In this document: piece by piece, positions 1-64,000 of the stretch
Layout: each line of letters opens with the position of its first letter
How positions within the stretch are numbered: the first letter of the stretch is position 1
Assembly (NCBI GenBank): GCA_010405405.1
Contig: MU004237.1
Span: forward strand, 472,191 to 536,190
Direction of reading: 5' to 3'
Source: Microthyrium microscopicum
Taxonomy: Eukaryota
DNA length: 64,000 nt
The notes under the pieces: generated by a model
What the model was told of the DNA's origin: nothing
What the model saw: the letters and a program-made list of their open reading frames with translations, nothing else
Database searches by the model: none
Made by a program: the position numbers and the translations under genes

Positions 1-261
1 AGCCCAACAATATAGAATTTTCCCTTGACTTTGAAAATATGCAGTTGTCTTTCATTACCTAGTCTGTGAATATATGTATGGGGGTATATCCGGACAAGGA
101 TTTGGTCATTGAAAACATTACCGGACTTCATGCGCCAAAACACTGTGCTTGGAGAAAAAAATCACTTTTAACGCCGTCGCTGAAGGGGATGAAATGGTGC
201 CATGCAGGTGAAAAGGGGGTATCAAGAGAAGTGAAGAGATCGTGCTGTTGTTGGAGGAGGT

Positions 262-1332
262 TCATTCCTCAAACACGAACATGTTGAGAACATGGCCAGG
301 TGTCCAGCCTTGTTGGGGGAGTGGCTTGGTGAAGTTGAGAAAGTGGCCGACGTGTACGAGGCGGACGTTGGAAGAGGGTGATATCTGATGATAGCATTAG
401 TCGTGTTCCATGTCTTTTGAAGAGATACTCACCACTCCAGCGTATCGTAGCCTCGAAACCAAAACCTCCACATTCTCCTGATCTCCCAGCTTAACAACTA
501 CATCTCTCGCCGTATGACTCAATCGAACGCGGACCTTCAACTCCACCCCCTTGACTTTTTCGCCTGGCGGACTCGGCACGCGATCTTTGCCCTTGCTAGC
601 ATTTCCATCGCGCGTGAAGAACCGGATCTCATCTTGTAGCAGTGCCTGCTCTCCTCGTCCGCCATCGTCCCCTATGGCCGCATCACCATCACCACCATTG
701 CCATGGTCCGCGCGGGGTTCTAGACCACTAGGCATACCCAGGCACCACTCTGGTACCACATATCTCTCGCCAAACTCATCGTAGCACCCGCCCCTCCGTC
801 CCCATAAATCACCGCTCGGACACGTCCCGCCCGCAGCATCAAGCACCGCCTGCGCACTCTCCGTATCACCATTTTGTACCAATTCGCTCACGAGCCTCAA
901 CGCCTGCCACATTTCCGGCCGGCCAGCAACGCGCGTGTCAAAGAACTCTGTGCGCGCGGCCTCCAGCTCCACAATCGATGTCGCAGGCCGCGGCTCGCCA
1001 GACGATGATATTATCTGCGGTGGGGAGATTCGGTGCGGTGGTGCGTTGAGGGGCGCATTGGGAGATTGCGCATCGTGAGGCTGGAGGGAGGTGTTTGTGG
1101 TTTGCGCGGGGTGGGCGATAGGCACGCGGGAGTCGGATGGTGGGAGGGCGGAGGATGTTGTGTTGGTGGTTGGATAGGGAGAGTTTGAGCTATTGTGGGT
1201 GGTTGAGATACAGCAGCCCTGAAATGATTGAGTTAGTCTTTTGGTGCTGATGGTGGTTGTAGTGAGGGGGATGCCGTGGAAGTTGGGCGCAATTGCGGGG
1301 ATCCAGGATGTTGGTGGTGTTGGACTTACCAT
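262..1332 (-). CDS. Ubiquitin domain-containing protein (UBTD1/DC-UbP family), 3 exons
   Basis: EFFDTRVAGRPEMWQALR and GCYDEFGERYVVPEWC match the DC-UbP N-terminal domain; C-terminal ubiquitin-like segment ends GWTPGHVLNMFVFEE*. Introns 1219-1329 and about 385-432; spliced N-terminus MGCCIS. Confidence 0.85.
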
Positions 1333-2243
1333 GGTTCATACTGTGCGACATGCAGTAGTTTGGAAAATTCCGGGAGTTTGGGTTGGGGAAGGATGGGAAA
1401 TGAAGTAGATGCTTGGCGACGGAAGTATTGGAGGAGAGTGTTAGCGAGTGATTAGGTTGGCGAGTTGAAATTGAAGTTGCAGTTGAAGTTGAAGCTGAAG
1501 TTGGGAGTCGTGGCAATTGTGGATAAATCAGAGGAGAAGGAGAGTCTATTGGAGATGACGGTTGCAAGTTTGGGACCGAAGCCTGATTGGGTTTTTTGAT
1601 GACTTTGACAATGTACCCGGCCTGAAATCCCTCAGATTCAAGTTTATCATACACGTTTCACACGACAAAATGTATCAAGATAATCCATGGCAAGAGTTGG
1701 GCGACTGTCGAGGCTTCTGGAAGGCGATTGTGCAACGCAGTAGCGATAGGTTAGATTTGCCTGTTTTTGGGTCTGCGCCGGTGAGTATAACCGAGAGAAC
1801 AGGACAGCCAGGAGGAGGTGGAGCTGGCAGTGAACAGTGAGACTTGACGATATTGCAATGGCCATGGTAACTGTCTTGGGCGCTGTCTCCGATGACAAGT
1901 TTCATCTACATAATGTAGGTAGCAAGAACAAGAGGGCTGTTACCATCCTTTGGCGATCTATTCCCTCAAAAATAATTGAGCATCAGTAATTGATTTTGAC
2001 TCTAATTATGGGCGATAATCGAACAATGATTAGATAAGATTGCGCGATATACTTTACTATCAGGCTGAGCGAAACGTGTAATTGTCAACATGTCTTGCTT
2101 GACTGTCGTGGAAATACAGTTCCTCCAGTATCAAAGCAATGTTTAGCAAAAGCGATAGCTCCTTCTCAATCAAAGCTGTACAAGCACGCCTCAAAAGCGA
2201 ACAAATAGATCAGACTCCTTCAAAAGAATCCTCTTGTAGACAT

Positions 2244-2853
2244 TCAGATAGGACCCAAATTTCCAACCTTCACTCTTTCAAAAAAGGCATCAAACTCTTC
2301 AAGCAGATCACTTTCTCCCTCCAATGCTGCCGTCGCGCCCTCATAAGTTCCCTGCCAAACCTCTCCTGGATCTTTTGCAGGTGGATCTGAAAGCATCTGC
2401 TTCATCGCCAGATTATACGGTGCCCAAAAGGCGGCCAATCTGTCCGGATCGTTCTCAAAGCGCTTGTTAACTTTGTTGACAAATTCAACCTGTGGTCCAC
2501 CCATTTTGGTTCTTTCATCTTTGGCTTCTTTGATGTATTGGTTGTAGCCATCGATCAGGTCAGGCTCGTTGGCGAAGAGTGTCGATATCTGCGCACGTAT
2601 GTATTGATTTCGCTCTTCGGTGGATTTATCGCTATCTGCAGGAGAAGTGACAGGGAATTTCAGTGATGCATGCTGGAAGATTTTGTTGAAGTTTGCGAGT
2701 CTGTCAGGATCCGAATCTTCGAAGCGAGTCTATTTAATGGTGAGCTACAAATCATGAGCTGGTGTTATGAATGACTGAAACCTTGATGTCTTCCATGTAG
2801 CTGAACTTTGGAACGACTAGACCGCCATATTCAACATAACCGACGACAGGCAT
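2244..2853 (-). CDS. Small protein with two PAH-like (Sin3-type) repeats
   Basis: Spliced (intron about 2730-2781): FSYMEDIKTRFEDSDPDRLANFNKIF..ISTLFANEPDLIDGYNQY, then FVNKVNKRFENDPDRLAAF..LEGESDLLEEFDAFF. Confidence 0.65.
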
Positions 2854-3198
2854 GATTAGTAGTTGTTCTTGAGACAGTAGAGCCAAGATAGTAGAAAAGG
2901 ATACTAATAGTTCAAACACCTCTCAGGACAGATTACCTTTAATCATTCAAGAATGATAATGAACGGTAGAAGCGGGGGTGAAACTATCATGGCGTGTCAT
3001 TCGCGAGAACATAGAAACATGATTGATTGACACTGACAGGGCTCGCGATCCTTCCAAGGGGTGTCGCGATTGTGATAGGATCAAGTCCTTAGGATTCTCC
3101 AGTGCGAAAAACTCATACATACATACGTTAATCCATTACCATTACCAGCGTCTGGCTCATAAACGTACTGAAAGCACATATCTTTACATCACACACGA

Positions 3199-4105
3199 TT
3201 ACAACAATCCCATTGCAGCAACCATACCAGCCACTCCCGCAACACCCATCGGCACACCAGTTTGCGCCGCTGCAGCCTTCGAAGCACTCGCCGCCGTAGT
3301 CGTCGCCGCAGTGCTACTGCTTGTCGAGGATGTCGTACTACTAGTAGATTTGGCCGCGCTAGGATTGACGAAGGCGCCGGATGAGATACTGCTTCCCGAG
3401 CCAGAGCTGCTGCCCGATCCACCACCGACTCCAATACCACCTCCGTTGCCTCCGCTTCCACCCGCAGTAGTGGTTGGGCTGCTGCCAGACGCGCTGGCCG
3501 TGAGTTGGAGCTCAACGGGTGGGAGGGAAGTGGTGAGGCAGAGATAGTCTGCAACAGAAGTATGGCCGGAGACGGTGATCACACCGCAATATGGGGTCGC
3601 TGAATTCGTGCTGTAGCCATCAGTAAACGCTCGGTATGGGGGAAAAGCTATACATACCACTTCTTCAGCAGCGTGTCTGACGCGCATGCGCCCGTGCAGG
3701 CACTGAGCGATGCGTATGGGAGACAGGATGTCGCGACTGGACATCCGGTTGGGACAGCTGCTGAGCCACTGCCAACTTCAGACGCGCAGCATCCGAACCA
3801 GTTATATGCCTATTTACCCCATCAGCACTACTTTCCATATCATGTTGGTTTGGTCAACTTACGGTGTTGAAACCACAAGGATGTCCCGCTCCACAGTCCA
3901 AAGGATACGCTGGATCTCCTTCCAAGTACCCACAGATGGAGTCGCTCTGGGCCTGACGCTTGACTAGAGCTGGCGCAGCCGTGGGCATCGGACTCATGCC
4001 CTCGAAATCATATGCGCCAGGCACAAAGTCCGTCGGCGCAGCGAAGTCGGCGAAGATATTCGCATTCGCGCCGGCCACTGCAAGGAGTGTTATGAATGTC
4101 TTCAT
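3199..4105 (-). CDS. Secreted Cys-rich, Ser/Thr/Gly-rich, probably GPI-anchored cell-wall protein
   Basis: Signal peptide MKTFITLLAVAGANA, Cys-rich middle, S/T/G-rich stalk, hydrophobic C-terminus GVAGMVAAMGLL; GTAAGT donor near 3860. Confidence 0.75.
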
Positions 4106-4261
4106 GTTGAGCGAGAGTAATTCACGGAATTGGTGTAACGATGGAAGTAAAGACTAAGATCTGCGGAGCACGCGAGTTGCAGCGAGCTTCGCAGCCATCT
4201 TTATATTTTTCGCAAGTTCTGACTCTAAAGCACTGCACCTCACTGTGGAGCTTGATCGGTA

Positions 4262-7200
4262 CCGTAGGAATCCGGTGAATTGAGCACGATGAAGCCAGTA
4301 AGATGCCGTGAAGGAGGGTAGCGCTATAAGGGGCGTCGAAAATATAGGGCTAGTAAATTAGGTAGTATTTATTTTTAACGCCCGTACTATGTCTAGATAT
4401 TATTACTAAGTAAGCTATTTTAACGTTTTTAAAGCTAATCTAAATCGATTTAAGTAGAATATTATTATTTTAATAGTAGGAGTTATTTTTATAATTAGGC
4501 TAAAGCTATAGAGGGATATTTATATATAGATTTTGTAATAGAATTCTATGTCATTCTTTATACTAATTAATATCCTTAATATCTAATTCTTTTACCTCTA
4601 AACTAATTAAATACTAGGAATTTAACTATTATTATATTATAGGTACTAAAGGAAGAATACTAAAACTATTAGCCTTTTACTAAACTAGACCTAAATATTA
4701 TAGAATTAAGCTTTACTAGACCTTCTAGGACTAAATTATATACTAAAAAGTATAAAGAACTTATCCTTAGGAAGTAACGTACTAAATAAGCTAAATTAAA
4801 GTCCTAGAATTATTCTTTTATAGAATATTAGTTAAAGGTTATAGTATAGATAATATAATAATATATTCTACTTAAATAAAGTAAAAAGCGTTATAAACTA
4901 GCTAATAGTATAAAGTAGAATAAATGTCTTAAAACCTATTACTAGTAGCATTTTACTTTATATAGTAAAGTAGTAAAGTTCTTTAAAAAATCTTATTTAA
5001 TAATATTAAGATAGTAGAATTAGCGCGCCTTATTATAGGTTACTAAGAATTAAGCCTATAGGATTATAGACCCTTTAAAGCGTCCTAAGTACTATTCTAA
5101 ACTTAAAGATACTATTTATATCTAGTATTATAAGTAATAAAAAGAGAAGAAGTTTATTAGTATTTATTAGTTACTTTAATATACTTAGAACGTATAGTAA
5201 TATATTTATATAGCTAAGATTACTACTAGAGTATTTCTTAAATAACGTAAATTCTTAAAGAGTTAGCTTTAAAGATTCCTACTTTACTAGAGGATTAGTT
5301 AAAGGAAAGCTACTTATATTATTTAATAATTATCTAAATTATAGGTTAATTAATGCTAAGACTTTATTACTTATATAAAGCTTACTACTTATAGAGTAAT
5401 TAGACCTACTAGTAGTAAAAGAAGAAATATTAATATACTATCTAATAAAGAATTAGTTGCTTTAATAATGCCTAGAAAAATAGTTAATATAGATAAAACA
5501 CTAATACCTTTTTATAACTTTAGTAGTTATACTTTAGTAAATAAAGGGTTTAGAACTATTATTATTTATACTTATAAAGATAAAGATAAGAAGCGTTAGA
5601 TAATAATAGTTCTAGCTATTACTACTAATAGCGTTCTTTAAATTCTATTACTAATTATATTCTATAGAACTATAGACAAGAATAAGGATTAAATCTTTAA
5701 GATAGAGGACTTATTTTACTATTATAGCGTTTATATAAAGTATAATAAGACAGCGTAGAATAATAATAAGTTAATATAGTAGTAATTAAAAAAGGTTTAT
5801 TTAAAAAGAATAGATATAGCGCTAGAGGGGTATTTTAGTAGTCTTAGTAGTCTTAATAGCTCTAAAGATATTCTATAGCCTTTTATCTTAGGTAATTCTT
5901 CTCTTATACCTTCCTAAAATAGAAATATTTTAGTACTAACTATAAGATCTAGAGCTTAATTTAATAATATCTTTGCTAAATTCTACTTCTACCTTTTTAA
6001 TTATAGTAACTTTAATATCTTTTACTTCTTTAATATCTATAATATTTAACCCTTCTATTTTTAATTATAAACGTATTCTCTACCTATAAAACTAAAAGCG
6101 TTAAGGCTATTTATAAAGATAATAATATTATTATTACTATTATCTCTCTTAGTTATATATCTAAAATCTAATTACTTAACGTTAGCATAAATAAGCCCTT
6201 TAAACAACTAGTTAAGGAATTATAAGACCTTTAGTTCCTTATATTCTATAAATAGGAACGCTTTAAAGACTTCCCTAATCTTAAATCTATAGACTCCCTT
6301 TATTAAATAATATTATAATACTATATATTTATAACGCATATTATAAGATAAGCCTAAAGTTAAATATATATTTATAATAGTAAAGTTATTAGGTACTCCT
6401 TTACTACTATAAGATTAAATAACTAGTTAAATACTACTATTATAGATAAGAAGCATAATATTAGTATTAAAGATTTAATATAACTACTAGACCTTTTAAA
6501 CTAGCGGTTAGTAAAACTAGAATCCATTAAAGCTACTACTACTAAAGAGGATAACTAATAAGAGAAGGATAATAATCTTAAAGTATATGCGCCTAATTTA
6601 GATAATAAAGATAGCATAGAATATTATAATATAAATAAGATTAAAATATCTAAAGATAACGTTAAAGACGTTAAAGATATTAAAGATACTACTATTAATA
6701 TTAATAAAGAAAAAGATAATAGCTTTATAACTTCCTTTATAGGCCTAATAGACGTCCTATTATAAAATTTACTTATTTTCGTACTATTATAAATATTTTA
6801 ACTATTTATTATGCCTTAGCCTATTCTTACTCTAATTCTATAGCTTCTTTACCTTTAGAATTAGTATTTAATACTACTATCTAATGCTCCTCCCTAAATT
6901 AAATCTTATAGTAGACTTAAAGAATTAAATCCTACTTATTTTGTATAGTAGAATACTCTTAGGTTACTAGAATAGATACTTAAAGACTAGTATTAATAGC
7001 TTTCTAAATAGGCCTATAATCCTACTCTAAAATCTACTTAAAATATTAAGATAGGATATTTAATAGTAATATTCTATTAATAATAAGACTTATAATATCT
7101 ATCGTTTAGTATTAAATTAGGTAGTATTCTTAACCTATAGTAAATTTAGTAGAGTTAGGAAAATTATAGGTAACAACTAGGTAATATTAGTATTAAAAAG

Positions 7201-7462
7201 AGCGCTTTAATTTATATACCTATATATAATTCTATATTATCTAGTTCTTAATATCTTAAGCTTTAAATATACCTATTTTAGTATTAGAATTCCTTATTTA
7301 AGATAATATAAAGTTAAATAGTATTATAGGGTTCATAGTTATAAAAATGGATTAGTAGTAAATTACTACTAGGAGCATTTCTATAGAAACCGCGCTAAAA
7401 AGCGCCTTTGAACGCCCTCTCCCTCCACATTTCATCGTGCTTAATTCACCGGATTCTCATGG
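4262..7462. mobile_element. RIP-degraded DNA transposon (Tc1/mariner-pogo-like), about 32 bp TIRs, TA target duplication
   Basis: Left TA|CCGTAGGAATCCGGTGAATTGAGCACGATGAA; right TTCATCGTGCTTAATTCACCGGATTCTCATGG|TA. Interior extremely AT- and TpA-rich with no ORFs in the track. Confidence 0.9.
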
Positions 7463-8169
7463 TAGCTACTCCGCGAGCTCTAGATCTTTCATTGTTTAGC
7501 GAGGCGCATTGTGGCGCGGCGACGCCATTGAGACACACGAGAGCTCGATTGGGGATGGATTGAGCACGAGGTGTGAAGCAGGGAGCAGAGCTTGATCTGT
7601 CGTCACGACACTAGTCTCGCAATGTCTTGAACTTGGCCATTTTGGGGAATTCTAAAGCTTCAGCTGCAGGCTGCTGCTTAGTAGTTGGTTTTTTTTTTGT
7701 AGGTAAAAATAGATGCCGGACGGATCGTTGGTGGTCGAGAACCCCTCTGCATAAAAAGCAAAATGACTGGTCGATCAAGCTTTTCTTGGTGATTGGCTGT
7801 GATGGCGATGATGGCTGGGTGGTGATGAGGCTGTAATTGGGTGGTTTGAGGCATCGTACCTGAAGACTGAAAGATCTGGAATATATATAAAGAGGCGGAC
7901 CTCGCCAAAGAGAAAAGCAGAAAGTGGTCACTGCCGTCTATCGCGAGTCTGACTCTTCATCCGGAGTCTAAAGGCATCGATCAGGGGAAACGGGTGGCTG
8001 GGAGCAACGCCACTATTGATTTCAGCCTGATGGTCCAAAAGGTACAAAGTTTCAAAACCATCGCCAGACTGCCCAATGATCCAGTGTAGATATCAAGACA
8101 AGTCTTGATCCGATGTAACCACCAGAACGTGCTTGTTTCGTTTCGGGTAATGTATCACCAAGACGATCT

Positions 8170-9772
8170 TCATTGATGTGGTGGAACCACTACCCCTTTT
8201 TCCACCAGCACAATCTCATCAACTCTTCCCCCTACGTATTCAACTCTTTTCCAAGACTTCAAGCTACCAGTCGTGGTATCAATCTCCCAAACTCGTGCTC
8301 GCCGATGATATCGCTCCGTGCCGTAGGAGCAATATCCTCCAAAGCCACATGTGCCACTGTGACACAGCCAAGGACCGGTTGTCGTCGTTCCTTTTGCCGG
8401 GAGCAGGCCGCAAAAGTCGTTGACATGGTCGTGACCGCAGCCTACAGCTACTACTCCTTCTTTGACCAGAGCATCATAGAAGTGCGAGTTGACGCTTGGC
8501 CCCTCTGTTGGTTCGTGACGCTGGCCACCTATTATGCTGAGGTTGGGGTCTGTGTACTCGGGAAGTGGAATGTGCCAGAACGCGAGAGACAGATGATAGG
8601 CAGGAGAGTTATGACTGTCTTGTTCCTCACGCTTCTTTCGCAGTGACTGAGAAGTTTTTGTGAACCATTCGATTTGCGTTGGCTTGATGGCTTCGTAGTC
8701 TGGGTCTTTGATATTACTTGGTATTTGCCCGTGTGAGTCTAGAAAGTACAGTGTTGACACCGGTATACTTGACGTTGTGTGATCGTAAATCACAAGATAG
8801 TAGTTCCCAGCACCATCAACCTCATGTGGCCCTGGCTGGGCAAGGCTGAATGGTAACTTCTGGAGTAATGCCATCTGAGCCATGCCTAACAAGAACACTG
8901 GTTAGCAAAGACAGAAAGCGCGAGTGAGTGTTAGCAGATCCCCACTCACGAGATAGCGCGTTCGTCCCTTCATCATCATGATTTCCAAATACTGCAGCAT
9001 ATGGTATTTGTCGCTCAATCATTGGAGCAAACACTTTAAACATCGCAGATTGGCTGTCAGCGATATCGTGATGCAATTGATCTCCGGTGAGTAAAACAAG
9101 ATCTGGTTTCTCAACGTCCAAGATTTCACTCATCAACCTTGCAGTAAATGGATCAGCCTCGCTCTCTGGCAGAGGCTGACCGTTGGCATCACTCGCATCT
9201 TTGCAAAGGCCAACGCCGGTAACCACATGTGTGTCAGAGAACTGGACGATCTTGAACTTATCATCTTCGTTCGCTCTTAGTGGCAAGCAGGGCTGCGCTG
9301 GAGCTGGGCCATTACGACGAATGGTCAGTTTGGCGACAAGTCCCTCAAGCTTTGTGTTTAATCTGAGTGGTGACTGAATGATGGTCCATCGTGGGCGTGG
9401 GTCCACTGCATCGGAACCGAACAGAATGTCAATCTCTGTAACATATTGCTGTTCGTCACCCGTGAACTTGGCTCTTAGAAGCCAGATGCCACCAGGCCGT
9501 CTTACCCACGTCTCGTTCGTGGTGTTTGATGGACTATCCTCACAGATTTTGATATCCGTAATGACCACTTCATCGGTATCAACCTCTTTCAACTCTTTCA
9601 GGGCGAAAAAGAGCCATGCGGTCTGTTTACTAGTGCCCAAAAGTAGATCTTTCTCTAGACGCTTCCATATCAGAGGTTTCGAATTACATTGGCAAACGGA
9701 TGAATGGTGTGTTGATGAGCAAAAGCATATCGTAAGGTCAATGACGACATTTTTTGCCGTTTGGAACAGCAT
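8170..9772 (-). CDS. Calcineurin-like metallophosphoesterase, DCR2-like
   Basis: Motifs FKIVQFSDTH, PDLVLLTGDQ, VFGNHD, FWHIP, CGHDHVND; N-terminal VTEIDILFGSDAVDPRPRW; intron about 8887-8949. Confidence 0.85.
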
Positions 9773-10808
9773 GATTGATCTTTTAATGACTGAAACCTGG
9801 AATTTCTTAACGATCAAAGACTTCGATAGAAGAAATGCTCTGAGAGTTCCAGAGACAGAAGATGAACACTGTGTATGTGACAGAAATCCGAATACTAGAT
9901 AAGGGCAATTTGTCGTGGCTTATCTGGTCTCTATTTGATGTTGTGTTGATACCGACCAGCACCATCATCAGTGTAGGGCATCGACCGTGAGCAAAATCCA
10001 TGACAACTTATGCCTGTGAGAAAAATACATGCCATTCCGTAATAAGTGTTATATTACATGATGTTCGAAAACAAGCGAAGTCATTTGTATATCGATGTGG
10101 TGACTAGCTGCCTCCTATAGAGAAGAGGCCCAACTTGCGCCGGTTCAATTACTCGGTGGTCAACAATTTCATTATCGTTTCTATGGGGAGTCAATCTTTG
10201 ATGTACAGAGCTAAATACGTATAGAAGCATTAACAGGCTAATTTGCTACAGTAAGCGCCCTTCAAAACCAAGGTTCAAAGCTTCGACATCTCTTCCCAAC
10301 TTGTGAACTCTCCTTCTCTTTTTGCTAGACATCATTTTGTTTACCAATTCGTTCGTGACTCATCAAGGCTGCTTGATTTCCTCCTTTTCACGTCTACTCA
10401 ATCAAAGTCGTCCGGCTAGTCACAGAAATAAGAATCCTCAAGCTTAGATGGGGACAGTTTCTTGAAAAATAGTGCCAATCAAGAGAGCTTCGTGGAGATG
10501 TTAAGGGAGTGTCAAACACAAGATGCTAGGCTTCGTCGATCTATAGTTGAAGGTAAGGAAACTCATAAACACCAGGCTGACTAAACGCAGTTTTTAAGCA
10601 ATGGTAGTAATGGTAGCAAGAGTAATGAGATCAGCTTCTCTCATAAGCGAACATCGTTCAAAGGTACCTGTACTATCGCTGATACCTACTATCACCAAAA
10701 CCCGTGTGATACTAACTTGAATACAATGAAGGGAACTCTGAGAAGTACTTGACAGAAGGCGTCATGTTTTTGGAGAACCCACTCCAATGTGCAAATTTGT
10801 CTAATCTA

Positions 10809-11495
10809 TCAATCAGTACTCGGTGTAATCGAAAGGCCTTCCAGGCGAGGAGTTAACGAGTCCTGATCACACGCAGCAACGAGATTCTGTAGACGTGCTG
10901 CTATACTGTTATCACGAACAAGATCGCCAGTATCGTCAAGCAGCATAATAAATCTCTCAACCTCATGCTGGAGAACGAGTGCATCGTTATCGAAAGCATC
11001 TATATGAGCCGGGGCTTGGTTGATGGATAAGGCTGTCAAGTGGTCGCAAACCCCTTTGACTTGTTGCTCGATGCTAGAATCTTCGGCACAAGAATTATTG
11101 GGGGATTGCTGGTATGACGCGATGCAGCGGTTGACTTCAGCTAGCTTGCATTTATACTCTTTAGACGAGCGCGCAACAACGACTGCGAGATGGTATTCAG
11201 CAACGATGAATTCGTCAAGGACCTCTGAGAGCTTAGTCGACACAGGTTCTCGGAACTCCTGGCCACTACCGCTTGTTGAGCCCGCTAGCCTAAGCACCGC
11301 TTGAAAGTAGGCTTCGAGATGATTCGCAAGGACTTTCATGTCATAGTAGAGGGAATCCATTCTGTCGTCATCGACTAGGACCGTAATCAAATTCAAGTCT
11401 AGTCGACAAATTAGATTTGCAAGCTTCGATTCGAAAAGTTTGAAGTGATCTGGACATTCCTGACAGAGAGCGCGTTGCAGAATATGATCGCTCAT
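10809..11495 (-). CDS. Hypothetical helical protein, paralog of 12057-12860
   Basis: Intronless ORF starting MSDHILQR; aligns by eye with its neighbour along most of its length. Confidence 0.65.
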   Translation of the reverse strand: MSDHILQRALCQECPDHFKLFESKLANLICRLDLNLITVLVDDDRMDSLYYDMKVLANHLEAYFQAVLRLAGSTSGSGQEFREPVSTKLSEVLDEFIVAEYHLAVVVARSSKEYKCKLAEVNRCIASYQQSPNNSCAEDSSIEQQVKGVCDHLTALSINQAPAHIDAFDNDALVLQHEVERFIMLLDDTGDLVRDNSIAARLQNLVAACDQDSLTPRLEGLSITPSTD

Positions 11496-12056
11496 TTTCT
11501 GCAGATAGCGAAAAATGAAGAGATGAATCCGAGCGTGAGGAGTAATGGGCAGGATTACTGGTAATTCCAGGCAAGATTCAAAACCGATTGTCGGGAATTG
11601 GGACGAATGGGGATAGTGGTTCAAGAATAAGACGGAGGGGAAACCTGGATATATTTTGGGAGATTACGGCGAAAGATTTATGGGAGGGAAGGTAGCTTGA
11701 AGTAGTCTTGTCATCAAGTGACCGGCTCACGGAGCTGCGCTGAGGTGAACTGATCAGTAGTGAAAAATGAAACGCTGAGGTAGATACTACGAGTATGACC
11801 CTACGTAATAGTCGAATAAAAATTTGAATCGCAAGTATATAGTTCAATATTGCTCGTAGTCGCCTAAGCTGACCGGCATCCATATGAAGGAGCTTCGAAG
11901 ATATTACGAATAAGACTTGAGAAGAGACGTTATAAGAACTCGAATCAATACGCCAAAAATAAAGACTACAAGATGAAGCATCTTGTAGCGGGAAATGCAG
12001 TTAATGTTGAAGATCTAAAACCATCTCACGATCTCAATATCAGACTCTAAGTGACC

Positions 12057-12860
12057 TCAGATACCAAGATTCCGCATATGCATCGTCAGAGATTCCTGAG
12101 CGCGCACGTCAGCTTCCCGATTAAGCTCGTCAAGCAGTGTTTGTAACCGTTCTACCACCTGATCATCACGATGAATAAGATGGCCAACTTGGTCAAGTAA
12201 CCTAACAAACTTCGCCAACTCACTCTGAATTGCGAGAATATCATTTGCGAAAGCTTCCGGGTCTGGACTTGTGAGACGGTTGATTGATAACGTATCCAAG
12301 ATATTTGTAATATGTTCGACCTGCGGGTTTGCGCCAGGGTTGAACGATAACGTATTCATGGTACTTGTGATACTTTCGAGTTGTTGCTCAATATTTGAGT
12401 TGTCCAAGCCCATAGTGGAGGAATCTAATGACTGTTGGTAGGACTCGAGACCCATTGCTGCGATGACCTCGTTTACCTCCGAGAGCTTTGTCATGTACTT
12501 ATCGTAAAAGATCAAAAGATGGTGACAGAGTTCCCCCTTCATCCTTAGTAATTCATTGATAAGCAATTTGAGGTCTCCAGGATGAAATGTATGTCGAAAC
12601 TGTCCTTTACAGCCCGGTAGCTTTGGTTGCACTATAGTGTAGTCATCGAGAGCTCTTACAAAAGTCTTCATGTCGTCGTACATCTCTGTGAAAGGCGTTT
12701 CTAGTCCTATCTCTTCATCATCAATCAGTATCGTAAGTAAGTTGTTATTTAGTAGTTGACTGACTTCTAAGAGCTTTGCTTCAAACGTCTCGAAATGTTC
12801 TGCATCTTCATGAGATAAAACACGTCCCAGGTCCTCACGTGGCATACTAGAATATTCCAT
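12057..12860 (-). CDS. Hypothetical helical protein, paralog of 10809-11495
   Basis: Intronless ORF; shares HF..FE.KL, NL.T.L.DD, YxDMK, KL.EVN, SYQQS, IEQQ, AF.ND and RLQ.L with its neighbour. Confidence 0.65.
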   Translation of the reverse strand: MEYSSMPREDLGRVLSHEDAEHFETFEAKLLEVSQLLNNNLLTILIDDEEIGLETPFTEMYDDMKTFVRALDDYTIVQPKLPGCKGQFRHTFHPGDLKLLINELLRMKGELCHHLLIFYDKYMTKLSEVNEVIAAMGLESYQQSLDSSTMGLDNSNIEQQLESITSTMNTLSFNPGANPQVEHITNILDTLSINRLTSPDPEAFANDILAIQSELAKFVRLLDQVGHLIHRDDQVVERLQTLLDELNREADVRAQESLTMHMRNLGI

Positions 12861-13668
12861 TTTCGAATATGTCGCTGGAAAGTCGCAACGGAAAGTTCTT
12901 AGAATGTGGCACAATACCGTCTGGGCTCCCAGGTATAGGCGAAACTCGCCGTTCACTATAAATCTGCAGAGCCTTCAAGACGAATATTCGAAGGTCTTAA
13001 GTGAGATGCAAAAGAACTATGGAGCTGATCAGCACATAGAAGTAACCGCTTTGTCATGGACTATTCCATTGACGCGGACAAAGAGAAGTCGCTCTGTGCT
13101 AGAACTATGCCATTGAGATAACCGAGTATGCCCGAGATGCTCATATTCGGTCGTCAATACCGAGGCCAGCGGAGTACTTGTTCAAAAAGCATCTCCCGAG
13201 ATGCGGATAGCTACCTGAGCTCGGGAGAGAATATCTTCCACCAAGTTGATGTGGATTTCTCAAGAGTATAATCATAACCGCTGTGAAAAGGCGTTGGATT
13301 ATACAAGGCGCCGGACAATTCCATGGCGTCAATATCAGTTTCCCATTCACCGGATATTCTTTGTCTTGGCTTCTTTGATGTTATTCCTCCCGCGCCATGT
13401 CACAAGAAAAATCGTTATAGCAGTGAAGTCAACTGTGGCGTGTGACTCCTTTATCATACTTTTCCCACAATGACCCTTTGTTCTTCACATCCATATTGAC
13501 CGCAACTCCTATGATGTTGTATAAAGCCAAACCTATATGAACACTGAAACCTCAGCATTCGCAAAAAAACATCATACAGCAAACCATACACAACACGACT
13601 TTACGATCTCACCTCACAAGCCTTACCACGATAACACCGACAAACCTCAATCAAAGCAATCAGTCATC

Positions 13669-13830
13669 ATGTGCGAAGTCAGCAAGACGACGTATCGCTG
13701 CCACCACGTCCTATACCACACACTCAAAATGTGTCACACCATGGGTACGTACGGCCAGTGCCCGAAAAAGATCATCACCCAGCCGATCAAGTCAGCACAG
13801 CCATGTGCAAATCCGACTTGCAAGAAATAG
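13669..13830 (+). CDS. Small Cys/His-rich protein (53 aa)
   Basis: MCEVSKTTYRCHH..C..C..C..C; good start context (ATCATG), TATAAA near 13520 and a CA-rich leader. Confidence 0.55.
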   Translation: MCEVSKTTYRCHHVLYHTLKMCHTMGTYGQCPKKIITQPIKSAQPCANPTCKK

Positions 13831-14366
13831 TTCAAAGGCAAATATGGAAAACAAGTCTGGTCGTCCATTCTCAAGTTTTCGGACATGGGTGGTAGCTTTT
13901 TCTAGTCTGATGGATGACCTAGAAAGTTAAGCGTATATACCACCATCATAATGAATGAATATAAATAGATGATATCAAAACGAAATGCAATGGAACATGA
14001 AGCATATCCGACCGTACATGAGCGAGTAATCGCAAAGCGGTCTTGAGCTTCGGCAAGATTACATTATGATAGTCAATATGTCCAGACTTTTATATCGGAT
14101 TGTGAGCGCGGAGCGAACCTGAGCGATATCTATATTTAACCCGAGTGTTAGATAGATTAGATAAGCTACTGCCAACTTCCAAGAGACCTAATGAAGAATG
14201 GGTTATTAGAGGATGTTCCAATCTTTCTGGATGGGAATTAACAAACAGTGACCATTGGACAGCTCCCCTTGATATCGGCAGAGGGTGCCACAAAAGAATT
14301 TGGCAGTGATGACTGGACATGTAGAGTGCTTCCTCCTCCTCGTTGCTATCTCAACCAGCACTCGCA

Positions 14367-15374
14367 CTACTCAACGTTGTAAGCCTGTGTCATGAAAGTG
14401 AGGCCAGAGAGGTACCCGTCGAGATATAACTCGGTTCGTTTGTCTTTGAGCTTTAGAAGTCTCTCCAAATAGTACTGCAACAACCCAATAGCCTTTTGGG
14501 GCTCCAATAGCTCTCTGTTCACACTATTGATGTGTTGTTGCTGAAGATTCTCGCAGATCCTGGTGTAGAAGGAGTCCTCAAGCGTGTTGCGGTCTTCATC
14601 GTACGTCCAGCCGGTAGGTGTCATATATCCCAGAAGATCTTCCACAAAATGGAAGTTTGAACCAAGAGGCTGATACTGTGCTCCACTCCAGTCTAGAACT
14701 GTTGTAATCCGACCGGTTGAGTCGTCGATTAGGTAGTTGAATGAACTCAAGTCCTGGTGACTCAGTGACAGTGGCAGAATAGTAAGCTCCTGCATCCGCG
14801 GTCGGAGATGATCAATGCATGTATATATCGCGCTGTGAAGGTTTGGCAGCTGGAAGATGTATCCACCAATTCCTGACTGTATGCTATTCAGCAGACAGGT
14901 ATCTGGATCCTGAGTATGCCTTTTGGCATCGCGGCTAATGATGTCTGCCAGGTCGAGTATTGTGGCCGTTTTGTGTGTCAGAGTAAGGTCCTTGGAGGAT
15001 GTGAGGACCTCAATATATGGGGTGCCTGGAGAAAAAGGCGAGGAGTACACAAAAAGGTCCTCGTATTTTCCGCGATATGTTACTAGAGGCGCGAGAGGAC
15101 CATGAATGCGATGAGCTTCGGTAACTCCAGACAAATCTTCCTCTTCACTCCGGAATTGTACTACGATGGACTCGTCTATGCTTGCGCGGTGGACTATTAT
15201 GGTGAAGCTCATGCTTCCTTGGAAAGAACTTGGTCGGATGCTGATCTTGTCATGGCCGCCTGGCCACATAACTGGACTTAACTTTTCCAATGCAAAGCGA
15301 CAGCATGATTCCTCTGTAAGGCTTGACAATGGACTGAAGAACTGGTCCACAAGAGACTGTTGATAGTCTTCCAT
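14367..15374 (-). CDS. Aminoglycoside phosphotransferase/choline kinase-like protein
   Basis: QGSMSFT N-lobe, VVQFR, catalytic HQDLSSFNYLI and VLDW. Confidence 0.8.
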   Translation of the reverse strand: MEDYQQSLVDQFFSPLSSLTEESCCRFALEKLSPVMWPGGHDKISIRPSSFQGSMSFTIIVHRASIDESIVVQFRSEEEDLSGVTEAHRIHGPLAPLVTYRGKYEDLFVYSSPFSPGTPYIEVLTSSKDLTLTHKTATILDLADIISRDAKRHTQDPDTCLLNSIQSGIGGYIFQLPNLHSAIYTCIDHLRPRMQELTILPLSLSHQDLSSFNYLIDDSTGRITTVLDWSGAQYQPLGSNFHFVEDLLGYMTPTGWTYDEDRNTLEDSFYTRICENLQQQHINSVNRELLEPQKAIGLLQYYLERLLKLKDKRTELYLDGYLSGLTFMTQAYNVE

Positions 15375-15750
15375 CCAGGCAGATATGAGAAAAAGGATTT
15401 AGAGGGATGACATTGAAGGATTGCATCCTTCTCGGATCTCTGTAATTTTAGCAGCACGTGGAACGGCTATGCCTTGAAGCGAGGCAACAGTTGGCTGGCG
15501 TCCGACATAGATGCACTTTTTGCTCGAACTTGCCCTAGTTTAGAGTAGTTTATTTTGGTGTGAAAAAATGTGTTTTCAACTCTTTCTTATTCAACTCCTT
15601 TGAAGCTGATGTACAGTCGCGCTAAGCCATATCGGTACTAGTGCGCCAGCCTTGTCTTCAATTTCATCTTTTCTTACACTCATCGCACCAACGACATCTC
15701 ACCACGAAATTTATACATCCACCATTTCGCACTATAACAACAAACTTGAA

Positions 15751-17098
15751 ATGGCAGACGCTTCCGAAGACTCCGTCTTCTCATCCTCTCGCCACCCATC
15801 AACACCAACAATCCCAGAAGCCGCTGATCCGTCCGCCCTTCAAGATGCATCAGACGACGAAGAAGAGGAGCTCGCAGCCGATTTCCGCTTCCTAAGTCCA
15901 TCCAACGACACCAAAAAGATTCCCAAACGAGGCATGAAAGACAGCGATCTGCACGGCACAAAACTGCAAGTCTCAGCACTAGACACCAGCCGAGACGCCA
16001 TGCACGAAGTCATCAAGCAAGAGCGCACGCACAATCCAGACATTGCGCACGGCGTCTGGGATCCGGAAACGAATGGCGCCTGGATTATCAAAGCGAATGG
16101 GAAATGGTCATCGTCTGTTGGTAAGACTGTGCGCGTGCCGAATAGGTGGGAGGATGAGGGGAAGATGAGGCCGTTGATGCGGTTGTTGTTGTTGCCTGAG
16201 GAGGCGCTGTGGTTGGTTGAACGAGGGAGTGTTTTTATGCGCTGGCCGGCGGAGGATGGGGTGGCGGAGGATGGTGGGTTGACTATGTCGTTGCAGGCTG
16301 CGTATGCGACGTTTATTGGCATGGAGAGGGGAGGGGGGTTGACGCTGGAGGAGTATTCGGTCTATCAGTATCTTCGGCGGGCGGGATATGCGGTTTTTAG
16401 AGCAAAGGATAATTGGCACAATGTTCCGGCTGCGGAAACGCTTGATGATACAAAGCCTGAAGCGGATGCACATCCCTATCATCCGTTGTGGAGATTCTTC
16501 ACAAAAGCAAGCAGTGAAAGCGTAGAAGATATCAACAAGAGAAAAGCTCATGGCCCCATAGTTCGTCCAGGCTTATACCGAGACTACAGTAAGTCGACTC
16601 AACCATCTCAGTCACGCAAGTTACTAACGGCACATAGAATCAATATATCAACAACTGTCATTAGTACCACATCACAACCCGCAACTAACGCCAGACCTCC
16701 GACAACCCACAGAAGACAGTCTCTCTGTCACATATCACGTTTACAGGCAAGAAACACATTTTCGAAAAACCAATCCAGGCCCTCCCAACTTTTACGTCAG
16801 CGTCATTGACGCCACAGACGCACTCATACCAACAGTGGATCAGCTCGAAGGCTTACTGCGCCAGACGCCTTTCCACCCTCCTCAGGGAACCAAGGACCTG
16901 TACGGTGGACCATTTGCTCAGAAATTGCGAAACGGATATCGACATGTCATTCTTGCAATCGCGGACAAGGGTCTCACAAGTTTTGTCAGTCTGGCCGATG
17001 CAGGCTTTGGAAATAGTCCGTTATGGGAACGAAAACCGCGGGCCGGCAGGGGAGGAAAGGGTGGTGGGAGAGGTCGTGGCAGAGGTCGTGGACGATAA
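15751..17098 (+). CDS. SEN54: tRNA-splicing endonuclease subunit Sen54
   Basis: IPKRGMKD, LLPEEALWLVERG, MSLQAAYA, YSVYQYLRRAGY, GYRHVILAIADKG; intron about 16589-16638. Confidence 0.92.
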
Positions 17099-17376
17099 AG
17101 TGGGAATAATATTAGGAGACTTGGACGCTGTTAGCGGAAGATTACAGTATCGAAAACTGATACGCGCCTTCAAACCTGTTCCCATAATTCGTGTTGACTA
17201 CATAAAAAGCTCTCTGGGGCCAATGAGTTCGATAGAGATGATTGAGTTGAGATTGGTTTCGCACAATACAGAACCATCGGTTTCTGGTGCATCCATGATC
17301 CTTTCGATTCGAAGAACAAAGCCATTGTACAGTCAAGCCTCAAAATTGACGGAGAGTGTGAGCATGATAGCTGATG

Positions 17377-18497
17377 CTAAAAGCCCCCGAAGACAGTGGT
17401 TGAACTTGCCTTCTCATAGCAGCCACTATCGAAGTTCCAGAAGAACAGTTCGAAAGGTTTGCCTGCGAACTCATGTACCATCTCCTCCCATTTGCGACGC
17501 TTTTCAAATAGCAGCTGGTGATTGGGGATCGGACGTCCGAATGTGAGCCGCAATTGAAAACTTGAGCATTGTTTAATCGGTCTCAGATGTTCCAGTATCA
17601 AGGTCTCAAGATGGCTAAGTCTGCTCCAGTAGCCCCTAGCTATGGCCAGGTTCAGTCGTAACTTGCGCAGTCCTGGCATGGCCTTCAAGACGAGACATAT
17701 TTGCAACCAAGCGGTGAACGCACTTTTTGCATATTGATCGTCCTGTGGAGGATCTATAGGAAAGAAATGGCTTAGACACACGGTGCTAATCAAATTTAGC
17801 CGCTGGATACGTATGGTGCGGCTGAAATCCACAAAAGCCCAGTAATGGGTAAAGGTTAAACAGTTTGTGGCATAAAGTATCGGCATTGATTCGAGATAAC
17901 TATTGTTCACTTAGTAAGCATAATTTCCGTTGCATCAAGGACATTGTCTTACAGTCTCCGACAGCTCTTTGCCAAGGACAAAAGACCATCATACGCTGAG
18001 TGTCGAGGTAACAGACGTTGGTTTGACCAGAGATGGTGCCAGATATCACATCTCAGTGGCAGTGTAAAGCATGCGGTTTCACGATTGGCGACATCGTCCA
18101 GAAAAGTCGTAGGGCAGGAGCAGATAACGGCTTGAAGTCGCCGGTGTTCAAAATCGTTGAATACGTGGATAGTCTTGCCGCCCAGGGCGAACTGGTATAT
18201 GAGTTCCCGAATTTCATACGGCAGTTTGAAGAATGGTGACTGAAACTGGTTGAGTGTCCGTTTATCAGCGTCACCTAAGTCGAGTCCATAGAATGGATCT
18301 GGCATCAGAAAGTATTTGGAAAACGGGTTCGTGATATCGTGTGATTTAAGCGTTCGAGGCCGCCTTTTAATCTTCTCAGGATCTCGTTTTGGCCACAGTT
18401 TGATAGGCTTGGTCAGAAACCTCATGGCTTTCTCCTTTGCTCTTCTCTGGCGGTAACCCAACCACCAAAACCATTCGCGCAGGTCGTCCATGGCCAT
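17377..18497 (-). CDS. F-box-like (LPxEIR) fungal protein, DUF7730-like
   Basis: QSPFFKLPYEIRELIYQFALGG; LLSLAKSCRRL|YLESMPILYATN across an intron at about 17900-17952. Confidence 0.75.
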
Positions 18498-19275
18498 GGT
18501 CGCGGTGGGGATGATGTGGTTGAAAGTTGGAATATTCAAAGTAGAGAGTTCTGGCGGCGTGTAGTGGCATAAGAGTGCAATTGGGAGGGGCTCAATAGTC
18601 GTTCCTTCCTTCTCATCCTGATCCTGACCGGCGGGTCGTGCCTGCCTTGCCGGGAACGATTTCTCAACCGTTCTTGCCTACTACTCCCATTAAGAAGATA
18701 ATCCCACTTGAAACAAGCTTTTGATATTTCGCTATGAATTCTAATGAACAGCGCAGCGATAAGTCAGAATACCATTTCTCGGTCGTTGAAGATGTCTCAT
18801 CTGCGCTTATTTAGTTTTCTACGAATTGCATTCAGCCAATCATCCATAAGACGCAGAGTCTTTCCCACGCTAGTTCATCTGAGCGGCAGATTCGAGATAC
18901 AGAAAAATTGCAGTGGTGCAATCGTTCAAGGCACGAAATCAACGAGGACAAGAAAATCAAGTCACAAATGGATGCGAAAGCAAACACTCGCAGGGATGCT
19001 TTTAATAGTCGCGCCATTGAGGCTTTCGACGGAACTTTTGGGTACAGATGAGAAAGTATAACTTACAAGTTTGAAGGTGCTCATGGTTGTCAGAGGTTGA
19101 GGAGCTTTGAAAGAGTTTTGGCAAGTCCGACCTGTCAGTCGTTTTCAGCCTAGTCGCAGGTCGATATGGCTGTTGTCGCTGTTCAATACAGATACAAGCA
19201 AATGCTGCATGGCGTCGAATTCGCGATCGAGGCCTGGATGCCGTCGCTCGACTGACAGAAGTGAAGCAAGAGGTT

Positions 19276-20422
19276 TTACCTTTGCATCTCATAAGGGCAA
19301 GAACACGGGCATATTCGTTGATTGCTAGGGAGTATATTGTCCAAATCGAGCTGGAAATAGTCCGGAACAGGGTCCAATGTAACACATCCCTTAGGCCAAT
19401 CTCGCTTAGTCTGGAAGTGAATCCATTGCCCTTTTCTTGGCGTCCGGATTTTGCTTGTATAGAGCTCGAAGGGACATTGTTGGATGAACTCAGCAAATGT
19501 CCTGAACGCTCTCGACACTGGCCATGCGACCACCCCATAATCGCCCAGCTCTAGCCGCCTCTGTGGCCCTTCATAGTTTACCGGAGTGAGTCGCGATTGA
19601 AATGATCCCAGAGGTCTCATGCCCAGTAAAAGCTGGAAACGGCGACGAAAGTTTTGAATGTACTGTCCCCAGTCGGGCAGCTGGACATCCAGCCGGAAAT
19701 GTCGAAGTTTCGGTAGAGTTGTGACGAGAGTGCACATGTCCTCCCATGTGGTCCTTTCATAGGGAAAAAGATCATTGGAAGATCCTCTTGTAGCTGTAGA
19801 GATGCTGAGGGATGTGATTGAATCCGCGGATGTAGATTTTAGTGTGAGCATAAAGTCGCAAAAGAGAAAGCCTTGGCGGAAAGCGAAGGTATTTCTGGAA
19901 TAGAGCCAAGGTATAGCTTCCAGGTACCTCTAAGAGTCAGTCAGGATATCATGGACAATTGTGTTAGCCTATTCTTGAGTGCTTATATTTTTCGACAGGA
20001 CAGAGGAAACGAGAGCAATCCATGCGATGCACAGCAATACACTCCTTTACTATTGGTCTGCAGTAAATACGTTTGAAATCCTAGTTGAAATGGCTTAGAT
20101 ATCATTCCATATCTCAGATGTTTACATATTCGGTCAGGTTTTGACTTCTTTCGACAGACCGTGGATGCCAGACGAGCACCATGGTGTAAAACCCGACATT
20201 CGGATTGTTGTCGCTGAGGCCGGAACAATATATGATTTCGCGAAGCTCGAGAGGGAGGCGGAAGAGAGGAGATTGAAGCTGCTCATGGATCTGCCGCTTG
20301 TTCTCAAGAGCCCTTGATCCAACTGTAGACTGGTATGGCTGTGGTCGCAAGTTTGTGAATCTACTATCAAAGGCTGGAATAGTTACGGTACGGCCATCTC
20401 TCGTTTTGTAAACTTCGCCCAT
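19276..20422 (-). CDS. F-box-like DUF7730-like protein, second copy, possibly splice-defective
   Basis: QSPLFRLPLELREIIY, GLLSFPLSCRK, YLEAIPWLYSRNTF; no canonical donor at the expected intron position. Confidence 0.6.
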
Positions 20423-20752
20423 ATCTGCAGTATTGTGCAATGTAGGCCTTGTTGATAGAGTGACAACTACTCCAGAGCAATTCTAGGCATGTAGTTGGGA
20501 CGATCCGTGATGGCAGTGGAGGAGCTAGTGAGCAAGCTGAAAGCGGAGAACGAACGCAACGAACGTGGGGAACGCGATCGCGTTGCCATCCAGAGTTTAG
20601 ACCTCATGTTTACTTTGACCGAATTACGACCAACAGCTCATTGTAATTGTTGATAGAAACGTGGGATATATGCGTCTTCCTACCTCTTGATGCAGCCTAT
20701 CACGAGCCGGAGCAAATAGTATCTCAAGGTTGAAGGAGCAGGTACTTGCCTA

Positions 20753-20898
20753 CCGTTTTTACCCACTCAGTTGCAACGCTCTAGCGCGCTTTTTTTGCCG
20801 GGGGCGCTCTGACTTCAGCGAGTGACTCGCTATCTTTCACGGAGAAACCTCGCCTATAAAACCGCGCTAGAGCGTTGCAACTGAGAGAGTAAAAACGG
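20753..20898. mobile_element. MITE (146 bp), 36 bp TIRs, TA target duplication
   Basis: TA|CCGTTTTTACCCACTCAGTTGCAACGCTCTAGCGCG ... CGCGCTAGAGCGTTGCAACTGAGAGAGTAAAAACGG|TA, with 2 mismatches. Confidence 0.88.
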
Positions 20899-22170
20899 TA
20901 GTAGTTAAAGAGGCCACGTCCTCCTCAGCCGGAACTTGGATCAAGACGCGGATATCAGGCGTGCGGATATAGTCGGATGGGGAACTCGTGTTCTACTTGT
21001 ATACACTTTGCGGAGTTCGGAGTACGGAAGAACAAAGAGAGTCTTCAAACGAAGGTTTGCTTAGTTTCGCGCGTCGCAAATTTGAGTTTCCATCTTGGAT
21101 CAGATATAAGTAGTTGCATCGTCGATTGATCAAGATATCATGACGTGTAAAACGTGGAAGATCAATTGGTTGGTCCCAACTTGCTTCTGGGAATGACAAG
21201 CGCGTGGACCAACCAGAAATGGAAGTGCACGTTTCTTGGTGGCTGAAGAAGTGGCACCAGGCGAGTTTTGCTCTGTCAACCTTGCTTGTTGAAAGAACAA
21301 AAATTCAACTACTCAGACAAAAAGATACTACTCAAAAAAGAAAAGAAATGGGAGGCTGGAGGGTTTGAGGTGAACTTGAATTGAAGATTGAACTACTGCA
21401 AGATGGAGCTGATGCATAATAAACTACTGCAGGATTGACGCAGGCATTCGCAACTTCCGTCAAGCTCCCATGTTGCAAACTGCACGATAGCGGCTCCCCT
21501 AACTCAATATGGCAATTGTGTAGTTCAAAGCTGGTAAAGTTGGAATTACCATGACAGATGTACCGGAGTGTTTCGGTGTTTAGGCAGGCGAGTCGCTAGA
21601 GTTTGTTTTACCAACGTGTTTGGCGCTGTCGAGCCGCGCCAAGTTGAACCATTCAACCAACAACATTGAATGACGGTGGTGGAGTTTTGATGCTGCAAGC
21701 CGGGCCACCCTTTTGAGAAGAATATCCACCGCTTGCGAACTAGCCTCAATAATGCCCGGATGATCTCAAAGACTTAATTATAACCCAGCCCACTTTCTAG
21801 AGTCCTCGTTGCCGCCGCCAACATTATCGATGATGTCTTTTTCACTGCCTTGCTTGTGTGGTTTGCGCTCTTGCGATACTTTAGTTCAACTCATCCGCGA
21901 GTGTTGAGTTGCTATCGTCGGCATTCAACTCTGATACTGTACTGGATCCTTTAGCACCGGCGTTTGGAAAGAAGCAGTCTCTCACTTGCTCGATACACTA
22001 ATAGCGACATCAACTCTCATCATTTTGGCAGCCACAATACATTCTACCACCTTCCAGTTCGAGCATTCCGCGAGTCCCCTCTGCCTGTAAACAAGGACAT
22101 CAAACTTGCGTAATCATTATTCTCACAACAACAGCTTTTGCCTTTCTTTTACCGCCAACAGTCGTAAAAC

Positions 22171-23898
22171 ATGGGATCATTATCCAATATGCCGATCATG
22201 CGCCTACCATTTTCTTTAATCCTCCTTGCTCTTACCTCTCTCACAACCGCTCAAGGCGATGCATCAGCAGCACCCTCGTTACAAGCATCAGATACCTCCA
22301 CAATTTCAGCAGCGCTAGACCCATCATTCGCTGGTCTTGGAATAGAACCCTCCAATCTTTACTCTTTCACAGGAGGCGCACAAGCAAATCAACTCTCAAT
22401 AAACCTTCTCCAGAATTTAGCGGATTATGCCGGCGCTCCCCCACATCTACGAATTGGCGGCAATACTCAAGATTATATGATTTACGACAGTTCTTACACT
22501 AATTTTAATGTCGAGAATACAGCGGATCCAACAGGTCAAGGCGACAGCGATATCTTCACAATTGGGCCCGGATACTTTGAAGCCTTGGACAGATTTCCTC
22601 AAGGCACACCCATCACATACGGATTAAACCTGGCATATTCATTGACTGATTGGAATACAAGAATTGTTGATACTGCGACCGCAGCTGTTACCAAACTCTC
22701 GAATGTCAAGCTGGTCAGTTTCGAAATCGGAAATGAGCCGGATTTGTACCATGAAAATAATATTCGAGATGTCTCTTATGCAGGCCCTCAATACACTTCT
22801 GAATGGCTTGCGAGAGCCGATCAGGTGTGGACAAAAGTCCTTCAACCAGCTGGAATACCTTCCAAATTCTTTGAGCCAGCGGCTACGGCTTCCACGGACG
22901 GAACAACATTTGACATCAACAGTCTGATCAAGTTTGGCATTACAGCAGGCAGCGATAATGCGGATACATTTGTATTTGGATGGAATCAACACGATTATTA
23001 CTACTTCACCGGAGTCACAAATTACGGCTTGACCATCGACCACATGCTGCAACTTCAAACCACTGAAGATCAATTCGCATACTGGACCACGCAAGTGGAC
23101 GCCGCAAATAAGTCAAGTCTTCCGTATTACCTTCGAGAGATGTCAAGTGCAGGCCCAACCGGATTGCAAAACATCAGTGATTCATTTGCCGGAGCACTAT
23201 GGACATTGAATTTTTTCTGCTACGCCGCCAGCATTGGCATAGCTTCCGTCGAGATGCACATGACCGACAATTCCTACGCAAGCCCTTGGCAACCCATTAA
23301 CATCAATAATCAATCACCACATGTCCGACCAAACTACTATGCCTTTGCCGCTGTCGCCCAACTCATCGGCAGCGGTAATGGAACCTCGCAAATCGCCAAG
23401 TTACCATTGACATCAGTCACCAGCGCATATACCGCATACGTCAAGGCCTACTCATACTACCGCCAAGGCCAACTCGCCGGCTTCGTTCTCATCAACGGCA
23501 AAACCAGCAATACGACCGACACATCAAAGTCCATGAACTTCAGCCTCTCACTCCCCAACAATTTCGCCAACCAGAAACTCTGGCTCCAATACATGAGCTC
23601 CACCGGTGCATCCGCCACCTCCGGCGTGACCTGGAACGGCGTAAGCTTTGAGCAAACGGACGACGGAACCCCACAGACCGTCAAAACCACAACAGACACA
23701 TTAGATATCGGCAGCGACGGCAAAGTGACCGTCAGCGTGCCAGACAGCCAAGCGATAGTCGCGACGATAAATTTTGGACTGGGCGGTGTTAATACTGCTA
23801 TCAAGAAGAGTGATGCTTTAGCGCGGAGTCAGGGCAGCGTGGTGCTTATTTGCATTAGCATAGTAATGTCTTTTTGGGTGTGCGATTGGATAATTTGA
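22171..23898 (+). CDS. Glycoside hydrolase family 79 (beta-glucuronidase-like), secreted with a hydrophobic C-terminal anchor
   Basis: Signal peptide; FAGLGIE, LRIGGNTQD, FEIGNEPD (acid/base), LREMS (nucleophile), SFAGALWTLNF, RPNYY. Confidence 0.9.
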   Translation: MGSLSNMPIMRLPFSLILLALTSLTTAQGDASAAPSLQASDTSTISAALDPSFAGLGIEPSNLYSFTGGAQANQLSINLLQNLADYAGAPPHLRIGGNTQDYMIYDSSYTNFNVENTADPTGQGDSDIFTIGPGYFEALDRFPQGTPITYGLNLAYSLTDWNTRIVDTATAAVTKLSNVKLVSFEIGNEPDLYHENNIRDVSYAGPQYTSEWLARADQVWTKVLQPAGIPSKFFEPAATASTDGTTFDINSLIKFGITAGSDNADTFVFGWNQHDYYYFTGVTNYGLTIDHMLQLQTTEDQFAYWTTQVDAANKSSLPYYLREMSSAGPTGLQNISDSFAGALWTLNFFCYAASIGIASVEMHMTDNSYASPWQPININNQSPHVRPNYYAFAAVAQLIGSGNGTSQIAKLPLTSVTSAYTAYVKAYSYYRQGQLAGFVLINGKTSNTTDTSKSMNFSLSLPNNFANQKLWLQYMSSTGASATSGVTWNGVSFEQTDDGTPQTVKTTTDTLDIGSDGKVTVSVPDSQAIVATINFGLGGVNTAIKKSDALARSQGSVVLICISIVMSFWVCDWII

Positions 23899-24299
23899 TG
23901 GTGTGGGTTGTGATGATTGATGATACACATAGATTTATGAGCATATATATTACAGCATTCAGAATGAAGCTTGTTAGATTTGAAACAAATATTGCACTGC
24001 TTGACTTCACTCATACATACGATTCAGCAGTTCCGGTTCGCATTGGATCGTGGGTTATCTGGACGTCTGAGATAGCGCTTATAGATGGTGGCTATAGAGT
24101 AGTTTTCGACTCAAGGGAAGACGTTGCGCAAAATCGTGAAACATAATAATAAACTGCTAATATGATTTTACCCCAGGTTCTTTCGCTGCCGCTTCCGATT
24201 GCTTGAGGGCAGCTTACATGTACTACATCCATGGACCTCAATTAGGCTCCCCACTTCAACCTCTCCGCACCTCGAAGACCTCATCGCAACAATGAATAC

Positions 24300-26473
24300 A
24301 TGAGTTCAGCCAGTATGGAGTCTACTACTACAAGCTTGATGTGTCCTGCGCCACGAACCTCATTGGCTTGCGACAATTGCCGCTCTAGGAAAGCGAGATG
24401 TTTGCCTAGCCGGAAAGAAGGTACTTGCCAAAGGTGAGATCAATTGTGCATCGCAATATGGAAAACGACTGAGATTTTGTTCGAGATGTTTGGCAAATCG
24501 CGCTTCCTGTGTTTTTGGCGTCCGTAAAGGGCCAGAAAAGGCTCCCAGGAGCAGTTCCACTGTTGGAGGGTATCAAGATGCGCGGCCGCCTCGTTCAGCC
24601 AAAATAGACACAAGACAACAGCAAAGTTTTGATGATGATGATATTCTGTCGGATTTATTTCCAAAGGCAACGCCTAAGAAGACAGCTCAACCTTCCCTGG
24701 TCACGGAATTTGAGAAGCAACATATAAAGGTTTTGGACGACATGTTTCCTAGTTCAACGGAAGATACGGATGAGCATACTGGACATGAATCCTTCAAGGC
24801 TCAACCAAGATCTAGCACACCTACTCCTGAGCAGCTGAAGCTCATCGATGAATCCAAGGTTAGCTTAGAGCAGGCGGAAAGGCTTTTAAAGAAATATTCA
24901 CGCATGGCAAATGTGGTTCCATGCGTCTTACTACCAGGAAACTGGACCAAGCAATCAATGCTCAAGGACCATCCTTTTCTTTCTTTGGCAATATTTTCCG
25001 CAATGTCAACGAGTCAGCCATATCTCAATCGCAGAATGGACCGTGAATTCAGACGCATCATAGCTGAGAAAGTAATGGTCGACCAAGAAAAGTCATTGGA
25101 TATTCTGCAAGGACTTTTAGTGTACTTGTGCTTTTACCCAATGCACATCAATCCAAGGAATACGCAAGTATATCATTTGATACAAATGGCAGTGTCTCTT
25201 GTTGAGGACTTTGATATCACATCTGCGGACAGCGGTTTTACGCCGAAAGAGATCATAGATATAAAGAGGGCTCATCTTGGATGTTTCTACATAGCCTGCT
25301 CGTAAGTACCACCTGACTGCTTGAATATTCCATTTCAGAAGGAGGATAGTAGTTGACATAGACCTAGCTTCATGTCCAGCAAATATCGAACTATGATCGT
25401 ATATACACCCTATCTGGCCTCACTTGCTACCGAATTGAATCAAAGCACTTACGAAAGCGATCATATCCTAGCATTTCTATTCGAAATGGCCGCCATCAAC
25501 AACGATCTGCGCAACGCAAAACAAGCATTTCTCCCCGAAAACGCTCCTGAATACATGCCCGAACTTGACAACACCTTCTTATCCTACTCCGCCCAAATCA
25601 ACACCGCCGTTGCTAGTCTGTCCCCTCAACTCCTTACCTACAGTATGTCCATTCTTCAAGATTTCCATCCAGCATCACATCTAACCCCTTCCAGCACCTA
25701 TAGTTCTAGCCCACCTATCCGTAACAATGCACCTATACGCCAAATGTCTATCACCACCTCTCCACGCCTCCCGTTCTCAACCCATCAGCACACCCAACCC
25801 CACCGCAGTCGCACGCTGTATCTACGCAACCAGAGACATGCTCGAAGCAATCATCACCCTCGAGCCCACCAAATACCGCGACTTCAGCATGCCCGAATGG
25901 TGCCGCGTAATCCAAACCTTCGTCACAATCTTCATGACACTCAGCCACATACCATCCATCCCCAACCTCGACCCCGCCGCCATCAAAGAAGTACTCCAAT
26001 TCGGACGCTACATCGAAATCCTGTGTTTCCGTATGCGTGAACTTTCCGTCGTCGATAAGGATTCTAGTGCGCCGCCGGATGTGTTTTGTCTGTGGGAGAG
26101 TGTGTTACGGATTGTGAGGAAGAAGTATGGTGCTTTGGCGAAGGATGTTGGGCATAGTATGAGTAACTCGCCTAGTGGCAATGGAAGTGCTGGTGGAAGT
26201 GATAGGGCGAGGTCTGGGATGATTAGGGCGCCGGCGACGCTGTGTCCGGTGGTGAATGGGAGTTTGAGACAGAGTGATTATTGGGATGTTTGGACGAGGA
26301 GTGAGGAGCAAGGGGCGATGTATGGCGATATGATGATGCCGGGATTGGAAGGAGTTATACCGGGGGATATGGGATTTCCTATGCCAGTTACTGAGGGGTG
26401 GGAGGGGATGTGGAGTGGTGATGGTGGAGCTGGCGCTGACGCTGGTGCTTATGGAGAGCATTCTGGATTTTAA
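24300..26473 (+). CDS. Zn(II)2Cys6 fungal transcription factor
   Basis: ACDNCRSRKARC..TCQR|CLANRASC across an intron at about 24433-24487; KSLDILQGLLVY middle homology region; further introns near 25302 and 25643. Start may be 24315. Confidence 0.9.
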
Positions 26474-26530
26474 GTGATGGGGAGTTGAAAGTTGGATAGG
26501 CTGATGACCAGGTTTCAGATTATGGGTATC

Positions 26531-28537
26531 TTATGACTTTTTGACTCCACCAAATTGTAAAGAGCTCAGAAATACTGTCCAGAATACCGATAGTAGTCCG
26601 ATGCTAGAGCTGAGAAGTATCTGTCCGTTTTGTAGATCATCTGGGTGCTTCCAGGGGTAAAGCCAAAGAATTATGTAGACCATTCCAGGAAGTAGACAAA
26701 TCGTGTTATATAGCCAAACCCTGGCTAGAGATATTTTCTCCCTTGCGTACAGTCCCCAGAAATGCTCTCTTCGGGAATATCCATCCTCTATCGGGGTCTT
26801 ACGTTTTGGTATAAGTTGCAGTGCTTCAGTACAGTGCATACAGCTCCGTTTGCAGTTGCGAAAGAAGTGCAATAATGGCCTATGCCTGAAGCAGGCGTAA
26901 AACCTGTTGTAGAATTCGATTTCATCGATTGGGGGTATTGCTACCATTGGATTAGGTAGTTCGTAGTTGGTATCGTTCTGGGGTGGGAAGTCATGATTTT
27001 TGCCTAAGGAATATTGCCCATCATCGTATTTGACGAACTATAAGTATTATTTCCGAGTTAGTAAATGGCCGCTCTCACGGATGTAGACGTCTTTGAGACC
27101 TTCCTGTAATCAACGCTGTAGGTCGGTACTTACGCTGGAAAAGTCGCAATGGGAATATTGCCAGAGACTGAACAGTCTACGGAAGAGGCCCTTCAAACGC
27201 AGATATTCCACTTTGAGATCGTGGAAGAATTCGACACTTGACTTTCGAGAAACCTCGATTTGTGCCATAGGAAGTGTATCCCCTGCTCTTACTAGTAAGA
27301 AAACATAAAGTGGGTTTGGTAGAGGGATAGGTTGTAGCGGTATTACTTGTGGCGACGTCTGAGGATTGGAACGTGATCCCGACAGACTATGCTGACTGCT
27401 GCTTGAAGTGCTTGCGGGTGTTTGAGAAAATGTGTACGGACTCACTGCCGTGGAGTCGATATCTGTACCCTGTTGCGGAGCTGTAGAAGGAGATGCTTCG
27501 CGGGCATCATTTGGTGCTTCAGGGTTGCTTTTGAAGTACAAATACAATAATGCAGCAATATCTATATGTGTTTTTGCAGTTGATTTGGTTCCACATTGCT
27601 ATAAAATGTTAACGCTCATGCTAGCAGGAGTAAAGAAGTCGCTGATGCTTACACATGTCCAGCTTAGCTGAGCCTCATTCCATTTGAGCTGCTGAGCGGG
27701 TTGTTGTAGCGGCCACCAGTCAATCTCGTCGTTGATAGAGCGCTGGACAAAGCATTTTACTTGCTCAACCCAGTTGAGACTGTGATTGGTTGCAATACTA
27801 ACACGAACAGGACGACATGTTAGTACTTTATGTAAGGTACGCTCAAGCCTGGAGAGCTCTGGCAAGTCTTGCGTCTTGACGAATTGCGTTCTCACTATAT
27901 CATTCCACAAATGCGTATGTTCTCTTCCATAAGGCTTGAGGATATTCCGTCTCTCGGGTAACGGCTCAGCCTCGACTCTAGATTCCACTGGCTCGCCATG
28001 CCACGAATATGTAGAAGTGTTGTCGTGCATTGTTGGGTCTGAATCCCTTCTGGCCCTTATGTTGCGCCATCTTGATTCTTGTACAAGCGACAGGAATGTA
28101 TGAGCAATAGCAGACGCTTGAGGTGAAAGAAATTGTAATGCTCCATCTCGGACTTGATGCTTTCCATCTTCTGATCTCCTGATTTTCATCTTCCTCGCGT
28201 CCATTGCCCGCGACAACACTGCTTCAACAATCTTCCAATTTTCTTTTTCCGAACGGTCCGCAGGCCACTTTTCTGGTGTTTCCACTTCACTTTCCGGCTG
28301 TACTATCTTTGTCGTTTCCACTTCAGCCTCTGCTTGGGCTATCCTTGAGCGTGCCACTTCGAACTTTAGTATTGGTGTGGATGCACTCCATGATCCGCCA
28401 CCACCAAAGCCGCCTCCCTTCAGCGTCTCATAGTGACAGCAAGAGTCCGCCTGATGCCCACATGATGGACAGAGTGGAGTGTTTTTCACATTCCCGTTCT
28501 CATTTGTACACTTGCAACAATACCAGATGGTTGACAT
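26531..28537 (-). CDS. Conserved fungal hypothetical protein: N-terminal Cys ribbon, C-terminal two TM helices
   Basis: WYCCKC..CPSCGH..CC; IDWWPL..LSWTC|; HFWGLYARE; DDLQNG between two hydrophobic helices; introns near 27600-27652 and 27040-27132. Confidence 0.65.
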
Positions 28538-29564
28538 GATCAGGAAGTTGAAAGACACTGCAAAGTAGGTGCTGAGGGCAATAGAGACCACGAACAATCA
28601 TGAGTTCATCTCACAGGATGTAGGGTGGAAACTTGATTTATGGCCGGTCAAGCTCGTCAGGCTGAGTCTTGGCTTCTGCTTTGATAGGCGGAGACGCGCT
28701 GCAGATTAGACATGGCCATAGTCGATCTGACGGAATACGGTCCGTGCAGCTCAGGGAATGCAGAATCGGTGAAGGGAACATTGAAGAATCTAATTAACTA
28801 ACTACTGCAATAACTACGGTATTTATACCCCGTTGAAGACGTAAAACGTGTCTTCTTGGAGCCTAGAATTCAGGCTACAATAGAGGCAAAAGTAATGTGT
28901 AGAAAGGGGTAGAAAAGGCAAAAAGATGTGATAGCCAATAGAGGCCGAATTTTGGTGTTTCCGCTTCCTGATCCTAGATCAGGACTAGCGCGGATCCAGG
29001 GTTTGGAACGAACCTTCTGTCACGATCCATTGGCCATCTAAACTGGTAGCGTGCAGAGACACTGCACCCACAATAGGTCAACCGAATAAGCTGCTTGTCT
29101 TCATCGTTCCAGAGTAATCGAGTTAAGTCAAGCCTTTTAGGATACCGCGGGTCTCCTTAAGTTCGTCTTACAGTACTTAGGTATAGACCGTACTCACCTG
29201 AAGTCTAGGTAGATACAAGAGGAATTGAATGGTTTTGAGAACGTACTATCTTGTAAGCAATACGATCCGCGAGATTTGTGCTGCTGAAAGGTTTAAGAGT
29301 TCGTATAAAAATCATATATCGTGAGTGGACAAACCCCGATGATGTGTGAAACCAGGAAAGGTTGATACTTAGGTACCTATGTACCTAGTGTTTGTTTGCA
29401 CAGCAGAACACGTATAACGCTATAACCGCCATTATCGTGTTGCATACTTCAACGTCTTATTGAAGTGTTTTCATTTTCAGGCATCTCCAGCTAGGAATAT
29501 AGCCCAATCCAGCCAATCCAGGAGTAGAACCGTCTTTAAGCTGGTTTTTCTCTTCTTTTCCATT

Positions 29565-31392
29565 CTATTCATTTCCATCATCGAGAGCTTCCTCGTTTTC
29601 TTCCCATCTACTGCTGCCGTTGGGTGGAAATCGAGACAACAACAATACTCCAAAACCAAGTAGTGCCACAGCCTAACACATTAAGATTAGTATTCTAACG
29701 CCGAGACCACAGGAAACTTTCTTACGGCATTACAAGCAAACACAAGCTCCGGCCTCCCCAGTTTAGCCAATCCAGCAAAAACGATACCGAATAATGTAGC
29801 TATCTCAGAGTTAGCTCCATATCACTCAGCAATTGCTCATCTTACTCGTCGACAACCGTGCTATCATTTCGACCAACGTAATAGCACTCAGTGCATCCGT
29901 CCTCGAACCAGCCGGACACATCTGCAAAATCGTCCCCTTAGCCGACGCTCCCGTCCCACTAGCAAACGGCAACAACGCCGCCACGACGAAGACCTGCCAT
30001 CCCTGCGTCACAAACGTCGCAAGTCCCGTCAGAATACCATCAGCCAGTAAGCTATACTTGGTATACAGCAGATCAAAATCAAACTGCTCGTCCTTATTTG
30101 CTAATTTTGTCGGCTCATCGGGTTCCTCGGCTTGATTGGCCGCAAATTCTCGTGGCTCGGTGGGAAGTTCTGGAACATCTGAATCGATGAGTGGTGTGGT
30201 GCTGCCGGATAAGTCTCGAGCAGCTTGTGTTTCGCGGCGCCGAGCGAGCCATTCGCGGCCATAGGATATGCAGCGGGGGAAGACGAGGGTTAGGAACACA
30301 CCGCGCACGCAGGAGTAGAGAGAGATGAGATAACTGTTTTCTCTAGTCTTGAAGTGGAGCACATCGGTGGAGAACATTTGTAGGAGAACTGGGATGTATC
30401 CGGTTGCAAGAACGCCAGCGAACACGCCGATGCCGAGAATGAGAGCGCCATATTCTGTCTGGATACGACCATCTCTGAGGATCCATTTTTGGGGCGCGAG
30501 CAGTTTGAGAGGGCCAAAGAAACGGGAGATTCCGGCACTGGGTTGAGATTTGCGCGCAGAAGCTTCTTCGGAAGCTGGGATTGTGGGGAGGAAGATGATG
30601 GCATACAGCGTGCTGAGAAGAAACAGAGATAGAGTGACGCGGAATGGCCATATGATGCCAAATCGATCAGCTATAAGTCCGCCAGCGAGGTATCCAATGG
30701 ACGTTCCAAACATGGCACAGCCCATGAGTTTCCCGAGAGCTCCGGTGCGTTCTTTGGACTCTACGACTTCAGTGACGAAGGAATTAAGAGTGAGCATGTA
30801 GCCAGATGGCCCGCCGATGATGGTGATGATCTGGGAAGATTGAACAATGAGAATGCCGGTGCTGCTACCGACCATAACACCGATATTTTGAACGGCCAGC
30901 CGAACTGCAGGCCAGAAGACTTGGATTGCTAATGCATTTTTGACGCCGAGTTTCTTGATGGTCCATGCGGTCACGAAGAGGTTGACGACGCCAAAAAGAG
31001 TAGTAGACGCTGAGAGTAATGCGACGGCAAGTGATGTGCTGGCTTCAATATCATCTACGGAGCAGCGATCATGCTGTGGATCCAGTGGAGGTTCCTCGTG
31101 AGTTTCATAATATGCTTCACATGTCATCAATCGGAAAACGTATATGAGCCTTTAAAAGAGTCAGTGATAACAATTGAAGACGAGAACTTAGAAGGAATGG
31201 AAGTTAAGATCAATTTGGTAGTTGTACATACGGGACTTGAGTAACACTAAAAGAAAGAGAAACAAGGAAACCACAAAATAAGGCGAGTTTCAATGCTAAT
31301 GCAGATTTCTTATGCTTTTGAGATACAGTCGACTCCGTCCGTAGAAGGGGAGTTGTCTCGTCAGCTCCATTGGAGTCTTGAACGTCAGCCAT
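29565..31392 (-). CDS. MFS transporter
   Basis: Many TM helices, ERTGALGKLMG loop, DETTPLL N-terminal sorting motif; last exon AVALLGFGVLLLSRFPP..GNE*. Confidence 0.88.
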
Positions 31393-31879
31393 TTGAAGAT
31401 GTAAGAGACATAAGACCCACAGCTTGACAAGAGATATTTATCTAAGAATAGAGTTACATTGGACTAGAATGATTCATAGCCGACCTCGGGAATGCACCTC
31501 AATATGACTGGATCTGGACTGGTTGAAGATAAGAGTCAAGTTTGATAGGTCAATCGAGTCGGTGAGGATAATGGCAAATCGGAAAGTTGACGAGGGTGCT
31601 TCGGGCCGGCTGTGGCTGAGCCAGCAGTCACTAGCCACAAAGGTATGGCGTCTGAAGCTTTGACTTTTATGCATCGTAACTTCCTCCTCTAAATTTGGAC
31701 GCGTCGATTTGATCGCAGTTGCCCTTTACGCGTCGAGCTCCCCAATCCCAACTTCTCCCACCTCTTACTTGGGGCACTCCTCCTTTTCACTGAGTGTTCT
31801 GGTTGCCAAGTACATTATATTCAACTGCTTCGTCTTCAGCAGCTGAAACAAACACTACAAAGGCCACATGGATTGTATC

Positions 31880-34568
31880 ATGGCCGACACATATGATTCC
31901 ACGCCGCCACTTTTTGCGGATGTGAGATTCGTCGTCATATCACCACCGCAAATGCCAGACGACGACCCAGGATTCACAAGTGTCAGTATACATCCCCGGC
32001 TGTCCTCCAATTGCTTGCTGACCACATTTCGTACTAGGCTATTACTGCGCTGACAGACGAGGGTGCAACGCGCATCGCTTTGGACCCTACAAATCCGCGA
32101 ATCACCAATTTCAAAGAAATTACCCACATCATTACCAAAAGCGTTGATTTTCAGGACTACGATGTTGCGCTCGACCATTTCATCCACGTTGTCAAACCCT
32201 CGTGGATCCACGATTCCTCTCGAAAACATAGACTTGCCAATCCTCGCGGATATACACCAGATCCAGCATTGTTCTTCCACGATGTGGTCCTCGCGTTCGG
32301 CGATCTACCCCCCGGCGACATTGAAGCAATTCAAGGGATGATTTTGGCAAAAGGTGGAAGTTTCGTGGAACATCTTAGCAAGATGGCCACACACCTGGTA
32401 GCCTTAGACGAAAACGATCGATACGTACAGAGTGCCGAGAAAAAGGACTGGCAAGGCAAACGAGTGCTACCACATTGGTTTGACGCCTGTCTGAGACTGA
32501 ATCGTCGAATCTCCGAAGAACCATACGATGTGATAAACGCGGAAATATTTCGAATGAACAAGGGCAAACCGAAGCCCAGAAACAATGCCGAAATTGAGAC
32601 TGCATTGATGCTGACACCGTCACTGTCGCCGCCACCCACCCAGGGTGTTAAAGCGACGGTATTTAACAATCAAAAAGTGATGCTGGCAAAGGATCTAGGT
32701 TTGAATGACCAGACTCGAGATGCAATCGAACAATTGATCCTCAACGGTGGTGGCAATTTGGCGACGACAGTCAGCGAGTCCGACATGTTCATTTGTCAAT
32801 ACCGCGAAGGCCCTGACTATGTTGAGGCAGGTCTCTCACCGAACACAACAGTTGGCAATCTCAGCTGGCTGTACAATCTCATCGGGCGAAACAAGTGGAC
32901 AAATCCTACTTTGAAACTGCTCCATTATCCGGTGCCAAAACATGGAATTCCAGACTTTGGCCCTGGAACAACCATCAGCATCTCCAATTACACAGGTCAC
33001 GCTCGGACTTATCTTGAGCATTTAGTCAAAGCCAGTGGTGCGACCTTTACCAAAACCATGGTAGAAAAGACCACATACCTCGTAACGGCTCACGATCGGA
33101 GCGAAAAGGTGGATGCAGCAAAGGAGTGGAATATACACATAGTTAATCATCTCTGGCTCGAGGATTCATATGCTCAGAATAAAGTTCAAAGCGTTTCGAA
33201 TGCTCGGTACACCCACTTTCCCAGCAGAACAAACCTGGGCGAAATAGTGGGGCAAACACCAATTTCCAAAGATGCTTTGGAAAAGTATTTCTTGAAGCGC
33301 CCACAAGCTATTCGGGAAGTCTCGATGGAGGATTATGATGACGCTACTGACTTTGTTGCCCCTTCAACGCTGAAGCCTGGCCGTCGAGTTACCTCACACA
33401 ACCCCTCCTCGTCTAACACACCTGGACCACAAACTGCAAAGCGAGTTCGAAGTGAAAATTTCATGACTCCGCAGCGACGTCTGACTGAACAAGAAATAAT
33501 GGCTCTCGACTCCTCATTCACGGGATCTTCGCGTGCTTCCAAAACCAAAGCTATGTCAAAATTACACGATGCGGCTGCAGATATTGCCTTATACGAGAAA
33601 GAACGAAAGCGAGTTGGCGGCGTCACCCATGGACGTGATCGAGCTCGGTCCAATAGTGTTGAGTCCGACGCTCGACCGGGCAAGAACCCCAAGAAATCTC
33701 CGAAGCGCAAGGCTAAAGAAGAAGAGGAGGAGTCCGAGGAGACCGAAGAGGAAGCCAAAACTTCCACTGCTCAGCCTCGGAAGAAGAAGGTTAAGACAGA
33801 GAAGACGACCGGCAAGCTCAAGGTCATTGTCAGCATATACCCTCGCTGGCACCAAAATCCAAGCCTTGAACAGGCGGACAAGGTATGTCAATTCTTTATC
33901 ACCAGGGTACTGTAAAACTAATTCTCATCTAGAACAAGTTAAGGAACTTAGGTGTCCATATTATCGAAGACCTACCAGCTACAGGCAGTTTCCTTCTCTG
34001 CGCACCAAAGATCGCTCGAACGCGAAAGTTTATCTGCGCCCTTTCTCGAGGACCAGAGATTGTCGAAACAACCTTTCTCGACCACTGCTTGGAACACAAA
34101 GAGATCCCGGATATTGAAGACCACCCATTAGTCGATGAAGAAGGCGAGGAGAATATAGGATTTCGCCTAGCCGAATCAGTCGAACGCGCACACGAAAACA
34201 AGGGCAAATTACTCAAAGCATTCCAGATATTCATGACTGAAAATATCGCTGGCAAGTTTGCTAACTACAAAGACATCATTGAAGCCAATGGCGGTCGGTG
34301 CCATATGTTCAATGCCAAGACGAAGATGACGGTGCCTAAAAACAAGCTGCAGGGCGAGGTACCTAACGCTAATCAAGCTACCCCGGATGACGAGCTGTTC
34401 TTGGTCAGTGGGATGAGTGCACAGGAGAAGAACCTGTGGCCCAAGTTTGAGGAGATGGCGCGGAAGGCAGAGATGGTGCCGAAGATTGTCAAGACGGACT
34501 GGTTGCTGAATGTTGCCATGGCGCAGAAGATCCACTGGGATCCAAGCTGGGAGCATGTGTCGCCGTAG
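31880..34568 (+). CDS. RTT107: Multi-BRCT DNA repair scaffold, Rtt107/Brc1-like
   Basis: Repeated BRCT motifs (VKPSWIHDS, LPHWFDAC, GNLSWLY..LLHYP, ISISNYTG, VNHLWLEDSY, RTRKFICAL); introns near 31982-32037 and 33883-33932. Confidence 0.85.
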
Positions 34569-34788
34569 CTGACCATTTCATGTGTTCATGCTTTGGCGGT
34601 ATAATTTACTGTCTATCAAAGTGGTGTTGACTTTGCTCGCAAGTCGAGCAGCATCCAATAGTATAGGGACACCGCATCATAGTCTGCGACGCTAATATAA
34701 TACTAGAGGCCGTTCACCGTCTCTATGCACGGATATCGATACAATCGCTGTAACCTTCCAAATGACCGAGCGATTTAACCCGCACCCC

Positions 34789-35656
34789 TCAAAAGAATTT
34801 GACTCCCAACGAGTCCTCCTGCCCGAATATTTGTGCTTTTCCGCGCTTGACCAAAACTTGCAGCGATTTCTGCAACAAGTCCATATCCATCCCATGAAAC
34901 TCTACACGTCGTTAGCGCCCATCAGATCTCATATATCCCACGCGCTTCGATGGAATCGACATCGTCAAAAGGATTTGACATACCTTGACTCGCCGTTGCC
35001 TCCCCCTCCACCAATTCCCACAGTGTCAACTGGAAATGATTAGTAGATAATCACAAAAGAATATTACTATAACGCGCTGGGACAAAACCACACTGTGAAA
35101 GAGACAAAAAGGGTCCCCAGGCGCGATAACCAATCGGACTTGATAGTAGACAGCGAATCTCTGGGCCCCATGACACGCGATGCGATCGAAGAACATTTGC
35201 GAAGAAACTCACCACACTGCCCTTCTGCCCCGTGCCATCTACCCATCCCTCCAAAACACTTGCCCACTCCTCCGGCCGTCTCCAGTAAACCCACACCTTC
35301 TCCGCGCCAGTCTTGGCTTTGCCAGTTCCCCCGATCCATTCTGCTCTGTTTCCACCTGGCTCACTTGCCATCCAGTTCAACACCTCTCTTGCGTCATTTA
35401 GAGAGAGTCGCCGATTTAGGGCAGCGTTGTGGAAGAGTGGTGAGTTTAGAGCATCTATTAGGGAAAGCACGAAGATCCGGTTATGCCGACAGTAGGCCTG
35501 GATTAGGAGAGACCATTTTTGGTGTTGAGCGGCGCGAGTTACTAGATTGGGTTGGGCAGTGAAGAAGGGCGGGAAGGAGTAGTAGCCTGGGAACTGGAAT
35601 GGTGTTGCTGTAGACGGTGGTTCTAGTGCGCCTGTCTGTGGGGCTGCTTGGGCCAT
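34789..35656 (-). CDS. VPS25: ESCRT-II subunit Vps25
   Basis: YSFPPFFTAQPN, YWRRPEEWA, GSV|LTLWELVEGE, EFHGMD, C-terminal GVKFF*; introns 35030-35212 and about 34902-34983. Confidence 0.95.
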
Positions 35657-36128
35657 TGGGAAGGCTTGATATTGAAATTTGGCGCCGTCGATCCTTGAAT
35701 ATATAGTGATTGTGGTAATGCCCGTGGAGTTGTGGTGGTTGATGCCTGGATCTTGGATCGAACCCTGGAATTGCGCCGGAGGTGATATGCTTCCTCGCTC
35801 TTTTTTATTTTTCCCAGATGTCTTGATGGGAATTACAGACGACGATGGGAATGTTTGTATAATTTATCGCAAGTTGGTTGAAGGATCGGATGTACCTTTG
35901 TGATGGAGATGGTTGGACGGTTGGAGTTTAATATGCAAGGAGACGGCAAGATCCGTAAGTGGCGCTTGTCGCGTGTATATCCCTGCTTCCTCTAACTTCA
36001 CTCCAACCTTTTGGTCGTGTTTCTGATGATCAAGTCCTAAATCAGGAGTATTCATCTATAGACAGTACCGTAACCACTCTGCGGGATCGAAATTTGCTTC
36101 AGAAAGTCTCATTCGAGCCTATCCCGCC

Positions 36129-37161
36129 ATGGTTGGCGCCCCTGATCGCCGCGCACCATGCCCGGTCGACAGATTCAAGAAAGACTTCGCCAGATTACGC
36201 ACGACTAATTATTCCGATATAATTCCTGGCGCACGCGCTCCAGCATCGACATTACGAGCGCTTGCATGGGCACCATTGGGGAACCTGGTGGCCACCGGGG
36301 CAGCTAATAACAAGCTGCGCGTCTGGAACCCCGAGCGCGCACAAGTCAAATATTCGACAGATCTCCGTGGTCACGACAAGTCAGTTGAGCGCGTAGTGTT
36401 CAATCCGCTCAGGGAGGCAGAGCTAGCAAGCTGTAGTTTAGATGGCACAGTACGCATTTGGGATGTTCGGAGTAAAGCGAACGTCGCCAAATTCGAGATG
36501 GGCAAAGAATTCTTTTCACTTTGCTGGACCCCTAATGGCGAGGAGTTGGTCGCCGGGACGAAGGTAAGTCGAAAAATTGTTTGCGCCTGGGATTCACTTT
36601 GACAAGTTATAGGATGATACATTATATCGCATATCAAGAGCAACAAATTCAGTGATATCAACACACGTTCAACCAATCCAAACCAACCACGTAGCATTCT
36701 CATGGGACGGCCAACAAATATTTCTTACCGGCGGTGATGGTACCGTAAAGATACTAAATTACCCCAGCATGGAGCAAACATACACGTTTCGTGCGCATAC
36801 ATCTTCGTGTTTCTGGCTTGATATGTCTCCAACAGGCCGGATATTGGCTGTGGGCGGTACTGACGCGCTCGTTACTCTCTGGAACACCAAGCTGTGGACG
36901 TGTCCGCGAACACTGGACAGGCTGACTGGTCCAATTCGCACGGTCAGCTTTTCGTGGTGTGGAGGGTACATTACTGCAGGTGGAGAAGAGGATAGGGGCC
37001 TCGAGCTGTACCACGTTGACTCGGGAGAGATGTTGCATCGGATTGAATGTGGGGCTGCTCCACTTGTGCAGTGGAGTCCGAAGGATTATTCGCTGGCGTA
37101 TGCGACGCATGAGATGAATGGTGGGTTGAAGATCATTAACGGATCTAAACTTGGGCTTTGA
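36129..37161 (+). CDS. TEX1: WD40 protein, THO/TREX subunit Tex1/THOC3-like
   Basis: WD repeats with LAVGGTDALVTLW, CPRTLDRL, IRTVSFSWCG, LAYA; intron from about 36563. Confidence 0.8.
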
Positions 37162-37776
37162 ATCTGAAGCATCATGGTGCATGGAGGGGACCAAGTCAAA
37201 AGTTACACGCAAATTTGGGTTCGCTCAAAAGCGTAGGTTCCTCAAAACATACACTATGTGTCGTTGATTAACACCATTTTAGCTCAAGACAGTATCATGA
37301 GGTATTACAGCATAATAAATGCCACGAAACCATAATCTTTCAATCATAACCAGGTCAAGAAGAAACGTCGTCTGGTTGAATGCAATAGGTGATTTGGCTT
37401 ACCTAATATTTGGGCTGAATCATAGTGGGAAAGTGTCATAAAACTACGTTGATGCTAATTACAATAATATGTTACACACAGCAGTATACATACATACATA
37501 CAAATTCGACGCCCCTGCCAAATAATACCTCTATTTCTCTCGGGATAGTTCTCCAATCATCAACTCGTTGAAGACTCAAAAAAACCACGCTCAAAGCAAG
37601 CAAAACAAAACCTCCAGAGCGCTAGAAAGGTTGTAAGAGAAGAAAAAACGATACAAGCATTGCAGACACAGTAGCAAAAGAGAAAAGAAAGCAAAAGCAA
37701 TCCATCAATGGGCCAAAATTGAATAGGGTGGTGCTGGTCAAAGTCGAAGTTTTAATCACGAGCAGCAGATGGTGAG

Positions 37777-37783
37777 TATATTT
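37777..37783 (+). promoter_or_regulatory. TATA-like element about 30 nt upstream of the 5S gene
   Basis: TATATTT at about -31; matches the upstream TATA known for dispersed Neurospora 5S genes. Confidence 0.5.
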
Positions 37784-37807
37784 ACTACTCAGTTGCGATT
37801 GCCCTTC

Positions 37808-37926
37808 ACGTACGGCCATAGGTCGAAGAATACAAGGCGTCCCGTCCGCTCCGCCCTATTTAAGCTTCGAACCGGTTGATTAGTAGTACCGTGGGTGACC
37901 AGGCGCGAATCCCAACTGCTGTACGT
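37808..37926 (+). rRNA. 5S rRNA gene (dispersed copy)
   Basis: 119 nt; ACGTACGGC/GCTGTACGT terminal helix, CCCGTCCGCTC, TTAAGC, TTAGTAGTA, GGGTGACC..GCGAATCC; followed by an oligo-T Pol III terminator. Confidence 0.95.
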
Positions 37927-38397
37927 TTTTTTTTGCCCTCCTGGACTACTGGCAAAGATAAAAATATTTTTCTGGACGTTTTCAAGGTTCTGCCTCGCGC
38001 CCCAAAAGTGTTTGGAATTAATTGAAGTGTACGTTGTGGAGTTGTGGCTGGATATATGTCGACTTCTTGGTATAATCCCTGTCGACGTGAAGTCGCTGGC
38101 CGCAACACACTTTTAGCGTGGTAATTTTGGAAAGTCAATCATGAGTAATAAGGACATCCCTGTATCCATTTTGGTCAGTTATGCTCGATAGTTATCAAAA
38201 TCTATGATGGGTAGCGATAACTTACGAAATGCTGAGAAGTATGTTTCCGGTATGGGTTGTGATATCGGGCGCTGTTTGCGGCGGTTCACTGTACGGGGAG
38301 AAAGGCAATCTGTCTACGACAACCGAATGCAGATTCTCTACGGGACGAACTAAATCTATGTTAGGTACGGAATACTTTGAGATTGGACTCTTGGTTA

Positions 38398-38547
38398 CTA
38401 TGGCGTACCTTGTTGATTCAAACTTTGTTCTTTCGCATAATCCAGGCTCTGGTTTTCCTTGCGTATCATTTTATATCTCAAAATAGCAACGATGACTGTG
38501 ACAACAGCCAATGCAGCTCCTAGTATTTCCGAAAAAGTACCTGCCAT
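38398..38547 (-). CDS. Putative single-TM microprotein
   Basis: MAGTFSEILGAALAVVTVIVAILRYKMIRK: hydrophobic helix followed by basic residues. Confidence 0.35.
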   Translation of the reverse strand: MAGTFSEILGAALAVVTVIVAILRYKMIRKENQSLDYAKEQSLNQQGTP

Positions 38548-40337
38548 ATCAAAGTATGATTTATGATTGGTCACTGGTGCTGGAAAGCTTGTGATATAGG
38601 TGGCTGAATGTGGAACGTATGACAGATTCATGATTTCTTGAAAACTAACTCAACGCCTAGTTTGGTCGTTTAGGAATTCGTGAAGTATATCGCGTTATTG
38701 AAAAGAGTGGGTCAAAGTTCTTGAGCTTGAATAACGAGTAGCAGCATTCAACGAGCCACTTTATACTACCTTAGCCCAGGAGCGACCGCAATGGTGGGCA
38801 AGACAAGGCCACGTCTAAGCCACATACCTCACCCTCTACCTACCTAGGTACCCATGAAGCCATTTCAATAAAAGGCAAGCCCCACTACGGCGGGAAGTGA
38901 AATGAGGTGGCAACTGGTACTTCCAGGAAGCGTACTTGGGCAGTGGTACAAATCATCAGTAAGCCAACACAAGTTGCCTTTCAGAACATCAAGAGTATCT
39001 TTTCATGCCGATTATCGTCTTCAAGATCTGAGAGATCACATCAGATTTAGTTGAGCTTCTACAGATTATGTCGTGTCGGTCCATCATAAATTGGCGACAT
39101 ACGATCTACATTTTTCGACCCTCGAAACGGTATTCCTCGATAAATAATTTACAGGGCGTTATCATCATCAGAATCATGTGATCAACTATTCGTGAGGACT
39201 TAAGAGACAAGATGCCGGCCTGAATTAGGAAGTAGTAAACCGCTAGAAGCTGTCTGTGAAAGTGGAAATTGGAGGTGACTACCCATCTTGTCAGATGATC
39301 CTACCTGAGGTTACCACTAGGCGTAAAGATCCAATCGTTAGTCACTGGAAGCAGCCGAGCGGCCGTTGAAATCTCCTGGTGTCACTTGGATCTCCTAGAT
39401 TAGTGATTGGTTTCTCAGCATGGCATACTAGCCCATCTGAGGGTAGAAGATGTCGTGATACTGCTTAAATGGGTCTCTTTCGGCGATTTACAGGGCTGTC
39501 GAATAGTTGTATCACAGATGATAGGTTGTTGGCATCTGACAAGAAGCACAAGTACGACTTGTCAAGGGATATTGGACGGGTGATTGACTCCGCCTTACGA
39601 AGAACTCTCAGTGAAAGCCAGCACTACCAGCGATATTTCATATACTTAAAGAAACGTTCTGAGCCTATAGAAACTCCGACTGCCCTCACGCTACTTTACA
39701 AATATTCCCGGTAGCTACCGATTTAGGTAGTAGGTATGATGTCCGGATAAATTAACTCAGGCAATGATCAAGAACAACGTAATTGATCATGTCAGCAAAC
39801 ATGTAGCGATGGAAAGTTTCAACATTGTTACAACGCTGGGAGGTGAAGCTTATATAGACTTTTTGATAATGTAATGCATCTAAATCTGGCTCAAATCTAG
39901 GTCCATGTGCGGCTCCGATGTTTAACGGCTCCCGTATCTTGAACAGTAAAAACGTATCACCATTGGAGCTCTTGTGCCCTTAATTTGTGCTTGCCATGAC
40001 TTATATCGCAATTGCAGTGGTAAGATTTTATGATTCCGCTACAAAATGTTGTCGTGGCACTTGTTGCCTCACTTTGTCGAGCTTCTTGACTGGGGTTCGA
40101 TGAGCGTCCTGTCTTCCAGTATGTCTGCTAGTGGGATTCCGAGCCATCGGACAGATGGCTTCTTTCCAGTAAGTGGCTAAGCGCGATGTCCATACCAGTC
40201 GAACCATGACGATGGTGTTTGCTTGTGTTGGTGATCTTTCACATTTGTTGCCGTCCAGTGTTCTCGATGGAGATGTTTTGCAGGGCGACGATGGTATGAT
40301 CTACGGGTGGAGAGCCTGATATTTCTTCCAGTCAGCT

Positions 40338-40553
40338 TTATGCATGGATTGATCTGGGTAAAGTCAACAACTCGCCTAACTCAGGATCTGTGTCTCCCAG
40401 AGATTCACGAGTCCTGTGCTGTCTAATTCGAAAGCAACGAATAACTGTCCCCAATAGTACAGTACTAACTAGTGTGCTAGCTACTGCAACTACTGCCCCT
40501 ACTATCTGCGAGGTATACTCGACCGAGGAGCGTGTTGATAGGATAGGTGACAT
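40338..40553 (-). CDS. Putative single-TM microprotein
   Basis: SQIVGAVVAVASTLVSTVLLGTVIRCFRIR..DPELGE: TM helix, basic stop-transfer, DxE-type tail. Confidence 0.4.
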   Translation of the reverse strand: MSPILSTRSSVEYTSQIVGAVVAVASTLVSTVLLGTVIRCFRIRQHRTRESLGDTDPELGELLTLPRSIHA

Positions 40554-43500
40554 CTCTTCGATCTTCAGGTTGGGTTACTTGACTCTGTGGCACTGTGCAA
40601 ACCGAAAATCAGTTCGGTTTGTGCAAACACAGTTGGCTTGATCGAGGGTAGGTGGATCATTATATCTTGTTTTGATAAAAAATCCTTGATATCTGCAGGG
40701 CGAAGAGTACAAATCGCCCACGATAGGCAAGTTCTTTCCACGATTGTACTTGAGAGAGAACCATGGGAGCTATGATCGCTCCATGTTCATCCTTTTAGGT
40801 CCTTAACGCTTCAAGGAATGGCTCTCGCCCCGGTCCGCAGGGACCACGGGTGGAAAGCGGGAAACTATCCGGTAGGCTGCTGGATTGCAATGGGATTGAG
40901 CCTATTCGCTCATCCCTACAATTCTGTATTTACTAAACAAATCAGAATTCATGAGACCTTCGACTCAATTCTGTCCACGCGGACAACACCCCTGGTCTGG
41001 GATGCATCCATGGGGTCGTGAGTTGCTTTCGCTCTGCATACCAATTTTCTGCGACGTCATGACCCGACTGCGATCACTGCTCTCAAGAGAATCCAATGTA
41101 TTGCAGGGCGGACGTAAACGCATTGACGAATGTCAGATAACAGAAAGACGTCTTTAAAGCGCTCGAACTCTTTGATTGTGCATAAACGGTACATTCATAC
41201 TGCATGAAGACCGCACGCATCAGGCTGAGATTAGAGAATGAAGAATCGGTGAGCAATACCAGATGTGGGTGGTATTAGTGACCGATCACAATAGCATAGA
41301 ACGTGGTTTGTGAACGACGCCTTGCTGCATGAGGTGCATGTCCACCTGCGATTGACTTCAATGGCGAGGCGGCTGATGTTCATGATGCAGTAGGCCTCAA
41401 CCCAACCTCCAAGGTGCCACGCCGCCACTTAATAGTAGGTAGGTTCGCGAGTGATTGGTGCGGGACACTGATCTGAAGCAGGCACGACATATTCTTTGAA
41501 GGGCATCGACTCATAACTGCATCAAGGAGCTTTTGGAAGGCCGAAAGCTACCTAGTGTAATGATGCACTGTATAAGTAACCAAAACATGTTAAGAGTTTG
41601 AAGATCGACTCTAGTCTAGGTAGGTACACATCTTCTGCCGCTCTCTACCCCTCTAAGAACTTTTATTCACTTTGTGGATTGCGGCATTTTAGACTTGCCG
41701 CGCTCCGGCACTGATTGTTGCTGGTTGATACTACTGCATAACACATGTGTGGTCATGTAGCCCAAAAGGCAAGCACACTATCATTTTTGTTCTTAATTAG
41801 CGACCGCTATGAGAGCAAGAGTTTTGCTTCTCTTTCCATGCCACAAAATACTCTAAAAGCTAAATTAGTATCAAATTGGCAGGCTGATATCCCGAGTCTA
41901 GCCCAATAGGTAGAAACTGAAGGCTGCGTGATCTTACAGGCCTACATCCTGTCTTGTAAAACACATATTGCTTTTGCTTGAACACAATTGACAATACCTT
42001 GAAGCAAACGGCATGCATAGCAGGCCGTTGTGTTCTTCTTGTTGGCCAGATCAGGCCTCAGCTTAGGCCTCATAGTACGCATGAGGTTTCTCTTTTGGGA
42101 GTAAAGCGCTAGCCATGCAGCTATCTGATATGATAGGCAGTGGAAAGGCAACTTGCTGCCTGGTTTTTGCAAACCTCTGTCACCCACACTTCTGAAATTC
42201 GTCAGGGCAATAATTTTCTCATGGTCGAACAAAGCACTTGGTCAGCCAAAATTTGATGAGCAATTGATCATAGCATAATAAATTTTGGAAAACTTGATTT
42301 ATGGAATAGAGTCAATAGACAGCTACGACCATGAAAGTATTCGCTTGAAGACACTAGGGGTGGTCGGCGGAGTAGTTTGCCTTACATGGTTGGTCCCCTG
42401 GGAGACATCACATTTGGTGCAGCAGTATTCTTGAGACGGCGTCCAGACACTCTCGAAAAAGCCTGGTGTAGTTCTTCGCTGGCTACGTTCTTTCATTGGA
42501 ACCAAGCAATGAAAGAAGCTAATCGTTAAGTCGGGGATCCAACTAGATTCTCCGCTGCAACTTGTCACCCAATGGATCACCAGTTCAAACAGAATTTGAA
42601 ACATGGAAGAGCAGGATTGTTGAAAAGTGCATGCACAGTAAAATGGCTACAAGGCGTGAAGGCAGGTCAACAGGCTTTGAGCGCTAGCTGCGATAAATAA
42701 ATTCATGGCGAGGCGATGCGCTGGCATGTAAAAAACCCTAGTTCAAATTGAATGTAAATACCATCAAGTTATGGTGATAGTATGAAGATGTCCGCTAATC
42801 CTGCCGGGTTGGTTCCAGGTGGCTGGATGACCATGTTTGTCTAGCTTGACTTGTCGATTTTCGACATTAGACCTTCCATGCTCCAGGAAAGCCACAGTCT
42901 TCTCTCATGCAAAGAGTGATTATGGGGCGATTTTATACTGGCTGATTAGTCGAGCTCATGGTGGGTGGGCGCAAACAGCAGACGGCATATATTAGGTCAA
43001 CTAAGTCTATCTGCAGACCGCTCACTTCCTTGTCCTGAGTCCACCTCACCGACGAAAGTCCCCGTATGAAGATGGACTGCTTTGCCATGTATTTCTATCT
43101 TCTAAACTTCACGCTAATGACTTTCAGGCCGGGAATATTGACGCTGCTGGGGAAAGTCTACCTAAAAGAATGGAAATTGTGGAAAGCAAAGTACGTTTAC
43201 AATGATTTGGGCACGCAAACCCCAAACGTCATACTGCTCAGGAGCTCAAGGACTGGTATGTACGAGCGAGTTACGCCTCCTGAGCGCCGATCGCATTGCG
43301 AGTCGTCTTGTTATCCGGCTGAGCAAATAGCTTTAGCAGACAAGCAAAACGAATGTGCCAATTCCCAAACATGTCCTGTTGATTGGTAAGGATGCATGAC
43401 GTTTTGGAGCCTATATTGCAACGAAAGCAACTAGAGATGAATGGATCTTTCTGTGCGCCATCGCATCCATCAACATCCAAATTTCACGCTGCTTCAGTTA

Positions 43501-45058
43501 TGACTTAATAGGACCAGACGCCTTTCAGGGTCACTTGACTTCTGAAGGTCATCAATCTATTATCGAGCTTGGCTACATGGTTTAGCTAAAAAGAAATAGC
43601 CGCATTATGTGCAAGTCATGTCCAAAATGACAAAATTCTATCTCCTAGTATACACAAATGTGATGGCACTTGGGGCCGCTGTAGTACAAACTCTACCTCC
43701 TCCAATCACAGATGTCATATCTTTGAGATCAACTTGCCGGGAAAATGAGAGTAAGCCTCTTCGCTCAATCTGTACATTGGCAATGACCGGTCACTGCGGG
43801 CATGCGCAATGCAAGGACAACTGTAGAATACCTAACTTCGAAGCAGAGTGAAGTTTCTCGAATTATGGCTTGCGCTTCAACAAATCTAGATTAATAGACA
43901 CACTCAATGGTTGCATATACGAGCATCTAATAGGCTCCCCTCAGAGATTTGAAATATAAATCACAGAAATGGGTGAAAAATATATGGCTGTTTGATATTT
44001 GTAGCGAATAGGGGCAATAAACAACGGCTGAGTAAGCAGCAGACGCGTCTCAGTTTGAGCCTCAAAATCACAACAACAAACACATCGCGACTCACCTAAC
44101 TCCAACCTCAATGCACTCTCTTTACTTCCCCTATCTCTCAAATAAATCTTTGGCTTCTTCGAAATACAGTCAGTCCAAGTTTACCCTATGGAATCATGCA
44201 AGACCAGCAGAAAGACTCGGTAATTCCCTCATGAAGCTCGCCCAGCAGTCTCCTTCCTTTTTCACGTCCCGAGTATGGGCTCTTAGCGTGCCGAGCTTCA
44301 GTCCTGGCCTCAACCTCTCTAAACAAGTGATGGACGTCTGCGCAAGTCCTCCAGTTCTCTCTCGATGGACATATGGGTCTTTGGTTCCTGGACAGCAGCG
44401 TCGTAGCCGCTCCCGCTGGGCCAAATCATAGCACTATGTAGCGTCAGCGAGAGAAGCTTCCTGTCCACGAGCAGAGTTTCATTGGCTGGTTATCGGGGAG
44501 TTCGTGTCACGGCCTGGAGATTATTCCATCGCGTCTGGTTCGGACCTACAAAAGGTCGTTGCACCCCTCTGAGAAAAACCTAACAGAATGAAACCGAGAA
44601 CATGAGTGAGGACAATCGTAAGTAACTCATGTGTGCTTGGTTTTGGCGCTGATAGGTTTCTAGGCCAATCTGGATGCCCTGACCCACACTGCAAATTCGC
44701 ATTGGCAGCCTTCCTCAACACTACTGGATGAATTTATCATCCCGTCATACCTATCCATGGACCTGCTACATTGCATGTAAGCCGGATTCTTTAGCTTCCG
44801 GGACCGTACGCAAGCTAAGTGGTTTATTTGCACAAAAGGCAAAGCCTCTAGCGACGGACGCCTGAGTAGTGCAAGTGGTAAAGGAGGGCAGGTACGCATT
44901 CATGTGCTCGCACAGAAGAAAGTTTCATTCGTCACTACATAAAACTAGTAATAGAGAGAGGAATATTGTTTATGCCGTACAAACAAGAGTTACGCGAGTA
45001 TAGAACGAGTGGTGCTGGCAAACACAAACCATGCCTCAGAAAGAAGGGTGATCAGGAG

Positions 45059-46998
45059 CTAAGGTGCTCCTAGGAACCTCGCATTGTTGATCAAAATCGG
45101 GCGGACGGGCACGACCGTGGCCACTGAGATGTGTGGCCAGGAGAGAGTGTTGAAGTTGAGCAGAACTGTTTGAGAATATTGAATCTGCGTGGCCTCAACT
45201 GCATATCTACCCGCTGGTACATCTTTATTCACTGGAAAGACGAAGCTGGGAACAGTACCTGGTACAAGGCCTTTGTCTATAGGCTGAAGCTCAGTGGGAG
45301 GCGCAAGAAGTTTGCCCTCCGCTCCGGTCTTAGGTTTCCCTTCTGAAGTTACCTGAGCTACATATTTTGTTGGTAGCAGTATCGTGTAGACGACTGTGGA
45401 AATCCAGAAAGTAGACTCAACTTTCCCGACGCTCGCATTAGGTTTACCATTCAAAGCTCCATCCAGGAAAGCAATATTGGCAGTGCCAATGGCCGGCATA
45501 GGGGATGGCGCAACTGGAGCCGGTGCTTTCCCTTTAGCAGCCGTGGCTGGTAGAAGATTCGTTGATCGCTCAACGAAGGTCTGTTGTGCGACTTTGAGTG
45601 CCTGCAAACTTTTGTTGACTTCCTCTTTTTCTTTTGAAGTCGTCACGCTAGTCAGTTTGAGGTCAATGTCTTTAAGCGCCTTGTCTATCGCGGCTTTTGC
45701 ATCGTCGATTGCCGCTTTTGCGGCTAGATGTGGGCATGCTTGTCTCGCGAGAGAGTCGACAGGTAGAGTTGGTAGAGTTGATACAGTGAATTGAATGACT
45801 TGGCTGAAAGCTTTCCCAGCATTGTGGCTCTTTAGGAGGGTGTTTGGATTGTTAACGAGCTCTTGTGTAATTTCCGATGTTGTTGCAATTTTCTGCGGCA
45901 ATCTCGTCGCAGCTCCGTTGGTAAGCGAGAAATGAGGCAGTGTAATCTCACCACCTCCGGCCAGAGGGAAGGGCTTCGAGGAAGCAAGCGGAAAATCAGG
46001 TTGAAATCCATCGTTTGGCGTGGCAGGAGACTTTGGATTGTTCATGATTGGTGCTACTTCTCCTTGGGCGTTGATAGTTGTACCATGAGGAATGGATGCC
46101 ATGCGGCATATTGTAGCGTTGTTTTGAGGTACCTCAGTTGGCGGAACATGCATAAAAAGTCCGGGTTCGAAATGGATATCTTCGACGTCGTCTTGTTGAG
46201 TTGAAACCTTTGCTGCACCCAGATTATCAACCGGGATGCGGGAACCCCCTGAGCTTTTGGCGGTGACGTCCCTCACAAGTTGCGTATATGGAATGCCTTT
46301 CATGAAAAGGTCATGGCGTTTGCTGGGCAAAGCCTCGTCGCCTTGCCCAGCCACACGATTGGGAACATCCCCCAGGTTGCCTTTCTTGCTGGGAAATGTC
46401 CAAATTTCATGGGTGAGATTGAGCTCTAAAAGGTCATCATCTGGTAAGGAAATCCCTGGGTTCGCCTTTTGCAATTTTTCCAAATCCGGTGGTTGTTTAT
46501 CTCCATGAGGTCGGAAGATAAGATTGAATCCAGCTAAACCCGTTAGCGTGTTATTCATGTTGAAGTAGTAAAATGCCAGTAGTATTGAAAGCAAGACGTG
46601 TGGTCCTCGACTCATAAATGCAGTTGAAGCACAAGTACCAAAGGTAGCTTCGATTCTAGCCATCGCCGAGCTTGAAAGAATTTGAAGAGCTACCATTAGA
46701 GAAAAAGAGAATCGCACTTACGCCCAGAAAAAGGTCCTATAAGTCGAGCAATGGCGTCTCCATAGTTTTCCTTTCCTACATTGCGACTCGGGAACCGGAT
46801 AGGATCTGTTTTCGCTGCTACCACTGGTGTTGGGGCTGGCGTAGGGGTGGGTACAGCTGCTGGAGAAGTTGCCGTCCCACCAACTAGACTCTTGTCGGCT
46901 GATTGAATTTTGAATTCCGCAGGCAACGAGATGCCAGGAACGGGCTTGCTAAGGAGCTCTGGGGGATAGAAGTCATTGGCGTTGATGTAGTCAGTCAT
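45059..46998 (-). CDS. Bacterial-type heme-binding protein / putative FMP-type peroxidase
   Basis: LIGPFSG|GFNLIFRP, LLELNLTHE, IHFEPGLF, RMASIPHG, STFWI, QIQYSQTVLLNF, WPHISVAT resemble (from memory) the family of Flavobacterium meningosepticum peroxidase. Intron about 46534-46721 (may hide a micro-exon); no signal peptide. Confidence 0.7.
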
Positions 46999-48330
46999 AA
47001 TTGATGTTGTCGCCAAGATGCTTTGACTAGGGCTGGAATTGAATAGACAAAGAAGTTTTGAAGAGAGCAAAATGGAAAGACGAAGAATACCAGATATAAG
47101 AAAGCTTAGCAGAGAGAAGATCGTGGCCTTGAAATATCTCTCAAGTGCATATACAAGCTTTAGTCTAATGTCACTAAATAGAGCTTGGTAGCAGACTCTG
47201 GATCTGCGTCTTCAGAGTCAATGAAGCATGACTAAATACAGTTCATTGGGCCGATGTGGTCTAGATGCTCTATCGACTGTGTATGGTAGCATGAGGGGAA
47301 GCTGAATGTGTCTACATATCAGCCCTTGGTTTGTGTCTATCCAATTGTAATGTCTCTAGCACTAATGTATCGTATGATGAGCTTCGATTGCGAGCACGAT
47401 ATCCAGCCACTGCTTGAAATATATGCTGCAGGAGCACATTTACATATCTCATCAATGTAATAGAGATACATAATTCGTTCTAGACACAAGGATTTGAGAC
47501 CTCAGCTTTTCGAGACCCTGGGAATGAGCACCCATTAAGATCAGGTAAATGTCGTATACCTGCATAAAGGCTGCAGCTGGGTGGACAAACACCTCAGCCT
47601 TATCTGAAGGAGTGTTATTTCCCGTTTGTTGCGCTATCTCGTTTATGCAGTTGATTGACTTTTCGATAAGTGCCGCGAGGCCGTGAGTCTCGAGCAGTCT
47701 GAAGCGCAATTCATATCTTGGCAGATAATAATGTGCATCTCAGCTATCGGGAAGGTGGTGATCATACTCTATTTCACGACTTTTTGAGACTGGGCATGTT
47801 ATCGACGTGCAGTTCAGCTCCTGTGAATCAGCCTTATGTGCTCATTGTTGCAGAATGCCAAGACCCGGTAAGGCTGTCTCGGCATGCAACTTGGGAATCC
47901 TTCGCCCGTTGCAGTAAATCTAAACGAGTCTGGCGATACGTCTAGACAATCCGGCAGGGGATCCAGAATCTATCCTCAAGTCTAGATTCTCAGCCCTATT
48001 CAAACGAGCGGAGTAATTGAGCTACTCGGCGTTCACCATTGGTCAAGCACGGTGAAGAGACAGGCAATTGGGCACGGGGTTGGACGTCCTGCAGGACGGC
48101 ACGGCACGGCACACTCTACTGCAGGGTAGAAGATGAGTGAGGGATTAAGCCATGGCTCAGGCCCAGGTTGGGTAGGTTGAGCGGTTAGCACTATACTGCG
48201 AGCTAGAACCGAACAAGTATCATTGTATTCGTAGTCAGATAGTCAAATGTAAGAATCTCAAGTAATAGAAGTCGTCACTCAGATGGGATACACATCATGT
48301 GCCAACCAGAGAAACTGAATGGCAAGGCAC

Positions 48331-51230
48331 CTAAATAAGCAGCCGCACTTGGAGTCTGTATCCATCGTCCGTTTGGCTTACTGGGCCAGTAACAGCGTAA
48401 GTTTGGACATCGTCAATTGCTTGCGACTGTACAAGTTTGTCGTAAGCATCAGCTTCTTCGGGAGTAACGGCCTGAGGACTTTGGGAAACCCTGTCCCATT
48501 GAATTTTGGTTTGAGGCTCTAGACGAGTCAATTCAACGTCAGGTCTCGAGCCTTCACCGATCAAGAAGAGTCTGTTATCCTTGAGCTCGACAAAGCCTTT
48601 GAGGGTGGCTTCAAAGCCACGAATCCCGTATGTTGCGCGTATGATGTCGTAAAACTGTCTTCTCCAGTTTTCGAAGACAGGTAGCCCATTATCTTGCATA
48701 TAGACGGAGGCACTCGAGCTATTCGAGTGAGGCATTGGATCGACATGTTCAACGCCATCCAGTTTCCCAAGTGCATCATGTGCAGCACCCCAGCAGGCCG
48801 ATAGACCATATGGGCAGATCGATTCAATCCCGATTTCGATACGTGTTCCCGTGGCCGCTGCGCGCACCGCGGCACGCATTTTGATGGTGTTGGGAGGATT
48901 ATGTTTCGCGAGCTTGAGATCGGCTGCGAACTTCTTGCGTTCGGCTTCCAACTTAGCAGATGGCAAGATTTGCATGATCTTGCCTATTGATGGCTTGCCT
49001 ATCTCATTGAGAGCGAACAGCATGTAATATCCGGGTGGGCATGTGTTGGGATTAGATGGCGCCGTCACAGCAAGGGCCCCAGCTTCTCCTGGTACTGGCT
49101 TGAAGTCTAGCCAGTTGAGCCGTTGACCAGTGTTGATAGAATGTGTGACAGATGAGAGGCCGATCAGGCTTATTTTTTTGATCTGATCTGACGAGGTGGT
49201 GGTAATTTCGAAATTTGCTCCGTGAGTGGCCGAATCTGCCCCAGATATAATGCTCGGCCGCGTTCCAGGTTTGCACAAATATGGAGGCGAAAAGAACTGA
49301 GCATTTCTGTAAGATTCTTTTGGGAGATTGGCCGTATCCTTGTCTTTGATCTGGAACTCGCCGCCTCCAGCACTGAGTATCCTGCCATCTGGCACCAGCA
49401 CCGCAGTTGCATGGTAACAGCGGTCGAATTGTTCAGAAGCCATCAGTTTCCAGCTCCCATTGTCTCCAATGCGTGGATCCCACAGTTCCGCGTCGTGCAC
49501 AGTTCTGCCATCACTGAGATCATTGAAAGGATCTTGGCCAGTGTCACCATTGCCCCGAGTACCACCTGTTACAAGCACCGTCCCATCGGGGAGTATAGTG
49601 GCGTTGTGCTGCCGGCGGGGAAAGTTCATGGGATTGCTCGGTATCCAGCCGATTTCAGCTTGAGCCAAATCAATAGTGTTGGCAGTTGAATCTGGAGGCC
49701 TGCTACCTCCAACAAAAAGTACCTTGCCTGTGTCATACATAACGGAGCATCCGTAGTCGGTCGACACCGGCCTGCTGACCACCGCGGGCTGAGTGGTCTT
49801 AGTAGCGGTAAGCAGTTCAATCGTGTTCCAAGTTCCTGAGCCCGGGGGAGTTGGCGGCATAGTTTTATCGGAGCCATTGATATTTAGGGACAATGTGTTC
49901 TGTAGCGACACTGCAAAAACGAGTCCGTTTGGAGCCACGTGCATGCGTGGATAAAGGTCTTTAATCTCGGACTGTGCACTGCGTACGAACTCTGTACCAG
50001 TCCAGATCTCAGGGATGTTAGCATTGGTATTTGCCTTGGGGTTCTTAGGATCTGTCCCGTAGCTGCCAGATGTCACGAGAACAGCCCCTGTTCCCAAAGA
50101 AGTGACTGTTGGGTACCACCGGCCTTTCAACATTTTAGGACCTGGTTTCCATTTCCCCAGCCCCTTTGCTTCCGGGATGTAGACAGATGACTGGTTGGCA
50201 CCAGAGCCATCATACTCATGGCCCCCGACTACCAATAGGCTTCCATCAGGCAAAAAGGTATGGCCAGAGCAGAAGAGATTTGCATTTGTATCTGGGCCAT
50301 CTCTTTGGTAAGTTGGCTGCGGAGTAAAGTCATATTCCGGAGTGTTCTTGGAAGGATCAAACTCTCGGGGATTGACGGGATCAAACAGAAAAGGGGTGCA
50401 AGTTGCTGCAGGAGAAGGTAGACCTCCAGGACCGTCAATAGGGGTCGGTGGAAACGTGTTCATGGATTGCTTGGGATTGTCTCGTCTGCCCCACATAAGT
50501 ATCTTGCCAGTCCACAAGAGATGAGCATGGGCAGCAACATTTGGTAATTGAATGACCTTGCCCCATTGGCCTCGTTGACTTGGGTCGGGGATAGTACTTC
50601 CGATGGTAAAGTTGAATGGGCTTTTTCGAGCATCTTCGTCTTTACCGGATGTGGCAGAAAATAGACCAGTAGCGTCGCTGCTTCGAAGATACGTGATCTC
50701 TTTATCGGCTTGGGCTTATGAAGGACATATTAGCATATGTCTTTCATGGGTAACAATACATTCTGCGAAGTGACAAGTAAGTCTCCCGAAGATCCCTTTT
50801 CTCCTCTTATATATCTTGTGCGAATGGCTTCATAAGGATTACAATGAAGAATTTGAGCTGTGCAGACCGAGCAGATTATTGTCAGGAAGAGCTTACCATA
50901 CGCAGCGACTATATAGTATTGCACTTGAGTGCCCGCAGGGAGTCCATCGACTGGAATGGCTGCAGAAAAGAATTTGTCATTTCCGACAGTATCGACAAAC
51001 TCCATTTGCTGTGTCTGCCAGGCCGTCCAGTTACTCTTGAGCAATTGCCTAAACCACAACGCACTGCCATCTCGAAGTTGATTGCCAGCAGCTGAGCCAC
51101 CCTGAAATTGATTGCCGCTGAATATTGTGACCTGCTTGGTGGAATCATTGGGGAATGCAGGACTTCGCATACCATTCGTCGCAGGCCTTTTGGCTTCCGT
51201 AGGCGTATGCCAGGCATTACCGAACACCAT
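48331..51230 (-). CDS. Copper radical oxidase (galactose oxidase-like, AA5 fold) with N-terminal beta domain and C-terminal HMA-like domain
   Basis: LFCSGH (Cys), RWYPT (Tyr), RCYHA (Tyr-His), SSVTHS (His), Kelch repeats, CPPGYYMLF; intron about 50716-50896 joins QYYIVAAY to AQADKEITYL in frame. Confidence 0.9.
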
Positions 51231-52384
51231 TTCGATCTGATGTGGTGTAAGAGATGCAGTTCAACAAAGGCAAACGGATAGTGAGAAGAGCTGGAGAAGG
51301 AGTGAATCATGTGCCGATTGCATATACCTTGAGTCTTATAGAATTCTGCAGATAAATACCCCAGCCATCAGATGGGCTGCATGGCACCGCTGAAGGATCA
51401 AAGGAACGATCACTACAACGTACGAACTGCATTGAATCCTTTGAGAGTCGTTCGCGTCGCCAGATGTGATTCTGGACCACGCCAAGGCATGCAAGACAAC
51501 CAAAAGCTGACAACAACCATGATCGGCTGCATAAGCATCGCATGAGTTTGAGAAAACCCCACTTCAGCCTTATCAAGCTGAAGAACGCATATGCATGCAC
51601 AGTGTAGTATGAAAGACCTTAGACGGAGCTCATCTGAGATCAATTCCTCTGCAAGACCTTTCTGGGCCAGAAGCGCTTGTCGATGAATCTTGATTTGCTT
51701 GGCATTGCTGTTCGCCGTGATTGACCGCTCAAAAGCTGAATAGTGATGGGAATCAAGGCGCGGAACATGCCACCCTGGAAATCATGGTCTATTCCATGAG
51801 ATGACACTGGAAGTCTTGCTCCATTTGAGAAAAGGAATAGGGGTCACCGCTTGCCATTTGGTGCATAGACCCATGCGTCAACATGGGCAAGCGATACAAT
51901 ATCTGATCAACTCTCCAGGCGTCTGTAATGGTGGTACAGTGTAGTGAGCAGTGGATAGAAACGCGTCTGAAAGGGAGGATTAAAATGATGAACAACCTTG
52001 GACAGGGACTGAACAGTGAATGGGGGGAAAGAAAACAGATCGCTGACTAAGCTTTGCCAGGAGTACCGTGCGTTCAGGGGTCAAGTCAATAAGCCTCAAC
52101 ATTGTCAACAACAACTCCTTTTCCTTCATCCTTTGACTCTACTTTCACCATCCATTTCATTAAGGACCTGCATGATTCAGATCCGGCTATCTATCAGCGC
52201 CTTGAAAATGACATTTTGACTGGTTTGCACTTCGTCTTAAACTCGGAGTGTAATCAGTGAATCTAACAACTATCAAGAGTTTATTGATCAAGAAATGAGC
52301 AACAAATCAGACCCCATTGGGAGAGTCGTGATTTGACGAAACCCAATTTTCGATCCAGTTGGTGGCTTAGAACTCAGACATCGG

Positions 52385-53864
52385 TCAACTTTGGCTTTGG
52401 GCAATGATTTCGTCTCTCTCTACGGCACTGATCCGGACACCATAGCCTTCAAGCAAGTTGACGACTCCATCGTGTTCTCGGTCAATGGCGGTTTTCAGTG
52501 CAGCGCGAATGCTGACTTCTTGTACCTTGCTATGTTCGAAAAGTAGACGAGTGGTGTTCACAGATCCACCCTTTGCTGCGTGCTCGATTGCAGAGCCAAC
52601 AATAGCACCCTCCTCGAGCAGCAGTTGGACAATCTCGGTGTGACCACTTTTCGCCGCAGCATGAAGGGCCCAACTGCCATCATAATTTTTGGGCATGGTA
52701 GCGCCGAGCAAGAATTCCAGCGGTGCTTCCACTTCTCGAAGTAAATAGCGGACCATGTCTTGTAGTCCATGTTCCGACGCCTTTACCAGCCGGAGCGGCA
52801 CAAATCTCTTGCGAAACTCGGCCCGCTTTTTGGCCTGTATATCGGGGCACGGTGCAAGCGGCCTCTTCACTGGGTCTTCAGTCCATAATTTGAGTTCCCA
52901 GATAAACCTGCGCAGTGTACTGAGAGAACTTGTTTGCGACAAGATCTCACGGAGCGGACGGAGCGCATCGTTAGAGCCCGAGAGGTGGTCCCAACTGGAA
53001 CTGAGGGCCATATCAACCAGGTCGTCATGTCCCCCTCGTCCTGCCCAGCGAATTACGGTGGGCCTATGGCCAGGGAAATCGGCTCTGTCGGTCTTGGGGG
53101 GTTTTGGATACTGGTGGACCAGCAGGTTCACAATATCTCGGTGGCCGCCATACGCAGCGCATGCTTCAGGAAATGGAAATATGCTCTCCGCACTGTACAA
53201 GTTAGTTTTAACGGATAACTAAAAGCCCAGTGCACTCCTACTTAGCACAGTAATAGTTGAAATCTTGATCGCACAAAGCTTGCACCAAAGGCATCATTCC
53301 AAGAAAAGCTGCCGCACTCAAAAGTTGCTGGGTGAAGTACTTACTCAACAGAATACCATTCGGATTGTCTACAGGATGACGTTGCATGTATTTGTTGACA
53401 TTGAGATGAAAGTGAAGATTAGCGAACGACAAGTTGCAAAGCTTTCTGACACATGCTCTGAATTGCTCGTCAGTATAGCGGCTAGAGTACAGCTCGTCTT
53501 GGTGTTCAAGAATGCCGCGAGCAACATTATGTATTATGAAGATCTCAGGTGAAGCAGATCTGGCCCCGAGGACACAGCGCACCAGATATTGCTGCCAAAA
53601 CCATGCCGCTTCATTTCTCAAGGCGAGCTTGGGTATGTTTTGGTCACTCTCAATAATGCCAGATTGGAATATGGCGTCGACTGTATACTGTGCGAAAGTT
53701 TCTGTAGAGAGTCAGCTCAATCGATGACCACAAAGAATCTGGCCGGCCTCACTGTTGACGAGTCTTAGTCTTAGAGCCCGCTTGAAGCTTCTAGCGCGGA
53801 CACAGTGCTCGAGAATTAATATAAGTAGTTCCGGAGAAAGAACAGAGAGCGGCATGACTGCCAT
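52385..53864 (-). CDS. Ankyrin-repeat protein with N-terminal F-box-like motif
   Basis: LSPELLILILEH..RALRLRLVN; AAYGGHRDIVNLL, ALHAAAKSGHTEIVQLLLEEGA; two introns. Confidence 0.8.
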
Positions 53865-54324
53865 CTACTTGGTTGCGGAAACTCAAGGTCAAAACCTGAC
53901 CGGAGACATCTTGAAGCAGAGCGTGAAACAACTTTGCAGTATTTGTAGGAGTCGCACCAAATGAAGTTGAGAATTTTAGCCACCAACGAGTTTGTGCTTA
54001 ATCCGGCTGCCTGCATGTAAGAGCTAGCCAATCAGGGGTGTTAGTTACCGCTCATAAGGCTGGCCTCGCCGCACGAAATCGTTGAACCAATGCTAAGCGC
54101 TGGCTGACTGCATGAAAGTTGTTGGTGTAACTCTTCAAGTGTGCGGCGTAGTATTTGCAATGCAATGCTCAAAGAGACCAGATTTACTTATTACGTTGGA
54201 TCCTATTTACTTTTACGATGTCTTCATCCTTTATCATTGGCAATCAATCAAGCTCCCAAGCTCAAACTTTTGACCATCATTTTTCCTCCTCCAACACATC
54301 ACAATCTTTTCATAACGAACCGAA

Positions 54325-55146
54325 ATGGGCGCGATTAAGTCAAGGAGTACATCCACGATCTACGCTGTGATCACCGTTTCTTCACTTCTTCTTGCTTCTT
54401 CTCTTTTGACTCTGGCTCTGAAGGCCAGTTCCATGCAGCTTTACAACGACCAAACATCTTCAGGACAATCGGTAACAGAGGTGTTCTTTGAGGTCCTAGA
54501 TCCTCACAAGAATTTCATGTTTCCGACCTATCCGCAAGCCTTGCTGCCCGATCTTTCTACACTTGTTCTGGTTGCTGCTTCATTTTGTTTGGTATGTGCC
54601 GTGGGCTTCATAATAAGCGCAGCCAGAATACTTCGAGTTGAAAAATCAATCAAAGTCAGTCTTACGATGTCATCTTTTTTCACGAAAGATAAAGATATTA
54701 ACTTTATGTAGCTTCATAAATCACAATGGCTGCTTTCGCTTGCCTTTTTAGCTTCGATTACGATCCTGATATTGGCTGTGACGATAACGACGATCGTTCA
54801 GCTCTTCCAAACCTCACATTTCCCTCTTCCTGCGATTTTGAATGGGACAATATCGGACAGCCAATTTGATAACCTAGTGTTTGAATTGGGCACATGGAGC
54901 TGTGAGACAAAAGATCTGCCGTCGTTTGCTGGATACGGCCTGGCTCAACAATGTGCGATCTTATCAATTCTCCATTTCTCTATGATGTTTCAGTTTCTCT
55001 TAGCGGCCATGCTGCTCATCATTATTTGGTGGGACAAGAGAGGAGGCCAACAATTCTTCCGAGAACGAAGATATATATTTTTGATGACGACGGAGATGTT
55101 GAGCTGGAATAGGCGCGCAGACCAAGGTAACTATTACTTCTTTTGA
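54325..55146 (+). CDS. Four-TM fungal membrane protein
   Basis: Four hydrophobic helices with an FELGTWSC..C loop; intron about 54655-54711. Confidence 0.65.
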
Positions 55147-55571
55147 ATACCATTATTAGCGAATTGAATATTAAGACTCAAAAGAACAACTACACACTGT
55201 TTAAACCTTTAGGTGCTATGAAAAAAATGAGAGTACAGCGACAGGGCTCTCAACCAATCAGCTTCCAGATTCAAAGCAATTCCATTGGATTTTGATGTCT
55301 CCAATGTGCCGCATTCGAAGCGATGGGTTGACAGTTCGCGATTTGACAAGTTTTTCTGGTACAAAATGGCAACCAAATCAAGAGTAACGAACTAATATGA
55401 TTGCATTCCAAATTGAATAAAGAATGCTCTCACCGCGCGCCACTTGGCATGAGGGTCAGTCAAGAAGACCAGAAGCTAGCGAAACATTAAATCCTTCCAT
55501 GACGGACAGTTTGAGTAATCTTCGGCTTTTCGTCGTTTGAGTGCTCTTTCTATGTCCCGTGCTTTTTCGCG

Positions 55572-57758
55572 CTAGCCCATGATGATTCTGTTCCAACATA
55601 CACCTTTAATTTCTTTCCAATCGCGATATGTAATTGTTTACAACCCGAAAGGCTCTCTATATGCAATACCACATTCCCACCTGATCACAATAACAGCTAT
55701 AATCGGAGCAGCGCTTGGCTGAAGGTATGACAGGTCTCCTAAGACGATCAACTCGAGCTTCTCGGTTTCTCCAGGATCGACAAAAGTGCGCAGTCCAAGG
55801 CTAACAAACCTCCCGGTCCTTGTCTTGAATCCAATTTGCTTCCCTATGATTTGGAGTTCGAGGGTCACAGAGCGTGCCCAGCAGCAAAGCAGCGGGATGT
55901 GGAAGGCTAGAGATGAGACATCCTCTATTTTCACTTCGGTGTGCTCCAAGTCCCCGCTGCTTGTGAAAAGTGTCTCCATCCCAGGTGGGTCATTTACGCT
56001 GTTCGGGCGTTTTCAATTCCACAAGGCGTGCATCAGAAGTATATCCATAAAATCTCAGTCTTCAGTTCACTGGCAAATCATCAAAATCCTTCGCGAAGCG
56101 AATATGGCTCGTCCAAACGACCCAAGACCAGCTGGGTAAATCTGGAATACGGAGGTCCCTCCCATCTTGGCAACTTTGCTCATTTGAAAGTCCAGAATTT
56201 CCTGTCCAAAGAAAATCTCTGCGCCAGAGAATGGCATTGTTGAAGCAAGCAAGCGGGATGGGTTGGAAAAATGGCCCGCCATCCTTTGATAACACTTCGA
56301 GAATACCCGAGAATCCGTTCAGCCTATCGCTCCCTTGGGTATTTACCTCTTGGTATATGCAGTGATCAAATCCTGAAAATGATTCTGTAGTTTAGCCTCC
56401 GGGAGTTGAGTTGTTGCATAAATTTGTAAAAAAGCGAATGTGTGGATAAAGGGACCGAAGTCAATCCCAACGACATCTTCGCGCAAGGTAGACTGACCGC
56501 AGATAAAGTATGCCTGCTCTTTGCCGAAAATGAGCCGGCGACGCGAGAGCAGTGTTTCTTGGTATGTCCACGCTCGAGTTGTCCATCTTGTCTCAGCAAG
56601 TTTGTATGCTTCACACCAGCCTGTTGGTATCATCACCGGAAGCAGTGAGGTCTCTTTGATTCAGATTTCCTGTTGACGTATTCCCGATCGATTGTGTCGG
56701 ACACCATATAAACCGGCACATGCATCTTCGCCGCACAGTGCGATGAAATACACAAGCTATCCATCCATTATATCTGACGCGTGCATCTTCAACAACCTTC
56801 ATCGCGTCAGCGATAGTGTTGGGAAGCAAATCCTGTGACAGCGAGCCTTCTTTCCTCAAGTCTGCTTCATTGGCCTTATTCAATGTCAAGAAGGGTCGAG
56901 ATCCCCGAACATAGCTCAAAGCGTAATAAGGCTCCGCCGAGTCCCAGTCGTAGAAAACTACGCATTTTCTTTGCACGTCAATGACCCTGAACACTTCGAC
57001 TGGTTCGAGATCTCGAAGCTTTTGCCCCAGGATAACCGCCAGAAGGTTTTTCTTTTGCTTCCAGGACTTTCGCGATGTATTGTATGCTGTACCTCATATA
57101 GCTCTCTCCAATAGCTAACTACGTCGGCATTGAAAACGCCCGGCCTCAACCTGCCCTCACTCAATGACTCCACCCGCAATTCCATATCGTCCTAGTCCTC
57201 ATCCTCATCCTTTTCACCTCAATTTGCAATATCTTCACAGAATTCTATTGGCCCCTCGAGTGTTCTTCCATCATTGTTCGCACTCTGCAAGACAACAAAG
57301 ATATTAGGACCCAAATGTTCCGACCGCGAGTCCACCCCAAACTTGCTCTCATAGCCTCCACGACAGTTTCCAACAGGTTCAAAATGATCTCCAGACGTGT
57401 CAGTTTCCAACCCGGGAAGCCAGGGCGACAAGCTAGCTCGTTACGATATCCCACTAAGACTTGAGCATCTGCTGTAGCTAGTGCTGAGACCTAGCTCTTT
57501 TGGTATGATTCTGGTCTTGCAATCAGTCATCAAATAGGCCAAGGATATTTTGGCAGAAAAGACACCTTTCTCGATTTGCCAGTACTGCATAGAAAGAGAG
57601 CAGTTGAGAGCAGTTTTTCGAGAATATTGCCATGGTTCAGAAACGAAAGACTGAAAGTCGGCCGAATGATAAGATGAACTGCCCAGGATAGAATAAGGAA
57701 CCATGAAACCAATGAGCAAAAAACGAATCTCATCGCAGAAAGAGCACAGAGAATCCAT
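55572..57758 (-). pseudogene. HET-domain (heterokaryon incompatibility) pseudogene
   Basis: LCSFC start, FRVIDV, YYALSYVRG, LPNTIADAM, WTTRAWTYQE..LSRRRLIF, PSWSW, spread over several frames with stops. Confidence 0.8.
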
Positions 57759-57961
57759 ATTGACTTCTGAACCCAGCCTGCCAACAACAAAAATCGAAAT
57801 ATAAACAATCGACGCGAGGAAGTCATCCAAGCCTGAGCTGACTAAGCAACCTCCAGGATCAAGGATCCAAATTTAAGCCTCAGTATCTTGATCATCACCA
57901 CAACCACACCACCACTCCCAACATCCAACATCCACCAACCCCATCCAAACCCACCAACCCA

Positions 57962-58362
57962 ATGTCCCAATTCGGCGGCCCCGGCGGCGGCCAAAAACAC
58001 TTCAAACCCACCCCGTAAGCACCCCCCACCATCTCCTCCAGCACAAGTCTAACAACACCCCAAGTCCCCAACGCGGCTCCTTCCCCCTCGACCACTACGC
58101 CGAATGCAAAGAAATCATGAAAACATACCTAACCTGTCTAAAGCGCACAACCGGCGCCAACGACGAGTGCCGCGAGGTAGCAAAAGAGTACCTGGGCTGT
58201 CGGATGACGCATAATTTGATGGCGCGGGATTCGATGCGGAATTTGGGGTTTGCGGAGGGGGATGGGGGGATGGGGGGAAGGGGGGTGGGGGGAGGGAGGG
58301 TGGATGAAGAGGGGGAAGAGGGAGGGTGGATGAAGAGTGGAAATGGTTATGAATTGGCTTGA
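57962..58362 (+). CDS. COX19: Cytochrome c oxidase assembly protein Cox19
   Basis: KPTP|PQRGSFPLDHYAECK, twin CX9C, CRMTHNLMA, NLGF; intron about 58015-58063. Confidence 0.93.
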
Positions 58363-59831
58363 ATATGGAAGGGGGATGGAATGGGATGGAATGGAATGGG
58401 ATGTCGGGAGGCGATGCGACTGGTTTTCAGAGACGGATGTCCAGCTGAAGATGAGAGTTGGCCAGGATAGCGGGACTAAACATCTTCGCCACGACAGTCA
58501 AGCGCGTTGACAAATTCGCTACTCTGACAAACAAACACGACGACAAATTCTGCCAGTCACATATTCATCGCGTACTCATAGCCAAATCTCCAAGAACGTG
58601 GGCATGAATATTATCAACTACATCACCCACCAGCCTAGTAGTTCGCCGACTACTTGGCCACGACATGTATCTCATTGGCTATCAATGACCACATGCATGG
58701 TCACTCCGCCACGCGCATGAGCTCACACAGCTCGAAAATCCAACACGGATGTCACGGCACTCTTTTTTTCAAATCAGATTAGAATCAAATCAAAAACCAT
58801 ATGATATTTGTGCTAGCAAGACTAGATAGCAAGCAAAGTAAGCCTACATGGCAACAACAAGACAATCAATCAATCAAAAAAGACATCAATCAAATACAAC
58901 AACCAGCAGCAGCAACCCGCAAGTAGAGTAACCGCAGTGTAATCTGCCTTCACATCCATTCATTCAGGACATCATCTGTGAAGTTGCCAGCCATAAGCCC
59001 AATCCCTTCAGCTCTTCAAGCCTGCAAGGGAGAGCCAGAAACAAAACAAGAGAGGACCTACAACACCAGCAAATGAAACAAGAAAAACGCCCCCTAAAAA
59101 CAAATTGCGCAGTCAAATGGCAACCCCGTTTGCCAAGACTCGCAGAACAGATAAAAGGAAAAAAGAAACGAGTGGTATCGTAGGGGGGGAATATCTTCAT
59201 CATCTCATCAGGGGAACTATCACACCATAAAGTCAAATAAAAGGTAAGGATACAATACAACAGCTAAGAATGGTAGTAAAGGACAAAAACATGACGGGGC
59301 AAGTACAGATAGTAAACCGGAATGTATGAGGTTCATATGGAGACAAAGGTTTGAAACCGTGATGCAAGAAAGACACAGAGGAAATGCCCCGATAAGCCAA
59401 GGATCCAGGGTCGAGGAAGGATGACAATGTGATGATCATGAGCGGTTGACCTTGGGTGATTGAATATGTCGGGGATACGTCTTGGTGAACACAGTCCGTA
59501 AGCCAAAAGCCGTATTCCGATGGACTGGGAGAAGGAAGAGTATGAATTGCTGAAAATGCCGAAAGCCGCAGAACGAAAACACAGGTATTGGGGTATCAAA
59601 TGGTGGGCACTAGCAAACATCGATCGGATAACATCAGACACAGCAATCGCTCATGATGCCATGCTGTCAATGGACGCGCACGGTTTCCAGCCAAAATGGA
59701 AGTATCCGATAGAAGAGCAATAGTGTTTGGTGGAAACTCGGACATATAGGGATCAAAGACCGGCGGACAAGGAGCTGATGGAGCAAATGGTGTTGCCATC
59801 AGCCCTGTAACTGCTGTTGGACGTAAAGGTC

Positions 59832-61265
59832 CTAGCTAATGTCCATGCCAAGTTCGTCCTCTTCTTTGATGCTCAAAGACCCGCGGCCACTGTCACCACC
59901 GTTCTGGAACCACATGTCGGTTGACTCAGCGCTACCAGGGTCGGCCTTGATTTGGATGTCGACCTTGGAGCCGTCAAGTGGTTCACCAGCCCAGTTGGTA
60001 AAGTCAGGGACCCGGAGTCCAGAGTTGAGATGCCGCGAGTAGTGGAAATTCTCAAAGCCGTTTCGTTGTATAGCCTGACGCATTTCTGACAACATTCGGC
60101 TTTCATCGTCAGACTCTTGATAAGGCCAAGTGCCACCCATTGCCTCGAACTGTTGTCGCAACTCTGCATGTTGTCGATCCCGTAGATCAATAATCCACAT
60201 AAGATCTCGCATCCATGCTACAGCTCCGTTGAGAATGTCACCCTTGTTGGGGCCTTTTTCTTTCTCCTCTTGGGGCAGACCTTGCGTAATTGTGCCTGCG
60301 GTCGCCCGACGACCAGTTCCACCAGCCAGAAGCGAAGTGGCATGTGGAGGAGATATGCCATGTGGAGAAAGTGGGCCGTTGGCGTTGATATGCTTCCGCA
60401 CCTTTTCATCCTCAAGACGATGGCCAGGTACCAGTTTGGAAAGATCCTGGATACGCTCATTGATATTGTCACGTCGTCTCCGCTCAACTAGGTTGTGCGA
60501 CTCTCTGCGGCGCTTCTTCTTGGCTTCTTGTGATTGGAATGAAGGCAAGCTTGCACTATGTGCGCCTTCTAGCTTGGCTGGAACGGATGCATGTTTTCCA
60601 GCGATGATTTCGGAAATTTGAGGATGGTGCATTTGATGACCATGTGGAGATGCGAGAGGAGAATCGAGCCATGAGTGGCCACTGCCAGGTGTACCGTCCC
60701 AATTATTTGATGCGAGTTTGGCTTGGTGGTTCAACATGGCTTGTTGTTGTAATGAGTCTGGAGTTCCGATCTGAAGGCCTTGGATACGAGGAGTCATTGG
60801 GCTACGGGAGTCGGAAGGTTGGCGTTCCATCATCTTACGTTGCATGCCATTCGGTACGCTCATGTTGCCACCATATTGGACTTGTCCGTATTGTTGGTAG
60901 TTGAAGTTCTCATTTGCAAAAGGGCTGCGAATGGGAGGCTCATTTGGTGTGTTCGAGAATAGCTGTGGAGCAGCTATGTTCTGTTGATGGCCCATGGAGG
61001 AATTACCCTGGAAGAAGCCTTGGTCTGTAGCCATGTTTGGGCTAAAGCCATTGGTACTGTAGTTTGGGTTGAAGTCATTGTCGAGGTCAAGTAGCTCGTC
61101 ATCAGCAATGCCAGCATTCCCCATGCCATACGAATGGCCCATTTGGCCAAATCCGTTGTTGTTGTTCATCATGCCGTTACTTCCGTTCATGGTACTGTTG
61201 CTTGGATCGACACCGTTGGCGTCGGGACTGGATGATGCAAAATTGTTGGAGTGTTGATATGACAT
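59832..61265 (-). CDS. bHLH transcription factor, Rtg3/GlcD-gamma-like
   Basis: KKRRRESHNLVERRRRDNINERIQDL, long loop, NKGDILNGAVAWMRDL. Confidence 0.9.
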   Translation of the reverse strand: MSYQHSNNFASSSPDANGVDPSNSTMNGSNGMMNNNNGFGQMGHSYGMGNAGIADDELLDLDNDFNPNYSTNGFSPNMATDQGFFQGNSSMGHQQNIAAPQLFSNTPNEPPIRSPFANENFNYQQYGQVQYGGNMSVPNGMQRKMMERQPSDSRSPMTPRIQGLQIGTPDSLQQQAMLNHQAKLASNNWDGTPGSGHSWLDSPLASPHGHQMHHPQISEIIAGKHASVPAKLEGAHSASLPSFQSQEAKKKRRRESHNLVERRRRDNINERIQDLSKLVPGHRLEDEKVRKHINANGPLSPHGISPPHATSLLAGGTGRRATAGTITQGLPQEEKEKGPNKGDILNGAVAWMRDLMWIIDLRDRQHAELRQQFEAMGGTWPYQESDDESRMLSEMRQAIQRNGFENFHYSRHLNSGLRVPDFTNWAGEPLDGSKVDIQIKADPGSAESTDMWFQNGGDSGRGSLSIKEEDELGMDIS

Positions 61266-64000
61266 CAAATGCCCAAATAGGGGTAGGTGAGAGTTGTTGT
61301 GGCGCGCAAAGGAGATATATGCAGGAGTCCGAGCAGCTATTGCAAATTAGTTTTGAGCTGATTTGGAAGAGGCGTAATTGATGATGTAGGTGGTTGGAGG
61401 AATAATTCAGGTGGTGCTTAAAAGTACTGAAGAACCGGATAACAACGGATCAAAACCAGGCACAGTGACCTGAAGAGCATTGACTGATTGTAAGTGAATA
61501 TTAACACGTACCTATTCAAGGAAAGATGCGGAATTGATATCCGTTGAGCGTTTGACAATGACTGGTAAATCGTAAATCAAGGGAAACCGAAAGCCGTAGG
61601 AACGTCAGCGTCAAGTTATACTCTTTGGGAGGTGAGAATTACGAAACAAGGCAAACTGAGTAATTGACGATTTCTCAGTTGACAATTCTCTAGACAAACG
61701 TTGTCCTGAGCAATAGAGAAATGAGATAAGCGCAAACTATGCTGTGACTCGTGGTTAGAACCAGACTCGACAGTGTTTCAGAAGTTCGAGGCCAAAAAGA
61801 GAAAGAAGACGAGTGCAGGTTGAGACAAAAATGGCAAATCTGTGACCGTGTAGAAGCTCCAATGATTAAGCAAGCTCCTCCAACTGGCCCAGGAGTAAGA
61901 GTGGTGCAACAACCGATTTTAGCCGTTGAACTCAAGCGATGGTGTGAGCAGCCAGCGGTTGTGCGACAAAGGACGTAGTTAAAGGTGTAACGTGAAAAGT
62001 GGACTGAATCCACAATGCGACTCACCTTATACTTTCACAGTACTGCGGTTGTGTCTGGAGCACGCAATGGCAAATGCAGCGAAGATGGCAGGCGGTCGCA
62101 ATTGACTTGTAGTTGGGTAACTCGGATGTTGGCGCGGTGGGATTGTGGTTGAGTGACGTTGGAGTGGGAGCACTCGATGATGCGGGCTAGGCGTCGGAAT
62201 ATTTCAGACGCAACGTAACTAGAGTCTGCAATTCAAACTCGAATAGGTTAGCAAGCTTATCGTAGAATATAAGAAAAAAATAACACGACGTCTAAAAGTC
62301 CGAAAGTGCAGGCTGGGCAGTGGATCTTCTTCCAAGATCTGACAGGCTGAGGCCTGGAGAAGAGAAGAGGCAGGAGAAAGGCTCGGCGTATGGTGGAAGT
62401 ACAACAGGCAATTGAGCTGGCGGTTGCACCAAAATGGTTCTCTCGTTTATGCGTGGCTGCAGGAAGAAGTGATAGAGCGCTCTCGATGGCAATGAACAGG
62501 CAGCGCAAGCGATGGCAAACGGTGGGCCGCGGCGAGGAATGGAACCGAAAGGACCAGGGACAGAGAGAGGATGGTGCGAGGAAACTGACCTGGTGGAGCG
62601 GTAGCAATCGGGATTGTACGAGGGAGCGATGATAATGGCGAGAGCAATCGCGTCTAAGAAGTGGTGGTGGTGAGCGAGGTATAGAATGAAGCGTGGGTGT
62701 AGATAGTTGCGTGAGGTGTAGTTGAGTAGTGGTAGAGAGGAAGCGGTGAGAGTGGTGGTGGGAGAGATGTGGTTGTTCAGAGGCTCCGGTAGGCTCTGGG
62801 TAGTCTGGGGTCCAGTAAAGGCAAGTGCGCTTCGTGAAGGTGGAAGGCACGAAGGGAAGGGTCTGAAGGGTCTGAACTCTGAAGGGTCTTGGCTAATTCT
62901 GACGAGCTGCGGGGGTCGCTTGCCTTGAACTTTTCCCCAACTTCCCTAGTTCTTGCCTTGCCTCTCGTCTTCTAGCGCTGCAAAGAGTGCCAATCCAGAA
63001 GGAAAGCTTTGTCGCTCTTGCTGAATTTTAGTCTGGGTTCTGTTGTAACTTCCTAGGAGGGCAGTCGCGGCTACTTTGTCGATCACTGACGGCAGTCGCG
63101 GCCCGTCGATGCTTCTTTCAACAACTAAATCTCCCAACCACGTTGAAGTTCTGAACCACAAAAGAGATCAAGCGCTGGCTTTATCACTTTGACTGGTTGC
63201 CACACGAGTAGAGCCTCACAATCTTCAGCCTGTCGAGGCCGTCAACTAAAAGAAAAAAGGCAGACTCACCACTAGCACTGGTTCCTGAATCGGGCGGCGA
63301 ACAACTCTTCTCGAGAACGTTCTGGTGCGACTGTCCAATACTTCTATCCCCTTTGGCCCCAATATCGTCTCTGGATAAATCCTACGGATGGCAGTGCTTT
63401 GCGCCAGATTATTTGTTGGAAAATCGGCAGCACACTCGTACGAATTGCGCTTCCCCCAGCCTGATTGGGATCTGTGGCCAGACCCTTTTCAGCTGTACAG
63501 TGTACGTATTCGTTCGACTCTGCCAACTATCTCCTATGATTGGTTGGGAGCCGCCGACGACTCGACTTTCTTGCGCGAGTTTGAATGCTGCACGACAGAT
63601 AGCCACCGTCGAAACAAACTCGCTTTGCCTCGGTGCAACGCTTGTTGTTTCTTGACAATGAGACAAACCAAACAGTTACCCAGCGATCTGGTAATGCCCA
63701 CTGTATGGATTGAAATGTTTCGAGGCTTGAATTCGTTGGAATATTTGGCACGTGTAAGATGCTCAAAAGAAAGATGTGCGAGACGCTATGTACACCGCGG
63801 GATCCGATTGAACGTGGGACTAATGTAGACTGCAGCCTTTCAAGTCAGTAATTGTCCAGTCAAAACCCTTCCCGGTCAAATGTGTGGGGAAAGCTTGCTC
63901 AAGCTCCAAGAATGCGGGACAACTGACAGAATGTTGAAAACCAACAACCACTTTCGTTCTTGGTTGAGTAGGTATGGTATGCTGATACAACCGCTTGGTA

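Follow-up and report, generated by a model that had tools for sequence, protein, structure and literature searches.

To our knowledge, natural activation partners of copper radical oxidases (CROs) are known for only two systems. In one of these the partner, DtpA, is a Tat substrate. It is a DyP-type peroxidase that Streptomyces GlxA is reported to need (PMC4736821). GlxA itself is attached to the membrane on the outer side of the cell (PMC11611005), so that both proteins act extracellularly. The other is the tandem of a secreted AA5_2 alcohol oxidase and an AA2 class II peroxidase described in Colletotrichum and Magnaporthe (PMC9770985; PMC11611005). CROs are reported to lapse into an inactive, one-electron-reduced state from which peroxidases reactivate them (PMC11611005), and where they are used as biocatalysts horseradish peroxidase is the empirical activator (PMC12951238).

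The window analyzed here, a stretch of 64,000 nucleotides from the leaf fungus Microthyrium microscopicum, carries a CRO gene followed by a gene for a protein of the FMP family (Table 1). The pair resembles the AA5_2-AA2 tandem in that a fungal CRO gene adjoins the gene of a heme protein thought to activate the oxidase, the heme being in this case predicted. It differs in that the AA5_2 and AA2 proteins are co-secreted from genes lying head to head, whereas the Microthyrium genes are co-oriented and their products lack signal peptides; the partner is a predicted nitrobindin-fold barrel instead of an AA2 peroxidase, and the CRO, unlike the AA5_2 oxidase, descends from actinobacterial CROs and carries an additional domain at either end. 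The pair is also like GlxA and DtpA in joining a CRO of bacterial type to a predicted heme-protein partner, and no structure matches the window CRO better than GlxA, but DtpA is a DyP unrelated to the FMP partner. The window CRO reaches only 147.2 bits on the GlxA equivalog NF052501 (cut-off 800) and belongs to a class other than GlxA. We propose that the two genes encode a cytosolic module: the CRO would make H2O2, and the partner, as a heme protein, would use it to activate or protect the CRO, a reading to which we give an even chance.

Table 1. Features of the CRO and FMP genes in the M. microscopicum window
Feature	Position	Strand	Details
CRO gene	48331–51230	minus	905 aa; start ATG 51230–51228, stop 48333–48331
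CRO exons	51230–50897 and 50714–48331	minus	stop included
CRO 5′ UTR intron	51237–51327	minus	91 nt, GT..AG; contig joint 51236>51328
CRO intron	50715–50896	minus	182 nt, GT..AG, after codon 111; read from sequence, skipped by X1 contig
CRO N-terminal all-beta domain (sandwich), residues ~30–135	50644–51143 (including intron)	minus	predicted strands 34–134, pLDDT mostly >85
CRO seven-bladed Kelch propeller and E-set, residues ~150–696	48961–50601	minus	Pfam, HMMER, model
CRO Cys260	50269–50271	minus	in LFCSGH; thioether-forming position (galactose oxidase Cys228)
CRO Tyr312	50113–50115	minus	predicted Cu ligand
CRO Tyr330	50059–50061	minus	occupies place of galactose oxidase Trp290
CRO Tyr545-His546	49411–49416	minus	predicted Cu ligands
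CRO His636	49141–49143	minus	predicted Cu ligand
CRO C-terminal domain, residues ~733–905	48334–48852	minus	starts with predicted beta-alpha-beta-beta-alpha-beta unit
CRO CPYGLSAC (Cys745, Cys752)	48793–48816	minus	between first strand and first helix of C-terminal domain
Stretch between coding regions	46999–48330	minus	1332 nt; unbroken in X1 spliced contig
FMP-family partner gene	45059–46998	minus	583 aa; exons 46998–46722 and 46533–45059 (stop included); start ATG 46998–46996, stop 45061–45059
Partner intron	46534–46721	minus	188 nt, GT..AG, within codon 93; sequence and X1 contig
Partner helical-hairpin insertion, residues ~350–440	45491–45763	minus	predicted helices 360–388 and 392–419 (model)
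Partner invariant barrel residues, overall span	45131–46357	minus	candidate heme ligand or acid-base residues
Partner Arg152	46355–46357	minus	candidate residue in barrel
Partner His213	46172–46174	minus	candidate residue in barrel
Partner Arg236	46103–46105	minus	candidate residue in barrel
Partner His242	46085–46087	minus	candidate residue in barrel
Partner His560	45131–45133	minus	candidate residue in barrel, in WPH(I/V)SVAT

The spliced translations of the CRO and partner genes reproduce, letter for letter, the deposited M. microscopicum DUF1929-domain protein P0121 and BT63DRAFT_456719 (P0001), respectively. A 6709-nt contig of the public run X1 skips exactly both coding introns, and the X1 contig record at 44700–51238 carries both genes, although a two-gene contig is not proof of a single transcript. 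The 5′ UTR intron of the CRO transcript is also present in unspliced form, in a 149-nt contig (51209–51357). An earlier note on this DNA had described two co-oriented genes about 1.3 kb apart, both lacking signal peptides, and this description holds. Within the first 60 residues no hydrophobic stretch was found in either protein (best 10-residue Kyte-Doolittle mean 0.19 in the CRO and 0.92 in the partner), and the CRO aligns from its first residues to bacterial orthologues that begin MALGNAWH.

The CRO is a member of the superfamily that includes galactose oxidase, glyoxal oxidase and GlxA (CAZy AA5-like). It matches Pfam GO-like_E_set (7.6e-23), Glyoxal_oxid_N (4.2e-13) and Kelch motifs, and 22 of its 23 matches among PDB sequences at E ≤ 0.001 are galactose oxidases, GlxA or related CROs, the remaining one being a Kelch protein (3.6e-06). 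Its predicted model superimposes on GlxA (4unm) with Z 40.4 and rmsd 2.1 over 450 aligned residues, on galactose oxidase (2wq8) with Z 39.7, and on 5c92 and 9n3u with Z 39.6 and 34.9. As the earlier note had claimed, the active site is complete: the copper ligands and the Cys-Tyr cofactor residues (Cys260, Tyr312, Tyr545, His546 and His636) are all present and are invariant in 52/52 aligned relatives. HMMER aligns Cys260, the predicted cross-link residue, to the FCPG of 9g8h and 6ryv, and the other four lie in GRWYP, RCYH and VTHS motifs aligned at the motif level to the same two structures; the corresponding ligands of galactose oxidase are Tyr272, Tyr495, His496 and His581 (PMC11611005).

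Neither of the extra domains has a known Pfam family (for the N-terminal one, exon 1 was searched); the N-terminal domain is common to the ~860-aa bacterial orthologues. In the predicted model of the C-terminal domain, the order of strands and helices and the placement of Cys745 and Cys752 fit the HMA domain (PF00403), and C745, P746, Y747, G748 and C752 are invariant in all 52 relatives (motif CPYGxxAC). The spacing of the cysteines is CxxxxxxC here and CxxC in HMA domains. Structural look-alikes of the domain include HMA-bearing clusters, all of them below the naming threshold, and we regard its HMA-like character as a lead. Were the domain HMA-like, its invariant Cys pair would hint that supplying the enzyme with metal inside the cytosol poses a difficulty of its own, which would suit an FMP protein that is a maturation factor, acting once, while copper is loaded and the Cys-Tyr cross-link forms, and not in turnover. 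DtpA, reported to be required for GlxA maturation (PMC4736821), is a precedent, and the adjacency and fusion of CRO and FMP genes described below fit such a role equally well. Fusing a full-size barrel to the enzyme would, however, be costly for a one-off step, and the thioether of galactose oxidase is reported to form spontaneously with copper and O2 (PMC11611005); we consider a maturation factor quite unlikely.

In our phylogeny the CRO clade nests inside the CROs of Actinomycetota, and the gene was therefore acquired from bacteria, its intron having been gained after the transfer. The earlier note had called the oxidase bacterial in type and had suggested that its intron might be a later acquisition, and both views are borne out. 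The direction of transfer, from bacteria to fungi, is opposite to the transfer from fungi to Streptomyces that an earlier paper proposed for GlxA (PMC3543389). The CRO illustrates clearly how a gene from bacteria can settle in a fungal genome and gain an intron there.

The partner had been assigned beforehand to the FMP heme-binding family and not to the AA2 peroxidases, and profile searches agree. The full protein passes NCBIfam NF040572 (heme_bind_FMP) with 151.4 bits against a cut-off of 150, the match falling into two stretches with the hairpin insertion between them; exon 2 alone scores 145.7 bits, and the bacterial FMP neighbors of CRO genes score 250–264 bits. On the “peroxidase, FMP-type” equivalog NF040571 the partner scores 20.8 bits, below the cut-off of 300, and the best score among the neighbors and fusions examined is 62.6 bits (P0272). 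A literature search found no paper behind either family name. The partner has no Pfam family at E ≤ 5, peroxidases and the nitrobindin family THAP4_heme-bd (PF08768) included, and a 58-sequence profile found no PDB sequence relative at E ≤ 10; by these searches it does not belong, in sequence, to the class II (AA2) or DyP peroxidases. A language-model look-alike search placed a “peroxidase, FMP-type” cluster at 0.94, which serves as a lead only.

The predicted model of the partner (mean pLDDT 77.6) contains a ten-stranded beta-barrel of the nitrobindin fold (VIA-align). It matches nitrobindins over the whole nitrobindin chain: Rv2717c (2fr2) with Z 15.5 and rmsd 2.3 over 161/161 residues, the C-terminal domain of human THAP4 (3ia8) with Z 14.2 and Arabidopsis nitrobindin (3wjb) with Z 13.3. 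FMPs and nitrobindins also share an N-terminal L-x-P-L-x-G-x-W-x-G-x-G and, seen by eye, a C-terminal P-H-(L/V)-S. FMPs differ in their large insertions and in length, which is two to three and a half times that of nitrobindins; THAP4_heme-bd misses the window partner and gives only 12 bits in the FMP of locus L013, and hhalign of the FMP profile against four actinobacterial nitrobindins joins only 24 columns (E 0.0042, probability 8%). Inspected by eye, the C-terminus of nitrobindins from the same bacteria has a PHL(S/A)A motif that resembles the one around His560. The helical hairpin is found in the fungal long-form FMPs and is absent from bacterial and short fungal FMPs; bacterial FMP matches cover only residues 82–351 and 442–579 of the partner. 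Arg152, His213, Arg236, His242 and His560 are invariant in 58/58 relatives and are kept in the three fusions discussed below. We know of no link of nitrobindins to oxidases. In the account of PMC6275384 they are known for NO binding and peroxynitrite isomerization, not for peroxidase chemistry, and they are described as holding heme through a proximal His (PMC7915275). The predicted fold together with invariant His213, His242 and His560 suggests that the partner may bind heme.

The same fold, however, also matches non-heme binders and enzymes, namely Rv0813 (Z 13.2) and the spirocyclase OlmO (Z 10.5), and the FMP protein might act on small molecules, and not on the enzyme, either as a peroxygenase or dismutase that turns the H2O2 on the aldehyde product or a further substrate, or as a lipocalin-like carrier that brings in a hydrophobic alcohol or takes the aldehyde away. 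FMP genes that stand beside unrelated oxidases would suit a general peroxide-using second step of this kind. A heme site is favored instead by the invariance of the His and Arg residues and by the name of the NCBIfam heme family, and the sugar-related genes found at bacterial loci (GH31, alpha-amylase domain) do not suggest a hydrophobic cargo, so we hold a small-molecule role to be unlikely.

Our reading of the pair as an oxidase with its own heme partner draws on how often the two families are found together. The survey of gene neighborhoods that the earlier note had called for shows that the pairing recurs elsewhere, and does so more than by chance. An FMP ORF lies within the flanks examined (≤10 kb) at 15/65 bacterial loci of this CRO class and at 9 of the 30 that have at least 7 kb of flank on both sides; 13 of the 65 have it within 3 kb of the CRO, and 12 have it co-oriented. 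FMP is the commonest neighbor family of the bacterial CRO (12 loci within 6 kb, every other cluster reaching at most 5). FMP copies are few, 0–3 in bacterial genomes of 6–9 Mb, and in one genome (G001) the only copy lies 222 nt upstream of the CRO. Moreover, a bacterial FMP matched 15 longer proteins at E ≤ 1e-10, and three clusters among them, P0262, P0263 and P0265 (6, 1 and 6 member sequences), are CRO-then-FMP fusions, which score 262–283 bits on the GlxA model and 230–242 bits on NF040572. They retain the five Cu-site residues in full, as well as each of the eight FMP residues checked. Because they are neighbors or fused in many bacteria, CRO and FMP probably act as a team.

Linkage of the two is nevertheless optional. 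No FMP lies within the flanks examined at 50/65 bacterial CRO loci, and CRO is present at only 2/44 metagenome FMP loci. One bacterial genome (G003) has three FMPs, none near the CRO, and another (G004) has a CRO and no FMP match in the genome. Among fungi, three species of Venturia, Tothia and Rhizodiscina have the long-form FMP and no CRO among the best 120 CRO matches, and Lophiostoma has a CRO and no long-form FMP among the best 120 FMP matches. Optional linkage, and a long-form FMP kept by Venturia with no CRO among those 120 matches, would be expected if FMP were a stress protector only, a scavenger akin to nitrobindin that removes peroxide or reactive nitrogen species, is retained close to any source of peroxide and does not act on the CRO directly. 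Detoxification of peroxynitrite is reported for human nitrobindin (PMC6275384). The single-polypeptide fusions in three clusters argue instead for action at the enzyme itself, and we think a pure protector very unlikely.

The partner gene has a history different from that of the CRO. It nests among fungal FMP paralogues (a 99* split in the tree), and a tree constrained to join it with the bacterial FMPs that adjoin CROs is worse by 69 log-likelihood units (AU p 0.0008). The earlier suggestion of a horizontally acquired bacterial operon, in which both genes arrived jointly, is consequently rejected. The acquired CRO would have been connected to an FMP paralogue of the host, from just the family that accompanies such CROs in bacteria. 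Two genes of different evolutionary origin, in the order CRO then FMP when most bacterial loci have FMP then CRO, might also have come together by chance or be merely co-regulated, with no shared function. Since at least two FMP paralogues were seen in the M. microscopicum genome, however, a chance FMP neighbor is improbable; the fusions have the window's order, and one spliced X1 contig carries both genes. A pair of this kind is also indicated on three other contigs (47006, 8595 and 8480 nt), environmental members of the fungal-like clade in which a long-form FMP and a CRO homologue are assigned to one contig solely by equal contig sizes. A meaningless adjacency is, in our judgment, extremely improbable.

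The module that we favor would work as follows. The CRO, derived from an actinobacterium, would use O2 to oxidize a primary alcohol, probably that of a sugar or glucoside, and release H2O2. The FMP barrel, holding heme through the invariant His in the WPH motif near its C-terminus, would react with this H2O2, and the resulting high-valent heme would oxidize the resting Cu(II)-Tyr-Cys site by one electron. This step would form or restore the Cu(II)-radical state and at the same time keep intracellular peroxide low. The fungus, for its part, would have recruited a resident long-form FMP paralogue, with its helical hairpin, beside the acquired CRO. More broadly and more tentatively, we see it as a fair-sized possibility, short of an even one, that nitrobindin-fold FMPs make up an independent class of natural heme partners for CROs, the third after AA2 and DyP peroxidases, in self-activating modules that occur as neighbors, as fusions and, unusually, within the cytosol, and that a Dothideomycete lineage rebuilt such a module from an actinobacterial CRO with an HMA-like copper-loading domain and a resident FMP paralogue that later acquired its hairpin for docking. 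If true, a bacterial CRO class of wide occurrence would come equipped with its own partner, and its natural fusions would be ready-made self-activating oxidases; this would give a first biochemical role to a large unstudied heme-protein family of bacteria and Ascomycota, and would be the first case we could find of a CRO producing peroxide inside the cell.

Other neighbors were observed at individual loci. In favor of the proposed module, further FMP genes adjoin genes of other H2O2-forming oxidases: among the 20 loci examined, a LodA-type lysine oxidase (L074), a flavin amine oxidase (L107) and a CRO-multicopper fusion (L070), and in L056 a GMC oxidoreductase. A GH31 gene stands between FMP and CRO in L007 and L003, and in L021 an alpha-amylase domain is fused to the CRO.

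The copper radical oxidase (CRO) gene and its FMP-family partner gene are present in the window as the pair that the earlier note described (see the table). Both proteins are 100% identical to deposited Microthyrium microscopicum proteins on one 2.4-Mb record, and a scripted splice shows that the exon joins translate exactly to the deposited 905-aa and 583-aa products; the gap between the two coding regions is 1332 nt. In the public sequencing run X1, a contig of 6709 nt spans 51238 to past 44700 with precisely the two coding introns missing and no other gap, and since it skips both introns and nothing else it derives from spliced RNA. The run was taken to be RNA by guess only, and weight is put solely on which segments its contigs join. 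The same contig gives unbroken cover of the intergenic stretch, one contig over two genes not being proof of a single transcript, nor contig depth a level of expression. Bacterial contamination of the assembly was considered and rejected, given the 2.4-Mb record that carries both proteins, the introns seen spliced, and the adjoining ORFs with eukaryotic domains: an ankyrin-repeat ORF directly upstream of the CRO gene (52385-53218, minus strand), ESCRT-II (35051-35863), BRCT (32038-34568) and HLH (59832-61346).

Features of the CRO and partner genes in the window, and natural CRO-FMP fusion clusters
Feature	Position	Strand	Details
5′ UTR intron of CRO transcript	51237-51327	minus	91 nt, GT..AG; third joint in X1, where an unspliced contig also occurs
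CRO gene	start 51230, stop 48331	minus	sequence and spliced translation
CRO intron	50715-50896	minus	182 nt, GT..AG, after codon 111
Extra N-terminal beta domain of CRO	residues ~30-135		model
Extra C-terminal domain of CRO	residues ~733-905, window 48334-48852	minus	after two linker helices
Partner gene	start 46998, stop 45059	minus	sequence and spliced translation
Partner intron	46534-46721	minus	188 nt, GT..AG, within codon 93
Fusion cluster P0262			900 aa, 6 members
Fusion cluster P0263			942 aa, 1 member
Fusion cluster P0265			894 aa, 6 members

We also note that the CRO transcript extends upstream past 51600 in X1. At the other end, the spliced contig continues about 540 nt past 44700, so that either the 3′ end of the partner or a further transcript enters the next 7.8 kb or so beyond the partner gene (37200-45000), a stretch that has no open frame of at least 200 aa. 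Positions 4001-8000 have 27-30% G+C compared with a window mean of 46%, and could be a degraded repeat.

Pfam recognizes GO-like_E_set, Glyoxal_oxid_N and Kelch motifs in the CRO, and 22 of its 23 matches among PDB sequences at E<=0.001 are galactose oxidases, GlxA or related CROs, the exception being a Kelch protein (3.6e-06). Its AlphaFold model (pLDDT 86.8, pTM 0.86) matches GlxA (Z 40.4), galactose oxidase (Z 39.7), the Colletotrichum alcohol oxidase (Z 39.6) and glyoxal oxidase (Z 34.9). Residues Cys260, Tyr312, Tyr545, His546 and His636 fall in motifs that HMMER aligns to the ligand motifs of solved CROs (galactose oxidase residue numbering as in PMC11611005). All 52 relatives aligned have the same five residues. 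Tyr330 is aligned with the Trp of GGSWSG in 9g8h, which we take to be the Trp290 position of galactose oxidase. There is no signal peptide: the N-terminus is hydrophilic, and its alignment with bacterial orthologues starting MALGNAWH begins at residue 1. The protein has the three-domain plan plus two extra domains, neither of which matches any Pfam family. In the model the C-terminal one opens as a beta-alpha-beta-beta-alpha-beta, ferredoxin-like unit, and the sequence CPYG(I/L)(A/S)AC (Cys745, Cys752), placed between strand 1 and helix 1 of that unit, is invariant in 52 of 52 relatives. Structural look-alikes of this domain in the Atlas include HMA-bearing clusters, which fall below the bar for naming and are taken as a lead only; the domain could serve this cytosolic copper enzyme as its own built-in means of acquiring copper.

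The closest full-length relatives among the matches listed, both extra domains included, are about 860 aa long and 45-51% identical, and several of them are named as Streptosporangiaceae or Mycobacterium metagenome bins. A scan of prokaryotes, one genome per species, gave 457 pattern matches, 403 of them confirmed by tblastn, and the best 80 of these 403 relatives were kept, representing 65 distinct loci. Two trees were built: a FastTree of 108 rows (every CRO ORF from the loci that reached 600 aa, 66 in all, together with the Microthyrium CRO P0121, the protein P0155 and 40 of the remaining 118 listed matches) and an IQ-TREE of 51 rows rooted on a distant CRO from locus L070. Both contain the same clade of nine (support 100), made up of Microthyrium, Lophiostoma macrostomum and seven unnamed proteins; the two named members are both Dothideomycetes. 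In the rooted tree the sister of this clade is an unnamed 853-aa protein, P0122 (100), followed by a Streptosporangiaceae bin (95), and all of these are nested in a 25-row clade (100) whose remaining rows are all Actinomycetota or unnamed. We read this as a single transfer from an actinobacterium to a Dothideomycete lineage. The nesting agrees with the earlier note's description of the CRO as bacterial in type and bears out its proposal of later intron gain, as a CRO that came from an actinobacterium gained its intron after the transfer.

The full partner protein scores 151.4 bits on NCBIfam heme_bind_FMP (NF040572), above the cut-off of 150, and 20.8 bits on the "peroxidase, FMP-type" equivalog, below its cut-off of 300; by the first of these matches it belongs to a heme-binding family. 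It is not an AA2 peroxidase and matches no Pfam family, and neither the protein itself nor a 58-sequence profile found a relative among PDB sequences. A model built from the 58 sequences (pLDDT 77.6, pTM 0.79) shows a beta-barrel that carries long insertions and, at 360-419, a helical hairpin. Foldseek against the PDB returned only porins for this model (TM about 0.1); an exhaustive structural aligner matched it to nitrobindins along their entire length, with Rv2717c at Z 15.5 (rmsd 2.3, 161/161 residues, 19% identity), THAP4 at Z 14.2 and the Arabidopsis nitrobindin at Z 13.3, followed by the fatty-acid-binding-like Rv0813 (Z 13.2) and the spirocyclase OlmO (Z 10.5). All 58 FMP-family sequences compared keep His213, His242, His560, Arg152 and Arg236, and by eye the FMP ending WPH(V/I)SVAT resembles the PHL(S/A)A ending of nitrobindins from the same bacteria. 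The alignment of FMPs with nitrobindins by hhalign is weak, the N-terminal motif alone being aligned (24 columns, probability 8%). Nitrobindins hold heme through a proximal His (PMC7915275), and this precedent, together with the predicted fold, the invariant His and Arg residues and the similar C-terminal motif, makes it likely that the partner binds heme.

The pairing of the two families recurs in bacteria, as the earlier note had supposed. An FMP-family ORF was found by tblastn and HMM in the available flanks of 15 of the 65 bacterial CRO loci (best 80 of 403 relatives), within 3 kb of the CRO in 13 and co-oriented in 12; by chance, well under one linked locus in 65 would be expected. It lies directly upstream of the CRO (7-222 nt) at loci L002, L013, L022, L023, L025, L033, L051 and L056, the last of which has a second FMP copy 6 nt downstream of the CRO. 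Within the same set, an FMP is present at 9 of the 30 loci whose flanks extend 7 kb or more on each side, and 50 of the 65 have none in the available flanks, many of which are short. When 552 neighbouring ORFs were clustered all-against-all, FMP was the commonest cluster (12 loci within 6 kb), and every other cluster occurred at 5 or fewer. The FMPs at these loci come in two sizes, roughly 300 and roughly 400 aa, and the FMP-linked carriers are Actinomycetota, Acidobacteriota, Pseudomonadota and Myxococcota. Five genomes of 6.2-9.4 Mb contain 1, 3, 3, 0 and 1 matches to NF040572, and in two of them the CRO locus itself carries the single copy; the three FMP genes of genome G003 all lie away from its CRO, and genome G004 has no FMP match. 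Only 2 of 44 metagenome FMP loci have a CRO, and there it is distant and fused to a multicopper-oxidase domain; the 1009-aa protein at L070:6474-9500 (and at L071) consists of a Cu-oxidase_2 domain, the CRO propeller and the E-set, and at L070 an FMP gene lies 1.7 kb upstream. Because FMPs occur without a nearby CRO and CROs without an FMP, in both bacteria and fungi, the FMP family has roles outside the CRO context, and the link between the two is facultative.

Of 7997 candidates scored in a search for longer proteins that contain a bacterial FMP, 15 matched at E<=1e-10, and three clusters among these are natural CRO-FMP fusions, with the CRO at residues ~100-524 and a complete FMP domain at ~560-890, the same order as that of the genes in the window. 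The five residues of the copper site are retained in all three, as are the eight positions compared in the FMP domain. By eye their N-termini are hydrophobic and signal-peptide-like, and so the partnership is not limited to the cytosol. FMP is also fused, in precomputed Pfam lists, to MinD-like ATPases, to PF01582, PF13676 and PF13191 (presumably TIR and AAA_16), to a fungal HET domain in Cudoniella and, in Fusarium oxysporum, to a short-chain dehydrogenase; these are proteins P0259, P0260, P0264, P0268, P0266 and P0269.

The history of the pair in fungi is different from what a bacterial operon imported whole would give. An FMP FastTree of all 120 listed FMP matches and 15 ORFs adjoining bacterial CROs (ORF fragments <250 aa dropped) has a split (97) with all bacterial rows in one half and all fungus-named rows in the other, where the long forms, the fungal FMPs with the hairpin insertion, are deeply nested. 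An IQ-TREE mixture model with 41 hand-picked rows gave the same split (99), and in it two short unnamed proteins from the fungal half form the sister group of the long forms (97). Constraining the long forms to group with six 400-aa FMPs from beside bacterial CROs cost 69.0 log-likelihood units (p-AU 0.0008), and constraining the short fungal FMPs alone as a clade cost 26.7 (p-AU 0.033); these groups were set after the first tree had been viewed, which somewhat weakens the p-values, and the co-transfer hypothesis itself is that of the earlier note and predates the tree. The bacterial 400-aa FMPs do not have residues ~352-441, the hairpin. Co-transfer of both genes as an operon is therefore rejected, and since the long forms are nested in the fungal half, the acquired CRO adjoins a partner of fungal descent. 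Thus, of the earlier interpretation, the bacterial-type CRO, the non-AA2 heme-family partner, the recurrent pairing and the intron gain stand, and the imported operon is contradicted by the trees.

Venturia effusa, V. inaequalis, V. nashicola, Tothia and Rhizodiscina are named as having long-form FMPs, and no CRO of any of these is among the 120 best CRO matches, where an orthologue of at least 45% identity should have appeared. Lophiostoma shows the reverse, a CRO and no long-form FMP among the 120 best FMP matches. In the fungal-like clade, three long-form FMPs and CRO homologues pair off on records of identical size (47006, 8595 and 8480 nt), a pairing made solely from equal contig sizes, and contigs of these sizes are not among the 44 metagenome FMP loci.

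CROs lapse into an inactive one-electron-reduced state from which peroxidases or mild oxidants reactivate them (PMC11611005). An adjoining AA2 peroxidase is the natural activator in Colletotrichum and Magnaporthe (PMC9770985; also PMC11611005), and Streptomyces GlxA requires the DyP DtpA (PMC4736821). By analogy, the FMP heme may react with the H2O2 made by the CRO and would then re-oxidise its Cu(II)-Tyr-Cys site, and the same reaction would reduce cytosolic peroxide. The fusions and tight operons fit an FMP that acts at the CRO enzyme itself. Our literature searches turned up no paper that deals with FMP proteins or connects a CRO to a nitrobindin-like protein, and neither "intracellular" nor "cytoplasm" occurs in the text of PMC11267884.

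FMPs were also seen beside a LodA-type lysine oxidase (L074:2076-5168), a flavin amine oxidase (L107:11251-12636) and a GMC oxidoreductase (L056:13693-16610), and a PF12902 ferritin-like protein recurs at L074 and L056. Such H2O2-forming neighbours fit a general peroxide-linked role, anecdotally so, as 20 loci were inspected and most neighbours were unrelated.

As for the substrate, a GH31 glycoside hydrolase gene lies between FMP and CRO at L007:7516-9954 and L003:3961-6414, and the N-terminal part of the ~1300-aa CRO of L021 (L021:8204-10150) matches alpha-amylase catalytic and C-terminal domains; together these point to alpha-glucosides as the candidate substrate. At L007 a second CRO paralogue follows directly downstream (12960-15491). 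The ~1300-aa class, in which L021 alone was scanned for amylase domains, also includes the CROs of L014, L025, L032, L035, L037, L038, L048, L051, L056 and L061, and its hosts are Acidobacteriota, Verrucomicrobiota, Pseudomonadota and Bacteroidota.

Follow-up and report, generated by a model that had tools for sequence, protein, structure and literature searches.

A C-x6-C module with a predicted HMA-like fold at the C-terminus of a Microthyrium microscopicum copper-radical oxidase is a candidate copper-loading domain

The window, a stretch of 64,000 nucleotides from contig MU004237.1 of Microthyrium microscopicum, contains a gene for a copper-radical oxidase (CRO) and, downstream of it, a gene for an FMP-type haem-binding protein (Table 1). 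The spliced CRO model was identical to the M. microscopicum database protein P0004, which has 905 residues and is labelled a DUF1929 protein at its source. The GT..AG intron of the CRO gene (50715-50896) was absent from an RNA-derived contig, and altogether three introns with canonical ends were spliced out in such contigs, namely those of the CRO gene, of the FMP gene (46721-46534) and of the region upstream of the CRO start (51237-51327). The contigs were derived from one public run, which is not on record as RNA and in which spliced joints were seen; they give neither a single transcript, nor its start, nor its level. Because the contigs of this run skip its intron, the CRO gene was considered to be transcribed and spliced. 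Removal of the upstream intron opened a 99-codon frame in frame with the CRO start, with ATGs at 51543 and 51432. With ATG 51543 as its start, the CRO would gain 74 residues, among them a hydrophobic stretch (shuffle p about 0.009), and a secreted isoform of the CRO may be produced via this exon. The contexts of the upstream ATGs were weak, several out-of-frame ATGs lay between them and the CRO start, and contig depth, a poor measure, fell from about 190 to 45 above 51384. The position of ATG 51230 was also the start site of close CRO relatives. Three other CROs, AA5_1-like in appearance, were found in the same genome, together with a single copy of the C-terminal module described below. The FMP gene, one of two FMP-type genes in this genome, encoded an N-terminus that was not signal-like, and its unspliced open frame scored 145.7 bits (E 2e-42) against NF040572, for which the curated cut-off is 150.

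Table 1. Features of the CRO locus in the window
Feature	Position	Strand	Details
CRO gene, 905 aa	48331..51230	-	exon 51230-50897, intron 50896-50715, exon 50714-48331
Upstream intron	51237..51327	-	RNA joint 51236/51328
N-terminal beta-sandwich domain, ~150 residues	50593..51230	-	resembles GH31/GH13 N-domains
Seven-bladed kelch propeller	49261..50574	-	alignment to solved galactose oxidases, best E 6e-35; Foldseek E 2e-39
Cys544, directly before axial ligand Tyr545 (RCYH)	49417..49419	-	marker of module-bearing clade
Galactose-oxidase-like E-set (Ig-like) domain with copper ligand His636	48967..49260	-	PF09118 E 6.7e-23
Two-helix linker, residues ~698-731	48856..48957	-	full-length AF2 model, helices 698-714 and 721-731
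HMA-like ferredoxin fold (beta-alpha-beta-beta-alpha-beta), residues ~733-815	48604..48852	-	predicted; AF2, VIA-align, Foldseek
C-x6-C loop CPYGLSAC, Cys745 and Cys752, strand 1/helix 1	48793..48816	-	position of HMA CxxC loop
OB-like beta-barrel subdomain, residues ~808-905	48334..48627	-	predicted; long strand common to it and HMA fold
FMP-type haem-binding (peroxidase-like) gene, 583 aa	45059..46998	-	NF040572; intron 46721-46534

Pfam recognised kelch, glyoxal-oxidase and E-set domains in the window protein, and the best PDB matches of the CRO were of the AA5_2 type. Against the GlxA equivalog model NF052501, it scored 147.2 bits, below the cut-off of 800. Alignment with galactose oxidase, with the residue roles taken from the available text of PMC11611005, placed Cys260 and Tyr312 as the cross-link pair and Tyr545, His546, and His636 as the ligands of the first shell. 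The active-site motifs were found in 113 to 120 of the 120 nearest CRO relatives, His636 was invariant in an alignment, and the active site of the CRO is intact as judged by computation. The Trp290 of galactose oxidase was replaced by Tyr330. The RCYH motif around Cys544 was present in 120/120 of the nearest CRO relatives and in 73/73 fused proteins but in none of 62 control CROs; in four of the latter, R-x-Y-H itself was unmatched. In the sequences compared, the association of RCYH with the C-terminal module defines one clade and counts as one event.

The N-terminal domain, for which Pfam gave no match, shared 37% identity over 147 aa (E 3e-21) with the N-terminus of the GH31 neighbour in bacterial locus L033, and GH31 and alpha-amylase N-domains were found in its Atlas structure rows (TM 0.58-0.71). 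This domain is a possible carbohydrate-binding module. In the relatives P0029, L058, and L075, a whole alpha-amylase-like domain was located ahead of the CRO. Since the N-domain is GH31/GH13-like and alpha-amylase-like domains occur on several relatives, a carbohydrate substrate is likely; more broadly, a carbohydrate or an alcohol is the probable substrate, with an alpha-glucan as its possible source.

Beyond the E-set end (near 48967), the protein contains 211 residues, which consist of a helical linker of about 35 residues and a module of about 180 residues. The first-pass annotation had recognised this extension after the Ig-like domain, with a size (about 190 residues) that was slightly low. 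The module was modelled with AlphaFold2 from 83 sequences (pLDDT 96, pTM 0.90; a predicted, not a solved structure), and the full-length CRO model had a pTM of 0.86. In module model numbering, strand 12-19 leads through a loop into helix 29-37; two strands (42-45 and 55-60), helix 68-79, and strand 83-99 follow. Of the two Cys, Cys21 follows strand 12-19 and Cys28 immediately precedes helix 29-37. The HMA-like part comprised module residues 9-91, and the OB-like barrel comprised module residues 84-181. The pattern of strand, Cys loop, helix, and strand that had been read from the sequence is thus present in the model, and the motif CPYGLSAC lies where it had been placed, encoding Cys745 and Cys752 of the 905 residues.

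Among 48,161 PDB representatives compared by VIA-align, the best match of the module was RAN1 MBD3 (8rnz; Z 8.4, rmsd 2.9, 75 residues aligned), and the next rows were mostly HMA domains at Z 6.3-7.6, from PacS, CopA, Ccc2, ATP7B, CCS, and rice receptors. The top or near-top Foldseek rows were CCS, Atx1, and a CopZ-type chaperone at E values of 4e-3 to 1e-2, with none below 1e-3. For the barrel, the VIA-align scores against SSB/PriB and the NlpE C-terminal barrels were middling (Z 5.7-6.3), and the Foldseek rows were OB domains of tRNA synthetases and CST. The HMA-like assignment of the first-pass annotation was therefore borne out at the level of the predicted fold, and the OB-like barrel had escaped it. 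The module fold is, in the model, an HMA-type ferredoxin fold plus an OB-like barrel, with middling scores, and a shared fold shows no function; metal-free rice HMA domains scored equal to the chaperones against the module model.

Searches by sequence gave a different kind of result. The last 189 residues had no match in Pfam, nor any in NCBIfam, and a PDB sequence search with the module profile returned 0 matches at E<=10. The Pfam HMA model PF00403 matched 0/83 and 0/15 module members and did not match the window module at E<=1; its presence on 16% of the members of an Atlas neighbour cluster at 0.85 was taken as a lead only. The M-x-C-x-x-C motif of HMA domains was not found, since six residues separated the Cys in nearly all copies and the Met before the first Cys was absent. 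The ferredoxin-like element order and the x6 spacing also distinguished the module from a thioredoxin/glutaredoxin fold with CxxC, while being compatible with redox activity. The Cys-Pro motif was not read as thioredoxin/GILT-like or TusA-like, since the predicted topology makes either improbable; neither kind of fold appeared in the top 50 fold rows. Many HMA domains have an aromatic residue in the loop between helix 2 and strand 4, and Tyr807 at this position was kept in 116/120 stand-alone homologues. Complex prediction of the propeller/E-set against the module, run without alignments, gave a score of 0.00, and covariation over 227 sequences (effective 94) gave a noise-like signal that was set aside.

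In a HMMER scan of 50%-identity cluster representatives, 325 were related to the module at E<=0.001, which discounts a chance pattern, and the conservation counts were drawn from the best 150 of them. Both Cys, whose conservation had been left to be checked, were present in 128 of the 135 aligned copies covering the motif. Five of the seven copies lacking them were second repeats of tandem proteins, in which the fold motif was kept and both Cys were lost. CRO sequence preceded the module in 73 of the best 150, many of the others being fragments. Since these matches had been chosen by the module, a second search was performed with the CRO part alone, and among the best 120 relatives selected in this way, the module was present on 117, with the full motif in 116, and the other three had frameshifted-looking tails. 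For the control, 60 stretches surrounding the E-set matches with the best scores were taken from samples of Actinomycetota and Acidobacteriota; matches with lower scores, flagged genomes, and the two centre genomes, which are known carriers, were left out. The module was found in 0/62 of the bacterial CRO frames of this control. The fusion to the oxidase C-terminus reported by the first-pass annotation is, from these comparisons, near-obligate in the clade of the window CRO. The module occurs also alone, in tandem, and on a subtilase (one fungus, Elasticomyces), as an incidental passenger or gene-calling artefact unlinked to the oxidase might. Its coding sequence is a single open exon under a spliced RNA contig, its presence on nearly all the nearest relatives extends to many bacterial phyla and several fungi, and the conserved fusion largely refutes that reading, which appears very improbable.

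The stand-alone branch of the module comprised 198 matches of about 200-230 residues. Among the best 120 of them, both Cys were present in 120/120, and a third Cys was located at the start of strand 3 in 108/120; from the fold topology, it would lie on the same face as the C-x6-C motif. The Cys pair was also kept in 15/15 divergent stand-alones while Tyr and Trp vary. In these alignments, the Cys pair is better conserved than the neighbouring residues, and the module represents an unnamed domain family with non-canonical Cys spacing, a candidate for metal or redox activity.

Of 98 module matches confirmed in a scan of GTDB genomes, 78 loci were retained; they belong to Actinomycetota, Acidobacteriota, Pseudomonadota, Verrucomicrobiota, Cyanobacteriota, and further groups, and include orthologues in Geodermatophilus amargosae and Nostoc sp. 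The module followed CRO sequence in the same frame in 77/78 loci, the remaining one lying at a contig edge, with a locus pattern and ranking that favour fused forms. Module profiles searched against 301 Verrucomicrobiota genomes, 251 genomes of one further phylum, and 301 Acidobacteriota genomes matched only the centre genomes. Fungal copies were found in Lophiostoma, Echria, Cladophialophora, Bacidia, Pestalotiopsis, and Elasticomyces (the subtilase fusion). From its distribution, the family is mainly soil-bacterial, with fungal copies scattered, and is no peculiarity of fungi. A quick tree was built from 72 CRO domains, with two AA5_1-like outgroups of the same genome and no AA5_2 references; in it, the window protein and that of Lophiostoma fell within Actinomycetota (SH-aLRT 99 and 97), separate from the remaining fungi. 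A single fungal clade gave a borderline p-AU of 0.045 in a test of 53 rows that was chosen after the tree was seen and from which the long outgroups and most unnamed rows had been removed. Transfer of the CRO from bacteria is likely, and two transfers into fungi are suggested by this borderline test.

The cellular location was assessed with one crude hydrophobicity test for signal-like leaders, with the control CROs limited to complete 5' ends. A signal-like stretch was found in 40/59 control CROs versus 7/120 and 5/73 fused proteins, in which nearly all such stretches lay inside the N-domain. An intracellular clade is supported because few fused proteins have a leader, the relatives start at the position of ATG 51230, and the FMP neighbour is leaderless. 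A hydrophobic leader was also present in 114/116 testable stand-alone homologues of the module. The cytosolic copper enzyme envisaged by the first-pass annotation therefore agrees with the mostly leaderless fused proteins, but a simple cytosolic adaptation is weakened by the exported stand-alones and by the possible upstream leader exon of the window gene.

Peroxidase-like genes were the commonest neighbours of module-bearing CROs. Within 8 kb of the 78 bacterial loci, FMP genes were found at 20, animal-type haem-peroxidase-like genes at 9, and DyP-like genes at 5 (together 32/78), and 11 of the 12 bacterial FMP neighbours scanned were above the NF040572 cut-off. Haem-peroxidase-like genes were found in 0/60 control stretches, which are shorter. 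FMP above the cut-off occurred in 3/301 Actinomycetota genomes, one of them the centre genome, and in P0105 and P0101, FMP, CRO, and module were joined in one chain. A literature search on FMP peroxidases found nothing.

These neighbours bear on the reading in which the module would have a structural role or dock the haem partner, a substrate, or a second subunit, its Cys forming a structural disulfide or zinc site uninvolved in copper loading. HMA folds also serve as metal-free binding surfaces, as in the rice Pik and RGA5 HMA domains, OB-like barrels are typical ligand-binding folds, the OB half has conserved residues of its own, and the second repeats of tandem proteins retain the fold motif without the Cys. 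However, a haem-peroxidase-like gene lay within 1 kb in 24/78 loci only and belonged to three unrelated families, so one conserved docking surface is unlikely. The odd number of Cys in the stand-alones also argues against it, and a structural disulfide would be unlikely in proteins without signal peptides. We consider this reading improbable, though less so than an artefact.

According to the available part of PMC4736821, maturation of Streptomyces GlxA requires the copper chaperone Sco and the peroxidase DtpA. As far as the text of PMC11611005 is available, galactose oxidase matures within seconds with Cu(I) and within hours with Cu(II), and fungal alcohol oxidases are described there and in the accessible sections of PMC9770985 as paired with, and activated by, a tandem peroxidase. 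Because the window clade likewise has an oxidase, a Cys-based HMA-like domain, and a haem partner, as in GlxA-Sco-DtpA, the module can be read as a built-in Cu(I)-loading domain. The thiolates of Cys745 and Cys752 would form a two-coordinate Cu(I) site; linear Cu(I) binding by longer Cys loops occurs, e.g., in CueR. The Cu(I) would then be handed to the apo site of Tyr312, Tyr545, His546, and His636, perhaps through Cys544, although such a relay is speculative, and Cu(I) with O2 would produce a fast Cys260-Tyr312 cross-link. The neighbouring haem protein would oxidise the resting enzyme to the radical form and consume H2O2. The whole would be a one-chain version of Streptomyces GlxA, Sco, and DtpA, suited to scarce free copper.

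From the sequence comparisons, the models, and the analogy with GlxA, we put at roughly 0.5 the probability that the module is a metallochaperone-like, copper-loading domain built into a distinct CRO clade. In favour of copper loading, the fold matches were mostly Cu/Zn/Hg-binding HMA domains and CCS domain I, and a copper enzyme was the partner in nearly all CRO-selected relatives and bacterial loci (117/120 and 77/78). Against it, the fold scores were middling, the HMA motif is absent, a crude motif scan of the 78 loci found no copper ATPase, CopZ, or multicopper oxidase, and the subtilase fused to the module in one fungus is an enzyme without copper need. The wider scenario, more tentative than copper loading itself, is that a previously undescribed intracellular CRO clade, found in many phyla of soil bacteria and acquired by fungi in perhaps more than one transfer, matures by itself with a chaperone of a new C-x6-C HMA/OB class in cis, copper being relayed through the Cys beside the axial Tyr and FMP haem proteins acting as dedicated radical activators.

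The C-x6-C motif could instead be a redox-active dithiol/disulfide. As such, it might convert Cu(II) to Cu(I), hold Cys260 and Cys544 in the reduced state for maturation, or act as an H2O2-sensing switch or a peroxide sink for the oxidase. The oxidase yields H2O2, the frequent peroxidase-like neighbours would fit such a role, and so would the subtilase fusion and the failure of the crude motif scan to find copper-transport genes in the 78 loci. Stand-alone forms are exported with three Cys kept, which fits redox chemistry as well as copper loading. The C-x6-C motif opens with Cys-Pro-Tyr ahead of a helix, and glutaredoxin sites have Cys-Pro-Tyr before a helix. The predicted fold, however, is ferredoxin/HMA-like rather than thioredoxin-like, and no thioredoxin-reductase-like family was found among the recurrent neighbours (22/29 families scanned, two of them being CRO and FMP). 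Selenocysteine, which usually marks redox catalysis, was present in none of the protein sequences compared, and the genome samples searched gave no additional family member with an in-frame stop, a test of little power because only the centre genomes were matched. This dithiol role is on balance unlikely, albeit the most serious competitor of copper loading, and the module probably loads or redox-tunes the copper site of the oxidase.

CROs have been studied as secreted and self-maturing enzymes, and what is known of their copper supply in vivo comes mainly from Streptomyces GlxA. With the chaperone-like domain on the oxidase chain itself, copper delivery could be tested together with formation of the Cys-Tyr cofactor in a single protein, and a physiological partner is suggested for FMP-type haem proteins. 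Oxidases that mature in the cytoplasm might result, which would be useful for biocatalysis. New here are the recognition of a fused clade that mostly lacks signal peptides, its RCYH marker, its link to FMP, and the occurrence of copies in fungi; no description of the module was found in the full-text literature, as judged by titles and the beginnings of abstracts and with most subscription journals and supplements outside its scope.

Compared with HMA, Atx1, CopZ, and CCS domain I structures (8rnz, 2xmw, 1cc7, 2rsq), the module model has the same fold over about 70 aligned residues (rmsd 2.4-3.2), with its two Cys likewise in the loop that follows strand 1, the second of them at the beginning of helix 1. 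The identity was 11-22%, and the M-x-C-x-x-C motif there is C-x6-C here, with four extra residues. Further differences are strand 4, which continues into the OB-like barrel, the fusion to the presumed target, and the third Cys of the exported stand-alones. In CCS-SOD1 (6fon, 6fp6), which was among the top Foldseek rows, an Atx1-like domain is also dedicated to one copper enzyme; CCS, however, acts in trans through a SOD-like domain, and only its HMA part aligns with the module, whose second domain is OB-like. As described in the available part of PMC4736821, GlxA is a CRO that needs a Cys-based copper chaperone and a haem peroxidase from a linked cluster, as is here proposed. GlxA is exported and its Sco is separate, whereas the candidate chaperone here is HMA-like and fused, and the usual partner is of the FMP type, not the DyP peroxidase DtpA. 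Sco has a thioredoxin fold.

The AA5_2 galactose/alcohol oxidases (1gof, 9g43, 5c86) share with the window CRO the propeller, the E-set domain, and all five first-shell residues at about 22% structural identity. The window CRO lacks CBM32, PAN, and WSC and instead has the GH13/GH31-type N-domain and the C-terminal module, and it differs further in the Tyr for Trp290, the Cys before the axial Tyr, and a clade mostly without signal peptides. The earlier statement that characterised fungal AA5 enzymes lack the module agrees with the accessible portions of the sources, where the modules named are CBM32, PAN, and WSC, and for recent AA5 enzymes only WSC and PAN (PMC13390370, PMC13094651). In the tandem Perox-AlcOx pair, as presented in the available text of PMC9770985, the oxidase gene is likewise paired with that of a haem peroxidase, and the haem family differs from the one found here.

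The oxidase gene and its downstream neighbour were represented in a single RNA-derived contig of 6.7 kb, which spans the copper-radical oxidase (CRO) gene, a spacer of 1.3 kb and the gene of the FMP-type haem-binding protein, and from which three introns had been removed by splicing. This contig is a hint, rather than proof, of read-through or of a two-gene transcript in a fungus. Two introns of plus-strand polarity were also found in RNA-derived contigs; one belonged to a transcript antisense to the 3' side of the ankyrin-repeat gene, and the other to a transcript convergent with the 3' end of the FMP gene. The exon upstream of the oxidase gene may encode a signal-like leader of recent origin; alternatively, it may be part of the 5' UTR, with a frame that is open by chance.

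Features of the window
Feature	Position	Strand	Details
Upstream exon of oxidase gene	51328-51600	-	99 open codons, in frame with the oxidase once spliced; hydrophobic stretch
Ankyrin-repeat gene, upstream of oxidase gene	52385-53621	-	PF12796, E 4e-17
RNA-derived contig	44133-51238		
Antisense intron	52222-52276	+	
Convergent intron	44618-44663	+	
Low-GC stretch	4001-8000		27-30% GC vs about 47% elsewhere; possibly a RIP-mutated repeat

In the bacterial locus L061, and likewise in L056, L070, L026 and L077, fusions of alpha-amylase, CRO and the HMA/OB module were clustered with FMP genes, together with ferritin-like (PF12902) proteins and a GMC oxidoreductase with its small FAD-SLDH subunit. 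Two CRO-module paralogues were present in each of loci L011 and L021, and those of L021 alternate with FMP genes, one bearing a LysM domain. In M. microscopicum itself, a second FMP-type gene is located ~41 kb from an AA5_1-like CRO (G000:C7:1835944-1837117 and C7:1794376-1794660).

The module also occurred outside the usual fusion. The proteins P0113, P0115 and P0127-P0129, which are predicted to be exported, each contain two HMA/OB repeats in tandem; the second repeat lacks the Cys, and in some of these proteins the repeats are followed by fibronectin-III domains. In P0093 of Elasticomyces elasticus, the module was joined to a subtilase (S8) without a CRO. Among the matches listed (120 of 198), many stand-alone modules bear the JGI name "galactose oxidase" despite the absence of the oxidase part, which is a propagated misannotation.
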